A stretch of DNA of 64,000 nucleotides from Bacillota bacterium (GCA_023435025.1 JAEYSE010000032.1:30424-94423); one strand, 5' to 3'; shown: positions 1 to 64,000, numbered from the stretch's first letter. Notes: a model not told the origin generated them from the letters alone. Program-made: numbers and translations.

Positions 1-1125
1 TGAGGATTGCATCCCCTCCGGCTTGAGGTTCATCCATGCAAGACCTTTGGCTTGATAGGTCTTGACGTATTCTGCCAAAGAGTCGATTTCCTTGCGGGAG
101 AATTTTTCCGCTCCGCCCGGCACCACAACGCAGCGCACGCTGCCGCCGTTTTCAATTGCGGCGGTGAACACGGAGAACCCGGCGTCCTTGACAAGATCGC
201 TCACGTCCTGCAGTTCCAGCCCAAAGCGGGTATCCGGCTTGTCCGAACCAAAACGCTCCATAGCCTCCGCATATTTGAGCCTGGGAAGCGGGAGCTTGAT
301 GTCCACGCCCAAGGTCTCCGCAAACATACGCTTTAAGAACCCTTCGTTCACGGCGATGACGTCGTCCTCTTCCACAAAGGACAGTTCAAGGTCGATCTGC
401 GTAAATTCCGGCTGGCGATCCGCACGAAGGTCTTCGTCGCGGAAGCAGCGGGCAATCTGTATATACCTGTCGTAGCCGGAAAGCATCAAAAGCTGCTTAA
501 ATTGCTGCGGGCTTTGCGGCAGGGCATAGAACTTGCCGGGGTGTACGCGGCTGGGCACCAGATAATCCCGCGCGCCTTCGGGCGTACTCTTGGTGAGTAT
601 GGGCGTTTCAATTTCCAAGAAACCCTGCTCGGAAAAATATGTCCGCGCGATGTGCGCGATTTTGTGCCGCAGCATCAGGTTTTTCTGCATGGCGGGGCGG
701 CGGAGGTCCAGGTAGCGATACTTTAAGCGCATCTGCTCGTTCGTCTTGGTATCGTCCCCAATTTCGATGGGGGGTGTTTCGGACTTGCCCAGAATTTTAA
801 AATCCTGTACGCGTACTTCAAACGCGCCCGTCTGCATGCGAGCGTTCACCATATCCGGCGCACGATGCACAAGGGTGCCCTTTACCGCCAGCACGTACTC
901 CGCGCGGATGCTCTGCGCCTTTTCAAACAGCTCCGCCGGAAGCTCGCTTTCGTCAAACGTAACCTGCATGATGCCCGTACGGTCCCTCAGCGCAATGAAT
1001 ATCAGCTTGCCCAAATCCCGCCGTGCATTCGTCCAACCCATCAACGTAACGTTCGTATTGACCTCCGCTTCACCAAGAAGCGCGCAATACTGTGTTCTTT
1101 TCCAGCCGCCCAGCAATTCGCTCAT
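1..1125 (-). CDS. aspS: Aspartyl-tRNA synthetase, N-terminal 375 codons. The 3' end runs off the window, and the gene is absent from the ORF track because no stop lies in the window.
   Basis: My translation of the reverse strand from the ATG (complement of 1123-1125) reads MSELLGGWKRTQYCALLGE...QSPQQFKQLLM...FRDEDLRADRQPEFTQIDLE... These are AspRS class II signatures. An SD-like GGAGAAGGTGGA lies upstream. The start is 21 nt after the hisS stop, as in Firmicute hisS-aspS operons. Confidence 0.9.
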   Translation of the reverse strand, partial: MSELLGGWKRTQYCALLGEAEVNTNVTLMGWTNARRDLGKLIFIALRDRTGIMQVTFDESELPAELFEKAQSIRAEYVLAVKGTLVHRAPDMVNARMQTGAFEVRVQDFKILGKSETPPIEIGDDTKTNEQMRLKYRYLDLRRPAMQKNLMLRHKIAHIARTYFSEQGFLEIETPILTKSTPEGARDYLVPSRVHPGKFYALPQSPQQFKQLLMLSGYDRYIQIARCFRDEDLRADRQPEFTQIDLELSFVEEDDVIAVNEGFLKRMFAETLGVDIKLPLPRLKYAEAMERFGSDKPDTRFGLELQDVSDLVKDAGFSVFTAAIENGGSVRCVVVPGGAEKFSRKEIDSLAEYVKTYQAKGLAWMNLKPEGMQSS

Positions 1126-1146
1126 TGCTAATTCCACCTTCTCCTG

Positions 1147-2406
1147 TTATTTGAGCATATCGGCAACGGCTTGCGCCGTCAGGGATACATACGTTTCTTC
1201 CCCCGTTGCCATCCGCTTTAGTTTGATTTTACCTTCATTGAGTTCGCTTTCGCCCAGCACCGCCACAAAGCGGGCCAAGAGTTTATCCGCATACTTAAAC
1301 TGCGCCTTAATGCTGCGGCCCACGTGGTCGCACTCCACTTTAAACCCAAGCCGCCGTAGCTGGAACGCAAGCGAGAAACCCCTGATCCGTGCTTCTTCTC
1401 CAATCCCTGCGATATAAATATCGTAGGGCGCGGGCTCGGGTATATGAAGACCCTGATTTTCCGCCACCAGCAACAGCCGCTCCATGCCCATGCCAAATCC
1501 TACCCCGGGCATAGAGGGTCCGCCGATCTCCTCCACAAGGCCGTCGTACCGCCCGCCGCCGCACACCGTGCCTTGCGAGCCGATATGTGTGGAAATGATC
1601 TCAAACACGGTACGGGTGTAATAATCAAGCCCTCTCACGATATGGGGATCGATTTCATAAACCACGCCCATCGCGTTTAAACACGCTTTGAGCTCCGCCA
1701 TATGGGCCTGACAGCCTTCACACAGATAATCCAAAATCACCGGTGCTTTCGCGGCAATCTCCTTACAGCCGGGCACTTTACAATCGAGCACCCGCAGCGG
1801 GTTCTTTTCATAGCGCGTCTTGCAGTCCCCGCAAAGCGCGTCATAGCTTTCTTTTAAATAATCCTTGAGCGCCGCGTGATAGTTTGGGCGGCACTCCGGG
1901 CAGCCAATGCTGTTGATGTGTACGCTCAAATCTTTAACGCCCACACGCTCAAACAGCTCCAGCGCAATGCCGATGCATTCGGCATCCGCGCTTGCCTTGG
2001 GCGCGCCGAATATCTCCACGCCGAACTGATGATGCTCGCGTAATCTGCCTGCCTGGGGCTTTTCATAGCGGAACACCGGGCAGTAGAGATAATACATTTT
2101 AGTGGGTTGAGCTTCTGCGAAAAGCTTCTGCTCCACAAACATGCGCACAACCCCGGCGGTGCCTTCGGGCTTTAATGTGATAGAGCGCCCGCCCTTGTCC
2201 TCGAACGTGTACATCTCTTTCTGCACGATATCCGTGGTATCCCCCACGCCGCGCAAAAACAGCTCCGTATGCTCAATCACGGGGGTGCGTGCTTCGCGTA
2301 GGCCGTACTTTTCACAGATCTCCCGTACAAGCCCTTCAATAAAGTGCCATTTGTAGCTGTCCTGCGGGGTCACGTCCTTCGTGCCCTTGGGCGCCTGCAA
2401 CGCCAT
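1147..2406 (-). CDS. hisS: Histidyl-tRNA synthetase
   Basis: The 419-aa ORF has typical HisRS sequence (KGTKD...YRYEKPQAGRLREHHQFGVE...GGGRYDGL). It is preceded by a T-box leader. Confidence 0.93.
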   Translation of the reverse strand: MALQAPKGTKDVTPQDSYKWHFIEGLVREICEKYGLREARTPVIEHTELFLRGVGDTTDIVQKEMYTFEDKGGRSITLKPEGTAGVVRMFVEQKLFAEAQPTKMYYLYCPVFRYEKPQAGRLREHHQFGVEIFGAPKASADAECIGIALELFERVGVKDLSVHINSIGCPECRPNYHAALKDYLKESYDALCGDCKTRYEKNPLRVLDCKVPGCKEIAAKAPVILDYLCEGCQAHMAELKACLNAMGVVYEIDPHIVRGLDYYTRTVFEIISTHIGSQGTVCGGGRYDGLVEEIGGPSMPGVGFGMGMERLLLVAENQGLHIPEPAPYDIYIAGIGEEARIRGFSLAFQLRRLGFKVECDHVGRSIKAQFKYADKLLARFVAVLGESELNEGKIKLKRMATGEETYVSLTAQAVADMLK

Positions 2407-2409
2407 ATG

Positions 2410-2700
2410 CTTCCCTCCTGCTATAACCCGGCAATCCGCCGGATATGATGAAGAAGGCCTTCCATCCCCTATATGAGGGACGGAAGACCCGCGGTGCCAC
2501 CCTGATTGAGCTTAAGAGCTCCACTTTGCGCCTTTAACGCAGGCGTTACGTCGCAGCTTGCCCGAACCTGTCGGGGTCTACAGCGCCGCTCCCGGGTGTC
2601 CTTCCTGCCGCTACCTTGCTTGAAGCGGCTTTCAGCCTGTGACCGCTTCTCTCTTTTGCCGTATGCAGCGCTACTCGCCCGTTCATCGCTTTTGATTGTT
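2410..2700 (-). promoter_or_regulatory. T-box riboswitch leader of hisS-aspS, with candidate specifier codon CAC (His)
   Basis: The reverse strand contains AATCAGGGTGGCACCGCG (complement of 2490-2507), matching the conserved T-box sequence. An AGAGA motif and a stem I-like helix lie upstream, with GGACACCC in the 3' side loop. A terminator-like hairpin CTTCCGTCCC/GGGGATGGAAG follows the T-box sequence. Confidence 0.8.
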
Positions 2701-2701
2701 T

Positions 2702-2730
2702 ATTATACCGGTGGAATACAGGCCTGTCAA
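2702..2730 (-). promoter_or_regulatory. Sigma-A type promoter for the hisS leader
   Basis: The reverse strand reads TTGACA (2730-2725), a 17-nt spacer, then TATAAT (2707-2702). Confidence 0.75.
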
Positions 2731-3004
2731 TGCAAAAGCGCCGTCATAAGCCGGATGTTCTCTGTGAGTACGCATAATAAAAACAACGCTTATAGATCGG
2801 ATTCCCCTATTATCAGCACGTTTCGCCACAATGCCATATATTCTTAACATTTTTAGTTGAAAAATGACAGCTGTTCATATAATATTAATATATCATTTGT
2901 ATGGGATGTTTGTCATTTGTACCCATGGAAATTGATGCGCATTAGGCGCCCATCCGGCCTGTGGTTACCGGCTTAGCAACAACAGCAACAAGGAGATCGG
3001 CAGT

Positions 3005-4756
3005 TTGGATTGGTTGGTCGTCATACTGGTGGTAACCGCATTGGCGATGATCGGAGTTATTTCTTTGATTCATCGCGGGCGGGTTCGCATATGGAGTATT
3101 TGCATGATACTCCTTGGACTCGGCATCAGCGTCCTTCTTTATACACAGATTAGTATTTTAAAAAATTGGCAGACCGTACTCTCTATCGTTTTTTCCGTTG
3201 TATTGGTGCTTGTACTTGTGTACCTGTTTGTGGTGCTTGGTACACGCAGACAGCAGAAGAACGCAAAATTAGATAAAAATCCTGAGGAAGGCGATGTACT
3301 TACCACCGCTTCGCGCGAACCCATGCGGGTTTCAGAGTGGGAGGCTGTGGTTGCGTACAGCGCGGCTCCAGCAAAAGCGAACAAGGAAATTCACCGCATA
3401 AACGCGAACAAAGCGCCGGAAGCCCCCGCGCCCGTTCCATTCTCTTCCGTGTCGTTTACGGCCACCCCCCAAACTGATGCATCCACGACGGAACAGGAAG
3501 AACGGGCGGCAGACGCCATTTCCTCTTTCTTCCGCGAAAATAGCGCTCATATGCCCGTATCAGCCATCCGTATGGATGCTACAGCCCGTCCTAAAGAGAT
3601 AACCGAAAAATCGGAAGAGCGAAAGACGTACCCCGAACCGCTTCGGGTTTCATCTATGGCGAAGCCGACAGCGGTACCTGAAGCCGAAAAACAAGAAGAC
3701 GAGGCTTTTGAAAACCTTTCTTTCCGCGTTGTGAGGGATAAATCCGCTGACGCGCAAAAGAATGAGCCCGTTATTGAACCGAAATTCTCCGTTATAAAAG
3801 AAGCGTCTACAGCCGAAAAGGAAAAGGACGCTCCTGCCGTTTACAGGGTGCATAAGCGCCCATTGTCTGTCCCCGCGGTACAAACGCCGGATGCCGCTAC
3901 TGAACGGGATGAAGCAGCTTCCTCTGTCGGTTTGACTTCAGACTTGAAAGCTTCGAAAGAACCTACTGCAGGCAACGTCCCGATGCAGGCTGACCTTTAC
4001 GTTCCAGTTGCCTCCTTTACTGAGGACCCTGCCGTTTCAGAAGAGTGGCAGGAAGCAACACCGGAGTTGACGGTTGCCGAACCGTTCGGCGAAGTACAGG
4101 CTGAACAGCCGGAATTCGCCGTATTTGTTCCTGCCGATATGGAATTAGCAGAAGTGTCCGTTCCCACTGCACTGCCTGTTTCTGAAGAGCCCATACCGGT
4201 TGAGGAGTCTATGCAGGTCGAAGAGCCCGCACCGGCTGAAGAACAACCCGCACCGGTTGAAGAGCCCGCACCGGTTGAAGAGCCCGCACCGGCTGAAGAA
4301 CCCGCACCGGTTGAAGAACCCGTGCTAGTTGAAGAACCGGCACCGGTTGAAGAACCCGTACTGGTTGAAGAACCCGTACTGGTTGAAGAAACTGTTTCTG
4401 CAATGGAACCCGAGCCGGTTGTGGAACCGGAATTTGTCAGCGACGAGGCGATTGTAACTGAGGAATTCTCCGGCCAGGATACAGTGCTCGAACCAGAGGC
4501 CACAGTAGCGCCCGTTGTGGAAGAAACTGATCCTTCCCTACCCGAGCAAGATACTTCGAAGGTGCAGTTTGAAGCGGGTATGTCCAGGCTGAGCGCAATG
4601 ATCGCTGCAAAAGAATACCGCAAAGCGCAGACTTTGATTTTCGATCTGCTGCGCATGGAATATACTCCGACCGACGAGGAAAAGAAGCGGCTTTTGTTGG
4701 TAATGAAGCTACTCAAAGAAAAGGAAAAGATGAATGCGGACGCGCGCATCCGGTAA
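3005..4756 (+). CDS. Membrane-anchored acidic protein with an EEPAPV tandem-repeat region (function unknown)
   Basis: The 583-aa ORF has a TTG start 8 nt after AAGGAGA. It has two N-terminal hydrophobic helices and a long E/P/A/V-rich region. I recognise no catalytic motif. Confidence 0.7.
   Translation: MDWLVVILVVTALAMIGVISLIHRGRVRIWSICMILLGLGISVLLYTQISILKNWQTVLSIVFSVVLVLVLVYLFVVLGTRRQQKNAKLDKNPEEGDVLTTASREPMRVSEWEAVVAYSAAPAKANKEIHRINANKAPEAPAPVPFSSVSFTATPQTDASTTEQEERAADAISSFFRENSAHMPVSAIRMDATARPKEITEKSEERKTYPEPLRVSSMAKPTAVPEAEKQEDEAFENLSFRVVRDKSADAQKNEPVIEPKFSVIKEASTAEKEKDAPAVYRVHKRPLSVPAVQTPDAATERDEAASSVGLTSDLKASKEPTAGNVPMQADLYVPVASFTEDPAVSEEWQEATPELTVAEPFGEVQAEQPEFAVFVPADMELAEVSVPTALPVSEEPIPVEESMQVEEPAPAEEQPAPVEEPAPVEEPAPAEEPAPVEEPVLVEEPAPVEEPVLVEEPVLVEETVSAMEPEPVVEPEFVSDEAIVTEEFSGQDTVLEPEATVAPVVEETDPSLPEQDTSKVQFEAGMSRLSAMIAAKEYRKAQTLIFDLLRMEYTPTDEEKKRLLLVMKLLKEKEKMNADARIR
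4220..4390 (+). repeat. About 9.5 tandem copies of an 18-bp unit (gaagaRcccgYaccggYt) encoding EEPAPV/EEPVLV
   Basis: The periodicity is directly visible in the DNA and in the translation EEPAPAEEQPAPVEEPAPVEEPAPAEEPAPVEEPVLVEEPAPVEEPVLVEEPVLVEE. Confidence 0.9.
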
Positions 4757-6128
4757 AGACATCAATAAATATGCCTCAGCGCAAAAGCTTGGCATCATAT
4801 TGACGGCAATCGCTACTTCTGTTTTGATATTTCTTGGGGCTTTGGGCGGTTTGACCAAAGCGGCAACCAAACCTGTTTTTGCCCCGGAAACCAGCATCAA
4901 TGGCATCGATATCAGCGGCTTAGGTTTTGAGGAGGGCGAACGCCGGGTACTTGAAAGCGAGCAGTCTGTTCTTACGAAAATCTCACTGCCCGTTTCGTAC
5001 AATGGCGCGACACAGACGTTTGGCGCGACGGAGCTTGGGGTTTCCACCAACGCGAAGGAGCTCCTGGATGAGGCCTACCATCGCAATAAGGCGGGCATGC
5101 TCCACTGGGACTTTAACCTGACCCATACCCCGTTTCACAAGGACACGGAGTTTGTATTGGATGAAACAAAGCTCAGTAGCGCTCTGGGGCGTTTTTTGAA
5201 GGAACGGGATATCCCCGCAAAGAACGCTACAGCGTCCTTTGACACGGTTGCGCGCAAGTTTGTATATACCAATGAAACGACCGGGCATGTTGCCGACATT
5301 GCAGCTATAGTAAGCGCGGTGAAGGATAAGCTCATTAAGAAAGAATATAGTACGTTTGCAGTAAGCAGCGGCTATATCAACACAGTAAAACCTACCGTAA
5401 CGGCTCAAACACTTGCACACAATACCGTGCTGATTGGCCGGTGCGTAACGCTTGCCACCAACGACGAAAACCGCAATACCAATGTGCGGCTGATGTGTGA
5501 AGCGGTGGACGGATTGGTGTTACTCCCCAACGAAACGCTTTCCCTCAACGAGCTTGTGGGCCAACGAACGGAAGCAAAGGGGTTTAAGGCAGCCGCCGCG
5601 ATTGTGGATGGGCAGCTGGCGGACTCTATCGGCGGTGGTATCTGCCAACTCGCTGGCACCTTGTACAATGCGGCGCTATATGCGGATATGGATATTGTGG
5701 AGCGCGTGCACCATACCTGGCCTTCTGAATATTTGCCCATAGGTCTTGATGCTACGCTCAACTGGGACAATAAGGACCTGAAAATACGAAACAGCTCCGA
5801 TTCTCCCATATATATTACCGCTAGCTTACAGGATCTTGTTGTAACGGTGGAGATATTCGGAAAGCAATTGCCGGACGGCATGGAGATCGAAGTGGAGAAC
5901 GTGATACTCAAAGAGATCCCCTCCCCCGATCCTGTCCTCATTTATACGGACGAGCTCCCTGCCGGCACAAAGCGCACCAAGGTGCGAAGCCGTAAGGGAT
6001 ATGAGGTTGTCACCTACCGCCATTATCTCAAAGACGGGGTTGTGGTTGAAAGCGAGGAGCTTTTCAATGATCATTTCCGCGCGATGCGCGGCACAGTCCT
6101 GGTAGGGACCGACGAAATCATCAAATAG
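4734..6128 (+). CDS. VanW-family protein with a C-terminal G5-like domain
   Basis: It has an N-terminal TM segment. The VanW-type core is GGGICQLAGTLYNAALYADMDIVERVHHTWPSEYLPIGLDATLNWDNKDLKIRN. The G5-like tail is AGTKRTKVRSRKGYEVVTYRHYLKDG. It overlaps the upstream gene by 23 nt. Confidence 0.8.
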   Translation: MRTRASGKDINKYASAQKLGIILTAIATSVLIFLGALGGLTKAATKPVFAPETSINGIDISGLGFEEGERRVLESEQSVLTKISLPVSYNGATQTFGATELGVSTNAKELLDEAYHRNKAGMLHWDFNLTHTPFHKDTEFVLDETKLSSALGRFLKERDIPAKNATASFDTVARKFVYTNETTGHVADIAAIVSAVKDKLIKKEYSTFAVSSGYINTVKPTVTAQTLAHNTVLIGRCVTLATNDENRNTNVRLMCEAVDGLVLLPNETLSLNELVGQRTEAKGFKAAAAIVDGQLADSIGGGICQLAGTLYNAALYADMDIVERVHHTWPSEYLPIGLDATLNWDNKDLKIRNSSDSPIYITASLQDLVVTVEIFGKQLPDGMEIEVENVILKEIPSPDPVLIYTDELPAGTKRTKVRSRKGYEVVTYRHYLKDGVVVESEELFNDHFRAMRGTVLVGTDEIIK

Positions 6129-6174
6129 CTTAGCAATGCTTAAGATGGCATGCGAATAATCAGGAGGTAGCACA

Positions 6175-6825
6175 ATGAAAAAGTCAACCGAAGTTCTTGG
6201 GCTGAAGGTCATGGGCATAAAAGAAGGCCGAGACAAGGGCATCATTCAGGATATCGTAATCAACGCGGCAGAGAAGAGCGTTGACTACCTGATTTTGAAG
6301 GATAGCCGCGGCTACGGCTTCTACGGGATCAACTTCAAGGATGTGTTGGGTATGGGCGCGGACTATGCCATAACCTCCACGATTGAGAACGTCAAAAAGA
6401 TCTATGAATCCAAGGAGCTTCTGGAAGTCACCGAGAAAGGCTTCTACCTGCTTGGCGCGACCGCGCTTTCAAACGCCGGCGATATTATCGGCGAGGTCAA
6501 TGACTTCGCCTTCAACCCCAAGTCGGGCGCGATTGAGAAGCTGTTCCTCGGAAACGGCACCGAGTTCGTTGCGGATAAAATCGCGGCGCTTGCCGGAAAT
6601 ACTGCATTTTTGAACCTGGGCGAAGCTGAATTTGCGCCCGAAGAGAGCGCATACAGCGAAATTGAAGAGGATTCCATCCGCTTCCTGTTGGGCAAGGTCG
6701 TAAAGACCGCTGTAACGAGCGAGGACGGCGCGTTCACCGTATCCGCCGGGACTGAGCTGACGCAGGAGGTCTTAAAGCAGGCCGCCGCCCATGACGCGCT
6801 GCTCACCCTCACGCTCAACGTATAA
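6175..6825 (+). CDS. Protein with two PRC-barrel-like repeats
   Basis: The 216-aa ORF follows AGGAGG. The pattern VLGLKVMGIKEGRDKGIIQDIVINAAEKSVDYLIL is repeated as LLGATALSNAGDIIGEVNDFAFNPKSGAIEKLFL. The domain name is from pattern recognition only. Confidence 0.55.
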   Translation: MKKSTEVLGLKVMGIKEGRDKGIIQDIVINAAEKSVDYLILKDSRGYGFYGINFKDVLGMGADYAITSTIENVKKIYESKELLEVTEKGFYLLGATALSNAGDIIGEVNDFAFNPKSGAIEKLFLGNGTEFVADKIAALAGNTAFLNLGEAEFAPEESAYSEIEEDSIRFLLGKVVKTAVTSEDGAFTVSAGTELTQEVLKQAAAHDALLTLTLNV

Positions 6826-6857
6826 ATCCGGGGCTACCTACTACTCCTGATTTTGCA

Positions 6858-6891
6858 GGCAAGGGCTGTTGTGTAGCAGCCCTTGCCTTTT
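6858..6891 (+). terminator. Rho-independent terminator
   Basis: The stem is GGCAAGGGCTG / CAGCCCTTGCC, followed by TTTT. Confidence 0.8.
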
Positions 6892-7198
6892 GCTGTTGTA
6901 TATTTGTGGAAATCTTTACAGTGCAGCGCTTGACAGGTGCATCTGTATATGATAGGATTACAAAGTATTCGGAAGCAACATTGCTCACATGTTTTGTAAG
7001 TCATGGTTCGTTTGATGATTTACAACAGCATGTGTTTTTTTATGCGGATACAAAATTTAAAATTTCAAGGAGGCATCTATCCAACGCTTTGGTGCCGCTG
7101 TGCGCGCAAGATCTGCTTGCTCGCGAGCGCCGATAGGATGACGAACTAAGTTTCGGCTGCTATGCGGGCACAGGCAAACGCGATAGAACAAAACAAGA

Positions 7199-8479
7199 AT
7201 GACACAATCGACCTTTGAACAATTGGGCGTTTCCGCTCCTATGCTGGGAACGCTTGGACGCATGGGCTTCACAACTGCTACGCCCGTGCAGCAGATTTCC
7301 ATCGGCCCGCTTTTAAAGGGCGGCGATATCACCGTGCAGGCTCCCACCGGCACAGGCAAGACCTGCGCCTTCGGTATTCCCGTGGTGGAGCGCATGGACG
7401 CTTTGTCTTCCACCGTACAGACCATCGTTCTCTGCCCCACCCGCGAGCTTGCCGTGCAGATTGCATCGGTCCTGAAAGACCTCACGCACAGTAAGCCGGG
7501 CCTCAAAGTAGTCGCAATTTTCGGCGGTGAACGCATTGAAAAGCAATTTGCGGCTCTTCGCCGCAGGCCGCAGATCGTGGTGGCGACGCCGGGCAGGTTG
7601 TTGGACCACATTGCCCGAAAGACCATCCGGCTCAACGATGTTCGTACCGTAATACTGGATGAAGCAGACCGGATGCTGGATATGGGCTTCCGCCCTGACC
7701 TGACACGCATTTTGGAAAGCGTACCCAAAGAGCGCCAGACGGCTTTGTTTTCCGCCACCATGTCCAAGGGTGTGCTGGATATCGCGAGGAACTTCCAGAA
7801 GGACGCAGAGCAGCTCACAATCGCGCAGAATTCGCTTACGGTAGATTCCGTGAAGCAGTACTATACCGAAGTCCGTACCGGTGCAAAGGAAGGGGCGCTT
7901 GTAAAGCTGCTGAAGGAAGAAGACTTCCGCCTTTCCCTGATATTTGTTAACACCAAGCGCATGGCGGACAGGCTTGCGACAAGCCTTCAGAAAAACGGCT
8001 TTCTCGCGGACGCGCTGCATGGGGACATGCGCCAGAACCAGCGCGACAAGGTCATGGCAAAATACCGTACAGGCGAGCTTCGCATACTCGTAGCCACCGA
8101 CGTCGCTTCCCGTGGTATCGACGTATACCATATCGACGCGGTGATCAACTACGATATCCCGATGGACAGCGATTCGTATGTCCACCGCATCGGCCGCACC
8201 GGCAGGGCCGAACAGCAGGGCGTTTCCTACACGCTGATATTCCCGCGCGAACGGGAGCAGCTTAGGCAGATGATGCGCAGCCTCAAGGCTATCATCATCC
8301 CCACCGGCCCGGCGATTGAAGACGATATCGCGGACGCGGACTTTGTGCGCAAGGCGCGGCCTTACGGGCAGCAGCCAGGCTATGGCGCTCCTGTTGCCGC
8401 AAGCTCCGCACGCTCTTCGTCCCAGACGCGGCATTTCGGCCAGCGCGGCAAAAACCGGCGCGCTTCCTCGTTCCGGTAA
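7199..8479 (+). CDS. DEAD-box ATP-dependent RNA helicase
   Basis: It carries the motifs AQAPTGTGKT, PTRELA, DEAD, SAT and HRIGRTGRA, plus a basic C-terminal tail. Confidence 0.93.
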   Translation: MTQSTFEQLGVSAPMLGTLGRMGFTTATPVQQISIGPLLKGGDITVQAPTGTGKTCAFGIPVVERMDALSSTVQTIVLCPTRELAVQIASVLKDLTHSKPGLKVVAIFGGERIEKQFAALRRRPQIVVATPGRLLDHIARKTIRLNDVRTVILDEADRMLDMGFRPDLTRILESVPKERQTALFSATMSKGVLDIARNFQKDAEQLTIAQNSLTVDSVKQYYTEVRTGAKEGALVKLLKEEDFRLSLIFVNTKRMADRLATSLQKNGFLADALHGDMRQNQRDKVMAKYRTGELRILVATDVASRGIDVYHIDAVINYDIPMDSDSYVHRIGRTGRAEQQGVSYTLIFPREREQLRQMMRSLKAIIIPTGPAIEDDIADADFVRKARPYGQQPGYGAPVAASSARSSSQTRHFGQRGKNRRASSFR

Positions 8480-8497
8480 TAGAGAAGTTTTTTGATA

Positions 8498-8525
8498 AAA
8501 GGCGGCAGGAAAACCTGCCGCCTTT
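8498..8525. terminator. Bidirectional terminator between convergent genes
   Basis: The hairpin is AAAGGCGGCAGG-AAAA-CCTGCCGCCTTT. Confidence 0.75.
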
Positions 8526-8539
8526 GATATTACTTTCGT

Positions 8540-9076
8540 TCAGCGTACAGCCTCTGCGCCTTCTTTGAGCGCTTCTCTGTTGAGTGATAATAGATCCGCC
8601 TTTTTCTCGCCCAGCTTTGCCTTGAGCGCAAGCAGCACGTTCTCGATATCCACGCTGCCTGTCTTTTCGATATACGCGCCAAGCATCACCATGTTGGCGA
8701 CGCGTGCGTTGCCCAGGCGTTCCGCGATTTCGTTGCAGGGCACATAGTAAGTTTCTACATCCTCCCGGCGCGCGGGCCTGTCGATGATGGAGCTGTTGAT
8801 AAATAGTTTCCCGCCCGGCTGCACATTGCCCTCAAATTTATCCAGGGAAGGCCGGTTGAGGGCTATTACGGAAGTCGCCCTGCTCACCACCGGAGAACCG
8901 ATGGCTTCATCCGATATGATAACGCTGCAGTTGGCTGTGCCCCCGCGCATTTCCGGGCCGTAGGCGGGCAGCCATGTAACCTGCTTGCCTTCGAGCATCC
9001 CGGCATAGGCTAGTAATTGCCCCATCAGCAGCACGCCCTGTCCCCCGAACCCAGCGAATAGGTTTTGCTCCAGCAT
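8540..9076 (-). CDS. 2-oxoacid:ferredoxin oxidoreductase, gamma subunit
   Basis: The 178-aa ORF has a typical gamma-subunit N-terminus (GFGGQGVLLMGQLLA). It is the last gene of a delta-alpha-beta-gamma cluster. Confidence 0.85.
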   Translation of the reverse strand: MLEQNLFAGFGGQGVLLMGQLLAYAGMLEGKQVTWLPAYGPEMRGGTANCSVIISDEAIGSPVVSRATSVIALNRPSLDKFEGNVQPGGKLFINSSIIDRPARREDVETYYVPCNEIAERLGNARVANMVMLGAYIEKTGSVDIENVLLALKAKLGEKKADLLSLNREALKEGAEAVR

Positions 9077-9077
9077 G

Positions 9078-9815
9078 CTATACCTCCTTCATAACCCCAA
9101 GCGGGAAATACGGGATCATAGCGCTTTCCAGCCAATCCATGGACTCCGCTGGCGATTTCCCCCAGTTAGTGGGGCATGTGGACAAAACCTCCACCATGGA
9201 AAAGCCTTTGCCCGCCATCTGCGTTTCAAACGCCTTCCTTATGGCCTTTTTGGCGCGCAGGATATTGGCGGTGGAGTTAACTGCCACGCGCTCAATATAA
9301 GCGGCGCCGTCTATTGTTGCAAGCATTTCGGAGACGCGCAGCGGGTTTCCGCTGTGCCCCTGATCTCGCCCGTAGGGCGAAGTCGTGGTGCGCTGGCCCA
9401 ACAGCGTTGTAGGCGCCATTTGCCCGCCCGTCATGCCGTATATCGCGTTATTGATGAATATGGTGGTAATCTTTTCCCCGCGGTGCGCGGCGTGTACGAT
9501 TTCCCCCGCACCGATGGAGGCAAGGTCACCATCCCCTTGGTAAGTGAACACACAGCTATCCGGGCCTAGTACGCGTTTGATGCCGGTCGCCACGGCGGGG
9601 GCACGGCCATGGGCCGCTTCCTGCATATCGATATTAAAGTATTTGTACGCGAACACCGAACAGCCTACTGGCGCCACGCCTACGGCCTTCTCCTGCAGTT
9701 TCAGTTCTTCGATCGCTTCCGCGATCAGCCGGTGCACAATGCCGTGGCCGCAGCCCGGGCAATAATGCATTTCCGTATCCGTCAAAACGGGAGTCTTCTC
9801 AAATACGACAGCCAC
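9078..9815 (-). CDS. 2-oxoacid:ferredoxin oxidoreductase, beta (TPP-binding) subunit
   Basis: The 245-aa ORF has YCPGCGHG and GDGD...IFINNAIYGMTGGQ, a TPP-binding pattern. Confidence 0.88.
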   Translation of the reverse strand: MAVVFEKTPVLTDTEMHYCPGCGHGIVHRLIAEAIEELKLQEKAVGVAPVGCSVFAYKYFNIDMQEAAHGRAPAVATGIKRVLGPDSCVFTYQGDGDLASIGAGEIVHAAHRGEKITTIFINNAIYGMTGGQMAPTTLLGQRTTTSPYGRDQGHSGNPLRVSEMLATIDGAAYIERVAVNSTANILRAKKAIRKAFETQMAGKGFSMVEVLSTCPTNWGKSPAESMDWLESAMIPYFPLGVMKEV

Positions 9816-9817
9816 CG

Positions 9818-10888
9818 TTATACCCCCTCCGTTTGCAGTACTCTGTTCGCGACGTCCTCCGCGGTGGGAACGCGGCTACCAAGGTACGCAAGCATTTCAA
9901 CTTTCTTCTCTCCATTGACTGCCAGGCGGACGTCCTCCACCATCTGTCCCGCGCTCATCTCCACGCAGAACGCTTGCTTCACTGAAGCCTGGGAAACGGC
10001 GTCGTGCACGGCGGCGGACGGGAACGGCCAGAGCGTAATGGGCCGTACCAAGCCGACTTTAACGCCTTTTTTCGCAAGAAGCGCTATTGCGGATTTGCAG
10101 ATGCGCGCCACCGTACCGTAGGCACAGAGTATGTATTCTGCACCTTCAGTATTATAAAGCTCCACCTGCGCTTCGCGCTGCTCCACTTCCTTGTAGCGCG
10201 CCTGCAGGCGCAGGTTCATTTCCTCAAGCTCCTCCACCTCGATGTAGAGGGAATTGACGATTGCCCGCGGCCTTCCGCCTTCTGCTTGGCGGTAACCGGT
10301 CGTGGCCCAGCTTTTGTCATATTGTTTGGGCGCAACCGTATGGATTTCCACCGGCTCCATCATCTGGCCGATAATACCGTCCGCCAGCACCATGACCGGC
10401 ATGCGGTATTGATCCGCCACATCAAACGCCTGCTGCGTGACGTCTATGGCCTCCTGCACGGACGCGGGGGCGTAGACGATCATGCGGTAATCCCCATGGC
10501 CTCCGCCCTTTGTGGCCTGGAAGTAGTCGCCCTGAGAGGCCTGTATGGAGCCTAAGCCCGGGCCGCCGCGCATCATGTTGACGATCACGCACGGAAGCTC
10601 CGCGCCCGCGATGTAGGAAATGCCCTCCATCTTCAGGCTGATACCGGGGCTGGAGGACGAGGTCATAACCCGCGCGCCCGCCCCCGAAGCGCCATACACC
10701 ATATTGATGGCGGCCACTTCGCTTTCCGCCTGCAAAAAACACCCACCGTCCACCTGGGGCAGGCGCATGGACATATATTCCGGAATATCGTTCTGCGGTG
10801 TGATCGGGTACCCGAAAAAGAATTTGCAGCCCGCCTGTATGCCGGCCTCCGCGATCGCCTCGCAGCCCTTCATCAGCTTCTTTGCCAT
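9818..10888 (-). CDS. 2-oxoacid:ferredoxin oxidoreductase, alpha subunit
   Basis: I re-set the start to MAKKLMKGCEAIAEAG (ATG at 10888 after GGAGGAG). The longer track ORF would overlap the delta-subunit gene. Confidence 0.88.
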   Translation of the reverse strand: MAKKLMKGCEAIAEAGIQAGCKFFFGYPITPQNDIPEYMSMRLPQVDGGCFLQAESEVAAINMVYGASGAGARVMTSSSSPGISLKMEGISYIAGAELPCVIVNMMRGGPGLGSIQASQGDYFQATKGGGHGDYRMIVYAPASVQEAIDVTQQAFDVADQYRMPVMVLADGIIGQMMEPVEIHTVAPKQYDKSWATTGYRQAEGGRPRAIVNSLYIEVEELEEMNLRLQARYKEVEQREAQVELYNTEGAEYILCAYGTVARICKSAIALLAKKGVKVGLVRPITLWPFPSAAVHDAVSQASVKQAFCVEMSAGQMVEDVRLAVNGEKKVEMLAYLGSRVPTAEDVANRVLQTEGV

Positions 10889-10896
10889 AGCTCCTC

Positions 10897-11121
10897 CTAT
10901 TTCTCCACCCGGATGACAACATCGGGGCATGTGCGCGCGCAGGCCGCGCATGCGATGCAGGCCGTCATATCCGTTACTTCTGACGGATGGTAGCCCTTTT
11001 CATTGAGCCTGGTTGGAGAGAGCTGCATGATGTGCTTGGGACATGCGCGCACACATAACCCACAACCTTTGCAGCGCTCAAAATTGATTGTTACCTTCGC
11101 CATCCTGATCCTCGCTTTCAT
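10897..11121 (-). CDS. 2-oxoacid:ferredoxin oxidoreductase, delta subunit (2x[4Fe-4S] ferredoxin)
   Basis: The 74-aa ORF has CKGCGLCVRACP and CIACAACARTCP. Confidence 0.85.
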   Translation of the reverse strand: MKARIRMAKVTINFERCKGCGLCVRACPKHIMQLSPTRLNEKGYHPSEVTDMTACIACAACARTCPDVVIRVEK

Positions 11122-11150
11122 CGCGTTGGTCTATTCGTTCCCATGGCATG

Positions 11151-11867
11151 CTAAATGCCCAGTTGTGTAAACCGTTCCCAATCCCTGTGCATATACAATT
11201 CGATTTGCATGGGTTTCCCGATATATTGTAAAGATTTGCCCTGCTGTTCTGCCCAGCTTAGAAACCTTTCAAGATTGTGTTTTGTGCCTGTCGTATAGGC
11301 GACCGGTATTTTAGATGCTTCCGCAACCGCCCGTATGAGTTCATATCCAGCGGCCAAATGCTCGACCTGCGTTTCGGTAGATAGGTTGGCGTTGTTGATA
11401 AAGCCCGTGATTTTGATTCGTGCACGTGCCTCTAAGCGTTCCATCAGTTCCAACACCAGCTCGGGCGTTGCGGAGAATGGACGAAACGGATTGACCACCA
11501 TCAGGACTTCCAGCGCGCCTTCGGGCAATTGCTCAAACTTGCTCTTGTACTGCCCCAGCGCCGCTGCTCCGGAAGGGTCGCCGCCGGCGTCAACTACCAC
11601 GGTATCGTACTGGTCCGTAAATATGGAATAAACCTCCGGCGAAAGCGCAGGAACTTCCACGGTGGAGTACGCGAATACAGGATGAATGAGCTTCACGTTG
11701 GCGCTTGACAGCTCCTCCCTGCGCTCCGCTGAACGGAAATAAGGGTTGATGACGTCAAGATCCGCTAAAACCGTGCGTGAATGCAGCGCGGCGTTCACCG
11801 CGAAATTGATCGCAAGTTCCGTTTTCCCGCTGCCGAAATTGCCCAGCAATACATACACGCGCTTCAT
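11151..11867 (-). CDS. Uncharacterised P-loop NTPase (MinD/ParA-superfamily-like)
   Basis: The start is set at MKRVYVLLGNFGSGKTE, which is a Walker A motif. A Walker B-like VVVDAGGD follows. It lies upstream of the oxidoreductase cluster on the same strand. Confidence 0.6.
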   Translation of the reverse strand: MKRVYVLLGNFGSGKTELAINFAVNAALHSRTVLADLDVINPYFRSAERREELSSANVKLIHPVFAYSTVEVPALSPEVYSIFTDQYDTVVVDAGGDPSGAAALGQYKSKFEQLPEGALEVLMVVNPFRPFSATPELVLELMERLEARARIKITGFINNANLSTETQVEHLAAGYELIRAVAEASKIPVAYTTGTKHNLERFLSWAEQQGKSLQYIGKPMQIELYMHRDWERFTQLGI

Positions 11868-11981
11868 AAAGCAACCGCCTTTATATAGATAACTCCATGG
11901 TTGCATTATACGATAGTTTCCGTCTGTTTTGCTAGAAAGCACGCACAATATATAATCTATACGGGCGAGTAGCGGCTCATG

Positions 11982-13592
11982 TTATTGGGACGCCTTATAG
12001 CGGGAGGCGACGCGTTCGGCGGCGTGCATGCTGTCCACCGCAGCGCTGATGATGCCGCCCGCATAACCCGCGCCCTCCCCCACCGGGAACAGGTTGCGCG
12101 CGCCTTCCGCCTCCCCGAACAAGTCCCTGAGGATGCGCACAGGCGAGCTGGTACGACTCTCCACCGCCGTCAACACTGCGTCTGGCAGTCCATAGCCCGC
12201 AAGCTGGCGGGAAAACGCCGCTATTCCGTCCCGGACGCCCACGGCGATATAGGGTGGCAGCACCGTATCTAGTTGTGCGGCATGAACGCCGGGCCTGTAG
12301 GTAGGCGTCACTTCGCCAAACGACTTTGTTGCCCTCCCCTTCATAAAATCCTCAAGTCGCTGCGCGGGGGCAAAATACGCACCCGTTTTAAGCCCCACTT
12401 CGTAAGCCTTACGCTCAAGCTCACGCTGGAAGCGTACACCGTCCAACGCGCCCCTACCAAAGTCCTCCGGGCCAACCTGCACGATCACCGCTGCGTTGGC
12501 GTTTTTTCCATTCCGTGCGCGGTCGCTCATGCCGTTGACCACAACCTCCGCAGTACCGGACGCCGCGCCCACCACATATCCGCCGGGGCACATGCAGAAC
12601 GTATAGACGCCGCGCGCCCCGCTTTTTCCGGCTAGTCGGTATTCCGCAGCTCCCAGGCGCGGATGGCCCGCCAGCGCGCCGAACTGTGCTTTATTAATCA
12701 GCTCCTGTGGGTGCTCAATACGCACGCCCACCGCAAATGCCTTGGGCTGCAAAGTAAGGCCTCTGCTTAACAGCATCTCATATGTATCCCTTGCCGCCTG
12801 CCCGGTAGCAAGAATAAGCGCCGCACATTCAATGCGCTCCTTCTGCCCGCCTTCATGTAATGATATGGCTCGCAGTTCCCCGTTCTCCAGGTGAATATCC
12901 TCCAACCGGGCCCCAAAGCGAACCTCGCCGCCTAACGCAATGATTTCTTCGCGCATGTTCTTGACCACACGCCGCAGCAGGTCCGTTCCGATATGGGGTT
13001 TTGCCTGATATACGATATCGTCCGGCGCACCGAACTTTCTCAGCGTCTGAAGCGCCACATCCGCGCGCGCGTCCTTGATGCGCGTGGTCAGCTTGCCGTC
13101 CGAAAACGTGCCCGCGCCGCCTTCGCCGAACATGACATTGCTGTCTGGGTCGATCTGCCCTTCCGTCCAGAACCGTTTTACATCCGCCCCGCGCTTTTCA
13201 ATTTCCCGCCCGCGCTCCAAAACAAGTGGCCTGTACCCTTCCCGCGCCAGAAAATACGCCGCAAAAAGGCCCGCAGGCCCAAGGCCCGCCACTGCAATGC
13301 GCCCGCGCGGCTGCTCTGTCCCGCTTATAAGCGTATAGTTGGCGGGTGGCTCATAGGGTTTTATGCGTGAATCCGCTCGCTTTAACAGCCCGGCTTCCAC
13401 TGAAGGGTCCAGGGTCACCAAAGCGGATACCAGAAAGTGGATATCCTGCTTTTTGCGCGCATCCAGAGACTGGCGAACTAGCCGCACCGCCCGCACGCTT
13501 CCTGCCGGAATATGAAATTGCCCGGTGATGACGGCGGGAAGCTCCGCTTCGCCCTGAACCGGAACCTTGATATCAGTGATAAGCAGCGCCAT
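11982..13592 (-). CDS. FAD-dependent dehydrogenase (COG2509-like)
   Basis: The 536-aa ORF has the dinucleotide-binding motif IAVAGLGPAGLFAAYFLAREG. Confidence 0.75.
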   Translation of the reverse strand: MALLITDIKVPVQGEAELPAVITGQFHIPAGSVRAVRLVRQSLDARKKQDIHFLVSALVTLDPSVEAGLLKRADSRIKPYEPPANYTLISGTEQPRGRIAVAGLGPAGLFAAYFLAREGYRPLVLERGREIEKRGADVKRFWTEGQIDPDSNVMFGEGGAGTFSDGKLTTRIKDARADVALQTLRKFGAPDDIVYQAKPHIGTDLLRRVVKNMREEIIALGGEVRFGARLEDIHLENGELRAISLHEGGQKERIECAALILATGQAARDTYEMLLSRGLTLQPKAFAVGVRIEHPQELINKAQFGALAGHPRLGAAEYRLAGKSGARGVYTFCMCPGGYVVGAASGTAEVVVNGMSDRARNGKNANAAVIVQVGPEDFGRGALDGVRFQRELERKAYEVGLKTGAYFAPAQRLEDFMKGRATKSFGEVTPTYRPGVHAAQLDTVLPPYIAVGVRDGIAAFSRQLAGYGLPDAVLTAVESRTSSPVRILRDLFGEAEGARNLFPVGEGAGYAGGIISAAVDSMHAAERVASRYKASQ

Positions 13593-13676
13593 ATCTTGTC
13601 CTTTCCTACCCTTGGAAACTCTATTGTAATCTATTACCCGTTGCGCGGTTGCCTAAACCCAACGTATAAGGGCATG

Positions 13677-13703
13677 CAAAAGGCGCCCGCTTTCACGGCG
13701 CCT
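13677..13703 (-). terminator. Terminator after cdaR
   Basis: The stem is AGGCGCC / GGCGCCT, flanked by a T-run on the reverse strand. Confidence 0.65.
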
Positions 13704-13728
13704 TGTTTACGCTGTGTATCCGCCCGAG

Positions 13729-15024
13729 TCACTTCTTGGTAATATCCACGTGGATCAAAGCTACGCTAGACACGGAGGTGAGTTCCAGAGTGGTTTCATC
13801 GTTTTTGAGGTATACGCTCACATACATGTCGTACTGGCCTTCCTTCAAATCCTTTAGGTCCACATAAGCCTCAACGTCGTCCCGGTTCAAAAGATCCACA
13901 AGGCTGATGCGGCCCTGTACGCTGATATCCGTGGTATCTTTGCTCAGGGTAGCCTTTAATCCCCGGTCCAGCCCTCTTATTTCAATGGGTACCGCTTCAA
14001 AGTCCTTCTTGCTCGTCTTTTCACGGATATCCACAAAGACTTCTACCTCGGTGGTGCTGCCCAATATCAACGCGTTTTCCGGCACGACAATTGCGGATTT
14101 CTGGTGGATCGATTCGCGCCTTCCCGCCACATCCAGACCGGGGATCTTCAGGGAGGTGATGCTGTCAAGAACCGCCTGGTCTCCCGCGATATCAATCGTT
14201 GCGGGAGTCGCGGTAGCCGCAACAAGCTCATAGTTCGCAGGCAGATTGTCCGTGCCCAACAGCGACCCGATGATATCCACCGGCACCGTCTTCTTAGGGT
14301 AGACCGGCATTTTTACCGTGACGGAGGGAAGGTTCCCTAAAACAAAGCTTGAATCCATCTCGTTGCCATTCTCGTCCACCGGCACCACAGCCACAGCGTC
14401 GTTATAGCTCTGCTTGCGGTCCGTCAGCTGGATTTTGCAGATGGCCCGCGTCACGCGGTCCACATCCTGCTTGGGGCCTCTGATCTCCACGAAGGAGCTG
14501 CTCAATACCGCTTTGTCCGCCCAATAACCGTCTGGAATGGAGCCTTCATAAGACGGCTCTACCGGAACGTTCTTGGTGCTAAGCGTATCGATTTCCACCG
14601 TAATTTTTTCCGGGCTTTTGCTTTCCACGTTGGTATTCGCCGGGCGCCCGGAAATGTCGGCTTCGACCGGCAGTATCCATTGTCCTGTAGTGGTAACCCT
14701 GTTTAGGTTGACATATGCGCTGATTTGGTCCGCGTTCAAATCCATATAGTTTGTGATGGGCGTGCTCACGCGCACCGTCACGCCGCCAAGCTCCTCAAGC
14801 GGCTTCCCTCGCACCACAAGATTGCGGTTATTGAGATCGTATGTTCCTTCAAAGCTGATCGGAACATTTTCTATCACCTTAACGCGGTTGGGATTTTGTA
14901 CGGTGAGAACGACGCCCCAGAGCACAGTAGCAAACACCAAGCATATGATCTTGATGCTGACATTTTTCAGAAACAGATTTTTAAAAAATGTCCCGACCTT
15001 GCTGGGATCATTCTCTCTTTCCAT
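13729..15024 (-). CDS. cdaR: YbbR-domain protein (CdaR, regulator of diadenylate cyclase)
   Basis: The 431-aa ORF has an N-terminal TM segment and repeated YbbR-like beta-rich modules. It overlaps cdaA by 17 nt. Confidence 0.8.
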   Translation of the reverse strand: MERENDPSKVGTFFKNLFLKNVSIKIICLVFATVLWGVVLTVQNPNRVKVIENVPISFEGTYDLNNRNLVVRGKPLEELGGVTVRVSTPITNYMDLNADQISAYVNLNRVTTTGQWILPVEADISGRPANTNVESKSPEKITVEIDTLSTKNVPVEPSYEGSIPDGYWADKAVLSSSFVEIRGPKQDVDRVTRAICKIQLTDRKQSYNDAVAVVPVDENGNEMDSSFVLGNLPSVTVKMPVYPKKTVPVDIIGSLLGTDNLPANYELVAATATPATIDIAGDQAVLDSITSLKIPGLDVAGRRESIHQKSAIVVPENALILGSTTEVEVFVDIREKTSKKDFEAVPIEIRGLDRGLKATLSKDTTDISVQGRISLVDLLNRDDVEAYVDLKDLKEGQYDMYVSVYLKNDETTLELTSVSSVALIHVDITKK

Positions 15025-15856
15025 TCTTGTTCCTCCGCATGAGAGAAGAGAACGCGCTGCTGCGTTCCTTCAGATAGATGCCTTCCAGGAGGTCTTTGAG
15101 CGCCTTGGAGTCGATGTAGCGCATTAACTTGCCATCCTGCGCCACGGATATGATGCCCGTCTCCTCGGAAACAACGATCGTCACGCTATCCGACACGCCG
15201 GAAATGCCCAGCGCCGCCCTATGGCGCGTACCCAGTTCCCGGGCGATATCAACATCGTCCGAAAGCGGCAAAAAGCAGCCTGCGGCAAGTATGGTATCAT
15301 TCCTTACAATCACGGCTCCGTCATGCAGCGGCGTGTTGGGCTCGAATATGTTCTCTAGGAGAGGGCTTGAAATAACGCCCTCTATACGGGTCCCCGTCGC
15401 TATAATATCGCCAAGCGCAACGCTCTGTTCCATGACGATCAGCGCCCCTATGCGGCGGCGCGCCATGCTCATGACCGCTTTATGCAGTTCCCGCACAATT
15501 TCGTTAGGGCTGCTTGCAAACGCTGCAAATACGTTTTTATCGAATATGCTGCCGCGCCCGATGTGCTCAAACGCGCGCCGGATTTCCGGCTGGAACAGCA
15601 CCACGACCACGACGATACCGGCCTGCACGATGGATCCCAACAAAAAGCTCAGCGTATGTAGCGCCAATATCTGGCTGAGGAAATAAGCGCCGACTATGAA
15701 GCCAAAGCCTTTTAACACCTGATAGGCACGCGTCTTTTTCGTCCATACTATAAGTTTATATAATAGCAGTGTGATAAGGATGATATCGAGCGCGTCCCCA
15801 AACGAAAACTGGCCAAAGCCGCTGGCAATGGCGTTTACGATTTCGTCATAGGACAT
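15008..15856 (-). CDS. cdaA: Diadenylate cyclase CdaA
   Basis: The start is set at MSYDEIVNAI. It has three N-terminal TM helices and a DisA_N domain (GALIVMEQ..., PLHDGAVIV, LGTRHRAALGIS). Confidence 0.9.
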   Translation of the reverse strand: MSYDEIVNAIASGFGQFSFGDALDIILITLLLYKLIVWTKKTRAYQVLKGFGFIVGAYFLSQILALHTLSFLLGSIVQAGIVVVVVLFQPEIRRAFEHIGRGSIFDKNVFAAFASSPNEIVRELHKAVMSMARRRIGALIVMEQSVALGDIIATGTRIEGVISSPLLENIFEPNTPLHDGAVIVRNDTILAAGCFLPLSDDVDIARELGTRHRAALGISGVSDSVTIVVSEETGIISVAQDGKLMRYIDSKALKDLLEGIYLKERSSAFSSLMRRNKNGKRE

Positions 15857-16025
15857 AGCCACACCCCCCTCAGGCTGCTTGCGCTTACCGGCAAGTACCA
15901 ATCATGTGGCAAACCGCGCGCATATATTACCTGCTGTTATGCAAAATGCATGTGAACATTATACCGCATGTATTCCCTTTTTGAAAAGCCGTCATTCCTC
16001 TGAGGTTTCAATTTTAAAGATTCGT

Positions 16026-17102
16026 TCATGCTTCAGATGCGCTCTCATACGCGATGTGCAGCATGCAGACGTCGTCCTCATGGTTGACATACACCTGCTT
16101 TTCTAAGGTACTTAAGAGTTCCTCTCCGCCCTGCCGCTGCATACGGCGTTCCAGCTCCGCTTCAGTAAGGCGGCTGCTTCTATGGTCCAGCAGACCGTCC
16201 GTATACATCAAAAGTCTGGCCGAAGCGCCCAAATGAAGCGTGTGTTCCCGATACGTCGGCGTTTCCTCCCAGTTGCACAGGGGCAGAGAGGGAGAGTAAA
16301 GGTAGCTAAGCCCTTCCCCCGTTAACAGCAGCGGAATAGCGTTTAAACCCGCGTTGGCCCATGCGAGCGTGCCGGTTTTGGGGTCCAGCATTGCCACAAA
16401 CATGGCGACATACAATTGATCGTCCTGCAACATGGCTAAAAACGATTTGCGTGCGGCGTTAAGAAACTCGACGGGGTTATCCGCCTGCGTATTGCGCAGC
16501 ACATTCGCCAAAAGCAGCGTGATCATGGCCGCTGCCATCCCGTGGCCGGAAACGTCCGCCACATAAAAGCCGATACGGCCATCCTTTTGTTTTAAACACC
16601 CGAACATATCCCCGCCCAGGCTGCTTGCGGGTAAGTAGCGTGAGGAAACTGACACGCGGGGGTCCGGCTGCTCCTGTGTCAAAAACAGCTCGCGCTGCAT
16701 GCGCGCGGCCCAGTTCGCCTCGCGCAGCAGGCGTTTGTTCTGTGCACGCAATACGTCTCTCTGGCGGATTTGCTCCGTAACGTCGCGAAACACCTCCACC
16801 GTCCCCAGGGGGTTTCCCAAGGAGTCATAAAAAGGCGAGGCATTCACATGATATGTCCGCCCACGAAAGCGTTTGTTCTTTTCCTGGGTCTGTCCCGTTA
16901 GAATCGCCTTTTTCGAGATGCACGTCCTGCAGGTGCCCGTTACGCAGAACATCTCATTGCACGCACGGCCTTCCTGAAGCCCAAACTGTTCCGAATAGCT
17001 GCGGTTCACCAGAATAACGCGTTGCGATAAATCCAATACGCGCAGCATGTCCTGCATGGCGTCCACAATGCCCAGCAGCATCTCCGCGCTTGACAAAAAC
17101 AT
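16026..17102 (-). CDS. PAS-domain PP2C (SpoIIE/RsbU-type) serine phosphatase
   Basis: The N-terminus is PAS-like with a Cys cluster (CNEMFCVTGTCRTC). The C-terminus has PP2C motifs (GGDMF, ADVSGHG, YTDGL). Confidence 0.8.
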   Translation of the reverse strand: MFLSSAEMLLGIVDAMQDMLRVLDLSQRVILVNRSYSEQFGLQEGRACNEMFCVTGTCRTCISKKAILTGQTQEKNKRFRGRTYHVNASPFYDSLGNPLGTVEVFRDVTEQIRQRDVLRAQNKRLLREANWAARMQRELFLTQEQPDPRVSVSSRYLPASSLGGDMFGCLKQKDGRIGFYVADVSGHGMAAAMITLLLANVLRNTQADNPVEFLNAARKSFLAMLQDDQLYVAMFVAMLDPKTGTLAWANAGLNAIPLLLTGEGLSYLYSPSLPLCNWEETPTYREHTLHLGASARLLMYTDGLLDHRSSRLTEAELERRMQRQGGEELLSTLEKQVYVNHEDDVCMLHIAYESASEA

Positions 17103-17149
17103 TGCGTTCCTCCATCGAAAATCTAGTAAAAAGCGCCCTAAACGGATTC

Positions 17150-17353
17150 TTATTCATTCTCAATCAGGTGCTGCTGTGCGATCCTGATAAATTCTGTATT
17201 CGCCTTTTGGAGTTCTTCCCCCACAAGCGTTCCATGGGTCTCGTACTCCTCTAACGCGATAGCGTTCAGGCGGGCACGTTCCGTTTCTCCGATTTCGTCA
17301 AGTTCCGGAACTTCAACAGGCATGCCTTCTATGATATTAATCCGTCGTTTCAT
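17150..17353 (-). CDS. Small acidic hypothetical protein (67 aa from MKRRINIIEG)
   Basis: The ORF is preceded by AGGAGCG. I recognise no motif. Confidence 0.45.
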   Translation of the reverse strand: MKRRINIIEGMPVEVPELDEIGETERARLNAIALEEYETHGTLVGEELQKANTEFIRIAQQHLIENE

Positions 17354-17544
17354 TATACCACGCTCCTGCTGTTGCACTCAATAATAGGGACCGGACTGCT
17401 CACACTAAATATACCATAAATTTTGATGATTCTCGACAGTTTTCGACGATGCAGCTATGGATGATATTTCCTTCCATTCCTGAAACTCAAGGGGTATAAT
17501 TGCTTATATGAAAAAAGCATCTCATAGATGAAAGGGGGCGCAAT

Positions 17545-17766
17545 ATGCTCATACTTGATCGCTTCGAAGGAGACTATGCCGTCTGCGAGTGCGAGGACGG
17601 CACGCTGATATATATCGCACGACATTTGATTATCGAAAGCGTGCGAGAAGGAGATGTATTGGATTCGTGGGAAGACATGTTTGCGCCCAACAAGGCGCAA
17701 ACCGATAAATTAAAGGGCCGGGTCCGCAAAAAAATGGATTACCTGTTTTCACGGAATGCGGATTAA
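17545..17766 (+). CDS. DUF3006-like small protein
   Basis: MLILDRFEGDYAVCECEDG... fits the DUF3006 N-terminal pattern. The call is from memory of that family. Confidence 0.55.
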   Translation: MLILDRFEGDYAVCECEDGTLIYIARHLIIESVREGDVLDSWEDMFAPNKAQTDKLKGRVRKKMDYLFSRNAD

Positions 17767-17924
17767 ACCACGTAAATCAGAAGCAGCGCGCCCATTGCAA
17801 AGGATACCAGGGAGAGGAGCCATGCGCCAAAAGCGCCAAGTCTCTCCCCTTTTTTTCTGCAATGGATGATGTACGCGCCGCCATACAGCGCAGCAATCCC
17901 CTCCAATATGGCAAACAACGCCAT
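17763..17924 (-). CDS. Unannotated 53-aa two-helix membrane peptide (below the track's size cut-off)
   Basis: My translation is MALFAILEGIAALYGGAYIIHCRKKGERLGAFGAWLLSLVSFAMGALLLIYVV. GGAGGAAAGGAT precedes the ATG. Confidence 0.45.
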   Translation of the reverse strand: MALFAILEGIAALYGGAYIIHCRKKGERLGAFGAWLLSLVSFAMGALLLIYVV

Positions 17925-17960
17925 ATCCTTTCCTCCTCCTGTCCGCTCTAAGCTTTAAGC

Positions 17961-19304
17961 CTATTCCACCCGGGAACCCGTCGGGTTATATTCAAGAAAC
18001 GCCGTTACGTCAAACTCCGCCCGAATCTGTGGATATACGTCCCGGAAGGAATACGCTTCCCATTGTTTGGCGGACGTAAACTGGCGGACGGCAGCTTCTC
18101 CCAGATCAAACGAATCACACCCAAGCTGCTGGCAAGCTAAAAACACCTGCCGCATACCGTCTTCCAGGTATTTTTCAATATCCTGCCTGATCTTTTCTTT
18201 ATCAAGCCCCGCAACCGCCGCAGGCTGCTCCACCGAGGCATAGACCGAAACCAGAAATTCTGCCTTTTTCTCTTTCCCCAAAGAAAGCCTGACATTAGGC
18301 GTTCCTTTTCTTGTAAGTAATATGCTGATATTATCGCCATTTTTATCTTTAAGTTGAATTCTTCCATTTTTAAAATCGCCCTTGCCCAGAAGCAGCAGCA
18401 TCGTATGCGGGCCGTTCAAAAAGCCCTTTAATTCCGTTCCGCGAAACAGCGCGCTTCCCATCATGCCCGCTTCCAGTCCGCCCAGCCGCCCGGTCTGCCC
18501 AGGAAGATCCTCCACCGCGCCCAAAGCGTCCACCAAAAGCGGCTCCGGTTCATTCTTTTTTTGTTCACTTTTCTCCTTTTCCTCTTTTTCCCCTTCCGCT
18601 TTCGTGGAGTCCTCATTACCTCCGGCTTTCATAGGGTCGCCCTGGCCTTCTTCGCCCTTTTCTCCGGCTTTTGCCTGCTCCTCTTCTCCACCGGTGTCCC
18701 GTTTTTCAAACCCACCCAGCGGCAACACGACATCCCCCGCCTCGCCCCAGGCGCGGTCATAGAATTCCGTGAGCGTAATGGCCGGTATCATGCCCGTTTT
18801 CTCCTTATACTCAATGAAATTGTATTGTATCTTGGCGATATTGGGGTTGATTTCGCTTTGCATACCGCTTAAGTAATCTTCCGCGCGCCCGCCGGATACG
18901 ATGAGGTTCGCAAAATAGCGGATATGCAGCGAACCCAGAGAAGCGGCAAGAAATTGTTCCAGCAGAGGGCCGCGCGCCACGTCCTGGCTGAACACGATTG
19001 CGGTTGTGCGCGCAAGACTCAATGAAAATGGCAGGCCGGATTCGGCAACCTCCACCGCTTCAAACAGATCGTCGCATTCCACGCCCACTAACGCCGCCAT
19101 AGCGCCTTCGGAGCTCTGTTTATCGCCGTTGCCCCGCTGCAGAAGCATGCTCACAAAATAGGGCTTTGTCTTGCCTTTGTCTATCCCGATAAGCAGCGCG
19201 TAGCCGTATTCATCAGGGCTGCGCGCGCCCATGCAGCCCGAGAATACGACCAAAAGAAGCAGCATTAGCGCCAATATACGGACGCAGCGACAATAGCGCC
19301 TCAT
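17961..19304 (-). CDS. Germinant receptor C subunit (Ger(x)C lipoprotein)
   Basis: I re-set the start to MRRYCRCVRILALMLLLLVVFSGC, a lipobox. Its ATG overlaps the B-subunit stop as ATGA (19301-19304). Confidence 0.8.
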   Translation of the reverse strand: MRRYCRCVRILALMLLLLVVFSGCMGARSPDEYGYALLIGIDKGKTKPYFVSMLLQRGNGDKQSSEGAMAALVGVECDDLFEAVEVAESGLPFSLSLARTTAIVFSQDVARGPLLEQFLAASLGSLHIRYFANLIVSGGRAEDYLSGMQSEINPNIAKIQYNFIEYKEKTGMIPAITLTEFYDRAWGEAGDVVLPLGGFEKRDTGGEEEQAKAGEKGEEGQGDPMKAGGNEDSTKAEGEKEEKEKSEQKKNEPEPLLVDALGAVEDLPGQTGRLGGLEAGMMGSALFRGTELKGFLNGPHTMLLLLGKGDFKNGRIQLKDKNGDNISILLTRKGTPNVRLSLGKEKKAEFLVSVYASVEQPAAVAGLDKEKIRQDIEKYLEDGMRQVFLACQQLGCDSFDLGEAAVRQFTSAKQWEAYSFRDVYPQIRAEFDVTAFLEYNPTGSRVE

Positions 19305-20413
19305 GCGCCCACCTCCTTTTGGGGCTTTCCGGCATTTCGCATAGTGCTGACAAATGAAGCCAACAGGGCCGGAACAAGCGCGAATATCCACCCGTAAAGA
19401 GAAATATAGCTTGCGATTGCACGGAAAAGCGTGTTGTCCACATGCATCAGCATGGCGGCAGCTCCCGCCGCCGCACCCGCCGTAAGCACCGCGGGGCGGA
19501 TATCCTGCTGCGCGAACGCCTCGGCAAATAAAAGCGCCGCCGTATACAGGTAAAAGCCTGTGGCCACCATGCCGGAAATCACCCATCCCATCAAAAGAAG
19601 CAGGTCAAGTCTGGGATAATATCCGCCGGAGCGGAAACTCATGGTCAGCCGGTACATGGGCGAATGCATCCTCGCCAGGTCCTTGTAAGTGTATGTCATG
19701 CCCAGGCAAACCTGGCAGAGGGAACTCAATACCCCCGCCGCAATACCCGCACCGTAGCCCGCGCGCCTTGCTGCCCTTACCCCGTGTACGCCGCGCGCCA
19801 ACACAAGAAGCGCTAGCATGCCGGGGAAGTACAGCGCCACACTTCTGAGCGCCATACCGGCCATATGGTCAAATCCGTCGCCTAAGAAGGGCGCGAGCCG
19901 GTACGGCTCATAGTTATAGCCCGCGAACACCAGCGCGCCCAATATGGAAAGGAGCATCACCCACGCAAACAACCGGGACATGCGGCCTATGCCCTCCAAG
20001 CCCAAAAAGGCCAGCGCAAGTGCTGCGGCAAGCGGGTATATCAACACCTGCCATTCCGAAGCGTCCGGATACACGAACAGCCCCAGCATTAGCGAAAACC
20101 GGCTTAAGAGCGCCGCGGCGCAGAATACGAGCAGAGCAGCGTAAAAAAAAGCCGCGACGCGGCCCAATACGCCGCCCAGGCCGTGTTGCAGCAGTGCAAA
20201 GAGCGTTTTATGCGCCCCCCTTTGCATGGCCCCCGCAACCAGCAGAAACGCCAGCAATGCAAGCGCCGCCGCAATGGGCGTGGAAACATACGCGGAGTTT
20301 CCTTTCACGTAAAGCGAAGCGTTATCTGTTGTGAATATGCCGCTTACGGCAACAGCGACAGCTGCGGCGGCAAGCGTTTCCTGCCGCCCGATGCGGCCCT
20401 GACGTAACTTCAC
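19301..20413 (-). CDS. Germinant receptor B subunit (GerAB-type permease)
   Basis: The 370-aa polytopic membrane protein sits between the A and C subunits. Confidence 0.8.
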   Translation of the reverse strand: MKLRQGRIGRQETLAAAAVAVAVSGIFTTDNASLYVKGNSAYVSTPIAAALALLAFLLVAGAMQRGAHKTLFALLQHGLGGVLGRVAAFFYAALLVFCAAALLSRFSLMLGLFVYPDASEWQVLIYPLAAALALAFLGLEGIGRMSRLFAWVMLLSILGALVFAGYNYEPYRLAPFLGDGFDHMAGMALRSVALYFPGMLALLVLARGVHGVRAARRAGYGAGIAAGVLSSLCQVCLGMTYTYKDLARMHSPMYRLTMSFRSGGYYPRLDLLLLMGWVISGMVATGFYLYTAALLFAEAFAQQDIRPAVLTAGAAAGAAAMLMHVDNTLFRAIASYISLYGWIFALVPALLASFVSTMRNAGKPQKEVGA

Positions 20414-22003
20414 TTACTTTCCCTCCCGCGTGTTCATGTAATCCGACGAACGGTCTTGCTGTGTGATGGGACCACGCAATATAGCAGGGCGATTGGAGTA
20501 GGTCTTGGGTACAACGGGCGCTAAGAACGGCACCCCGTAGGACTTCAAGGACGCCATCCACGCCGCGATCAACACGACGCCTACGGCAATACCAAGCAGC
20601 CCCCCGGCCCAGCCCAGCAGCACGAGTATAATGCGAAAATATTCCCCCGCGATCTGCGTGGAATAATCCGGTATCGTGAAATTGCCCATGCCAGCCAGTG
20701 CCACGATAATCAATACCACGGTGCTGACAATATTGGCGGTAACCGCCGCCTGTCCCAATATCAGACCGCCAATAATGCCAATTGCGTGCCCGACGCTGCC
20801 CGGTACGCGGATGCCCGCCTCCCTCAGAAGCTGGAACACCCAAAGCAAAAACAACATCTCAATAGGCAGTGGCAAAAACACCATCTGCCGGGATGCTATG
20901 ATGGTGCTTATGACCTCAGTGGACATCATACCCTGATGATAGAGCGCCACGGCAATAAAGTAACCTGGCAGCAATATGCTCAATGCCGCGCCGATATAGC
21001 GCACCACGCGCAGTACGCTGCCTAAGGGTCTGCGCATGTACGAATCCTCCGGTGTAGCCATCAGAGAAAACAGCGTAGCGGGCATGATATTGGCGGAAGG
21101 GCTTCCTTCGCACAGCAGCGCCACATGTCCCTGCATGATATGCGCCGCCGCGCGGTCCGGCCGCTCGGTATTTAAAACCTGCGGCAAGGGAGAAAGCGGG
21201 TAACGCTCTGTTAGCTGCTCCAGCGTGCCATCGTTTAGTACCATGTGCGTGTCGATATTCTGCAGGCGGGTTTTGACCTCCTTAAGCAATGCGGGGTTGA
21301 TCACGCTTTTGCGGTAAGCAAGCACGCACACCACGTTGTTTTTACCGCCGGCGTTCATAAATTCGCAAATAAAATCATCCGTCTTAATGATGCGCCTTAA
21401 TAACGTGATATTGGTGCGTATGCTTTCGGTAAAGCCCTCCTGCGGACCACGGACGACCTTTTCGTTCTGCGGGGTCGATACGCTACGCTTTTCAAAACCA
21501 CGCGTATCCATGATTATGGCTTTATCGTCACCATCGATAAATACGGCGGTCTGCCCTTCTGATATGGACTTCTTTACCTTCGCCCAGTCGGTGGTAAGCG
21601 TTGCCTCCTGCTGGGCGAACACATGGTCCACCGCATGCTGCGAAAGGCTGCCGGAGGCGTTATCCATGCAGCCCGCCTCCATACCCTGGCGCAGGATAAA
21701 GTCATTGATCTGTGAGCCGTCCGCCATGCCGTTGATGCACGCCGTCAGCGCCTGAACGTTGCCGCCAAGCATAAAGCGCCTCAAAAGAATATCCGGGTTA
21801 ATATCCACATAGTATTCCTGCCGCAACCGCTGCTCATTTTCCGAAACTGAAGCGCTCGGCGGCGGTTCCGGCTGGGGCGGAGCGGGCGGCTGTTCCTTTT
21901 CCGCGCCTCCAAAGAAGCCGGGCTTCCCTTCCTCGGTTTCCAAAAGCTCAAATTCCTGCTCCGGCTCGTCGAAACGAAGTATTTTCCATAAGGATTTTGT
22001 CAT
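20414..22003 (-). CDS. Germinant receptor A subunit (GerAA/KA type)
   Basis: The 529-aa ORF has a GerA-family core (DGTLEQL...IMPATLFSLM...) and C-terminal TM helices. It carries a Pro/Glu-rich N-terminal extension. Confidence 0.85.
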   Translation of the reverse strand: MTKSLWKILRFDEPEQEFELLETEEGKPGFFGGAEKEQPPAPPQPEPPPSASVSENEQRLRQEYYVDINPDILLRRFMLGGNVQALTACINGMADGSQINDFILRQGMEAGCMDNASGSLSQHAVDHVFAQQEATLTTDWAKVKKSISEGQTAVFIDGDDKAIIMDTRGFEKRSVSTPQNEKVVRGPQEGFTESIRTNITLLRRIIKTDDFICEFMNAGGKNNVVCVLAYRKSVINPALLKEVKTRLQNIDTHMVLNDGTLEQLTERYPLSPLPQVLNTERPDRAAAHIMQGHVALLCEGSPSANIMPATLFSLMATPEDSYMRRPLGSVLRVVRYIGAALSILLPGYFIAVALYHQGMMSTEVISTIIASRQMVFLPLPIEMLFLLWVFQLLREAGIRVPGSVGHAIGIIGGLILGQAAVTANIVSTVVLIIVALAGMGNFTIPDYSTQIAGEYFRIILVLLGWAGGLLGIAVGVVLIAAWMASLKSYGVPFLAPVVPKTYSNRPAILRGPITQQDRSSDYMNTREGK

Positions 22004-22025
22004 ATCAAAATCATCCTTTCAGGTA

Positions 22026-22055
22026 GAGTATTTGCAGACAACAAAAAAAGCATTC
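22026..22055 (-). promoter_or_regulatory. Possible forespore (sigma-G/F-like) promoter for the ger operon
   Basis: The reverse strand reads GAATG, an 18-nt spacer, then AATACTC. This resembles GAATA-17/18-CATACTA. It is a weak, by-eye match. Confidence 0.25.
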
Positions 22056-22074
22056 TCCATAATTGGAAAATGCT
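22043..22074 (-). terminator. Rho-independent terminator ending the upstream MarR operon
   Basis: The reverse strand reads AGCATTTTCCA-ATTA-TGGAGAATGCT followed by TTTTTTT. Confidence 0.8.
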
Positions 22075-22192
22075 TCAGTATAGCAAGACCTACGCTCCAC
22101 ATCAGAGAAACACAGAAATGTCTTTTCATGTACGGGTTCTTAGGGTCGTTACGACCCTAAGCGGATGTTTGGAGGCAGAGCTTCCAAATAGC

Positions 22193-22654
22193 CTAGGACT
22201 TTATGCGCATACGCATGGCGTCAAGCCCCTTGTACATGCGCTGGATAACCTTGAGCGCAAGCTCGCGTTCTTCCGCTGCAAAATCCTCCAGCATGTTGTT
22301 TGCGATCATATCCACGTCCATTTCGCACCAGCGCGCGATTTCCTGGCCTTTTTTCGTAAGCGCCACACGGTTGCAGCGGCTGTCCGCAGGGTCCTGCTCG
22401 CGCTTGACAAATCCGCTTTTTTCAAGCCTTCGAAGCGTCACGCCCGCAGAGGCCTTGCTTACCCCCAGCGCCTTTGCAAGTTCGTTCTGGCTGGGCCTGC
22501 CCATATCCCTGATCTGAAATAAATAGACGGGCTGGCCCTCATACAGGCCGTATTTTTTAAGCGTATGCTGCATGCAAAAGCCATGCACCTGGTTGAGAAG
22601 CATGAATTGTTCCCACGCTTGCCGCGTGACGTTTTGCTGTTCCTTTCCGATCAT
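22193..22654 (-). CDS. MarR-family transcriptional regulator
   Basis: The 153-aa ORF has a winged-HTH segment (PSQNELAKALGVSKASAGVTLRRLEKSGFVKRE). Confidence 0.85.
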   Translation of the reverse strand: MIGKEQQNVTRQAWEQFMLLNQVHGFCMQHTLKKYGLYEGQPVYLFQIRDMGRPSQNELAKALGVSKASAGVTLRRLEKSGFVKREQDPADSRCNRVALTKKGQEIARWCEMDVDMIANNMLEDFAAEERELALKVIQRMYKGLDAMRMRIKS

Positions 22655-22668
22655 ACGCCCTCCAAAGC

Positions 22669-24195
22669 TCAGCGTTTGTTTTTGCGGGCGGACACGCGCT
22701 CAATTTCCCTGCCCAGGCGGATGAAGCGGAACATACGCTCCGCCGCACCGTCAAAGCGTTCCACAAGTTCTTCCGACGTACTGTCATCGGGCGCTTCGGC
22801 AATGACCATGCTGCTGCAATCACGCTTTTGCAGCAACTCCTCCCCGCCTTCGCCCATATATCCGGCAATCACACCAACCGGCACCTTCATGCGTGAAGCG
22901 CGGGAGAGTATCTCCCCCACGGCGCGCCCTGGCGCGAAGCTTGTTTCATCCACGCAGCCTTCGCCTGTCAAAATCAGGGAGACATTTTTCGCTCTGCGTC
23001 CAAATTCGTATACGCTTAGCAGCGCCTCAATGCCGGATTGGCATGCCGCTCCAAAGAATGCGAGCATCGCCGCGCCCAGGCCTCCCGCTGCCCCAGTGCC
23101 CGGCTGGGCATAGACATCGAATGCTGCGGCCTCCTTTACCAGCGCGGCGTAAGACGCGCGCAGCGGTTCATGGAGCGCTTCCTCTTTCAGGTGCCCTGCG
23201 TCATCTGTCATCATGACAAAGCGGGTGTTGCGGATGCGCGGATGCAACAGCTCCGTATCAATTTTGGCGATAGCGGCGTAATCTTCCCCGTTCAGCTCGG
23301 CCCCTTCGGCGCTTAGCAGTTTCACCCCCAGCGCGCGCAGGCAGCCCAGCCCGCCATCGTTGACGCGCCCCGGCGTGAGGCCGATTACGATTTCGCTCAA
23401 GCCCTCGTCCAAAGCCCGGCGGATCAGTTCCCCCATGCCAAAGCTGGAGTAGAGCTTGTCATCGGACATCGTACCGCAGAAAGCCTCCGGCATTTCAATC
23501 ACCGCCGTCCTGCCGCCCAACACGGCATACAAGGCCTCCATCTTTTCTCCAGTGGGTCCTGTGATATGTACTTTACGCATGGTGCCGTTACGCGCCATCA
23601 GTATGGCGTCCACAGTACCCGGCCCGCCGTTCGCGATGGGGAGCGGCAGAACGCGCACGCCTGGAATCTGCCTCCTAGCTGCCAAAGTCAGCCTTCGGAT
23701 CGCCTGTTTGGAGGAAAGGTAGGAAAAAAACGAATCCGGAGCAAGCAGGAACACAATTCCCTTACCCACCGGCCTGCGCTTGCCGCGCTTTTTGCAGATG
23801 CGAACGTCAAAGAGTGGCTCTTCCCCGCCTGAAAGCGAGCCATCCCGCTGGACTTTTCCGTAATACGTCAGCCCTTCTACTTTCTCAAGCGCATTGTTCT
23901 GCAGGAACGGATGGGTCGCAGTCAGGTACATGCCGATGCCCTCGTCCTGCTCAAGCATTCGGTATACCCTGCGCAGCTGTTTGAGGCCGCCGTTGGTCAA
24001 CACGCACAGGTAACATGGCTCCGCCGGAGAATATTCGTCAAACGACGTCATTCCGCCGTATAACTGCAGACCCTTCGTATCGCTGGTGGTGAGTACGGAG
24101 AAAATCTCCTCCCATATCTGTGCAGGGGTCGCCTGCCCTTCCTCACCCGCCATAATATCAAAACGCAAGCCCAGGCTGAATTTACGTGTTTGCAT
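22669..24195 (-). CDS. Divergent glycerate-kinase-family protein with a ~145-aa N-terminal extension
   Basis: The C-terminal ~360 aa align by eye with the GlxK family (APDSF..., TGAAGGLGAAM, LILTGEGCVDETS). The N-terminal 145 aa have no motif I recognise. Confidence 0.7.
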   Translation of the reverse strand: MQTRKFSLGLRFDIMAGEEGQATPAQIWEEIFSVLTTSDTKGLQLYGGMTSFDEYSPAEPCYLCVLTNGGLKQLRRVYRMLEQDEGIGMYLTATHPFLQNNALEKVEGLTYYGKVQRDGSLSGGEEPLFDVRICKKRGKRRPVGKGIVFLLAPDSFFSYLSSKQAIRRLTLAARRQIPGVRVLPLPIANGGPGTVDAILMARNGTMRKVHITGPTGEKMEALYAVLGGRTAVIEMPEAFCGTMSDDKLYSSFGMGELIRRALDEGLSEIVIGLTPGRVNDGGLGCLRALGVKLLSAEGAELNGEDYAAIAKIDTELLHPRIRNTRFVMMTDDAGHLKEEALHEPLRASYAALVKEAAAFDVYAQPGTGAAGGLGAAMLAFFGAACQSGIEALLSVYEFGRRAKNVSLILTGEGCVDETSFAPGRAVGEILSRASRMKVPVGVIAGYMGEGGEELLQKRDCSSMVIAEAPDDSTSEELVERFDGAAERMFRFIRLGREIERVSARKNKR

Positions 24196-24207
24196 GTTTG
24201 CCTCCCG

Positions 24208-26124
24208 TTATACTTGCTCAATAAGCGTTTGCAATGCTTCTTCCGCCTGCTCCCAAAGCGCGATACACGCCTCCAGTTCGGCCCTGCAGGCCGCAAGCTT
24301 TGTGGAAAGCGCCGCCGCATGCTCATAATCCGCCGCCACGCTGGGATCCGAGAGCTGCTTTTCCAGTTCCGCGTTCTCGTTTTCCTTTTTGGCCACTTCC
24401 CGCTCCGCGCGGGCGACTTCGCCTTTTGCGCGGACGATTGCGCTCTGCCGTTCCTTCTTTGCCCGGTACTCGTTTTGCGGCCTCTCTTCGTCCTGCGGCT
24501 CGGCTGGTTTTTCTTCCGAACTGCGTCCGGCTAAATACGCGTCATATCCGCCGATTGTCTCCGTCAGGCCGGAAGGGCCCATGTACAGCACGCGGTCCGC
24601 AAGCCTGTTTACCAAAAAACGGTCATGGGTCACGACAAGCAGCGCGCCATCGTATTCTTCCAGCGCCTGTTCAAGCGCCTCCCGCGAAGCGATGTCCAAG
24701 TGGTTGGTGGGTTCGTCCAGTAACAGCAGGTTTGCCCCCGAAAGCATCAGTTTCAAGAGCTGCACCCGCGCGCGTTCCCCACCCGAAAGCATTTGGATGC
24801 GCTTGTCCACGTCCTCGTTGCGGAACAAAAACGCCGCCAGCGCATTGCGTATTTCCGTCTGCCGCATGCGCGGGTACGCGTCCCACACCTCCTGCAGCAC
24901 CGTGTTTTCTTCGTTGAGCGAGCGCATGTTCTGCTCGTAATAGGCGGGCTTTACGCCAGCGCCAAACGCGTTTCTTCCCGCATCCGGTACTTCCCGCCCC
25001 ATGAGTATGCGCAAAAGCGTCGTCTTCCCGCAACCGTTCGGTCCTAACAGGAATACCCGCTCCCCGCGCCGTACCAGCATAGAGGCGTCCGTGAAAAGCT
25101 TCTTTTCACCGTACGCTTTCTTGAGATCTTCGGCAATGAGCACTTCATTGCCGCCAGGTTCCTTTGCGGTAAACGTAAAGCGTATGGAGGCAGCCTCTTT
25201 TTCCGGCTCCACCAGTGTCGCCTTTAGACGTTCGATCTGCTTGAGCTTTGATTCCGCCGTGCGGATGTTGCGCTCCTTGTTCCAGCGGCGCTGCTGTTCA
25301 ACGATGCCGTATATACGCCGAATTTCCTTTTGCGTATTGAGGTAATGCCGCCGGGCGATCTCGTTTGCGTTGAGCGTGCGCTCCACATGGGTGGAATAGT
25401 TGCCCGGCGTAGTATGCAGGCGCATGTTACGCAGCTCTATCGTGCGGTTGGTGACCTGGTCCAAAAAGTATCGGTCATGTGAAATCAAAATAAACGCGCC
25501 GGTATACGCCTTTAAGTATGCTTCGAGCCACTCCGTGGCCGCGATATCCAGATGGTTGGTGGGTTCGTCCAAAAACAGCAGGTCCGCACCCAAAAGAAGG
25601 ACCCTGGCTAACATTGTTTTATTTAGCTGTCCGCCACTTAAAGAAAGGGCCGGAAGTTCCAATTCCTCCTGCGCAAATCCAAGCCCCAGAAGCGTGGACC
25701 GCGTACGGCTGCGAAACGTCAGGCCGCCACCCTGCTCGTAGCGTTCCTGCACCTGATGCTGCTTTTTTACAAGCTGCTCGTGCGGCGCGTGGGGCAGTAA
25801 AAGCTGCGCTTCGATCTCTTTTAACTCTTCCTCGGCTTTTAAAAGAGGCGCAAATGCGTCGAGCGTAAAATCGTAGAGCGTCTGATTTTCCTTAAGCACC
25901 GGCGTTTGTTCCAATGTCGCCGCAACGATAAGTTTGTCACGGTGCACGGCGCCGCCGTCCGCCTGCTCCATACCTGTTAGAATGCGCATCAGCGTTGTTT
26001 TTCCAGTGCCATTCGCGCCGACAAGGCCGATATGATCCTTTTGTGCAACCTCGAAGGACACATCCTCAAACAACGTGCGCCCGCCGAAGGATTTCGAAAG
26101 CTTATAAGCCGCCAACAATGCCAT
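24208..26124 (-). CDS. ABC-F family ATPase (Uup-like, with a C-terminal coiled coil)
   Basis: The 638-aa ORF has two ABC cassettes (GANGTGKTT, LSGGQ; GPNGCGKTT, LSGGE), no TM domain, and a charged helical tail. Confidence 0.9.
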   Translation of the reverse strand: MALLAAYKLSKSFGGRTLFEDVSFEVAQKDHIGLVGANGTGKTTLMRILTGMEQADGGAVHRDKLIVAATLEQTPVLKENQTLYDFTLDAFAPLLKAEEELKEIEAQLLLPHAPHEQLVKKQHQVQERYEQGGGLTFRSRTRSTLLGLGFAQEELELPALSLSGGQLNKTMLARVLLLGADLLFLDEPTNHLDIAATEWLEAYLKAYTGAFILISHDRYFLDQVTNRTIELRNMRLHTTPGNYSTHVERTLNANEIARRHYLNTQKEIRRIYGIVEQQRRWNKERNIRTAESKLKQIERLKATLVEPEKEAASIRFTFTAKEPGGNEVLIAEDLKKAYGEKKLFTDASMLVRRGERVFLLGPNGCGKTTLLRILMGREVPDAGRNAFGAGVKPAYYEQNMRSLNEENTVLQEVWDAYPRMRQTEIRNALAAFLFRNEDVDKRIQMLSGGERARVQLLKLMLSGANLLLLDEPTNHLDIASREALEQALEEYDGALLVVTHDRFLVNRLADRVLYMGPSGLTETIGGYDAYLAGRSSEEKPAEPQDEERPQNEYRAKKERQSAIVRAKGEVARAEREVAKKENENAELEKQLSDPSVAADYEHAAALSTKLAACRAELEACIALWEQAEEALQTLIEQV

Positions 26125-26126
26125 GA

Positions 26127-27143
26127 TTAATACCGATTCCTGACTTTTTCTGCAAACCCTAGCAGTTCTTTTATTTGTAATTCGGTCCCGTCGTCCAACA
26201 CAGCCCGGCCAGAAAAGCGGCCGAACACCTGGTGCTGGTCCGTCTCAATTACGACGGCGTTCGTCCTCACGGCGCGGTCCAGTATCGGCGCAAACGCCAT
26301 TTCAAACCTGCCGTCCGAGGAGGAAAACGTCCACGGTTTTAGATAGTTCCCCTCAGGGATATGGAACGTCACATGCTCCAGTTTGTGGAGTTTATGATCA
26401 TAGAGTATCGCGTTTTCCGTCGCTTCACGCGTATCCCCAAAGCCATAACCGATGTTGAACCCAAACGGTTTGCCGTTCACCACGCCGTTCGCGCTGCCCC
26501 AGTACCACGTGTTGTCGTAAGTCCATACGCCGCGTCCCCAATCGAGCGTACCGAGCGCATGGTCTTTTGAAAACGCAAACTCCTGATCCCCGAGCCGTAC
26601 ATGTCCCTCGGCTGGCATACAGTTGATCTTTTGGTTGTAGTAAAAATGCCGGGGCTTGTAAAAGGGCGTTGCGATCACAATCGATTCGGTTTCCGGAACG
26701 CTTAACGTTATGTCCACATCCAACGTATGGTTTTCATAAAACTGCTGATACGTACAAACAATCCGCCGTTGTGCGCCCCGGTTTAAAAACCGCATGGAAC
26801 AGCCCTTTTTAGACACTTCCACATCCCCGTTCTGGGAAGTTGGAGGCATGCGGTATTTGCCAAATGGAAACGCCTCCATGAAGGTATTCGTGTGTTCCCA
26901 CGGACGCATAAAATCCAGAATCGACGCCGATAAGAGGCCCATATATCCGTTGTCCGCTACGGTTAACGCAACGGCGCGCTGCCCGTCGCTGATGATGTAA
27001 TAATCCCATTCCTTGATATTCCACGCGCTCTTTTTGACAGCCGCGCGATCATAACGAAGCAGCATACGCCTTGCCCATCCGGGCTCGATGAGGTTCCCCG
27101 CGCCATCCAACAAGGGGCCTTCCGACGTGATTTCATGCTGCAT
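26127..27143 (-). CDS. DUF2804-like hypothetical protein
   Basis: The 338-aa ORF is aromatic-rich. Its sequence (WNIKEWDYYII..., WYWGSANG) recalls DUF2804. The family name is from memory only. Confidence 0.5.
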   Translation of the reverse strand: MQHEITSEGPLLDGAGNLIEPGWARRMLLRYDRAAVKKSAWNIKEWDYYIISDGQRAVALTVADNGYMGLLSASILDFMRPWEHTNTFMEAFPFGKYRMPPTSQNGDVEVSKKGCSMRFLNRGAQRRIVCTYQQFYENHTLDVDITLSVPETESIVIATPFYKPRHFYYNQKINCMPAEGHVRLGDQEFAFSKDHALGTLDWGRGVWTYDNTWYWGSANGVVNGKPFGFNIGYGFGDTREATENAILYDHKLHKLEHVTFHIPEGNYLKPWTFSSSDGRFEMAFAPILDRAVRTNAVVIETDQHQVFGRFSGRAVLDDGTELQIKELLGFAEKVRNRY

Positions 27144-27422
27144 AACCGTTCTCCTTGGTCTATTTTTCCGCCAAAGATACTGTCGTCCAGGCGGAATTTT
27201 ACCTGTTTATCATACCACATGATAACACGGTTTGCCAGTTTCAAGCTTTCCTTGGTGCAAATTCGGCCGTTTGGCTGTTTTTCTGCATATTTTTATAAAT
27301 ATGCACACGAAATACTAATGAAAGTGTTGGAATATGCCGATAAAATGGTATATACTCTATGTATAAGAAACACTATCCTATTTTAGCTTTTTCTTGTACA
27401 GGCCAACCGAAAGGAGCCTAAA

Positions 27423-28742
27423 ATGGACAACCTCTCCCGCAAGAAAACCCGCAAGGCAAGACCCGGCCGCTTTACCAAGCGTTCGCGTGCATTTTTGCTG
27501 CTGCTGGGTGGAATTGTGCTGGTGGGTTTTATTGGATACCCGCTGCTCTACAACGGCTACCTGTTTACCACCCCGATACAGGAAGAGGTGTTTGCCGCAG
27601 CGCCCGTGGTCACGCAAGGCGTCTCCTCCCTGTCCGTCATTCCAGACCCTACGCCCACGCCCACGCCTATCCCCGAACCCACGCCAGCGCCCGTTACCAT
27701 ATCCCTTTCAGCTTATGAAACGCTGCAGGAGGAAACGGAAAGCGAGGCCGTATCGGTTCTACAAGGCAGGCTGATGGAGCTTGGCTACTTTGATTACGAT
27801 GAAATCACCACATATTTTGGTACTGCCACCAAGAGCGCCGTCATGCTCTTCCAACGCACAGCTGGGCTGGAGCAGACCGGCATTGCGGATTCAAATACGC
27901 AGGAATTGTTATACAGTGTCACCGCACAGCCTTATCGCATGAAATTGGGAGACAAGGGCTCTGACGTGCGCGGCATGCAGCGCCGTTTAAGCGAGCTTGG
28001 CTACTATGAAGGCAAGGACAACGGCTATTTCGGCGTGGCGACCGAGCGTGCAGTAAAGAGCTTCCAGACACGCAACAAAATCGAGCAGACGGGCGCAGTT
28101 GACCAGGATGTAAGGAACCTCCTCTATTCCCCGAACGCGCGGTATCTGGTTGACCCCACGCCCACCCCAAAGCCCACGTTGAAAGCTACACCCAAACCCA
28201 CGCCAAAGCCTACCCCGAAGGCCACGCGCACCCCGGATGAAGACTGGGACATCCCCATACTGGACCCGGGCGGTTCCGGTCAGGATGAACCCGATGCAAC
28301 GCCGAAAGCGGAAAAAACGCCCAAACCCACCGAAAGGCCCTCCAATCCCGGTTCTTATGAAACCAGCGTGGACGGTTATATCGCGGCGGCCAGAGACCAA
28401 CTTGGGAAACCCTATGTATGGAGCGAGGAAGGGCCGGATTCATTCGACTGCTCCGGTCTTGTATACTACAGCCTGCGCCTGGCGGGCATCAGCACGGGCC
28501 GGTACAACGCCATAGGCTTCAGCGAGGTATCCAGTTGGGAAGCGGTCACCAGCCTCTCCAAGTGCCGCCGGGGGGACCTGCTGTTCTATAAATCGGACAC
28601 CAACCCCAATGTCAATCACACCGGCATCTACTTGGGCAACGGTCAGTTCATACACGCTTCGTCTTCGAAGGGTGAGGTCATGATCAGCTCCACCACGGGC
28701 TACTACGAGCGCAACTTCGTGATCGCCCGCAGAATTTTCTAG
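27423..28742 (+). CDS. Cell-wall hydrolase with two PG_binding_1 domains and a C-terminal NlpC/P60 domain
   Basis: It has a signal-anchor and Pro/Thr linkers. LQGRLMELGYF and MQRRLSELGYY are PG-binding repeats. DCSGLVYYS...HTGIYLG...IHASS is the NlpC/P60 catalytic pattern. Confidence 0.88.
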   Translation: MDNLSRKKTRKARPGRFTKRSRAFLLLLGGIVLVGFIGYPLLYNGYLFTTPIQEEVFAAAPVVTQGVSSLSVIPDPTPTPTPIPEPTPAPVTISLSAYETLQEETESEAVSVLQGRLMELGYFDYDEITTYFGTATKSAVMLFQRTAGLEQTGIADSNTQELLYSVTAQPYRMKLGDKGSDVRGMQRRLSELGYYEGKDNGYFGVATERAVKSFQTRNKIEQTGAVDQDVRNLLYSPNARYLVDPTPTPKPTLKATPKPTPKPTPKATRTPDEDWDIPILDPGGSGQDEPDATPKAEKTPKPTERPSNPGSYETSVDGYIAAARDQLGKPYVWSEEGPDSFDCSGLVYYSLRLAGISTGRYNAIGFSEVSSWEAVTSLSKCRRGDLLFYKSDTNPNVNHTGIYLGNGQFIHASSSKGEVMISSTTGYYERNFVIARRIF

Positions 28743-28758
28743 CACTTTATGAACATAC

Positions 28759-28791
28759 AGGCTGCCATATTGCATGGCAGCCTTTTTTTTT
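28759..28791 (+). terminator. Rho-independent terminator after the NlpC/P60 gene
   Basis: The stem is AGGCTGCCAT / ATGGCAGCCT followed by T9. It lies inside the 5' part of track ORF 28749-29708. Confidence 0.85.
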
Positions 28792-28829
28792 GTACAATAC
28801 TGCATGAATCAATTTCGGGAGGGCTTCCT

Positions 28830-29708
28830 TTGACTTTATGCAACTGCTGCCCGCGGCGCTGCAACATAGACCGCGCAGAAAAAACAGGGTTTTGTGGCGC
28901 GGGGGATATTCCCCGCGTTGCGCGCGCGGCGCTCCATCACTGGGAGGAGCCGATGTTCAGCGGCACGTGCGGATCGGGTGCGGTGTTTTTTTCCGGCTGC
29001 GCGCTACGCTGCATATTCTGCCAGAACATGGACATCAGCGCGTATCAGAAGGGCGAATTGTGCGACGAAGCGAAGCTCGTTGATCTATTCTTATCATTGC
29101 AGGAACAGGGCGCGCACAACATCAACCTCGTCACGCCTACACCGCACATTGGGGCGATAAAGTCCGCGCTTTCAACAGCGAAAAAAAACGGCCTCAACAT
29201 TCCCGTACTTTATAACACCAGCGGATACGAAACGGTGGAAATGATCCGCTCTCTTGAGGGGCTCATCGACATTTACCTGCCGGACCTTAAATACGTAACA
29301 CCGCAGGTAAGTCTTGCGCTGTCCGGCGCTGCGGACTACTTTCAATTTGCGGGGCCAGCCATACTCGAAATGCATCGGCAGGCAGGCACGTTGCAGATGG
29401 ATCACGCGGGCATTGCAACGCGCGGCCTTCTGATACGGCACCTCGTGCTCCCCGGCTGCATTGACGAAACCCGGCGCGTGCTGGATTTTATAGTGAATAA
29501 CGTTCCCAAAGAAACATACCTTTCCCTGATGCGGCAGTACACGCCCGCTTCGCCTTCGTTAAAAGCGCCACTCAACCGTGCATTAACGGCGCGCGAGTAT
29601 GACCGCTCCGCGGATTACTGCCTTCAGCTTGGTCTTACTAACGTGCTGCTCCAGGAGGCGTCCGCTGCAACCTCCGCTTATACCCCGCCTTTTTTTGACA
29701 TGTTATAG
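28830..29708 (+). CDS. Radical SAM enzyme (PflX / activase-like, COG1313-type)
   Basis: I moved the start to an in-frame TTG at 28830 after GGGAGGG, because the ATG at 28749 lies upstream of the terminator. It has CNCCPRRC and CALRCIFCQN cysteine clusters. Confidence 0.75.
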   Translation: MTLCNCCPRRCNIDRAEKTGFCGAGDIPRVARAALHHWEEPMFSGTCGSGAVFFSGCALRCIFCQNMDISAYQKGELCDEAKLVDLFLSLQEQGAHNINLVTPTPHIGAIKSALSTAKKNGLNIPVLYNTSGYETVEMIRSLEGLIDIYLPDLKYVTPQVSLALSGAADYFQFAGPAILEMHRQAGTLQMDHAGIATRGLLIRHLVLPGCIDETRRVLDFIVNNVPKETYLSLMRQYTPASPSLKAPLNRALTAREYDRSADYCLQLGLTNVLLQEASAATSAYTPPFFDML

Positions 29709-29714
29709 CCGTGT

Positions 29715-29873
29715 TCACAATTTGTTTTCAAGTTTTGGGCAATAAAACACTAAATATGGCCAATAATAGTCAAATAAGCAGTTGTAAACCACCAAATATG
29801 GTGGTACAATAAATGCAAGAAGAACGTGAAAAAGATTATTTCTTTCCGTCCGGAAAACAACAGTATTCTTCAT
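29715..29873 (-). CDS. Candidate 52-aa hydrophobic/aromatic peptide (not in the track)
   Basis: My translation is MKNTVVFRTERNNLFHVLLAFIVPPYLVVYNCLFDYYWPYLVFYCPKLENKL. AAGGAGGA lies 10 nt upstream of the ATG. I found no convincing promoter of its own. It is antisense to the promoter and RNA below. Confidence 0.3.
   Translation of the reverse strand: MKNTVVFRTERNNLFHVLLAFIVPPYLVVYNCLFDYYWPYLVFYCPKLENKL
29782..29810 (+). promoter_or_regulatory. Strong sigma-A promoter in an intergenic island
   Basis: It reads TTGTAA, a 17-nt spacer, then TACAAT preceded by TGg (extended -10). Confidence 0.65.
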
Positions 29874-30021
29874 TGACTGTTCTTCCTCCTTAAATAAGAC
29901 GCAAACGAACTACTTTGTACTTCATAACCGGGACCCGGGCGGGTAGGGCAACCGAACGGGAAACGGCGACCGGACGGAATTATTCGAAACAGGGGCTGCA
30001 TCGCAGCCCCTGTTTATTTTA
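29817..30021 (+). ncRNA. Candidate ~200-nt stand-alone RNA of unknown class
   Basis: It is bounded by the promoter above and a 13-bp GC-rich terminator (AAACAGGGGCTGC/GCAGCCCCTGTTT plus a T-run, 29987-30021). No + strand gene follows. An internal 9-bp long-range helix pairs TCCGTCCGG with CCGGACGGA. It has a CUUCCUCCUU motif and a G-tract block. Confidence 0.45.
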
Positions 30022-30209
30022 GTTTCGAAAAAAGTAGCAAGCTACTTTTTCGAAGTTTTCCGCACCAGAATGGCGTAGCATCCTAGCGCGAGAGGCGTCC
30101 GATTTAAAGCACATGTCGTCAAATCGGACGTATTTATATAGATGGTTTTCAGTTTCTGGCGTTCGCAGGGCAACGGAGCTCCCTGCTTGGGAGAGTTTTC
30201 TTGTTTTGT

Positions 30210-31160
30210 TTACCCCTCGTTGCGCGCGAGCATGGCCGCTCCTACGATGCCAGCGTCGTTTCCAAGCTGCGCAGGTACGATTTTGCCGATCTCATCAAAA
30301 AAGCACTTCTTGCGTACGTTTTCACGGACGGGTTCAAACAAAAAGTCCCCCGCATGGCTGACGCCGCCGCCCAGCGCGATCACTTCTGGATCGAGCAAAT
30401 TGATGCAGGAGGTAATGGCCGAACCCAACTGGTCCACATAGCGATCAAATATATCCACCGCTATGGCATCCCCCGCCTTCGCGCAGTCAATCACGAGCTT
30501 AGCAGTCACCTTATTCATATCGCCTTCCACCGACGTGCAGATCAGCGCGTTCGGATAATCGATCACGCTGCGCCGTCCCTGCTGAATAAGCCAAGTAGAG
30601 GTGCAGACCGATTCGATGCAGCCGTGTACGCCGCAGGTGCAAAGCGGGCCGTCGTGCACAAGCACCATATGCCCAAGCTCCACCCCATGTCCCATGCCGC
30701 CGTTGAACATCTTGCCGCCTAATATGAGGCCGCCTCCTATGCCGGTACCCAGGGTGAGTAGCACGGCGGTTTTGCAGCCGCGGAATGCCCCAGCGTGGAG
30801 TTCGGCAAGAGCCGCGCCGTTCGCGTCATTGGCAAGATACACCGGGATATCCGGGTAGTGTTCCTGCATGGCCTTTTTCAACGGCACATCATGAAACTGC
30901 AGGTTATAAGCATGCAGTACACGCTCGCAGGCCGGATCGATGCTGCCCGGTACCACAATGCCGATGGACTGGAACTCTCCGCTTGCAATATGCAGTTCGC
31001 CCGCAAGCTCCTCCACAAGATTTTTCATTAGGCCAACCGTATGCGGATACGGCTTGCCCGTAGGAAACTTTATGCTGCGCCGGGCGACGATGCGCATATC
31101 ATCATCCACAACTCCGGCCGCGATATTGGTACCGCCAATGTCAAAACCCACCTGCAGCAT
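30210..31160 (-). CDS. glcK: ROK-family glucokinase
   Basis: The 316-aa ORF has VGFDIGGTNI and the ROK Zn motif CTCGVHGCIE. Confidence 0.85.
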   Translation of the reverse strand: MLQVGFDIGGTNIAAGVVDDDMRIVARRSIKFPTGKPYPHTVGLMKNLVEELAGELHIASGEFQSIGIVVPGSIDPACERVLHAYNLQFHDVPLKKAMQEHYPDIPVYLANDANGAALAELHAGAFRGCKTAVLLTLGTGIGGGLILGGKMFNGGMGHGVELGHMVLVHDGPLCTCGVHGCIESVCTSTWLIQQGRRSVIDYPNALICTSVEGDMNKVTAKLVIDCAKAGDAIAVDIFDRYVDQLGSAITSCINLLDPEVIALGGGVSHAGDFLFEPVRENVRKKCFFDEIGKIVPAQLGNDAGIVGAAMLARNEG

Positions 31161-31171
31161 ACCGCTACCCC

Positions 31172-32095
31172 CTATACGTTTTCCAATTCTTCCATCCAGC
31201 GCTTGTCGAATTCCTTGGCCGCGTCATATCCGAGCTTTTTCAACCGGTAATTGCGCGCCGCCACCTCCACGATGATTGCGAGGTTCCGCCCCGGACGGAC
31301 GGGCATGAGGATATGGGGCAATTCCACATCCAATATTGAAATGGTCTGGTCGTCAAGACCCAATCTGTCGTATGCCTTGCCGTCCTCCCACATTTCCATT
31401 TCCATGACGATGTCTATGGACTTTTCCTGTATCACGGCGCCCACGCCGTACATATACCGCACGTCTATGATGCCGATACCGCGGATTTCCAAAAGATACC
31501 GCGTCAGCGCAGGTGCGGTGCCCGAAAGCCGGTTGTCCGCCACTCTACGGATTTCCAGCACATCGTCCGCAACAAGTCGATGCCCGCGCTTGACCATTTC
31601 GAGCGCCGTTTCGCTTTTGCCCATGCCGCTTTCGCCTATGAGCATCACGCCCACGCCATATACGTCGAGCAGTACGCCATGCCTTGTGATGCTGGGCGCA
31701 AGCAGACGGTCCAGCAGATTTGTGATGGAATGGCTGACCTTGGTAGTCGGCCGGGGGCTTGAAAATATGGGGATCTGCCGTACGCGCGCCTCCTGCATGA
31801 ATGCGTCGGGCGGCTCATGATCGCGCGCAAACACCACGCAGGGGACGTCGTATTGCATCAATATCCCCACTCGATTTTGCATTTCCTCCTTGGAAAGCTG
31901 CATGAGATAGTATGTTTCCGCGTTGCCGATAAGCTGCACGCGGTCATACGCGAAGTGCTGGAAATACCCGGTCAACTGCAGGCCAGGCCGGTTGATTTCG
32001 CTTTCGGAAATCACCATATGTCCGCGACCCTTGCTTTTGATTGTCAGGCCAAGGGAATTCGCAAATTCCTCTACTGATACCGTCGTACTCTGCAC
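31172..32095 (-). CDS. hprK: HPr kinase/phosphorylase
   Basis: The 307-aa ORF has GESGMGKSETALEMVKRGHRLVADD and the LEIRGIGIIDV signature. Confidence 0.93.
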   Translation of the reverse strand: MQSTTVSVEEFANSLGLTIKSKGRGHMVISESEINRPGLQLTGYFQHFAYDRVQLIGNAETYYLMQLSKEEMQNRVGILMQYDVPCVVFARDHEPPDAFMQEARVRQIPIFSSPRPTTKVSHSITNLLDRLLAPSITRHGVLLDVYGVGVMLIGESGMGKSETALEMVKRGHRLVADDVLEIRRVADNRLSGTAPALTRYLLEIRGIGIIDVRYMYGVGAVIQEKSIDIVMEMEMWEDGKAYDRLGLDDQTISILDVELPHILMPVRPGRNLAIIVEVAARNYRLKKLGYDAAKEFDKRWMEELENV

Positions 32096-32110
32096 AATAC
32101 CCTCTCCTTT

Positions 32111-32914
32111 TTATTTCTGCAAAAGGACATTGTCTATGACCCAGGCAACGCCGTCCGCCTCACAGGCGGGCGCGATGAGCGAGGCAACATCCTTCACAAC
32201 CTGCTGTCCGTTTTCCACGCATACGCCCAGGCCAGCCATCTGTATCATCTGCAGATCCAACGTGTTGTCCCCCACGGCCACGGTTTCCGCCTGGGATATG
32301 CCCAAAAGCTCCGCTGTGCGCAGCATGGCCGTCCCTTTGTTCATGCCAAATTGGTTCAGCTCAATGAACCCGGGCTTGGAGGAGGCAACCTCCAGCCGCT
32401 CATAAAAATGCCTGTTGAAACGGGCGATCATTTCACGTTCCTGTTCACCGGGCTCGGCGTATACAAGCACCTTGGGTACATTGTGCCATTCTTTCTTATT
32501 CATATCCGGATCTACGACATAGGGTAGCCGCAGATAGGAGGTATAGCTTTGAGTAAAACCGTTCTCCTTGGCAAATATCACCGTATCATCCTGGTAGATC
32601 TGGCCGTGCAGCCCCCATTCTTGTGCGCACTCCAAAGCCTCTCTGATCAGGGCCGGGTCTATGGGGGCGCTGAATATCTCTTTGTCGGTTCTGGTATCCA
32701 TCACCCGAGCCCCGCCGTAAACGATGACGGGGCCGCGGATGCCAATCTTTTCCCATATGCCGGCTGCGCCGAGGTATCCCCTCCCCGTTGCGATGGTGAC
32801 AAATATGCCGTTCGCCTGCGCACGCCGTATTGCTTCTAAATTCTTCTCGCTGATCCGTTTGTCGCTGCCAACCAGGGTATCGTCAATGTCCAAAAAAAGC
32901 GCCTTGTATTTCAT
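32111..32914 (-). CDS. Cof-type HAD-IIB hydrolase
   Basis: The start is set at MKYKALFLDIDDTLV, which is HAD motif I. The C-terminal motif is GDNTLDLQM. Confidence 0.8.
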   Translation of the reverse strand: MKYKALFLDIDDTLVGSDKRISEKNLEAIRRAQANGIFVTIATGRGYLGAAGIWEKIGIRGPVIVYGGARVMDTRTDKEIFSAPIDPALIREALECAQEWGLHGQIYQDDTVIFAKENGFTQSYTSYLRLPYVVDPDMNKKEWHNVPKVLVYAEPGEQEREMIARFNRHFYERLEVASSKPGFIELNQFGMNKGTAMLRTAELLGISQAETVAVGDNTLDLQMIQMAGLGVCVENGQQVVKDVASLIAPACEADGVAWVIDNVLLQK

Positions 32915-33050
32915 CCGTTCCATCCTTCTTGCGTGTTGCCTTTCCTGTCGGGTATCTCTCACCCATTGTAATGAAATTCCACGCAAAATGGAAGAACAAA
33001 TTTCCCCGCATGGCTGTCACAAGCCTGCCGTAGACCGACAACAGACCTTG

Positions 33051-34448
33051 TTATTCGACCGAATTCAGCTCTACCGCCTCCGGCTCATCCGGTACCCCAT
33101 AATAAATATCAGAAGATATATACACAATGCCCTTAATGGAGCGGTATGTATCCGAATAGATCAACTTGCGCTCTATAAGATTGCCCTCGAGATCGTAATA
33201 TTCCTTATAGGTTTCAGACTTCTTCCCCCTGCGTGCTTCGCGGTAAACCTCCCTTGTATTGGCAGGCAGACTTTCATCCAGCATAACGTCCTCGCCAAGT
33301 GAGGGCAGCGTTGCCACGCGTTTGGAAGAGATCTTGACTACCCTGTCGTCATAGAGCGGCTTTCCATAAAGGGAAATCGTCAGCTTCTTTTTGCTGGAAG
33401 TCTCCGCGATAACATACAGGTCATACCCCGTGTTGTTGACAAATTTGAAGTTCGGGCCCCCGGTGCTGATTGTGGCGTCGCGGCCGATATCCACATAACC
33501 GGACGGCCAGCTATGCGGCGTCCTCGTTGTTACGGAAAGATCGGCAAGAAGCACCGCGTTAAAGAGCGTGGTACTCACCTGGCAGACCCCGCCGCCGTAT
33601 TCCTGCTCATACCGCCCTTCCCGGATGCCTGGCGCAGTTCTCCAGCCGGTCTCTTTGTTGCGCGGGCCGAGTATGCCGTTGGTATCAAACTCTTCCCCGG
33701 GTTTGAGCAGGTGGCCGCTGATGATGCCCGCCGCCTTCGTAATATTGTGCACCCGTCCGGAGGCATTCAGCGGGGACTTCGAATAGGAGGTACTGAACGT
33801 GGAAATCAGCCGGTGCTCGTCGCGGGCCTGCGCTTCGGTATACGTGGGATTGAGTACGGTATGGGAAAGCGTAAGCGTTGCGCTTTCCTCCGTTTCCACC
33901 GCTTGCGCGATAAGCTGGGTCAATTCTTCGGGACGGGTTTCCCTCCCGCTGTGCTCAGATGTAAATGTGAAATATCCTTCCTGCTCCAGGTCGAACTTTA
34001 CGGTGGCGTCAACAGGCGCCACATAAAAGGAATCACTAACCTCCCGGATACGCTGCTGCGCCGCCTCCTTATCGAGCCTAAGCGAGACGTTCAATGTTCT
34101 TGGCTGCTTTCTTAGCCCGTTGTGCAACGGCAAGTACGAAGCTTCCCGCACCATTTCCTCCACGTTCGCAAGTATCGGCAGCTCCGAAGCTTCGATATGG
34201 ACCGTATTTACACCCGGAATATCCGCAAGTGAAACTTCATACGCCATGCGGCTGATCTTTTCCTGCATATGGCGTTTGATTGTCTCCTCCGCTTCCTGCA
34301 CCTGCATGCGGGAAACGTCCACCCCTTCTATAAAGATATCCTCGCCAAGCTCAAACGTGGGCGGCGGGATTTGGCCGCGCGGCACCGCCTGGCAGCCGTA
34401 TGCCAGTATGCCAAGTAACAGGACGAAAAATATGAAATAACGGCGCAA
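33051..34448 (-). CDS. VanW-family lipoprotein (second paralog)
   Basis: A TTG start after AAAGGAG gives (M)RRYFIFFVLLLGILAYGC, a lipobox. The VanW core is GGGVCQVSTTLFNAVLLADL...HSWPSGYVDIGRDATI. An alternative ATG lies at 34490. Confidence 0.78.
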   Translation of the reverse strand: MRRYFIFFVLLLGILAYGCQAVPRGQIPPPTFELGEDIFIEGVDVSRMQVQEAEETIKRHMQEKISRMAYEVSLADIPGVNTVHIEASELPILANVEEMVREASYLPLHNGLRKQPRTLNVSLRLDKEAAQQRIREVSDSFYVAPVDATVKFDLEQEGYFTFTSEHSGRETRPEELTQLIAQAVETEESATLTLSHTVLNPTYTEAQARDEHRLISTFSTSYSKSPLNASGRVHNITKAAGIISGHLLKPGEEFDTNGILGPRNKETGWRTAPGIREGRYEQEYGGGVCQVSTTLFNAVLLADLSVTTRTPHSWPSGYVDIGRDATISTGGPNFKFVNNTGYDLYVIAETSSKKKLTISLYGKPLYDDRVVKISSKRVATLPSLGEDVMLDESLPANTREVYREARRGKKSETYKEYYDLEGNLIERKLIYSDTYRSIKGIVYISSDIYYGVPDEPEAVELNSVE

Positions 34449-34665
34449 GAATGGCACTCCTTTCCTTGGGTGTGGATGCCCCGAACTCATACGGGGCTTC
34501 CAAATATATTTGATATTTTATATTTGCCCGATCGTATTTTTTGCATGTGTCGGTTTGGACGTGTGATATACAGTTTTCATTTCCAACTGCGTATTTCAGC
34601 TTTTTTGTGTATATTCGCCCCTCCTCTTTCAATAGAAATCAGTATCGAGTGATTTTAGCGGCGAT

Positions 34666-36120
34666 ATGAAAAGAGGTGCAGACTTGGAACTTGTTTCTAA
34701 AATAAACGCTTCTGTCAACGCGCTTGTATGGGGAATTCCCATGCTCGTTCTCATCATGGGCACCGGGGTTTATTTCTCCCTGCGCACCGGCTGGCTTCAG
34801 TTTTTTAAATTCCCACTGGTGATGAAAAAAATATTCAGTAGCGCAAAACCGGAAACCAGGCGCGATAAAGGAGCCGTCTCCCCATTCCAGGCGGTCACCA
34901 CCGCGCTTGCGGCCACATTGGGCACAGGCAATATCGCAGGAGTCGCGGGCGCGATCGCGCTCGGCGGCCCGGGCGCAGTGTTCTGGATGTGGGTTTCCGC
35001 GTTATTCGGCATGGCAACAAAATACGCCGAAGTCCTTCTTGCCATACGTTTTCGCAAGCGCAACGCGAAGGGCGAATGGGTTGGCGGACCTATGTACTAT
35101 ATCACGCGTGGATTGGGCAAGAACTGGCGGTGGCTTGCGGTTCTTTTTGCATGCTTTGGCGCGGCTGCCGCGTTCGGTATAGGTAATATGGCGCAGATGA
35201 ACACCATATCCACGGCGGTGATCAGCCTGTTTGAAAGCTTTTCTGCCGACCCGAACATGGTCATTGATAACGGCCATACCATAAAACTCATAGCCGGCAT
35301 ACTCGTGGCGTTTCTTTCCGCTTTGGTGATTATGGGGGGAATGAAGCGGATTGGACAAGTGACGGAAAAATTCATTCCGCTGATGAGCGTGCTTTACCTG
35401 CTGGGCGCCGTCATTATCATAGGGGTTAATATTGAAAAACTTGGGCCGGTACTTTCGGATATCGTAACGGGAGCGTTCCGGCCCGAGGCCGTTACGGGAG
35501 GTACTGCCATATCCATGCTCACCTCCATGCAGCGCGGCATAGGCCGGGGCGTATTCTCCAACGAAGCAGGTATGGGCTCGGCACCCATCGCTCATGCGGC
35601 GGCAGACACAAAAAGCCCCGTAGAACAGGGCTTTTTCGGCATATTTGAAGTGTTTGCGGATACTATCGTAATTTGCACGGTCACCGCGCTTGTGATTTTG
35701 ATGGGACTAAACGACATCTCTTACGGGCAGAACGCGGGTGCGGAGCTCACGGTGCGCGCATTTGCCACCGTGTTTACGGATAAAGGCGCTTCCGCCATCG
35801 TCGCGGTGGGCATTTTGTTCTTCGCTGTGGCCACCATATTCAGCTGGTCGCTCTATGGCACGCGCTGCTGCGAATTTCTGCTGGGCCCGAAGTCCACAAA
35901 GCCCTACCAGTTGTTGTTCCTTGGGTTTACCGTGCTCGGCGCAACCATGGAAATGGGCCTTGTGTGGGAGATTGCAGATACGTTAAACGGGCTGATGTCA
36001 CTTCCCAACCTTATCGCCATACTCGCGCTTTCGGGTACCGTAGCACGGCTGACAAAAGAATATAAAAGTACGCTCCTTACGCGCCCAAAGCGGGGACGTA
36101 GGCCCGCCGCATTCAAGTAA
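34666..36120 (+). CDS. Alanine/glycine:cation symporter (AGCS family)
   Basis: The 484-aa polytopic ORF has GPGAVFWMWVSALFGMATKYAE, typical of AGCS. An alternative TTG start lies at 34684. Confidence 0.88.
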   Translation: MKRGADLELVSKINASVNALVWGIPMLVLIMGTGVYFSLRTGWLQFFKFPLVMKKIFSSAKPETRRDKGAVSPFQAVTTALAATLGTGNIAGVAGAIALGGPGAVFWMWVSALFGMATKYAEVLLAIRFRKRNAKGEWVGGPMYYITRGLGKNWRWLAVLFACFGAAAAFGIGNMAQMNTISTAVISLFESFSADPNMVIDNGHTIKLIAGILVAFLSALVIMGGMKRIGQVTEKFIPLMSVLYLLGAVIIIGVNIEKLGPVLSDIVTGAFRPEAVTGGTAISMLTSMQRGIGRGVFSNEAGMGSAPIAHAAADTKSPVEQGFFGIFEVFADTIVICTVTALVILMGLNDISYGQNAGAELTVRAFATVFTDKGASAIVAVGILFFAVATIFSWSLYGTRCCEFLLGPKSTKPYQLLFLGFTVLGATMEMGLVWEIADTLNGLMSLPNLIAILALSGTVARLTKEYKSTLLTRPKRGRRPAAFK

Positions 36121-36122
36121 AA

Positions 36123-36869
36123 TCAGGCTTCCGTTGGCCGCAGCACGCGCCGCAAAAATTCCCGCGTGCGCTGTTGGGACGGGTTGTTGAATATAACGTC
36201 GGGTTTGTCGTCCTCCACAATGACGCCTTCGTCCATGAATACCACACGGTGCGCAACGTCCTTCGCAAACGCCATTTCGTGCGTCACCACTAACATGGTA
36301 AGGCCAGATTTGGCAAGGTCCTGCATGACCAGCAGCACATCCCCTACCATTTCCGGGTCCAGCGCGGAGGTGGGTTCATCAAAGAGCAGCACCTCCGGAT
36401 CCATGCAAAGCGCACGTGCGATGGCCACGCGCTGCTTCTGCCCGCCGGATAGCTGCTTGGGCTTTGCGTTGACATAGGGCAGCATGCCGACCTTGTCGAG
36501 ATACTGCTTCGCCTTTTCCTCACTTTCGGCGCGGCTGCGCTTTAACACCTTCATCTGGCCGACTACGCAGTTCTGGAGCGCAGTCATGTTATAGAAGAGG
36601 TTAAACTGCTGGAACACCATACCCACTCGGGCGCGATATTCCGCGACACGGAAGTTTTTGGACTGAATATCCTCCCCATGGAAGAGGATGCTGCCGCCCG
36701 TGGGGCGCTCGAGCAGATTGATACATCTTAGCAGCGTGCTCTTGCCCGAGCCCGACGCACCAATGATGCAGACGACATCCCCCGCCGAAACAGAAAAATC
36801 GATATCCCGCAGCACGGCATGGTCGCCAAAGCTTTTGCTTAGATGCTGTACTTCTATGTTATATGCCAT
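36123..36869 (-). CDS. Amino-acid ABC transporter ATP-binding protein
   Basis: It has [24 protein letters not shown] and the polar-amino-acid-type C-terminus. Confidence 0.9.
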
Positions 36870-36870
36870 A

Positions 36871-37665
36871 TTAGCGACCTCCTTTGCGCGTCGTTTTGAG
36901 GTTGGTATTCACGATCGCGCTTATATCCGTCTGGGAGCCGGGAATGATGCGGTAATTCTCCGGTCCATCCATCTTCTTTTCGATCAGCCGGAGTATGCGC
37001 GTGGTGGTAAACGTCAGCACAAAATAGATGACGGCCGCAACGGTGAACGCCTCAAAGAACTTATAGTATGTGCCCGCAACGGATTTTGCGGTAAAGAACA
37101 GTTCCGATACCGCAATGACGTTTAATACGGAGCTGTCCTTGATATTTACGACAAACTCATTGCCAATGGAAGGCATGATATTGCGTACCGCCTGCGGCAA
37201 CACGACATTGACCATGGTCTGCCAATGCGTCATGCCGAGTGAATGCGCGCCCTCCGTCTGGCCGCTGTCCACCGAGATGATACCACCTCTTATAATTTCC
37301 GCCATGTACGCGCCTGTGTTAATGGAAATGACGATGATGGCTGCTGTGGTGGACGCAAGGTCAATCCCCATATACTGCATCGCGCCATAGAAAATGACCA
37401 CGGCTTGCACGATCATCGGCGTACCGCGGAACACTTCAATGTAAGCGGATAATATGAACCGAAGGATATAAAGCAATATCCGTTTTACAATGTTATCATC
37501 CGGGTTGATCGGAATGGTTCTTAAAACCGCCACCAAAAGGCCGATCACAAAGCCAATGACGGTGCCCGTGATTGCCACCAGCATCGTCATTCCCGTTCCC
37601 CTGAGGAACAGCATTCCGTTTTCCTGCAATATAAATGCTATCCAGCCCCAAAATGTTGTAGGCAT
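36871..37665 (-). CDS. Amino-acid ABC transporter permease
   Basis: The 264-aa ORF is HisM/GlnP-like, with an EAA-loop region ([13 protein letters not shown]). Confidence 0.88.
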
Positions 37666-37691
37666 TCATCCACTTCCCATCTGACGTATTC

Positions 37692-37720
37692 AAGGCCGGG
37701 CCCGAGAACGGCCCGGCCTT
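37692..37720 (-). other. Intercistronic 11-bp GC-rich stem-loop between the binding-protein and permease genes
   Basis: The stem is AAGGCCGGGCC / GGCCCGGCCTT, a perfect inverted repeat with a 7-nt loop. Confidence 0.7.
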
Positions 37721-37735
37721 GTCATTTCGTATTCT

Positions 37736-38638
37736 TTACTCGGAGAGCGGCTGCCTTGCAACAGCTTCATCCATCATCTGCTGGCGCTGCTCCTTGCTGA
37801 CGCCGGCAAGTATCTCGTTGATAGGCCCAACTAGTTCGCTGCCCTTGGGCAGGCCGACTGCGACCGCGACATCCTCGGGGGAAGCTTCAAAGCCCTGGCC
37901 CGCTTCAAACTGTATGAACGCGAGTTCCGGGTTGGAGGCAACAGCAGAGACCGCGCCCGGCCGCTCGGATACGTAGCCATCCACCTTGCCAGAAGTAAGC
38001 GCCACGATCATAGCGGGGAAGTTTTCCATGGGAGTCTGATGCTGGACTTCGGGGATCTGATCCACAACGGTATCATGGAATGTGTTCAGCTGGGCGACGA
38101 TCTTCGTGCCCTTGAAATCCGCAAGGCTCTTGGCGGCGGCAAGCGGGCTGTCCTTCTTGACGACGACCACAAGATCGCTCTCATAGTACGGATCGGTAAA
38201 ATCAATTGTGATCGCGCGCTCTGCGGTGGGGCTCATACCGGCGATGATAGCGTCGATCTTGCCGGAAATGAGCGCGGGCGGCAGGCCATCCCACTCGGTC
38301 TTGACGATGACAAGTTCACGGCCGAGCGCGTCGGCGATGAGTTTCGCCATCTGCACGTCATAACCATCCGCAAAGCCGCCTTCGGGGATGGGAACGGTTG
38401 TTTCGCTCTCATTTTGTTGTGTCCAGTTGAAGGGTGCGTAGTTGCATTCCAGGCCAACGCGGAAGGGTTCCTTGGCGGCAGGGGCTTCGGTAGCCGCGGG
38501 CGCTTCCGTCGCGGTGGCAGGGGCTTCGGTCGCCGCAGCGGGCGCTTCGGTTGCGGCGGGCGCCGCTACGGGTGCCGCGCAGGCAGCAAGCCCAAGGCAA
38601 AGTGCGAGCGCAAGCAGCAGGGCAATACTCTTCTTCAT
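37736..38638 (-). CDS. Amino-acid ABC transporter substrate-binding lipoprotein
   Basis: It has the lipobox LGLAAC and an Ala/Thr/Glu/Pro repeat linker (ATEAPAA x4). A type 3 SBP fold pattern follows (GLECNYAPFNW...). Confidence 0.88.
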   Translation of the reverse strand: MKKSIALLLALALCLGLAACAAPVAAPAATEAPAAATEAPATATEAPAATEAPAAKEPFRVGLECNYAPFNWTQQNESETTVPIPEGGFADGYDVQMAKLIADALGRELVIVKTEWDGLPPALISGKIDAIIAGMSPTAERAITIDFTDPYYESDLVVVVKKDSPLAAAKSLADFKGTKIVAQLNTFHDTVVDQIPEVQHQTPMENFPAMIVALTSGKVDGYVSERPGAVSAVASNPELAFIQFEAGQGFEASPEDVAVAVGLPKGSELVGPINEILAGVSKEQRQQMMDEAVARQPLSE

Positions 38639-38670
38639 TGTGGTTCCTCCTGTAATTTTAATATTTTTGG

Positions 38671-38920
38671 AAAAATAAAACGGCCGGAGCGATTACTCCA
38701 GCCGCTAGGTAGACATTTCCCTGTGCGAACTGATGAATAGCGCTCCACAGCGCCAACATGCGCTGCGACAGTCGGCAGGATATTCTCCTGCAAACCAGCA
38801 ACATACCGCCCAAGCCGATACCCTGCTTCGGCAAGTTCCCCTTTCACAAAGCCTCTTCGCCCCTTGAGCGGCTCCGCCCTGCTACTGTTGAAACCTGCGC
38901 CTCTATCCTTCTATGACCCG
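38671..38920 (-). promoter_or_regulatory. Lysine riboswitch (L-box) with an intrinsic terminator
   Basis: The reverse strand reads ATAGAGGCGC...CAACAGTA...GTGAAAGGGGA...GCCGAAGC...GCTGG...CTGTC. This matches the order and sequence of the conserved L-box blocks of B. subtilis lysC. The terminator is CGGCTGGAG/CTCCGGCCG plus TTTTATTTTT (38671-38704). Confidence 0.85.
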
Positions 38921-38943
38921 CAACTCACATTGCGGTTTAAGTC

Positions 38944-38972
38944 ATTATGATACAGGAGCCATCAAAAGTCAA
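38944..38972 (-). promoter_or_regulatory. Sigma-A promoter for the L-box leader
   Basis: The reverse strand reads TTGACT, a 17-nt spacer, then CATAAT. Confidence 0.7.
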
Positions 38973-39027
38973 TACAAAACCTCTGCCATAAATAAAAGAA
39001 TGTATCGTTAACCTTGGCGCACCATAC

Positions 39028-40596
39028 CTACGCCAAATCGATGTCATGCAGTATCCCCCTGCTGAAGAAAACAATCAGCATGGAGATAAGTATGTTCCAT
39101 CCGATGAAAAGGAAGTACGTGAGCAACCCGGGAATGCTTTCGCTTAGAATCATGGAAACAATCATTCCCGGCATAACCAGCAACAGAAGTATGACGATAT
39201 ACACGGTCATCACGAGTGCTTTATTTTTAGAGGGCCCCAGCACGCGCTCCACAATCAGCATCCCCGCCATATACAGCAGGGAAATGCTTGCATAGCACAG
39301 AACAGCCGCAACGCCTTCCAGGAACGTCCCGTGATACAGCAACACGCCGAGTATTGCGAATAGTACGCCGTCAACAAGCGCCTTTTCTATCTGTGGCAGT
39401 AGCACCGCCATCAGCTTGCTCCAGGCGTTTGCGGGTGCAAGATACAATACGGGATACTGAAGTTCCCTTGCAATGCCACCTGTCATGTTCAAGAATATCA
39501 TCATCCAGACGCTCATGTTGAGCACGCCCCATAGCCAACCGCTTTCGATCGCTTCCTTGGGCAGGAACAGCAGGCCCATGATGGGGCCAGCAAACGCGCC
39601 GAGCGAATAGAGGTCGACCACAAATATGCCGCTGCGCGACTGCTCCCGCAGGATACGGCCCGTAAAAGCGAGCGCGCCTGTGCCGTACAGCGGCCCTTTG
39701 TCCCGTACGATTTTTGCGCTGACCTCTCCCTGTGAGGAAGTAAAGCGGCCCGCCTTTGCGTCCTCCTGTTTCTGATTGGCGCGTTCCGCTGCGAGTAGAA
39801 CATCCTCAAAATAATCCATATGGGTGCGCTGCAGCAGCAGCGCGCACACCAGCGTGCCAAGGAGGATCAATACAAAGTAGAGCACGGCCCCGGTCCATTG
39901 GTAACTTGCAAAACATACGGCAAGCCCGCGCACCCAACCGACAAACGGAAAATAGTTCCACGCATCCGCGCTAAAGTACATAGTCAGCGCGGTCTGCAAG
40001 TCTCCCTTGCCGGGCATGAACAGAAAAAAGCCGCCCACAATGCCAATACAGATCAGAGAAAGCGCGTAATTGACATAGTTGCGCCGTTTAGAAGACCCTG
40101 CGCAAAATGCATACAAAAGGGCGGACAATATCTGCGAGGCGAAGCCGATGAGCGCGTAGGAGGCCATAAGCCCTAGCAGCGCATAGCCGTCCAGACCCGC
40201 CGCGTTGCGCATATTGGGGTATTGGAATATCATGAAAACCGAAGCCGCAAGCAGTATGCCCGCCTGCTTCAAAATGCCGCCCACCAGAATTTTTCTTGGG
40301 CTGATTGGCGCAACAAACATAAAGTTGACGTCCGCCATGGAAAAAAGCGCCGTCCCCTGCTTAAGCCCCGTCATGACGGAAATTCCGGCAATGAAGAAGA
40401 ACACGCCGAATAGTATGGCGGAATACCCTGAAATCACCTTTTCTTTGGGCGCTTCGCCGGAAACACCCAGGCCGAAGATCATGTAGCCGACAAACCCCAG
40501 CAACAGCAGGTACAAAACCAGTATGAGCGGTTTTTTGAGCACCAGCAAAAAGCGATTTTTTAGCGACCGAAGCCACAGATAGACGATCGCTCTCAT
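39028..40596 (-). CDS. Polytopic membrane component of an ABC exporter (putative ABC-exporter permease)
   Basis: The 522-aa ORF has about 12 hydrophobic segments. It overlaps the upstream ABC ATPase gene by 4 nt. Confidence 0.7.
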   Translation of the reverse strand: MRAIVYLWLRSLKNRFLLVLKKPLILVLYLLLLGFVGYMIFGLGVSGEAPKEKVISGYSAILFGVFFFIAGISVMTGLKQGTALFSMADVNFMFVAPISPRKILVGGILKQAGILLAASVFMIFQYPNMRNAAGLDGYALLGLMASYALIGFASQILSALLYAFCAGSSKRRNYVNYALSLICIGIVGGFFLFMPGKGDLQTALTMYFSADAWNYFPFVGWVRGLAVCFASYQWTGAVLYFVLILLGTLVCALLLQRTHMDYFEDVLLAAERANQKQEDAKAGRFTSSQGEVSAKIVRDKGPLYGTGALAFTGRILREQSRSGIFVVDLYSLGAFAGPIMGLLFLPKEAIESGWLWGVLNMSVWMMIFLNMTGGIARELQYPVLYLAPANAWSKLMAVLLPQIEKALVDGVLFAILGVLLYHGTFLEGVAAVLCYASISLLYMAGMLIVERVLGPSKNKALVMTVYIVILLLLVMPGMIVSMILSESIPGLLTYFLFIGWNILISMLIVFFSRGILHDIDLA

Positions 40597-41297
40597 TTTT
40601 GGCCCTCCGTGATGGAGAAGAACAATTCTTCAAGCTGTTCCCCACTTTCGCTCATGTCCTCCCTGTTGCGTTCCGCAGCGATGCGGCCGTTCTTCATGAT
40701 TAAAAGCCTGTCCCAGATTTCCTCTGCGCTGTTGAGTAGATGGGTTGAGAGCAATATGGCCGCGCCGCGCTGCTTTTCTTCTACAAGAACCTCCTTTAAC
40801 ACCTTGATGGCATGCGGATCAAGCCCTACCATGGGTTCATCCACCAAGATCGCTAAGGGTTCGGGGAGCAGCGCACAACACAGGCTGACCTTTTGCTGCA
40901 TGCCCTTGCTCAGCTCCCGACCGACCTTTTTTTCATGCTCCAAAAGCTCAAAGCGTTCAAGCAGCAATTTCGCCCTGTCACGCCACCGTTCTTCCAAAGA
41001 ATATGCGCGTGCGATGAACTCCATATGCTCTGCGATTGTCAGCATACCGTATACCGCCGGGGTTTCGGGTACATAGCCCAATACGCGCTTTGCCTCAATG
41101 CTTTTGTTCGGCTTCCCGGCCACCGTTACACTGCCCTGATACCGTAACAGCCCCGCCATTGCCTTGATGGCGGTGGACTTTCCCGCGCCGTTTGGCCCCG
41201 CAAGCACAGTAAGCGTTTCATATGGGACAGTAAAGCTCAACTGGTCGTTCGCAAGCACTTTTCCGTATTTTTTGGTCAACCCTTCCACAACAAACAT
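40593..41297 (-). CDS. ABC transporter ATP-binding protein (ABC-2 type)
   Basis: It has GPNGAGKST, LSKGMQQKV and LVDEP. Confidence 0.88.
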   Translation of the reverse strand: MFVVEGLTKKYGKVLANDQLSFTVPYETLTVLAGPNGAGKSTAIKAMAGLLRYQGSVTVAGKPNKSIEAKRVLGYVPETPAVYGMLTIAEHMEFIARAYSLEERWRDRAKLLLERFELLEHEKKVGRELSKGMQQKVSLCCALLPEPLAILVDEPMVGLDPHAIKVLKEVLVEEKQRGAAILLSTHLLNSAEEIWDRLLIMKNGRIAAERNREDMSESGEQLEELFFSITEGQK

Positions 41298-41421
41298 CGT
41301 GACACCGCCTTTAGCCTTCTTTTTCTAATTCCGGTTAAGTATACCACAAATTGTATTAGTGCGTATGTCCGATTGTCAAAAATCGTATGCCCAATCCGCC
41401 TTTTACCGGTGCCGCCGCTTC

Positions 41422-41449
41422 ACCAACGCCGCCGCTCCCGCATACCATA
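41422..41449 (+). promoter_or_regulatory. Possible mother-cell (sigma-K-like) promoter for cotJ
   Basis: It reads AC, a 17-nt spacer, then CATACCATA. This fits the AC-17-CATAnnnTA consensus as I recall it. It is by-eye only. Confidence 0.3.
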
Positions 41450-41521
41450 ACAGCAGAAGCCGGCCGTAAAAACGCACATCTACGCGGCCGAACGCCGATC
41501 CAAACAAGGAGGAACACCCAT

Positions 41522-41788
41522 ATGTATCAAAACCAGAATACGATGGGTAGCTGCTGCTTCAAACCATGCGGCTGCCAATTAAATCCTTTGGATGTGAAGA
41601 ACACGCTGCTTGCGGGCAATGTCTGCGAAACCAGCAGAGCATGTGGAATCACATCCAAGGAGGAGCCAGGATGCTTACTCGCGACCGCATTCATCGCAAA
41701 ACAGGATTACAAAGCAGGTTACTGTCCAAATGAAGCCCTGTGCCAGGGTACGATGTTCCCGGAACTTTTGCGCCCGTACTTGCGTTAG
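41522..41788 (+). CDS. cotJA: Spore coat-associated protein CotJA
   Basis: The start is set at MYQNQN after AGGAGGA. The C-terminus (ATAFIAKQDYKAGYCPNEALCQGTMFPELLRPY) matches the CotJA signature. Confidence 0.85.
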   Translation: MYQNQNTMGSCCFKPCGCQLNPLDVKNTLLAGNVCETSRACGITSKEEPGCLLATAFIAKQDYKAGYCPNEALCQGTMFPELLRPYLR

Positions 41789-41798
41789 GAGGCCCAAC

Positions 41799-42047
41799 AT
41801 GGATGCGAAGCAACATGCTCTTCTGATGAAGATCAGCGAATGCGAATTTGTGTGCGTAGAACTCAATTTATACCTCAATACGCATCCCAAGGATAAGGAT
41901 GCGCGCGCTGATTATTTCTGCTACTCGAAAAAGCTTGCGGAATTGATCACCAAATACGAACAGTGCTATGGACCCTTGCTTGGCTTTGGCCATTCCCCCA
42001 CGGATGTGGGGTGCTGGGTTTGTTCACCATGGCCGTGGCAAATGTAA
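41799..42047 (+). CDS. cotJB: Spore coat protein CotJB
   Basis: MDAKQHALLMKISECEFVCVELNLYLNTHP...YEQCYGPL...WPWQ fits the CotJB pattern. TAGGAGG lies upstream. Confidence 0.88.
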   Translation: MDAKQHALLMKISECEFVCVELNLYLNTHPKDKDARADYFCYSKKLAELITKYEQCYGPLLGFGHSPTDVGCWVCSPWPWQM

Positions 42048-42059
42048 GGAGGCTCTGCT

Positions 42060-42163
42060 ATGTGGATCTATGAAAAGAAACTGCAATACCCTGTTAACAT
42101 CTGCTCGCCCGATGTAAGAATGGCTAAATTGCTCATGGCACAATATGGCGGCCCTGATTCGGA
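42060..42163 (+). pseudogene. cotJC: cotJC 5' segment (codons 1-34 plus 2 nt), interrupted by the element
   Basis: MWIYEKKLQYPVNICSPDVRMAKLLMAQYGGPDSE matches the CotJC N-terminus. After 42163 the reading frame continues into unrelated sequence (LSGYKPHKCG...) and stops at 42251. Confidence 0.85.
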
Positions 42164-42183
42164 GCTATCCGGTTACAAACCAC
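42141..42183 (+). other. attL junction with GA core at 42162-42163 and the element-side half-site GGTTACAAACCAC (42171-42183)
   Basis: See the findings. The half-site is the inverted repeat of GTGGTTTGTGACC at the other end. Both lie 7 nt from GA. Confidence 0.75.
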
Positions 42184-42369
42184 ATAAATGCGGGACAAGC
42201 CAAAGGATCAGTGTAAGACTTGGCTTGGCTGGTATGAGCAGAATAAAATGAACAAAAGATATCATTCATATTCCGGTTGGGCAGGCGACTACTTTCATGA
42301 TTTCGGACTTATTGGGTGGGGAGCTTTTCCTCATCTTTTTTTATCTCCTGTCAAAGAAAGGAAGACCAT

Positions 42370-43350
42370 ATGCAGTTTTTTCTATTGATTTTAGGTCTTG
42401 CAATGATTGTGAAGAGCGCGGATGTGCTCATTGACTCCTCATCCAGAATTGCACGCAGGTATGGGGTTTCCTCATTTGTTATCGGATTAACGGTTGTTGC
42501 CTTCGGCACAAGCGCGCCGGAACTCGCGGTAGGGATTGTTTCGGGTATCGCCCGCACAAACCAATTGACGCTTGGGAATATTGTAGGGAGCTCGCTTTCC
42601 AACATCGCTCTCATTGTCGGAATATCATCCATCATCATGCCGCTTCGGGTAAGGGATGCCGTAGCAAAGCGAGAAATGCCCATGTTAATTGGAATCGAGC
42701 TCATTCTTTGCGCCATGATGCTTTTTGACAACGTCTTGTCTAGACTGGATGGCGTGTTCCTGCTGCTTGGTTTTGCCGGATTTATGGCATATATCATCCG
42801 CGACACAAAGAGTTCCACGCAGCCCGAACTCGATAAGGACAACAATATCGATACCGACGGCGAAAGGAACCAGCTTCCAAACAAAAAGAAAGAATCCAGC
42901 ATGGGCAAGCTCTGGCTCTTTTCGGCGCTTTCTCTGGCGGGATTGTTTTTGGGCGGAAAACTGACGGTGGACAGCAGCACGCAGATTGCGCAATCCTTTG
43001 GGTTAAGCGAAACACTCATCGGCCTTACTGTGGTATCGCTTGCCACTACCATGCCCGAGCTCATCACAAGCATTATGGCCGCAGTAAAAAAGGAACCGGA
43101 TATTGTGCTTGGCAACTGCATCGGCAGTAATATATTCAATATCTTGCTCGTGCTTGGTTTTTCCTCCGCCATCTCTCCTATTCCGGTGGAAAGCAGCCTG
43201 ATTTTGGATGCTGCAGCAATGGGAATCGTAACGATATTCTTATTTATTGTCTCTATCATTCAAAAGCAGATCCGGCGGGGTACCGGTATCCTGTTGCTTA
43301 TAAGCTATGTTGGATATCTTTCTTATAAGATTGCTACCGCTTTCATTTAA
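42370..43350 (+). CDS. Ca2+/Na+ antiporter (CaCA / YrbG family)
   Basis: The start is set at MQFFLLILGL. Two alpha-repeat motifs are present (GTSAPELAVG and ATTMPELITS). Confidence 0.85.
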   Translation: MQFFLLILGLAMIVKSADVLIDSSSRIARRYGVSSFVIGLTVVAFGTSAPELAVGIVSGIARTNQLTLGNIVGSSLSNIALIVGISSIIMPLRVRDAVAKREMPMLIGIELILCAMMLFDNVLSRLDGVFLLLGFAGFMAYIIRDTKSSTQPELDKDNNIDTDGERNQLPNKKKESSMGKLWLFSALSLAGLFLGGKLTVDSSTQIAQSFGLSETLIGLTVVSLATTMPELITSIMAAVKKEPDIVLGNCIGSNIFNILLVLGFSSAISPIPVESSLILDAAAMGIVTIFLFIVSIIQKQIRRGTGILLLISYVGYLSYKIATAFI

Positions 43351-43479
43351 CCCAACAACACAATGGATGCCCCACAGGCACTCCTTTTTTACTTTACGCT
43401 TTTACCCGCTAACGTAGGCCCTCAGAACGAGGAAGACATTGAATTGCTCCGCCTCAATGTGCTATGGTGAAAAAAATGG

Positions 43480-44637
43480 ATGGCGGGTGAACCCATGAAT
43501 GTTGAAGTATCCATAGCGCCCTGCGAGGACTATGACCTCAAAAAAGTAAAAAGCGCAATTCAGGCGGCGCTCCGGCCCATCAACGGGCTTGATTGGGTAA
43601 CGCCCGGCATGAAAATCGCCGTGAAAGCGAATTTGATGATGCGGTCAAAGCCGGAAAAGGCGGCGACCGTACACCCGCAAGTTGCAGTGGCATTGTGTGA
43701 GCTTCTGATTGAAAAGCAGGCAAATGTGGTCCTTGGGGACAGCCCGGGCGGCCCTTTTCACCCGGGCTATTTGGCGTCCGTGTACGCAGGTACGGGGATG
43801 ACTGAAGTGCTCAAAACCGGCGCTACGCTAAACCATGACTGCACTTATGAGGAGGTATCCTATCCGGACGCCGTTACTGCAAAGACATTCCAGATCACCA
43901 AGTATCTTTTGGATGTAGACGCCATTATCGATTTGTGCAAGATAAAGACGCATGGCCTGATGGCATATACCGGCGCATGCAAGAATTTCTTTGGCGCTGT
44001 TCCCGGTATGCATAAGTCCGAATACCACTACAAGTACCAGACACACGAGACGTTTGCCAATATGCTTGTGGATATCTGCGAGTGGTGTAAGCCCCGCTTA
44101 TGCATTGCCGACGCCGTAATGGCCATGGAGGGAAACGGCCCGTCCGGCGGGGCGCCACGCTTTATGGGCGCAATTCTTGCCGCTTTTAATCCGCATGCGC
44201 TTGATCTGGCCGCCGCACACCTGCTGAACCTTGGCTCAAAGGATGTTCCGACGTTGCATGCAGCGTATCAGCGCGGCCTCATTCCGCAAAGTGTTTCTGA
44301 GCTCTCCATTCACGGCGATATATCCCGGTTTGTCATACCCGATTTTCAGCTGACTCCGAAGCACGATGTCCAATTGTGGGGATCAAAAAACAAAACCATT
44401 GCGAAGCTATTGTCCAAAATGTTTGCGAGCCGGCCTGCGATAAACCTGAAAAGATGCATCGGATGTGCAGAGTGCCAGAAAGTCTGCCCTGCCCAAGCGA
44501 TTACCATGGTAAATCAAACAGCAAGAATTCAAAAAGATAGGTGCGTGCGCTGCTTTTGCTGCCAGGAGTTTTGTCCCAAAGGAGTTATCAGCGTGCACCG
44601 GCCATATGTTGCGCGCATCATGGATAGTCAAAGATAA
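43480..44637 (+). CDS. DUF362-domain protein with a C-terminal 2x[4Fe-4S] ferredoxin domain
   Basis: It has IAVKANLM...HPQVAVAL...VLGDSPGG (DUF362 pattern), plus CIGCAECQKVCP and CVRCFCCQEFCP. Confidence 0.75.
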   Translation: MAGEPMNVEVSIAPCEDYDLKKVKSAIQAALRPINGLDWVTPGMKIAVKANLMMRSKPEKAATVHPQVAVALCELLIEKQANVVLGDSPGGPFHPGYLASVYAGTGMTEVLKTGATLNHDCTYEEVSYPDAVTAKTFQITKYLLDVDAIIDLCKIKTHGLMAYTGACKNFFGAVPGMHKSEYHYKYQTHETFANMLVDICEWCKPRLCIADAVMAMEGNGPSGGAPRFMGAILAAFNPHALDLAAAHLLNLGSKDVPTLHAAYQRGLIPQSVSELSIHGDISRFVIPDFQLTPKHDVQLWGSKNKTIAKLLSKMFASRPAINLKRCIGCAECQKVCPAQAITMVNQTARIQKDRCVRCFCCQEFCPKGVISVHRPYVARIMDSQR

Positions 44638-44879
44638 CCTCATAAAAAAAGGAACACAAAAGCGAGGCCATATGCGTCGCTTTTCTTTTTTACAGCGAGC
44701 AAAATGTCAGCCTGTCCCACGCCTGGTATATTAATCCTTTTCGCCAAACCGCCCGATATTTTGAAAGAATAGGGTTGCCCCTCATTGCAGGTATTTGTTA
44801 TGATAATAGGGAAAGGCATTTGTTGTGCAACAACTTATACCTCGTTAATTTTCTGACAACAGGAAGAGCAGGTGAAATA

Positions 44880-46214
44880 ATGAAAGCCCATCCTTTTGCC
44901 GGCGGCGTGCATCCACTCAAATCATCCCATCATGGCAAGACACTCTCCAACGAAAGCGCCATCTCCGTCATGCCCGCGCCGGACATTGTGGCAATCCCCA
45001 TGGTACGGGTCACGGGCGCGCCATGTACCCCGCTTGTGAAGAAAGGGGACAGCGTGAAACTGGGGCAGTGTATCGGTAGAAGCGAAAGTTATGTGAGTGC
45101 ACCCATACACGCCAGCGTCTCCGGTACGGTAATCGCCGTGGAAAACCGGCCGCACCCCACGGGGAAAAGTCTCGTGCTTTCGGTAGTAATCCGAAACGAC
45201 CATCTCGACACCAAAGATGAAAGCTACGCACCGCCAGAAAACATAGATGCTCTGAGCGGGCCCCAACTCATATCGATCATTCGTGAAAAAGGTATTGTCG
45301 GCTTAGGTGGCGCCACGTTCCCTACACATGTCAAGCTTACCATTCCCAAAGACAAAAAAGTCGACGTATTGATCGCGAATGGGGCGGAATGCGAGCCGTA
45401 CCTTACGGCGGACGATCGCCTGTTGCAGGAGCATGCCGAAAACGTCATCGCGGGCATGCGGTTCGTGATGCGCGCGCTTCAAGTCAAGCAGGCATTTGTC
45501 GGCATTGAAGGGAACAAACTTCGGGCCATACGCGCCATGCGCGAGGCGGCGAAGGGCACGCCAATTGAAGTATGTCCGCTACGCGTCAAATACCCGCAAG
45601 GCGGAGAAAAGCAATTGATTTACGCCATCACCGGGCGGGAGGTCCCAAGCGGCGGCCTTCCGGCGGACGCGGGCTGCGTGGTGTTAAACGTCGGCACCTG
45701 CAACGCGATCTACGAGGCGGTTGCACTGGGCAAGCCGCTCCTTGAGCGCGTGGTAACTGTGACGGGTGGCGGCGTAAACACGCCCGGCAACCTCCTTGTA
45801 CGCATCGGCATAAGCTTCCGGGACTGCATCGCGTTCTGTGGCGGCATGGTAGAAGATACACAAAAGATACTTTCCGGCGGGCCTATGATGGGCATCGCGC
45901 AGTATACGGACGAAGTTCCGGTGATTGCAGGAACTTCGGGTATCCTGGTGCTTGCCGGGAAAGAAGCCCATGTACCGCCTGCCTCCCCCTGCATCCACTG
46001 CGGGCGCTGTTATCAAGTCTGCCCAGCGGGTTTGCAGCCCTATATCATTTCCGCAGCGGCAGACCGCAGTGACGCCGCGCAGGCGGCTTTGTTCCACGCG
46101 CTTGACTGCGTGGAGTGCGGCGCTTGCGCATATATCTGCCCCGCGCACAGGCAGCTTTTACAGAGCATGCGCCTTGCAAAGCTGAAAGTCCGCGGCGCGG
46201 CTATAAAGAAATAA
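44880..46214 (+). CDS. rnfC: Rnf complex subunit C
   Basis: The start is set at MKAHPFAGGVHP. It has GIVGLGGATFPTHVK, CIHCGRCYQVCP and CVECGACAYICP. Confidence 0.92.
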   Translation: MKAHPFAGGVHPLKSSHHGKTLSNESAISVMPAPDIVAIPMVRVTGAPCTPLVKKGDSVKLGQCIGRSESYVSAPIHASVSGTVIAVENRPHPTGKSLVLSVVIRNDHLDTKDESYAPPENIDALSGPQLISIIREKGIVGLGGATFPTHVKLTIPKDKKVDVLIANGAECEPYLTADDRLLQEHAENVIAGMRFVMRALQVKQAFVGIEGNKLRAIRAMREAAKGTPIEVCPLRVKYPQGGEKQLIYAITGREVPSGGLPADAGCVVLNVGTCNAIYEAVALGKPLLERVVTVTGGGVNTPGNLLVRIGISFRDCIAFCGGMVEDTQKILSGGPMMGIAQYTDEVPVIAGTSGILVLAGKEAHVPPASPCIHCGRCYQVCPAGLQPYIISAAADRSDAAQAALFHALDCVECGACAYICPAHRQLLQSMRLAKLKVRGAAIKK

Positions 46215-46264
46215 TCGGTAACATCCAAGTTCGCCTTATTCGGCATGTTCGGAGGTCATATGGC

Positions 46265-47263
46265 ATGAAGTTGAACGTTTCCCCTTCCCCCCACATCCGC
46301 GCCCCGCAAGATACGCGCTCGCTGATGCGGGATGTGCTCATTGCGCTTGCGCCCGCATGTATTATGGGTGCATATCGCTTTGGCTACCAGGCGCTGTATG
46401 TGCTGCTTCTCTGCACTGCGGCGGCAGTGCTGACCGAGTGGGCATTACAAAAGTTATTAAAGCGTGCCGTCACGATCGGGGATCTTTCCGCGGCGGTTAC
46501 CGGCATCCTCATAGGCATGAACCTGCCGGTTTCTAGCCCGTGGTGGATGTGCGTACTGGGCTCAGTATTCGCAATCGGGCTGGTAAAGGTGCCGTTTGGC
46601 GGCATCGGCAATAATTTCGTGAACCCCGCGCTTGCTGCGCGCGGCTTTCTTTTGGCCAGCTTTCCGGTGCAGATGACGGCATGGACGGCCCCGGTCAATT
46701 CATTCTTAACATCCACAGCGGATGCCGTTTCCACCGCCACGCCGCTTTCCCTGCTGGCGCAGGGCGGAAGCGCGACAGTCGCAGCAACGACGCCAATGCA
46801 GGAGTTTTTTGCGCTCGCTTTGGGGAATAGAGGCGGGTGTATCGGAGAGGTCAGTTCCGTTGCGTTGCTGATCGGGTTTCTCTACCTGCTGATACGCAAT
46901 GTCATCTCCTGGCGTATCCCGCTGATCTATATTGCCACAGTGTTTGTCGGCGTGGCGCTTTTGGGCGGCGGCGCAGGACAGACTGGTTACGCGCCGTTAT
47001 GGGCCGCCGCCATGCATACGGTATCCGGCGGATTGCTGCTTGGCGCGTGCTTTATGGCGACGGATTACTCCACGTCCCCCGTCACCCCCAAGGGACAGCT
47101 GATCTACGCACTGGGCTGCGGGCTACTTACGGTGGTCATCCGCCTGTATGGCGGGTACCCGGAGGGCGTTAGCTACTCCATACTCATCATGAACCTGTGT
47201 GTGCCGCTCATTGAGCGCTATATGCGCGCGCGGGTCTACGGGGAGGTAAAGCGCCATGCGTGA
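46265..47263 (+). CDS. rnfD: Rnf complex subunit D
   Basis: The start is set at MKLNVSPSPHIR. It has the FMN-attachment-type motif FMATDYSTSP. Confidence 0.92.
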   Translation: MKLNVSPSPHIRAPQDTRSLMRDVLIALAPACIMGAYRFGYQALYVLLLCTAAAVLTEWALQKLLKRAVTIGDLSAAVTGILIGMNLPVSSPWWMCVLGSVFAIGLVKVPFGGIGNNFVNPALAARGFLLASFPVQMTAWTAPVNSFLTSTADAVSTATPLSLLAQGGSATVAATTPMQEFFALALGNRGGCIGEVSSVALLIGFLYLLIRNVISWRIPLIYIATVFVGVALLGGGAGQTGYAPLWAAAMHTVSGGLLLGACFMATDYSTSPVTPKGQLIYALGCGLLTVVIRLYGGYPEGVSYSILIMNLCVPLIERYMRARVYGEVKRHA

Positions 47264-47801
47264 TCTTTTACATCTGGGAGGACGGCTGTTTTTGATTTCG
47301 TTAATCGCTGGACTTGCGCTGGGCGCAACCTATTTTGTAACAAAAGATCCGATCGCGGATCAGACACGCCTTGCTGCGGAAGCCGCACGCGCTGAGGTGT
47401 TTGAAGGGACTTTCGCACAGGATACGCAGGAAAAGCTGCCCGGAAACATAAAAACCTTGTACTTGGCCAAGGGCGAACAGGACGGCTATGTGATGGAAGT
47501 GGAGGCAACCGGCTACGGCGGCATATTCACCGTAACGGTGGGCGTAACGATGGACGGCGTGATCACAGGCGTTGTGGTAGGCGACAACAGCGAAACGCCG
47601 GGCTTAGGTAAAAACGCGCAAAATCCCGAGTTCGCCGCACAGTTTGTTGGCAAGGACGGACCCATTTCTGTGAAAAAGGGCGGCGGTGCCAGTGGGAATG
47701 AAGTAGACGCGTTAACCGGTGCCACCATTACCGCCCAGGCTGTAGTGAACGCCGTAAACGAAGCGCGTGAGTTCGCGCTTACGATTGGAGGGCAGTCATG
47801 A
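47256..47801 (+). CDS. rnfG: Rnf complex subunit G
   Basis: The 181-aa ORF has an FMN-binding domain and the motif VDALTGATIT. Confidence 0.9.
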   Translation: MRDLLHLGGRLFLISLIAGLALGATYFVTKDPIADQTRLAAEAARAEVFEGTFAQDTQEKLPGNIKTLYLAKGEQDGYVMEVEATGYGGIFTVTVGVTMDGVITGVVVGDNSETPGLGKNAQNPEFAAQFVGKDGPISVKKGGGASGNEVDALTGATITAQAVVNAVNEAREFALTIGGQS

Positions 47802-48460
47802 AAGCGCTCAAAGTCGTAATTAACGGCATATGGAAGGAAAACCCCACATTCCGCCTGCTTTTGGGCATGTGCCCCACGCTTGCGGTTTCTACCGCAGCAA
47901 TAAACGGTGTGGGTATGGGGCTTGCCGCAACATTCGTGCTGATATGCTCCAACGTATTCGTGTCCTTGCTGCGCAACTTTATCCCAACCAGGGTGCGTAT
48001 CCCCGCGTATGTAGTCATTATCGCGTCGTTTACGACGATTGTGGAGCTGTTGTTAAAGGCGTTTGTCCCCTCGCTAGACAAGGCGCTGGGGCTGTATATC
48101 CCGCTCATCGTCGTCAACTGCATTATACTCGCACGCGCAGAGGCTTTCGCAAGCTCCAATACCCCAATTATGAGCGCGCTCGATGGATTGGGCATGGGCC
48201 TTGGCTTTACGGCGGCGTTGACGTTCTTCGCTTCCATACGCGAGCTGATCGGCGCGGGCAGCATATTCGGCATTTCAGTGCTTGGTGACGGTTATGTCCC
48301 GGTGGTCATCATGCTGCTTGCACCCGGCGGGTTTATTACGCTGGGTTTGGTGCTGGGGGCTCTGAACGCCCTCTCCAACAAGAAAAAGAAGGGAGTGAAC
48401 AGCAATGACATGGCTTGTAAGGCTTGCCCTCATAGCGATCACTGCGGCGCTGGTCAATAA
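47798..48460 (+). CDS. rnfE: Rnf complex subunit E
   Basis: The 220-aa ORF has the RnfE/NqrD pattern (NPTFRLLLGMCPTLAV). Its 3' end overlaps rnfA by 56 nt. Confidence 0.9.
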   Translation: MKALKVVINGIWKENPTFRLLLGMCPTLAVSTAAINGVGMGLAATFVLICSNVFVSLLRNFIPTRVRIPAYVVIIASFTTIVELLLKAFVPSLDKALGLYIPLIVVNCIILARAEAFASSNTPIMSALDGLGMGLGFTAALTFFASIRELIGAGSIFGISVLGDGYVPVVIMLLAPGGFITLGLVLGALNALSNKKKKGVNSNDMACKACPHSDHCGAGQ

Positions 48461-48992
48461 CTTTGTTCTGGTGCGGTTTTTGGGCATCTGCCCCTTCTTA
48501 GGCGTATCCCAAAACGTAAAATCCGCCTCCGGTATGGGTATGGCCGTGACATTCGTCATGGGCATGGCTTCTCTGTTTACATGGATGATCCAGCAGTGGG
48601 TGCTTGAACCTTTGGGCATCGGCTTCATGCAGACCATCGCCTTTATTTTGACCATCGCGGCGCTGGTTCAGTTTGTGGAGATGGTGCTTCAAAAGACGAA
48701 CCAGACGCTCTACAAGGCGCTGGGCGTATATCTCCCGCTCATCACCACCAACTGCGCGGTGTTGGGCGTCGCAATACTTAACATAGAGCAAAACTACACG
48801 CTTATAGAGAGCGTGGTAAACGGCGTGTTTGGCGGCGTGGGCTTCACCATCGCCATCGTGCTGATGGCGGGCGTGCGCGAAAAGCTGGAAAACGCCGAAA
48901 TACCTAAAGCCTTGCGCGGTTTCCCCATTACGCTTCTGGCGGCTGGGCTGATGGCGATTGCATTTATGGGTTTTTCCGGTTTGGGCCGATAA
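48405..48992 (+). CDS. rnfA: Rnf complex subunit A
   Basis: The 195-aa ORF has the RnfA/NqrE pattern (VNNFVLVRFLGICPFLGVS). GGGAG lies upstream. Confidence 0.9.
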   Translation: MTWLVRLALIAITAALVNNFVLVRFLGICPFLGVSQNVKSASGMGMAVTFVMGMASLFTWMIQQWVLEPLGIGFMQTIAFILTIAALVQFVEMVLQKTNQTLYKALGVYLPLITTNCAVLGVAILNIEQNYTLIESVVNGVFGGVGFTIAIVLMAGVREKLENAEIPKALRGFPITLLAAGLMAIAFMGFSGLGR

Positions 48993-49001
48993 GGAGGAAC
49001 A

Positions 49002-49817
49002 ATGACTTCGATTATATGGATCAGCGCGGGAGCAGTCGCCCTTCTTGGGCTGCTGCTGGGGGTGGCGCTGAGTGTGGCCGGAAAGTTCTTTTCCGTAAAA
49101 AGGGATGAGCGTATCGATGCGGTACGGGAACTATTGCCCGGCGCAAACTGCGGCGCTTGTGGCTATCCCGGTTGCGACGGGCTCGCAACCGCGATCGCAA
49201 CGGAAGGCGCAGCCGTTAATCTGTGTACCGTCAACACTGCTGAAAACGCATTGAAGATCGCGGAGTTGATGGGTGCCGACGAAAGCGGAATACAGCCGCT
49301 GATCGCGCATGTGCAGTGCCGCGGAACGCTTGACAATACGCAATTGAAATTTAATTATGAAGGGCTTTCGGATTGCGCCGCCGCAATGGCCATTGCCGAC
49401 GGCACCAAAAGTTGCCCCATGAGCTGCCTGGGCTTTGGAAACTGCGCGCGGGTCTGCCCTGTGGACGCCATCACAATCATCAACGGTCTCTCTACAATCG
49501 ATCACAGCCGCTGCATTACCTGCGGCAAATGCGTTGCGGAATGCCCGCGCCACATCATACGCCTGCTGCCAAAAAACAGCGTGGTGCGCGTGGACTGTTC
49601 CAACGTGCTCAAAGGCAAGGCGGTAAGCGAGAACTGCAAGGTCGGCTGCATTGGCTGCAGTATCTGCGCAAAAAGCTGCAAGTACGACGCAATCACCATG
49701 GTGAACGATCTGCCGGTATTCGACTACGAAAAATGCGTGGGCTGCATGGAGTGCGCAAAAAAATGCCCGCGCCAGATCATCTGGGGCACGGACAGCCCGC
49801 AAATGCAATCCGTCTGA
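49002..49817 (+). CDS. rnfB: Rnf complex subunit B (polyferredoxin)
   Basis: It has an N-terminal TM segment, CGACGYPGCDG, and several CxxCxxCxxxCP motifs. Confidence 0.92.
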   Translation: MTSIIWISAGAVALLGLLLGVALSVAGKFFSVKRDERIDAVRELLPGANCGACGYPGCDGLATAIATEGAAVNLCTVNTAENALKIAELMGADESGIQPLIAHVQCRGTLDNTQLKFNYEGLSDCAAAMAIADGTKSCPMSCLGFGNCARVCPVDAITIINGLSTIDHSRCITCGKCVAECPRHIIRLLPKNSVVRVDCSNVLKGKAVSENCKVGCIGCSICAKSCKYDAITMVNDLPVFDYEKCVGCMECAKKCPRQIIWGTDSPQMQSV

Positions 49818-49845
49818 AAGATGCAGCATATTGTTACAAAAATTA

Positions 49846-49880
49846 AGCGGGTGATTTTTAAAATCCCCCGCTTTTCATTT
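49846..49880 (+). terminator. Terminator after rnfB
   Basis: The stem is AGCGGGTGATTT / AAATCCCCCGCT followed by TTTTCATTT. Confidence 0.75.
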
Positions 49881-49978
49881 ACTTTCAATACTATTGCCAA
49901 ATCGGTGATAATTCGGCACCGCTGTATTTGGAACTACCTAAGCCCAGCGGATGAAGCCCAACTCTAACGCTGGCTTAT

Positions 49979-51256
49979 TTATATCCCCCAGAACAGCCAG
50001 ATCAACACATAACCGGAAAACACGGCGGCGAGCGTGAAGGGTACGCTGACCTTCATGAAATCCTGGGCCTTGACCTCGTGCCCTTCCTTGCGCAGGATAC
50101 CAAGGCCGGCGATGTTTGCGGAGGCCCCAATCGGCGTAAGGTTTCCGCCCAACGTCGCGCCGGCGAGCAGTCCAAAGTACAATACCGTGGGATCAACGCC
50201 CATGATCTGCGCAATGCCTGAAGTAACCGGCAGCATGGTCGCGATGTACGGAATGTTGTCGATAAACGCGGAAAGCAGCACGGAAGTCCAGACTAAAAGC
50301 GTATACATCAGGAACACGTTGTTGTTGCTGATGCTCACGAATATCCGGCTGACTTCGGTGATCACGCCCGCTTCCGTAATGCCCGCAATGACGACAAACA
50401 GCCCGGCCAGCAGCAGCAGGGTGAAATAATCAATTTCCTTGACCGTATCTTTAATGAACGCAACCCGCTTTTTAAACAGCTCCCGCACAATGCCGATCAG
50501 GAACAATCCCACGCAGATATATCCATTGATGTTTTGTGGTTTGTTGGGCAAGAAAGAGGCCAGTATCAACAACACAATGGTAGATACAAGAAGTACGGTT
50601 GGAAAATAATCCTTTACCACAGTGCGCTCACCCACGCTGATGGGCTGGCGTTGTTTCCTAAATACAAACAGCAGCACAAACGCGGAAGCAATTGCTCCAA
50701 TCTGAACCACAAAGAACATGCCAGGTCGGTTCTGGTAGAAGAAAAAGTCCAGGAAATCCATGTTGGCGTAACCGCCCAGCAGTATGGATGTGGTGTCTCC
50801 AACCAGTGTGGCCGCGCCCTGCAGGTTGGATGAAATGGCGATTGCGATAATGGGCATTACGGGCGAAATTTTAAGCTTTTTTGAAATATCCACCGCCACG
50901 GGCGCAACCATGAGCACAGTCGCCACATTGTCCACAAACGCGGAAATGAGGCCTGCAAACAGGGCCAGCGCGATAATTGCCCACCTGACATCAGGCATTT
51001 TATCCAATATCATATCCGCAAGTAACGCGGGCATCTTGGAATCAATAAACAATGCCACAATACCCATGGTACCGAAAATCATCATGATTACATTCCAGTC
51101 GATGGCGGAAAATATCTTGTTGGCCGGTAGAATCCCCAGTATAACGAACATCGCCGCAGAAACGAGCGCGATATAAGCACGCACCTTTGGGAAAGCGATG
51201 AGGCATACATAGGTCACAAGAAACAGAATCAGCGCAAGAGTCATTTTGAAAACCAC
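49979..51256 (-). CDS. ArsB/NhaD-superfamily ion transporter
   Basis: The 425-aa polytopic ORF has an internal repeat architecture typical of CitMHS/ArsB/NhaD permeases. Confidence 0.7.
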   Translation of the reverse strand: MVFKMTLALILFLVTYVCLIAFPKVRAYIALVSAAMFVILGILPANKIFSAIDWNVIMMIFGTMGIVALFIDSKMPALLADMILDKMPDVRWAIIALALFAGLISAFVDNVATVLMVAPVAVDISKKLKISPVMPIIAIAISSNLQGAATLVGDTTSILLGGYANMDFLDFFFYQNRPGMFFVVQIGAIASAFVLLFVFRKQRQPISVGERTVVKDYFPTVLLVSTIVLLILASFLPNKPQNINGYICVGLFLIGIVRELFKKRVAFIKDTVKEIDYFTLLLLAGLFVVIAGITEAGVITEVSRIFVSISNNNVFLMYTLLVWTSVLLSAFIDNIPYIATMLPVTSGIAQIMGVDPTVLYFGLLAGATLGGNLTPIGASANIAGLGILRKEGHEVKAQDFMKVSVPFTLAAVFSGYVLIWLFWGI

Positions 51257-51306
51257 CTCCGTATTATATAAGCCAGGACATCTGCCCTGTCCTATTCACA
51301 CATCCC

Positions 51307-51951
51307 CTATCTTGATTTCAAAAGTATCAGATCATCGTCGGCATACAGTTCCGTTTTTGCATCCAGAACCGCGATTACCTCAGAATTCCGGATAATAGCA
51401 ATGATATTGATGCCTTCCGTCTGCCTCAGGCGCAGCTTTTCCAAGCTTTTTCCCACCCAGTTCGGAAGGGGTTTCATTTCGATGATGTCATATTTTTCAG
51501 ATCGATGGATGGATTCCATGAGCCCGTTTGTAATCAGGCTGTAAGCGACCCTCTCCCCCATCTCCTTTTCAGGCAATATCACGCGGTCCACGCCGATGGA
51601 CTCCAAAATAAGTTTCTGGCGCGAACCGTTTGCCTTTGCAATGATGCAGGGCACCTTGAGTTCTTTTAATATCGTCGCGGTGACGGCAGCCGCCTCAAAA
51701 TCGGCGCTAAACGCGATGATGACCACATCAAAGTTTCCTATTCCCAATTTTTCCAGAACGGCCTTGTCGGAAGCGTCCGCTTGTACGGCATGCGTAGCAA
51801 AATCCGCAGCCTCGTGTACCAAATGCTCATCGATATCGCAGCAGAGCACATGGTGGCCGTTCTCAAACAGCGTGCATGCGAGGCCTCGGCCAAACTTTCC
51901 AAGGCCAAGTATGGCAAACTGCGTGTTTTCATCAACAGTAATCTTATACAT
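51307..51951 (-). CDS. trkA: K+ uptake system NAD-binding subunit (TrkA/KtrA)
   Basis: The 214-aa ORF has FAILGLGKFG (Rossmann, TrkA-N) plus a TrkA-C domain. Confidence 0.88.
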   Translation of the reverse strand: MYKITVDENTQFAILGLGKFGRGLACTLFENGHHVLCCDIDEHLVHEAADFATHAVQADASDKAVLEKLGIGNFDVVIIAFSADFEAAAVTATILKELKVPCIIAKANGSRQKLILESIGVDRVILPEKEMGERVAYSLITNGLMESIHRSEKYDIIEMKPLPNWVGKSLEKLRLRQTEGINIIAIIRNSEVIAVLDAKTELYADDDLILLKSR

Positions 51952-51980
51952 CAGCTTTTACCACCTTATATACTGTTTCA

Positions 51981-53372
51981 TTAACCGATCATAACGTCTT
52001 CATCCGGATATTGGATGCGCTCGTTTACAGTGCTTGTTCGTTGCTGGAGTGAAAGTATGATGGTGATTGGCCCAATCCTTCCGACATACATGCACAGCAT
52101 CAAAAGCAGCTTCCCAAAGGGGGAAAGAAAAGGCGTGATGCCCGTGGATACCCCAACTGTACCCAGCGCCGAAGCCACTTCAAAGAGTAGATCCGCAGGG
52201 GTATGGGCAAATGTGGAGGCGCGCTCCGTAACCGCCAGTATCACTCCTCCGCCCATCCACAGCAGCAGCATAATCACGATAATGGTCAGTGCCCGTTGCA
52301 GCGTAAGCACCGGTAGAGTCCTTCCAAATGCATACATGTTCCGCCTGCCGCTCAACGTGCTCCATACGCTTAAGAACAAAATAGCAACGGTAACAGTCTT
52401 CATGCCGCCCGCCGTCCCGCCCGGCGACCCGCCTATGAGCATCAGGATGCTGGATATCATTTTGGAGGTTTCGCTCAACCCGTTCTGGGCTATGGTAAAA
52501 AACCCTGCCGTGCGCAACGTAATGGACTGAAAGAAGGAGCATATGATCTTACCGCCAACCGAAAGCGGCCCCAACGTTTCTGGATTATTGTACTCCGAAA
52601 TGAAAAAGTAGGCTGCACCACCTACAATGAGTACCGCGGTTGCAATAAGCGCAAGCCTGGAATGCAATGAAAGCCTGTGTTTCCTTTTAATATCCGGCTT
52701 TAGTCTGTATTTGATCTTCAGGCCCACATCCCGCCACACAGAAAAACCGATACCACCCATCACAATGAGACCCATAATGACCAAGTTAATGACGGGATCG
52801 GTCGCATAGGGCATCAGGCTGAATTCACCTAAATTATCGAACCCCGCGTTGCAGAAAGCGGAAACCGCGTGAAACACGCCGTTTGCAATCGCGTCGTACC
52901 AGACGAAGCCCTTATCGAGAAACGAGAATGTCAGTATCAGCGCGCCTATGCCCTCGCAAAAGAATGTTCCGCGGATGACCAACAAGACCAGGCGTACCAT
53001 GCCGCTCAAGTCGTTGATATTGAACGTGGCCTGTACAGTCAGACGGTCTTTTAACGTCACCTTCCTGCCAAGGTAGACAATAAAGAAAGTAAATATGGTG
53101 ACTAAGCTGAGCCCGCCGATCTGAATCAGCAACAATATGACAATCTTTCCGAAAATGCTCCATGTCGTGGCGGTAACAAGCGGAACCAGCCCTGTAACGC
53201 AAACCGCCGAGGTAGCGGTGAAGAATGCGTCCAGCGCAGATACTTCCACTCCCGGCTGGTGCGAGATAGGAAGCCACAAAAGCAGGCCGCCGAACACAAT
53301 CACCGTCAGAAAGCTGATGGCGATTATTCTGGGAGTAGACATGTTCTTCTGTAATCTTGCAAGCGCCTTCAT
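51981..53372 (-). CDS. trkH: K+ uptake system membrane subunit (TrkH/KtrB)
   Basis: The 463-aa ORF has repeated selectivity-filter-like segments (CVTGL, NAGF, RTAGF, GTVGVSTG). Confidence 0.88.
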   Translation of the reverse strand: MKALARLQKNMSTPRIIAISFLTVIVFGGLLLWLPISHQPGVEVSALDAFFTATSAVCVTGLVPLVTATTWSIFGKIVILLLIQIGGLSLVTIFTFFIVYLGRKVTLKDRLTVQATFNINDLSGMVRLVLLVIRGTFFCEGIGALILTFSFLDKGFVWYDAIANGVFHAVSAFCNAGFDNLGEFSLMPYATDPVINLVIMGLIVMGGIGFSVWRDVGLKIKYRLKPDIKRKHRLSLHSRLALIATAVLIVGGAAYFFISEYNNPETLGPLSVGGKIICSFFQSITLRTAGFFTIAQNGLSETSKMISSILMLIGGSPGGTAGGMKTVTVAILFLSVWSTLSGRRNMYAFGRTLPVLTLQRALTIIVIMLLLWMGGGVILAVTERASTFAHTPADLLFEVASALGTVGVSTGITPFLSPFGKLLLMLCMYVGRIGPITIILSLQQRTSTVNERIQYPDEDVMIG

Positions 53373-53416
53373 TCGATATTGCCTTATCTGATCTCTTTCG
53401 TAATACTGCCTGTACT

Positions 53417-53446
53417 ATTATACTCGCTTGAACAGCACCCTGTCCA
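53417..53446 (-). promoter_or_regulatory. Sigma-A promoter for trkH-trkA
   Basis: The reverse strand reads TGGACA, an 18-nt spacer, then TATAAT. Confidence 0.6.
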
Positions 53447-53568
53447 TAAATGTCTTGAACTACTCGGATTGGGTAATGGACTCAAAAACGTACCAAATGG
53501 GCCGCTTTTCCTTCTAGGACAACGATCTCTCCTCATAGTATGACAGTAGCAATAACGGGAGGTAATAT

Positions 53569-53784
53569 ATGGGACGTCTCGCTGTGCAATATTCCGTCCC
53601 GGAAGAAAAGCTCGCGTGGAGCCACCCGCTGCTACGGCTTGTCATGCTCAAATCACTCAAAGCGCAGGGCGTTATTCCGGAGGCGATCTATATGCGCTGC
53701 CTCGAGCAGCTTGACTTGTCGGATGGCTACGATGCGCAAAAAGAGCGGGTGGCTGGAACGATAAAATATGAAGCCGAGCATTGA
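53569..53784 (+). CDS. 71-aa hypothetical protein immediately upstream of the recombinase (candidate accessory factor / RDF)
   Basis: GGGAGG lies 6 nt before the ATG. It overlaps the recombinase start by 17 nt. I recognise no motif. Confidence 0.5.
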   Translation: MGRLAVQYSVPEEKLAWSHPLLRLVMLKSLKAQGVIPEAIYMRCLEQLDLSDGYDAQKERVAGTIKYEAEH

Positions 53785-55435
53785 GAACATGCGCGCCCAG
53801 CTTATTTGGGGAAAGCGGCTGGCGGATATCCCTTTGAGAGCGACGTATTACGCACGGGTCAGCACGGACAGGGACGAGCAGTTGAGTAGCCTGTATAACC
53901 AGAAGGCTTATTTTGAAGAGAAAATACGCGCAAACCCGGCGTGGATATTCGTGCCGGGGTATGTGGACGAAGGCGTGACGGGTACTTCTACAAAAAAGCG
54001 GACGGAATTCTTACGCATGGTGGCGGACGCCAAAGCCGGGTTGTTCGATCTCATATTGACCAAGGAAGTTTCCCGCTTTGCGCGCGATCTGCTGGACTCT
54101 ATCGCCTATACCCGGGAGCTTCTGCATTATGATGTTGGCGTGGTGTTTGAGGACACGGGCTTAAACACCATTGACGCCGATTCCGAATTCCGCCTTGCCA
54201 TTATGGCGACCGTCGCACAGGAAGAATCGCGCAAGCTATCCGAGCGCGTAAAATTTGGCTGGAAGCGCGCACAGGAGGCCGGAAAGCGCCATGGCGCCGT
54301 AGCACCCGTGGGGTATGTGTTCAACAACAAAATCAACGGCTACGACATCGACCCGGAGACCGCTCCGGCTGTACAATATATTTACCGGCGCTATGCGGAG
54401 AATATTGTAGGCACTCGCACCATTGCGCAGGAGCTCAAGGACCGGGGCTATGTTAACCTGAGCGGGAACGCGTACTACCCGAGCACCATACGCCGCATCA
54501 TTGAAAACCCGCTATACAAGGGGTATATCGTAAGCCGAAAATCCGTAAGCATCTCCTACCGCAGCCAAAAAAAGCAATATAACCCTCCTGTGGAATGGCT
54601 GCTGCATTATGATCCTTGCCGCGTACCGCCGCTTGTTACGGAGGATGAATGGGACGCCGCGAACCGCGTAGCACGTTTGCGCGGTGAGTTCATGAAAGGG
54701 ATCGACTGCGGCGCTTATCATAAATCGGGTGGCAAGTATCCGTACACGGGCAAGATTTTTTGCTCCGCCCATCATTGCAATTATCAACGTGCACAGCAGC
54801 AGTGGAACGCTGACGGTGAACCAAAAAAGCGGAGTTATTGGCGCTGTGCCTGCTACAAACGCCCGGAACAGCCCTCCATCTGCGACGCACCGCGCCTGTA
54901 TACGGACCAACTGGACAGAATGATGCGCGAGCTTTTTCGAATACTGATTGACGAAAGTTTGGGCTCATCCCTGCCCGATGTGGTAAAAAGCGCGCTTTCT
55001 GCCCGGGATTGTTCTGCCAAACCGGAAAAGTTTACACAACGGCTGTTGCAGCTTCAAAACAAAAAAGCCAAATTGGTAAAAGGCTGGCTGGACGGCGTGA
55101 TACAGGATGCGGATTATCGCGTTTTGGATCAGGAAATCAGCGGGAAAATCGCAGCACTTGAAGCACAAAAAATGTGCAATCCCGTGCCGGAACAGGTAGA
55201 TTTAGTCGATCTTGAACGGAGTATGCATGAAAACGCCGCCATCAATACGCCGGAAGCGCTCGAAGAACTCATACGCTGCCTAGTACATCAAATACGGGTG
55301 GAACCCGTCCCGGACGAAGCGGGGGCGTATATTCTTAAAGTTGTACTCGATATTCCGGGCGTTGCCTTTTCCGGCACGGAACGCTTTGTGGTTTGTGACC
55401 CGAAAGGGAACTTGCCGCGGGGGTCCGGTACCTGA
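53768..55435 (+). CDS. Large serine recombinase (SpoIVCA/SprA/TnpX class)
   Basis: The 555-aa ORF has an N-terminal resolvase catalytic domain (YARVSTDRDEQ, SRFARD, EESRKLSERVK). It also has a recombinase domain, a Cys-rich zinc-ribbon region (CSAHHCNY...YWRCACY) and a coiled-coil tail. The last 26 nt lie beyond the attR core. Confidence 0.9.
   Translation: MKPSIENMRAQLIWGKRLADIPLRATYYARVSTDRDEQLSSLYNQKAYFEEKIRANPAWIFVPGYVDEGVTGTSTKKRTEFLRMVADAKAGLFDLILTKEVSRFARDLLDSIAYTRELLHYDVGVVFEDTGLNTIDADSEFRLAIMATVAQEESRKLSERVKFGWKRAQEAGKRHGAVAPVGYVFNNKINGYDIDPETAPAVQYIYRRYAENIVGTRTIAQELKDRGYVNLSGNAYYPSTIRRIIENPLYKGYIVSRKSVSISYRSQKKQYNPPVEWLLHYDPCRVPPLVTEDEWDAANRVARLRGEFMKGIDCGAYHKSGGKYPYTGKIFCSAHHCNYQRAQQQWNADGEPKKRSYWRCACYKRPEQPSICDAPRLYTDQLDRMMRELFRILIDESLGSSLPDVVKSALSARDCSAKPEKFTQRLLQLQNKKAKLVKGWLDGVIQDADYRVLDQEISGKIAALEAQKMCNPVPEQVDLVDLERSMHENAAINTPEALEELIRCLVHQIRVEPVPDEAGAYILKVVLDIPGVAFSGTERFVVCDPKGNLPRGSGT
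55388..55430 (+). other. attR junction with element-side half-site GTGGTTTGTGACC (55388-55400) and GA core at 55408-55409
   Basis: It is the inverted repeat of the left-end half-site (12/13 match) at the same 7-nt distance from GA. Confidence 0.75.
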
Positions 55436-55728
55436 CACAGCGTTTTTCCATGCCGGATAACCGGGTCCGCGCAACGGTAAACGACATCGGCACGGAGGAA
55501 CTTGCCCACTGGGAAATGATCGGAACCATGATCCATCAGTGCATGAGGGGCGCTACCGCCTCGGAGCTTAGGGCGGCGGGGCTGGAAGGGTTCTATACCA
55601 TGCACGACTGCGGCGTATTCCCCGCAGACCCCAACGGCGTCCCCTTTACAGCATCGTATATCCAATGTACGGGCGACCCCATTGCAGACCTTCACGAAGA
55701 CCTTGCAGCAGATGCTGCGATCGCATAA
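55410..55728 (+). pseudogene. cotJC: cotJC 3' segment (resumes at codon 35, then ends prematurely relative to canonical CotJC)
   Basis: In-frame translation is (E)LAAGVRYLTQRFSMPDNRVRATVNDIGTEELAHWEMIGTMIHQ...GVPFTASYIQCTGDPIADLHEDLAADAAIA*. This matches CotJC from the GELAAALRYL region on. It stops about 50 residues early. Confidence 0.8.
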
Positions 55729-55853
55729 GCGCAACTTAGTAGAGCGGCAACGCTTCTCCTTTCGGCCTCTCTTTTTGCCTAACTATCAAAATGCCAAGGA
55801 ATATGGTATGATAGACGAATTGTTTTATAATAAAAGGAAATACATGAGGTACT

Positions 55854-57479
55854 ATGATCAGCGCACAAGGAATATCTCTTCAGTTTGGCGGACGGCAGCT
55901 TTTTCAAAACGTTGACGTTCAATTTACCCCCGGCAACTGTTACGGCCTGATCGGAGCGAACGGAACCGGAAAATCTACATTTTTACGCATATTGTCAGGC
56001 GAGCTGGAACCGAATAAGGGCGAGGTTTTTATAACGCCGGGAGACCGTCTCGCGGTATTGCGCCAGGACCACTACGCCTATGAGCAACATACCCCGATCG
56101 AAACCATTATCATGGGATATCGGCGCCTGTATGAGGTCATGCAGCAAAAAGAGACGCTATACGCAAAGACAGATTTTGACGATGCCGATGGATTGAAGCT
56201 GGCCGAACTTGAAGCCGAATTCTCGGAAATGGACGGCTGGAATGCGGAGCCCGATGCGGAGACTCTACTCAATGGTCTCGGCGTCACCGGCGAATATCAC
56301 TATAAAAAAATGGCCGAATTGGACGGCCCGCGCAAGGTCAAAGTCTTGTTGGCGCAGGCCCTGTTTGCAAAGCCGGATATCCTTTTGCTTGACGAACCCA
56401 CCAACAACCTTGACATCTACGCCATTAAATGGCTGGAAGAGTTTTTAATGGATTTCCCCAATACGGTGATCGTGGTTTCCCATGACCGCCACTTTTTGAA
56501 CAAGGTCTGCACGCACATCGTCGATATCGACTATGGCAAGATTCAGCTATACGTGGGCAATTACGACTTCTGGTACGAATATACGCAGCTTGCCGCACGT
56601 CAGGCCAAGGACAAGCAAAAACAAAACGAGCAAAAAGCAAAGGAACTGCAGGAATTCATCCGGCGGTTCAGCGCCAATGCCTCAAAATCGCGCCAGGCAA
56701 CTTCCCGCAAAAAAATGCTGGATAACCTGCAGATGGATAATTTCGCTCCCTCCTCCCGCCGTTACCCCTTCATACATTTTAAGCCCGACCGCGAGCTGGG
56801 CAACGATGTGCTGTTTGTCAACGGCATCAGCAAGACAATTGGCGAGCGAAAAGTGCTTGATCAGGTTAGCTTTGTTGTACTACCGGGCGATAAAATCGTA
56901 TTTGTGGGCGAAGATGAACTTGCCCGCACCACGCTCTTCCAGATTCTTGCCGGAGAAGTGGAGCCCGATGAAGGGACGTACAAATGGGGCGTAACCACAA
57001 CACAGTCCTATCTCCCTTCCGATAATTCCGATTATTTCAATGGTTTGGAAATATCTTTGATCGATTGGCTGCGCCAGTACTCCAAGGATCAGTACGAATC
57101 AACCATTCGCGGCTGGCTGGGGCGCATGCTTTTCTCCGGTGAAGAGGCGCTTAAAAAGGTCAAGGTGCTCTCGGGCGGAGAAAAGGGACGCTGCATGTTC
57201 GCAAAGATGATGGTGTCCGGCGCAAACGTATTGATCATGAACGAACCGACCAACCATATGGATCTTGAAGCGATCACCGCGCTCAATGAAGGTATGACGG
57301 AGTTTAACGGTGTGATGCTGTTCGCGACGCACGATCATCAAATTGCGCAGACGGTCGCAAACCGGGTCATCGAGATCTTGCCTGGAATGCTAATAGACCG
57401 AAACATATCCTTTGACGATTATATGGATAACCCGGAAGTCATCCGGCTGCGTGCGCTGTATGCGAGCGGCAATGAATAA
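55854..57479 (+). CDS. ABC-F family ATPase (541 aa, YbiT/EttA-size class)
   Basis: It has two ABC cassettes (GANGTGKST, DEPTNNLD; LSGGEKGR, NEPTNHMD) and no TM domain. Confidence 0.9.
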   Translation: MISAQGISLQFGGRQLFQNVDVQFTPGNCYGLIGANGTGKSTFLRILSGELEPNKGEVFITPGDRLAVLRQDHYAYEQHTPIETIIMGYRRLYEVMQQKETLYAKTDFDDADGLKLAELEAEFSEMDGWNAEPDAETLLNGLGVTGEYHYKKMAELDGPRKVKVLLAQALFAKPDILLLDEPTNNLDIYAIKWLEEFLMDFPNTVIVVSHDRHFLNKVCTHIVDIDYGKIQLYVGNYDFWYEYTQLAARQAKDKQKQNEQKAKELQEFIRRFSANASKSRQATSRKKMLDNLQMDNFAPSSRRYPFIHFKPDRELGNDVLFVNGISKTIGERKVLDQVSFVVLPGDKIVFVGEDELARTTLFQILAGEVEPDEGTYKWGVTTTQSYLPSDNSDYFNGLEISLIDWLRQYSKDQYESTIRGWLGRMLFSGEEALKKVKVLSGGEKGRCMFAKMMVSGANVLIMNEPTNHMDLEAITALNEGMTEFNGVMLFATHDHQIAQTVANRVIEILPGMLIDRNISFDDYMDNPEVIRLRALYASGNE

Positions 57480-57578
57480 TGCTTTGCCGTTTATATAGTC
57501 GGAGCAGCCCACTATAAAATTTGTTCTTTGCATGATTGTCCGTTGAAACTCAAACACTACTTTATGGAGGTGATTGAG

Positions 57579-57722
57579 ATGGAGGAACGCGATTGGTATC
57601 CGGATATTTCAGAGACAGCTTCTTTCCATGAATGTACCGGATTGATGCCCCGGCTGCCAATAACTGAGGCAGAGCGCGAATCATATAAGGAACTCTTTGG
57701 AATGGAGATACCAAAGGACTAA
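57579..57722 (+). CDS. 47-aa hypothetical protein
   Basis: The start is set at MEERDWYP after GGAGGTG. A terminator follows. Confidence 0.4.
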   Translation: MEERDWYPDISETASFHECTGLMPRLPITEAERESYKELFGMEIPKD

Positions 57723-57726
57723 AGAA

Positions 57727-57760
57727 ATATCCCGCGCGATGTAGGCGCGGGATATTTTTT
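57727..57760 (+). terminator. Rho-independent terminator
   Basis: The stem is ATATCCCGCGC / GCGCGGGATAT followed by TTTTTT. Confidence 0.85.
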
Positions 57761-57848
57761 ACGCATCACGCTCTCCCAATACCAATTTTGACAAGTATTC
57801 GGCGTTCGTGTATGATTGTTTCCAAATACAAGTAATGAAGGACACTTT

Positions 57849-58730
57849 ATGATTCAACACTTATCATTGGGTCAACTCGCTAGTCACCTGGATTTCTTCA
57901 AAACCATGTATGACGCTGTACGGCTGGTGGACCCGGTTCAAAAAAGCGTGCTGGACTACCGTGAAAATGAAAGGTTCTCTACCGACGAGCTCTGTTTTAA
58001 CTATTGGAAGGATGCGAAAATCTGCGATAACTGCATTTCAATCAGAGCCCATAACGATCTTCGGTGTTATATGAAGCTGGAGCAGGCACCCAGCGTCATT
58101 ATGATGGTGACAGCGCTTCCCATTGAGAATACGCAGAGTCCCATTGTGCTGGAGCTTATTAAAAACGCAACGGAGACCATGCTCTTTGGGCAAGGCGTTT
58201 ACCCGGAAGGGCGCATGATGAAAGACGTTGTTATTGAATTGAACGATCTGATTATAAAAGACAATTTGACAGGCTTATACAACAGGCGGTACGTGGACGA
58301 GCGTCTGCCTGTGGATATCGTCAAAGCCACATATTCCGATCAGCCGCTGAGCCTCGCTTTTCTGGATATCGACAATTTAAAGGCCATCAACGATGCGTAC
58401 GGGCATACGGCCGGGGACAAAACCATTGCTTCCATGGCGGCCGCCATGAACAGCTGCATAAGAGCAGGAGCGGATTGGGTCGCCCGGTACGGCGGCGACG
58501 AGTTTATTGTGTGCCTGAACAACACGTCCTACGAGGCCGCCGAGATAATTATGGCGCGGATACGCACGAAGATTCTGGAAATCGAACAGTTCCGGAATGA
58601 TGGGATTGCGGGATCCGTTTCTTACGGAATCTACACCATGCATCGGGAGCAGCTGACGGCACAGGCGCTGATCGCCCGGGCGGACGAACGCATGTATCAG
58701 GCAAAGATTAAGTCAAAAGCTGAGAAATGA
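57849..58730 (+). CDS. Diguanylate cyclase (GGDEF) with an N-terminal Cys-containing sensor region
   Basis: It has LTGLYNRRY, DIDNLKAINDAYGH and RYGGDEFIV. The start is set at MIQHLSL after GAAGGA. Confidence 0.85.
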   Translation: MIQHLSLGQLASHLDFFKTMYDAVRLVDPVQKSVLDYRENERFSTDELCFNYWKDAKICDNCISIRAHNDLRCYMKLEQAPSVIMMVTALPIENTQSPIVLELIKNATETMLFGQGVYPEGRMMKDVVIELNDLIIKDNLTGLYNRRYVDERLPVDIVKATYSDQPLSLAFLDIDNLKAINDAYGHTAGDKTIASMAAAMNSCIRAGADWVARYGGDEFIVCLNNTSYEAAEIIMARIRTKILEIEQFRNDGIAGSVSYGIYTMHREQLTAQALIARADERMYQAKIKSKAEK

Positions 58731-58737
58731 TGCCTCA

Positions 58738-59142
58738 TTATGTGCGACATTGGCTGGATTCTCCTGCATGGCTTGCGATATATGTATCATAGCGTGCAGA
58801 ATAATACGCAATCTTATGTGAAACCTTGTTCAGATATTGTTGCATATCCCTGATTTGCGCCTCTACATTGTTCTTATGTTCCTGCAGCATCTCACAGCGC
58901 TGCTTTAATGTGGCATCCCCTTCTATGCTCAAGTCCACAAAGTCCTTGATTTGTTTGATGGACATGCCGGTATTCTTTAGACAGCAAATCAGCCCCAGCC
59001 ACTCCAGATCATCCTCAGAATAATGGCGGATGCCGCTTTTACTGCGCCCGACCTGGGGCAGCAGGCCTTCTTTTTCATAGTAACGAAGAACGTGCGCGGC
59101 CAGATTTGTTTTTTCCGATACCTGTTTGACCGTGTAACCCAT
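58738..59142 (-). CDS. MerR-family transcriptional regulator
   Basis: MGYTVKQVSEKTNLAAHVLRYYEKEGLL is the MerR HTH. A coiled-coil dimerisation helix follows. Confidence 0.88.
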   Translation of the reverse strand: MGYTVKQVSEKTNLAAHVLRYYEKEGLLPQVGRSKSGIRHYSEDDLEWLGLICCLKNTGMSIKQIKDFVDLSIEGDATLKQRCEMLQEHKNNVEAQIRDMQQYLNKVSHKIAYYSARYDTYIASHAGESSQCRT

Positions 59143-59172
59143 ATGCTCCTCCCAAAATTATGATCTTTGCTA

Positions 59173-59203
59173 TTGACTTAACGTTAACGTTAAGATTTAT
59201 GAT
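59173..59203 (+). promoter_or_regulatory. MerR-type promoter with a 19-nt spacer containing a perfect 18-bp palindromic operator
   Basis: It reads TTGACT, a 19-nt spacer, then TATGAT. The palindrome CTTAACGTTAACGTTAAG (59177-59194) spans the spacer. Confidence 0.75.
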
Positions 59204-59289
59204 ATAAAAAATACCGCATAGTCAGGCCTAAGTCAAACGAAGTTTTTGAAATGCCGGGCATTCTAAGAAGATGAAAGTGAGGAAAACGT

Positions 59290-60468
59290 ATGCTCAATTT
59301 TGATTTTTACTCCCCCGCGCGCATCCTTTTTGGCAGGGATACGCAAAAGAAGATTGGCGAGCTTTTAAAGCCGCACGCCAAAAAGATTCTGCTGCACTAT
59401 GGTGGTAGCAGCATTAAAAAAAGCGGCCTGTATGATACGGTAGTTGCCTCTCTGAGAGAAAACGGGCTGGAATATGTGGAACTTGGCGGTGTGGTCCCCA
59501 ACCCGCGCCTTTCTTTGGTGCACACGGGCATTGAGCTGTGCAAAAAGGAAAACGTGGACCTCATACTCGCCGTAGGCGGCGGCAGCGCGATTGATTCGGC
59601 CAAAGCCATCGCCATGGGAGTGTATTATGAGGGCGACGTGTGGGACGTCTATGAGCAGGGCATCGCGATTGAAAAGGCCCTCCCCGTGGCGATTATACTC
59701 ACAATCCCGGCGGCAGGCAGCGAATCGAGCGGGGATACCGTTATTACAAATGAGGAGAAGCAGTTGAAGTACGGCTACGGCAGCCCGCGTCTAAGGCCGC
59801 TTTTGAGCATCATCAACCCCGAACTGTTCTTTACGTTACCCAAAAACCAGATCGCAAACGGCGTGGCGGATATGATGAGCCATGTATTTGAGCGTTATTT
59901 CACCAATACCACGCATACCGACCTGACTGACGGACTGTGCGAAACGACGCTCAGGACCATCATGAAAAACGGGCTGATCGTGAACAAAGACCCACAGAAT
60001 TACGAAGCCTGGTGCGAGGTAGGCTTTGGCGGCACAGTGGCCCACAACGGTCTTCTGGGCATGGGCCGCGAGCAGGATTGGGCCTGCCACAACATGGAGC
60101 ACGAACTGAGCGCCATATACGACGTGGCCCACGGCGCAGGGCTTGCCGTGCTGACCCCGGCGTGGATGCAGTATGTATATAAGGATAATGTAAACATGTT
60201 TGTGCAGTTCGCCGTGAATGTCATGGGCGTAACCGGCAGCTACCGCGACCCCGACGCCATCGTACAGGAAGGGATCAGCCGCTTAAGTGAATTCTTCAAG
60301 AAGATGGGCCTTCCCTCCACGTTGGGCGAATTGGGTATCGACGAAAGCAAGCTCGAGCTGATGGCGAAAAAATCCACCGGCGCGGCGTTCGGCAGCGAAC
60401 ACCCCATCGGTGGTCTCAAAAAGCTCTATTGGCAGGACGTGCTGAATATTTATCAGCTGGCGAAGTAG
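59290..60468 (+). CDS. Iron-containing (group III) alcohol dehydrogenase, butanol-dehydrogenase-like
   Basis: The 392-aa ORF has GGGSAIDSAK and the His-rich metal site region (HNMEHELSAIYDVAHGAGLA). Confidence 0.88.
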   Translation: MLNFDFYSPARILFGRDTQKKIGELLKPHAKKILLHYGGSSIKKSGLYDTVVASLRENGLEYVELGGVVPNPRLSLVHTGIELCKKENVDLILAVGGGSAIDSAKAIAMGVYYEGDVWDVYEQGIAIEKALPVAIILTIPAAGSESSGDTVITNEEKQLKYGYGSPRLRPLLSIINPELFFTLPKNQIANGVADMMSHVFERYFTNTTHTDLTDGLCETTLRTIMKNGLIVNKDPQNYEAWCEVGFGGTVAHNGLLGMGREQDWACHNMEHELSAIYDVAHGAGLAVLTPAWMQYVYKDNVNMFVQFAVNVMGVTGSYRDPDAIVQEGISRLSEFFKKMGLPSTLGELGIDESKLELMAKKSTGAAFGSEHPIGGLKKLYWQDVLNIYQLAK

Positions 60469-60494
60469 ACCTCCATTCTTTTATGATAGAAAAA

Positions 60495-60524
60495 CGCCCC
60501 CAACCTGCGTTGGAGGCGTTTTTT
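60495..60524. terminator. Bidirectional terminator between convergent genes
   Basis: The stem is CGCCCCCAAC / GTTGGAGGCG, flanked by an A-run and T6. Confidence 0.75.
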
Positions 60525-60535
60525 AACGGTCGTAA

Positions 60536-61648
60536 TCAAACCTGCGGCAGTTCGCGTTCTTCTTCCCTGCCCTTTGGAACAGACGGACCCTTGATTGCTG
60601 TGATAAATTTGGTTGCGTATGCCAAATTCTCGGTAGGGCACGCATCCACGCAGTGTCCGCAGCCTACGCAGCTGATATCTCTTACGTCAATGCCCTTTAT
60701 GGCGTTTGTCTTGATATCAATGGACATAGGGCAAGCGACATTGCATTTATTGCACGCTATGCATCTTGTTTGTGCTGTTGCTATTCTTTGACCGGCGATT
60801 TTTGAAACAAATCCCAGCACCGTGCCCAAGGGACAATAAAAGCAATACCCTCTGCCCATGAACGCGATCCAGAAGAAGATCGCCGCCAACAGCTCCCCAG
60901 CAAGATACTTGTATGATTCCGCTCTTGCAACCATCTCTTTGTCTAAAGGCAGCGGCACACCGATAAGATTTAGCACCCAATACAGGAAAAATAGCAGCCC
61001 AATGCCCAAGAACACCCACCGGAGCACATACAACGCTTTAAGGGTACCGTCCTTAGGTTGGCGGCGCTTTCCGATTAAGGGCATTGCGGGGTTGAAAACC
61101 TCGGCAGCAAACCCGTTAAACAGGCATATGGTGGAACACTGGAACCTACGCCCATATAACAGCGTAACGATCAATACGATTACGCAGACGCAGATATAAA
61201 CGATCAGCGCCGCCATGATGCCGCGGACACCCCAGGCGGCGAGGTTGCTCTGATAAAAAGAAGTTGTCTGGTCCAACAGCCGCATAGGAGTCGTGGTCCA
61301 TGGAAACGGCATGGTATAGAAATACAGTTCAAAATTGTTCGCAAGAAACGGTACGGCAATATGAAGTATCAAAGCGGCGGCAATGAAGCCAATAAGGTTC
61401 CTTTTACGCATCGATGAGCGTTTTGATGATGAGATGATTCTGATGGTGAGTAGGCTCCCAAGAATAATAAATGCCGTCTTCACCCAGTTTTCATAGATCA
61501 GCCAGATCCATGTGATGGTATGTGCAACGGCCTCCGGTGCCTTTTTTACATAACCATAGTTTAATCCGGCAATCACAAAGCACATGATAATGTACACCCA
61601 CAGGATGACTTTTAACAGCTTAACGTGGATATCACGACGTGTCTTCAT
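60536..61648 (-). CDS. Membrane-bound 4Fe-4S ferredoxin-type protein (NapH/MauN-like)
   Basis: The 370-aa ORF has several TM helices. It has CFYCPLG, CIACNKCNVACP and CVGCGHCVDACP. Confidence 0.7.
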   Translation of the reverse strand: MKTRRDIHVKLLKVILWVYIIMCFVIAGLNYGYVKKAPEAVAHTITWIWLIYENWVKTAFIILGSLLTIRIISSSKRSSMRKRNLIGFIAAALILHIAVPFLANNFELYFYTMPFPWTTTPMRLLDQTTSFYQSNLAAWGVRGIMAALIVYICVCVIVLIVTLLYGRRFQCSTICLFNGFAAEVFNPAMPLIGKRRQPKDGTLKALYVLRWVFLGIGLLFFLYWVLNLIGVPLPLDKEMVARAESYKYLAGELLAAIFFWIAFMGRGYCFYCPLGTVLGFVSKIAGQRIATAQTRCIACNKCNVACPMSIDIKTNAIKGIDVRDISCVGCGHCVDACPTENLAYATKFITAIKGPSVPKGREEERELPQV

Positions 61649-61978
61649 TGCTATCCCCCGAATTTAAAGAGTACAGACTATTATACCGCTTCAATTACTA
61701 TGGTCAATCCGTCAAGCTATTCCAATTTTCGACATAATACTTTATTTCAAAAGCTGCCCCTTCCATTTCATACCATGATACGCTATGATGTTTCTTGGAG
61801 TGTATGACCCCAAACAGAAATTAGGCTTGGGGAAATATTTGCCCAAGCAAGAGAGGAGCGATGGAATATGAAGTTTACAAAGATTGTGGATATTGTCCCG
61901 AACGGGGAGGGAAAAAGAATTTCATAATCCTCTTTTTGCCCTCCAAAAAGCAACTATGAAATTTTTTTGGAGGATAAC

Positions 61979-63055
61979 ATGTATTTTCAGAATTTAAAAC
62001 GATATGGTTTTTCCCCGCGCTTCGAACAGGAAGCGACTCTGTATGAAGGGCTGTTTCCGGCAAGGGTTTTGGAACAGCATCGCGAACTCTATAAGCTGAT
62101 TTCTGAAGATGGGGAACTTTGGGCGGCTGTTTCAGGTAAACTCGCCCATAACGCTGTTACCAACGTGGATTTCCCCGCCGTCGGGGATTGGGTGATGATT
62201 GACAGGGTGGACAATTGCGGCGGGAATGCCGTTATCCACCATGTGCTTCGCCGAAAAAGCACGTTTGCGCGCAAGGCCGCAGGAACCTCCAACGCATCCC
62301 AGGTGGTTGCTTCCAACATCGATATCGTGTTCATCTGTATGTCGCTGAACGCGAACTTCAATTTGAGGCGCCTGGAACGCTACCTGTCTATCGCCTGGGA
62401 CAGCATGGCTACCCCCGTTATCGTGTTAACCAAAGCCGACCTGTGCGGGGATCTGGACGCGCGGCTTTCGGAAATATCCGCAGTCGCCGTTGGGACGGAC
62501 GTCGTAACCTGCTCAGCCATGGAAAAGGACGGCTACCAGGGTGTCCTGCCCTATGTCACTGCCGGGAGAACCGTCGCGTTTATCGGGTCTTCCGGCGTAG
62601 GAAAATCCACGCTGATCAACCGACTTATGGGGGAAGACGTACTTTTCACAAACGAGATCGGCATGGACGACAAAGGGCGGCACACCACAACGCACCGCCA
62701 GCTTCTGCTTTTGCCGGACGGCGGCCTTGTGATCGATACTCCTGGCATGCGGGAATTGCAGCTTGAGTCCGGGGACCTTTCCAAAGCCTTTGAGGACATT
62801 GAAGATTTGGCCGCATTATGCAGGTACCGCGACTGTTCCCATGCCACAGAGCCGGGGTGCGCGGTAAAGCAGGCCATTGAGGCCGGAACCCTGCCGGTGG
62901 AGCGCCTGGAAAGCTACAACAAGCTGCAAAAGGAAATCGGGTACGCAGAACAGAACGCGCGCCAGCGGGAACAGGAAAAAATTAACCGGATGTTCGGCAG
63001 CAAGGGCCAAATGAAGCAGGCCATGCGCGAAATCAAGAACAGGAACAAGTTCTAG
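61979..63055 (+). CDS. rsgA: Ribosome small-subunit-dependent GTPase A
   Basis: It has circularly permuted GTPase motifs (LTKADL, GSSGVGKSTLINRL, DTPGMRE) and a zinc knuckle (CRYRDCSHATEPGCAV). The ATG follows GGAGGA. Confidence 0.9.
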   Translation: MYFQNLKRYGFSPRFEQEATLYEGLFPARVLEQHRELYKLISEDGELWAAVSGKLAHNAVTNVDFPAVGDWVMIDRVDNCGGNAVIHHVLRRKSTFARKAAGTSNASQVVASNIDIVFICMSLNANFNLRRLERYLSIAWDSMATPVIVLTKADLCGDLDARLSEISAVAVGTDVVTCSAMEKDGYQGVLPYVTAGRTVAFIGSSGVGKSTLINRLMGEDVLFTNEIGMDDKGRHTTTHRQLLLLPDGGLVIDTPGMRELQLESGDLSKAFEDIEDLAALCRYRDCSHATEPGCAVKQAIEAGTLPVERLESYNKLQKEIGYAEQNARQREQEKINRMFGSKGQMKQAMREIKNRNKF

Positions 63056-63062
63056 CGGTATC

Positions 63063-63097
63063 AAAAATGGAACTCTCAACAGAGGGTTCCATTTTTT
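63063..63097. terminator. Bidirectional terminator between rsgA and the vWA gene
   Basis: The stem is AAAATGGAAC / GTTCCATTTT with flanking A/T runs. Confidence 0.75.
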
Positions 63098-63102
63098 ATC
63101 GT

Positions 63103-63765
63103 TCAACCCTTCTTTTCAGGTGCCCGGCGCATTCGATAATCATCCTCAACGCCGTCCTTCCAATCCGCTGAAAGCAGTGCATTCGTTCTGAGCTGCGCAA
63201 CCGCTTCGCCTACCGCCCTATAATTGAGCTGAACGCCATGGCTATCCGCCATAAAGTTGGCGGCGCGGTCCTGGTGGATGCCGAACGCTTTTGCTGTAGC
63301 GATTGCGTCGATATTTGCGCCTAAAAAAATAAACTCCCAGCCGCATTCTTCCTGCTGCCGTTCTACCATAGCTTTGATTTTTTCGCCTGCGTATTCCCGG
63401 CTGGCGTTTTCCATGCCGTCAGTCGTAATGACGATGATCACTTTGCTGGCTTTATGATTCGGCAGAACATTTTTCTGGGCGTTATCGATCTTTTGAAGGG
63501 TACGCCCGATCGCGTCCAGCAGTGCCGTGGTTCCTCTGACATAGTACTCTTTTTGCGTAATGGGCGCAATCCCCGCAATATTTGCCCGGTCATGCAGCAG
63601 CTCGTACTGATCGTCAAATAACACGGTGGTCACCAGTGCCTCGCCGGGGACCTGCTTCTGCTTATCCAGCATAGCGTTATACCCGCCTATGGTATCGCTC
63701 TCCAGCCCTGCCATGGAACCGCTGCGGTCCAGTATGAATACGAGTTCCGTATGGTTGTTTTCCAT
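63103..63765 (-). CDS. von Willebrand factor type A (vWA) domain protein
   Basis: The 220-aa ORF has the MIDAS motif DRSGSM and a TDGMEN-type loop. Confidence 0.8.
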   Translation of the reverse strand: MENNHTELVFILDRSGSMAGLESDTIGGYNAMLDKQKQVPGEALVTTVLFDDQYELLHDRANIAGIAPITQKEYYVRGTTALLDAIGRTLQKIDNAQKNVLPNHKASKVIIVITTDGMENASREYAGEKIKAMVERQQEECGWEFIFLGANIDAIATAKAFGIHQDRAANFMADSHGVQLNYRAVGEAVAQLRTNALLSADWKDGVEDDYRMRRAPEKKG

Positions 63766-63863
63766 TGCGCTATCCTCCCTGTTCGTTGTGCTTTAGAGGA
63801 TAGCATCCGATAAACGCTCAAAGGTCGCCTAGGAAGCGACAGTTTTGCGACAATACCGACCTC

Positions 63864-64000
63864 TTACCGCATCCCGCCCAAAAGCGGCTGATCGAACGCA
63901 AACAGCGTCTCATTGATTTCAAATATGTCGTAGTTTCCTTCCCGGATAAAATACTCCACGATGATATCCTGTTTATGGCTGCGGGAAAGGGCGTATCCAG
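63864..64000 (-). CDS. C-terminal 45 codons of an unidentified protein (the 5' end lies outside the window)
   Basis: The open frame to the window edge reads ...[45 protein letters not shown] could not assign a family. Confidence 0.35.

Follow-up and report, generated by a model that had tools for sequence, protein, structure and literature searches.

A candidate intervening element with rnf and trk cargo splits cotJC in a group of uncultured Clostridia

The phage SPbeta, 134 kb in size, interrupts spsM. In the mother cell, its serine integrase SprA and the sporulation-controlled SprB rebuild this spore-envelope gene (PMC4191935, PMC5499854). Similarly, the skin elements of Bacillus subtilis and Clostridioides difficile are prophage remnants in sigK whose excision in the terminal mother cell rebuilds the gene and leaves a circle. 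The C. difficile element, skinCd, uses a large serine recombinase and a directionality factor of about 72 aa, which has no database similarity and is under sigmaE and SpoIIID control (Serrano et al. 2016, PMC5025042).

The initial annotation of the locus described here held that all known elements of this kind are prophages or their remnants, a view that is outdated. The gin element, which carries no phage genes, splits the mother-cell sporulation gene gerE of Bacillus cereus ATCC 10987 (Abe et al. 2017, PMC5595907) and is excised by the large serine recombinase GirC with GirX, a small factor without a family, both being expressed during sporulation. In Anabaena, elements in nifD, fdxN and hupL undergo programmed excision in a terminally differentiated cell, the heterocyst; XisF, of the fdxN element, is a large serine recombinase, and these elements are old, vertically inherited and loaded with miscellaneous non-phage genes. 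Finally, a list of integration targets in Bacilli includes cotJC (Abe 2013, cited in bioRxiv 10.1101/2021.11.22.469490). Going by these sources, non-phage intervening elements and cotJC as a target are both already published. Here we describe an insertion in cotJC with a complete Rnf operon as cargo.

An insertion at codon 35 of cotJC

In the window, the whole 64,000-nt stretch of DNA that we analysed, a segment of 13,246 bp (42164-55409) is flanked by the two halves of cotJC (Table 1), a gene of the cotJ operon, which in B. subtilis is expressed in the mother cell. In the integrated state, the 5′ fragment runs into a stop at 42251. We found that joining attL to attR in silico yields an in-frame CotJC of 140 aa that is colinear with the intact orthologues P0121 (140 aa) and L010-L012. 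Furthermore, the joined flanks of the window align without a break to L011 (85% over 1080 bp), whose intact cotJC is colinear with the 5′ fragment. At the related loci L010-L014, cotJC is intact, the cotJA-cotJB-cotJC order and the left-flank synteny are those of the window, and neither rnf nor trk lies beside cotJC. All genomes compared are metagenome assemblies.

We defined the att sites by comparing attL, attR and attB across 4-6 lineages and 4 empty sites, which placed the crossover at a GA dinucleotide that is common to all lineages. The attR is conserved in L002, L008, L009, L017 and L018. The rebuilt attP, GGTTTGTGACC-N7-GA-N7-GGTTACAAACC, contains an 11-bp inverted repeat lying 7 nt from the GA core on either side (18/30 positions symmetric), and more distant recombinases (47% identical) target the same position of cotJC. 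Collectively, the cotJC halves, the empty sites and the GA cores bear out the original proposal of an att-bounded insertion in cotJC.

That rnf...trk is instead native beside cotJ, the recombinase having arrived separately, is very improbable. The rnf-trkAH block is indeed an old chromosomal one, its genes being linked in L001 and the distant relative L005 with no recombinase present, but the whole block has a cotJC half on either side, with the boundaries exactly at the att cores, and recombinases at least 64% identical to that of the window are without exception linked to the rnf-trk block. The arrangement that the initial annotation had named as contrary evidence, rnf...trk native beside an intact cotJ, was seen in none of L010-L014.

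Between the att sites lie genes for a Ca2+/Na+ antiporter (CaCA), a DUF362 Fe-S protein, RnfCDGEAB, a permease of the CitMHS/ArsB superfamily, and TrkA and TrkH for K+ uptake, followed by a conserved ORF of 71 aa and the large serine recombinase gene; Pfam and NCBIfam confirmed each of the cargo genes named in the initial annotation. All six Rnf subunits (C, D, G, E, A and B) are intact with full-length family matches, and a copy check covering the related MAGs and the window returned one rnf match per related MAG. The permease matches ArsB, DASS and MamN below threshold in every case and reaches no specific family cut-off. Two genes are variable cargo. Among cotJC-type loci, CaCA occurs in the window lineage only (L002, L008 and L017 are without it), and in L001 it adjoins rnfC in inverted orientation; the DUF362 gene is common to the window and L002 (dN/dS 0.14 vs L002). 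The possible Na+ riboswitch in the CaCA leader scores 30.2 bits against a gathering score of 40.5 (E = 0.006) and is therefore sub-threshold, and the stretch is 86% conserved 5′ of CaCA in L001.

Pfam assigns all ORFs of at least 120 aa between the att sites, the recombinase apart, to housekeeping genes, in agreement with the earlier description of the cargo as housekeeping-type bioenergetics and ion transport, recombinase and small ORF aside. In the PHROGs search the sole functionally annotated phage match was the recombinase (integrase), with TrkA, TrkH and the permease matching only families of unknown function, and the Pfam search of ORFs between the att sites gave no relaxase, coupling protein, T4SS, capsid, tail or lysis domain. 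The reported absence of phage and conjugation genes is thus upheld. We rejected a prophage or prophage remnant, as structural, lysis, packaging and replication genes or relics of them were not found, and likewise an integrative conjugative or mobilisable element, as relaxase, coupling protein and T4SS domains were not found.

Table 1. Features of the split cotJ locus and its insert, in window coordinates
Feature	Position	Strand	Basis or remark
cotJA	about 41519-41788	+	PF11007 CotJA; first gene of the interrupted operon
cotJB	41805-42047	+	PF12652 CotJB; upstream of split cotJC
cotJC 5′ fragment, codons 1-34 and GA of codon 35	42060-42163	+	tblastn, B. subtilis CotJC aa 1-38
attL: GA (42162-42163), 7-nt spacer, P′ inverted-repeat arm GGTTACAAACC (42171-42181)	42162-42181	+	att comparison
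Possible Na+ riboswitch (DUF1646 motif), CaCA leader	42275-42325	+	Rfam RF03071
Ca2+/Na+ antiporter (CaCA)	42370-43350	+	PF01699; TIGR00367 248 bits, exceeds cut-off
DUF362 protein, C-terminal 2x[4Fe-4S] domain	43480-44637	+	PF04015 plus Fer4 families
rnfCDGEAB operon with conserved rnfC upstream region (from about 44754, candidate promoter)	44754-49817	+	Pfam, NCBIfam
rnfC	44880-46214	+	Pfam/NCBIfam
rnfD	46262-47263	+	Pfam/NCBIfam
rnfG	47256-47801	+	Pfam/NCBIfam
rnfE	47798-48460	+	Pfam/NCBIfam
rnfA	48405-48992	+	Pfam/NCBIfam
rnfB	49002-49817	+	Pfam/NCBIfam
CitMHS-family (ArsB/NhaD superfamily) permease	49979-51256	-	PF03600, E = 6e-56
trkA	51307-51951	-	PF02254/PF02080
trkH	51981-53372	-	PF02386
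Conserved putative regulatory block: SpoIIID-like box CTTCTAGGACAAC (53511-53523), then CATAGTAT (53534-53541)	53511-53541	+	alignment
Conserved 71-aa ORF	53569-53784	+	GGGAGG ribosome-binding site; conserved in 7 loci
Large serine recombinase, 555 aa	53768-55435	+	PF00239, PF07508, PF13408
attR: P inverted-repeat arm GGTTTGTGACC (55390-55400), 7-nt spacer, GA (55408-55409)	55390-55409	+	att comparison
cotJC 3′ fragment, third base of codon 35 to stop	55410-55728	+	tblastn, aa 35-132; dN/dS 0.02-0.09

Recombinase, small ORF and candidate control region

The recombinase matches PF00239 with 93.8 bits and PF07508 with 69.7 bits, while PF13408, at 24.6 bits, falls just below the cut-off of 25.3. 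This domain set, which comprises an N-terminal resolvase catalytic domain, a recombinase domain and a zinc-ribbon/coiled-coil region at the C terminus, together with the short att sites, the 2-bp crossover and the inverted repeats, identifies the predicted product as a large serine recombinase. A YARVSTD motif is invariant in 7 recombinase sequences, and its location makes it the candidate for the catalytic-serine motif. The ORF crosses attR, and its last 8 codons are cotJC DNA past the crossover.

The 71-aa ORF overlaps the recombinase start by 17 nt and has no match in Pfam, PHROG or NCBIfam; related recombinases are likewise preceded by similar small ORFs. It is translationally coupled to the recombinase and is a candidate recombination directionality factor. 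A 74-aa frame at 53540-53764 was considered as the small ORF and rejected in favour of the gene given in Table 1.

Upstream of this putative operon, a SpoIIID-like box and a CATAnnnT motif are invariant in 6/6 cotJC-type loci. The window contains a single copy of TAGGACAA, which agrees with the SpoIIID site TAGGACAAGC (PMC11180830) at 8/10 positions, the consensus being that of B. subtilis. The motif CATAGTAT is a candidate -10 element of mother-cell type, and the -35 region is a poor fit to every sigma consensus. We infer a regulatory function for the block from its sequence.

Conservation, selection and the probable timing of excision

The window architecture recurs in L002, L008, L009, L017 and L018, with recombinases that are 71-79% identical, so that the insert state is common to at least six related species (six lineages including the window). 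Values of dS are 0.5-0.9 for the cargo and 0.55-0.75 for the flanking ABC genes; since the cargo matches the flanks in dS, there was no recent transfer. Furthermore, dN/dS is 0.01-0.14 for the cargo (rnf genes 0.01-0.12), and the cargo genes are predicted to be functional. The regions upstream of rnfC (conserved in L001, L006 and L008) and of trkH (to about 53440, a candidate promoter conserved across all loci) suggest that the cargo genes keep their own promoters.

Given that the insert, its recombinase aside, carries only predicted functional energy-conservation and ion-transport genes and that the state is inherited in at least six species, the locus looks like a developmentally excised element with captured chromosomal genes. 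We assign a probability of about 0.7 to this reading, that is, an old and vertically inherited gene-intervening element of the skin/SPbeta/gin kind in codon 35 of cotJC that releases a circle, likely in the mother cell. The recombinase and the co-transcribed 71-aa protein, a likely directionality factor, would recombine attL with attR at the GA, giving a 13.2-kb circle and restoring the 140-aa cotJC. The sporulating mother cell is the most likely setting, with a promoter that would carry the SpoIIID-type box, and the forespore would retain the element. Any former mobile-element cargo would have been lost, and the present cargo would be a native chromosomal block (rnfCDGEAB, the CitMHS permease and trkAH), accompanied in the window lineage by the CaCA antiporter and the DUF362 protein. 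One origin envisaged in the initial annotation, chromosomal genes captured by an ancient element or enclosed as it grew around them, fits the recombinase-less rnf-trkAH block of L001/L005 and the match of cargo and flank dS.

It is unlikely that we are looking at a dead insertion, an old mobile element fixed in cotJC at the cost of the gene, its recombinase and att sites being inactive relics. The recombinase is the only mobility gene; neither an excised circle nor a rejoined cotJC of this species was seen, the attP pattern giving no match in JGI metagenome contigs or IMG/VR, where the lineage may not be represented; and C. difficile tolerates the loss of individual CotJC-like catalases (PMC11222575). 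However, the cotJC halves remain in frame, and in-silico rejoined cotJC has a dN/dS of 0.03-0.09 over a post-split dS of 0.4-0.7, equal to the value against the uninterrupted orthologue. In addition, the recombinase is intact in six lineages with a dN/dS of 0.14-0.19, and conservation extends to the attP inverted repeats, the GA core and the upstream box.

Relaxation is visible elsewhere. In L006/L007 the small ORF, recombinase and rnf...trkH lie outside cotJC as a circular permutation of the block. L006 lacks the P-arm repeat and the promoter box, and in dN the branch of its recombinase is longer by a factor of about 2.5 (derived from pairwise values), a relaxation pattern that is absent from cotJC-type loci. 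The block tree groups L006 with two cotJC-type loci and supports the split {L001,L008,L017 | window,L002,L006} with 99.6% bootstrap. The permutation suggests that L006 re-captured an excised circle.

An active 'energy-conservation island', in which a serine recombinase shuttles rnf and trk between genomes, had also been put forward, and we judge it less probable still. The segment would be excisable and brings its own integrase, the block occurs in three genomic contexts (window type, L006 and L001) among similarly diverged species, and the attL-rnfC interval differs between lineages. Against this, transfer and packaging genes are absent, the cargo has co-diverged with flanks around six insertions at one site, and rnf-trkAH is linked without a recombinase in the distant L005. 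The composition is native as well: element GC is 0.525 vs 0.533 for the window, and the tetranucleotide distance is smaller than that of 36/51 equal-sized window segments. Spot counts of 23/60 and 38/60 G+C had been taken to show a visibly mosaic composition and to hint that the parts came from different sources; the counts are exact but ordinary, as 5% of the window's 60-nt tiles have at most 23 and 11% at least 38 G+C. As GC and tetranucleotide content are native, the mosaic reading fails.

Excision could also be real and yet not tied to sporulation, in which case cotJC might switch stochastically or in response to stress, by phase variation or some form of regulated gene integrity. Constitutive expression is described for some large serine recombinases of intervening elements (SPbeta, skinCd: PMC5595907, PMC5025042), but cotJC is a coat gene of the mother cell, a SpoIIID-type box precedes the operon, and in dividing cells rnf and trk would segregate away and should be counter-selected; we give this possibility a low probability. 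The SpoIIID-like box, the selection on cotJC and the L006 permutation are indirect pointers to excision in the mother cell during sporulation. The mother-cell chromosome would then lose rnf, as first noted, but the circle would carry the conserved rnfC upstream region, a candidate promoter, and for skinCd a circular excised form can be detected (PMC5025042). Loss of rnf function is not implied, because the mother cell never divides again.

Comparison with described elements

The cotJC element shares with intervening elements a split sporulation gene, its own recombinase next to an att site and, in silico, in-frame rejoining. The skinCd genes for recombinase and directionality factor form separate transcription units, whereas here the small ORF and the recombinase gene overlap in one operon; moreover, the cotJC element is without the phage genes of the skin remnants and, unlike SPbeta, is not an infectious phage. 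The Anabaena elements belong to a different phylum, cell type and set of target genes, and the recombinase scores 66 bits against the XisF model, where the cut-off is 375. Insertions in cotJC of Bacilli, as the citing preprint describes them, are phage- or transposon-related rather than carriers of housekeeping cargo (bioRxiv 10.1101/2021.11.22.469490). The likeness to gin, which is one of description, lies in the absence of phage genes, the split mother-cell gene and the pairing of a large serine recombinase with a small family-less factor. However, gin spans 28.6 kb with three recombinases and accessory-type cargo in gerE, whereas the cotJC element has one recombinase and a housekeeping cargo of complete Rnf and ion transporters, and is conserved by vertical descent across several species of uncultured Clostridia.

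Insertion site and content of the element

A protein search with CotJC rejoined in silico was used to find uninterrupted orthologues, and contigs L010-L014 carry an ABC exporter, cotJA, cotJB and cotJC in an unbroken series, with no rnf or trk genes nearby. Once joined, the flanks of the element in the window align without a break to the intact locus L011 (85% identity over 1080 bp). When the element ends, attL and attR, of four to six lineages were set against four empty sites, the crossover mapped to the GA in codon 35; its copies lie at 42162-42163 and 55408-55409 and thus give an element of 13,246 bp. Because the two cores are directly oriented, recombination between them would excise rather than invert the DNA, leaving a rejoined site (attB) predicted to contain GGCGGCCCTGATTCGGAACTTGCCGCGGGGGTCC and a circle junction (attP) predicted to contain GGTTTGTGACCCGAAAGGGAGCTATCCGGTTACAAACC. 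The rebuilt attP reads GGTTTGTGACC-CGAAAGG-GA-GCTATCC-GGTTACAAACC, in which the arms of an 11-bp inverted repeat stand 7 nt away from the 2-bp core on either side; this fits the expectation for a large serine recombinase. The attP pattern had no matches in JGI metagenome contigs and IMG/VR, a result that is uninformative because a recombinase scan of the same collection gave only relatives at most 47% identical. We regard these structural claims as very likely correct. The recombinase reading frame crosses attR (55410-55435), its last eight codons (NLPRGSGT) being cotJC DNA in another frame; after excision the protein is predicted to end in ...DPKGSYPVTNHINAGQAKGSV, at 564 aa.

The gene order was established from an ORF listing and domain searches (see table), and the gene list of the initial annotation proved right, with two details amended. 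The permease belongs to the ArsB/NhaD superfamily, and nothing more precise than the superfamily is supportable. For the small gene, a 74-aa ORF (53540-53764) was dropped in favour of a 71-aa frame, which is the real small gene, with a GGGAGG ribosome-binding site, a 17-nt overlap with the recombinase start and conservation in seven loci. In a PHROGs search of the element the recombinase was the sole functionally annotated phage match, and domain searches of the element detected no relaxase, secretion, capsid, tail or lysis domains. Just upstream of the Ca2+/Na+ antiporter (CaCA) gene, 42275-42325 (+) matches the Na+ riboswitch (Rfam RF03071, E = 0.006) below threshold, its 30.2 bits falling short of the gathering score of 40.5, and this stretch is 86% conserved before the CaCA gene of L001, a locus lacking the recombinase.

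Features of the window and of related loci
Feature	Locus	Position	Strand	Basis or remark
ABC exporter pair	window	39028-41297	-	ORF listing, domain searches
cotJA, cotJB	window	between ABC exporter pair and cotJC start		ORF listing, domain searches
cotJC 5' part, first 36 codons	window	from 42060		ORF listing, domain searches
CaCA	window	42370-43350		ORF listing, domain searches
DUF362 protein with 2x[4Fe-4S] domain	window	43480-44637		ORF listing, domain searches
rnfC, D, G, E, A, B	window	44880-49817		ORF listing, domain searches
CitMHS-family permease, ArsB/NhaD superfamily	window	49979-51256	-	domain searches
trkA	window	51307-51951	-	domain searches
trkH	window	51981-53372	-	domain searches
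Small ORF, 71 aa	window	53569-53784		precedes recombinase
Large serine recombinase, 555 aa	window	53768-55435		domain searches
cotJC remainder	window	to 55728
CotJC, short form	window	55410-55728		140 aa, ending ...DLAADAAIA
ABC-F gene	window	55854-57479
CotJC, long form	L009	7682-8167		184-196 aa
CotJC, long form	L013	10001-10591		184-196 aa
Permuted block	L006	9801-20145		recombinase 64% identical, upstream of rnfC; amt relic 65 aa; no promoter box or P-arm repeat
Permuted block	L007	1779-12123		as L006
Small ORF, 45-75 aa	L016	9831-9974		directly upstream of recombinase
Small ORF, 45-75 aa	L022	9770-9967		directly upstream of recombinase
Small ORF, 45-75 aa	L015	4918-5145		directly upstream of recombinase
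Small ORF, 45-75 aa	L023, L024			directly upstream of recombinase

Inheritance of the element and constraint on cotJC

All sequences compared are metagenome assemblies, the window being scaffold_16 in ENA ERZ28595025, and the nearest named relative of the window is a Feifaniaceae MAG. The recombinases at least 71% identical to that of the window (P0002-P0006) all share one architecture, cotJC-5' / rnfCDGEAB-CitMHS-trkAH-small ORF-recombinase / cotJC-3', which occurs at L002, L008, L009, L017 and L018, in several independent studies and assemblies. The core element measures about 10.7 kb and variation is confined to the stretch from attL to rnfC, which holds CaCA and DUF362 in the window, DUF362 in L002 and no extra gene in L008 and L017. 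Against L002, the cargo genes have a dS of 0.5-0.9 and the flanking ABC genes one of 0.55-0.75, indicating that the element diverged together with its surroundings. The dN/dS is 0.01-0.14 for the cargo genes and 0.14-0.19 for the recombinase. On all this evidence the element is old, vertically inherited and still under selection.

When joined in silico, cotJC encodes 140 aa, without the roughly 55 C-terminal residues of B. subtilis CotJC, which we take to include the motif REREIVH. A pseudogene or a second insertion was suspected in the 3' part and rejected, given intact 140-aa orthologues (P0121 and others) together with strong constraint on the short form; short CotJC is a natural variant, not decay, L009 and L013 having the long form. 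Furthermore, dN/dS of the rejoined gene is 0.03-0.09, equal to the value against an uninterrupted orthologue. A cotJC dead over a dS of about 0.4-0.7 would not show such a ratio, and this is the strongest indirect evidence that the gene is still rebuilt and used.

Permuted relatives and the origin of the cargo

Two loci, L006 and L007, carry a small ORF-recombinase-rnfCDGEAB-CitMHS-trkAH block that has no cotJC pieces and is flanked by floA and by an amt relic, which in L006 lies beyond trkH. Their order is a circular permutation of the window element, with its recombinase end joined to the rnfC end as an excised circle would have them. In a neighbour-joining tree of the block DNA, the split of L001, L008 and L017 from the window, L002 and L006 has 99.6% bootstrap support, which groups L006 with two loci that have the element inside cotJC and leaves the remaining such loci on the other side. 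L006 has neither the SpoIIID-like box nor the P-arm repeat, and of the P' arm a doubtful remnant only. Measured in dN, the branch of its recombinase is about 2.5 times as long as the L008 branch, with equal rates for the block (derived from pairwise values). We read this as an element that probably left cotJC as a circle, the chromosome having regained the block in some other way. If this holds, the circle exists and its cargo was worth keeping.

The opposite polarity, with L006 as the ancestral state, was prompted by rnf lying close to V-ATPase genes in L004 as well as in L006, a proximity that does not sit quite easily with a derived L006. It is contradicted by the grouping of L006 with two cotJC-type loci and by the loss of the promoter box and P-arm repeat. 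The V-type ATPase operon lies within a few kb of rnf at L004 (3202-16104) and L006 (1-9460) in differing relative arrangements, and hints at an older bioenergetic neighbourhood of the two. The intact-cotJC contigs L010-L012 were considered as belonging to the same species as L006; flank identities put L010 outside the group of the window, L002 and L008, and do not allow this link.

The initial annotation had taken GC spot counts as a sign of mosaic composition. The counts are exact, but they fall within the ordinary variation of the window, and the mosaic itself is not borne out: the element has a GC content of 0.525 and the window one of 0.533, and most segments of equal size are less typical in tetranucleotide profile than the element. 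GC, GC3 and tetranucleotide signature give no sign of foreign composition. In L005, a distant relative without the recombinase, rnf and trkAH form a linked block, and L001, lacking both recombinase and cotJ, has rnf-CitMHS-trkAH with an inverted CaCA adjoining rnfC. Of the more distant recombinases (46-47% identical), two are found at the same cotJC position, in L015 and L021/L022, where the cargo is typical of mobile elements and made up of unknown proteins, and a third, in L016, is part of a phage. Among GenBank phage integrases the nearest to the recombinase is 36% identical, which leaves it without a named phage relative. Most simply, a mobile element targeting cotJC would have been fixed in an ancestor of the clade, would have shed its own cargo and would later have come to enclose a native bioenergetic block.

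L001 was considered as the ancestral native locus. With L005 as the root, it is basal in just 36-67% of bootstraps of protein neighbour-joining trees, and the DNA tree has it as the outgroup or as the sister of L008/L017; the trees all cover one block. Both L001 and L005 have EamA genes after trkH; these show no detectable homology and are therefore not evidence of shared synteny. In L005 an ammonium transporter-P-II domain fusion of 827 aa (4822-7305) lies directly upstream of rnfC. In L015 (3-6958) the 47%-identical recombinase interrupts the same cotJC codon but is turned the other way, towards the 5' fragment, and another serine recombinase is found where the visible cargo ends on the far side.

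Probable excision in the mother cell and comparison with known systems

An alignment of six lineages shows a block of 13 invariant nucleotides, CTTCTAGGACAAC, ahead of the small ORF (53511-53523 in the window), with CATAGTAT ten nt downstream of it. The sequence TAGGACAA occurs once in the 64-kb window, at this block, and TAGGACAAC occurs once per cotJC-type locus, at the same position, and is absent from L001 and L006. As one occurrence per window is the chance expectation, the weight rests on positional conservation. The block matches the high-affinity SpoIIID site of B. subtilis, TAGGACAAGC (PMC11180830), at 8 of 10 positions. The skin element of C. difficile is excised in the mother cell only; sigmaE and SpoIIID drive its directionality factor, a 72-aa protein without similarity to database entries (PMC5025042). 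The 71-aa recombinase-coupled protein closely parallels this factor, and by that likeness we infer that it may act in directionality and that its gene may be under SpoIIID-type control. Excision in the mother cell is somewhat favoured; for the reading as a whole, structural claims included, we estimate a probability of roughly 0.7. Every related serine recombinase examined, the phage-borne one included, has a small ORF immediately upstream, and those before the more distant relatives loosely share an L..(K/E)(Q/N)G(L/V)(I/L)-like motif. These small ORFs may represent an undescribed accessory-protein family.

The mother cell does not divide further. Excision would remove rnf and trk from its chromosome, but loss of these functions by the cell need not follow: skinCd can be detected in circular form after excision (PMC5025042). 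The regions upstream of rnfC and trkH, conserved in all contexts, and the separate leader of CaCA are candidate promoters that all lie within the element. Excision in dividing cells would lose rnf and trk, so the cargo could insure against loss of the element. It is possible, if unlikely, that the cargo is the point rather than a passenger: the element may hold the only Rnf complex of the cell, along with a K+ uptake system, in which case any dividing cell that excised it would lose both, and essential genes would be held hostage. If this were true, the germ line could not lose the element and cotJC repair would be limited to the terminal mother cell; L006 would be a natural experiment in which cotJC was left yet the block had to re-enter the chromosome. 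A stronger version would have excision also start a programmed run-down of mother-cell energy conservation.

Intervening elements in sporulation genes are usually seen as domesticated prophages with irrelevant or decaying cargo. The cargo here, in contrast, combines a complete Rnf complex under selection with ion transporters, in an arrangement that survived species-level divergence (dS about 0.5-1), suggesting that such elements can last long enough to swap their content for host genes. The case offers a concrete way to ask about the fate of genes on DNA removed from the chromosome of a terminal cell, and raises the testable idea that essential cargo stabilises an excisable element. Annotators should note that rnf and trk may be part of an excisable unit and that a cotJC gene which looks 'broken' in a MAG is not necessarily a pseudogene. 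Text searches of the literature turned up no intervening element reported to carry Rnf genes, or core bioenergetic genes of another kind, as its cargo. The gin element in gerE is a non-phage intervening element with GirC and GirX (PMC5595907), and insertions related to phages or transposons have been listed for cotJC (Abe 2013, as cited in bioRxiv 10.1101/2021.11.22.469490). With non-phage intervening elements and the cotJC target already known, what is new here, from the sequences compared, is the cargo, its vertical persistence across several species and the permuted relative.
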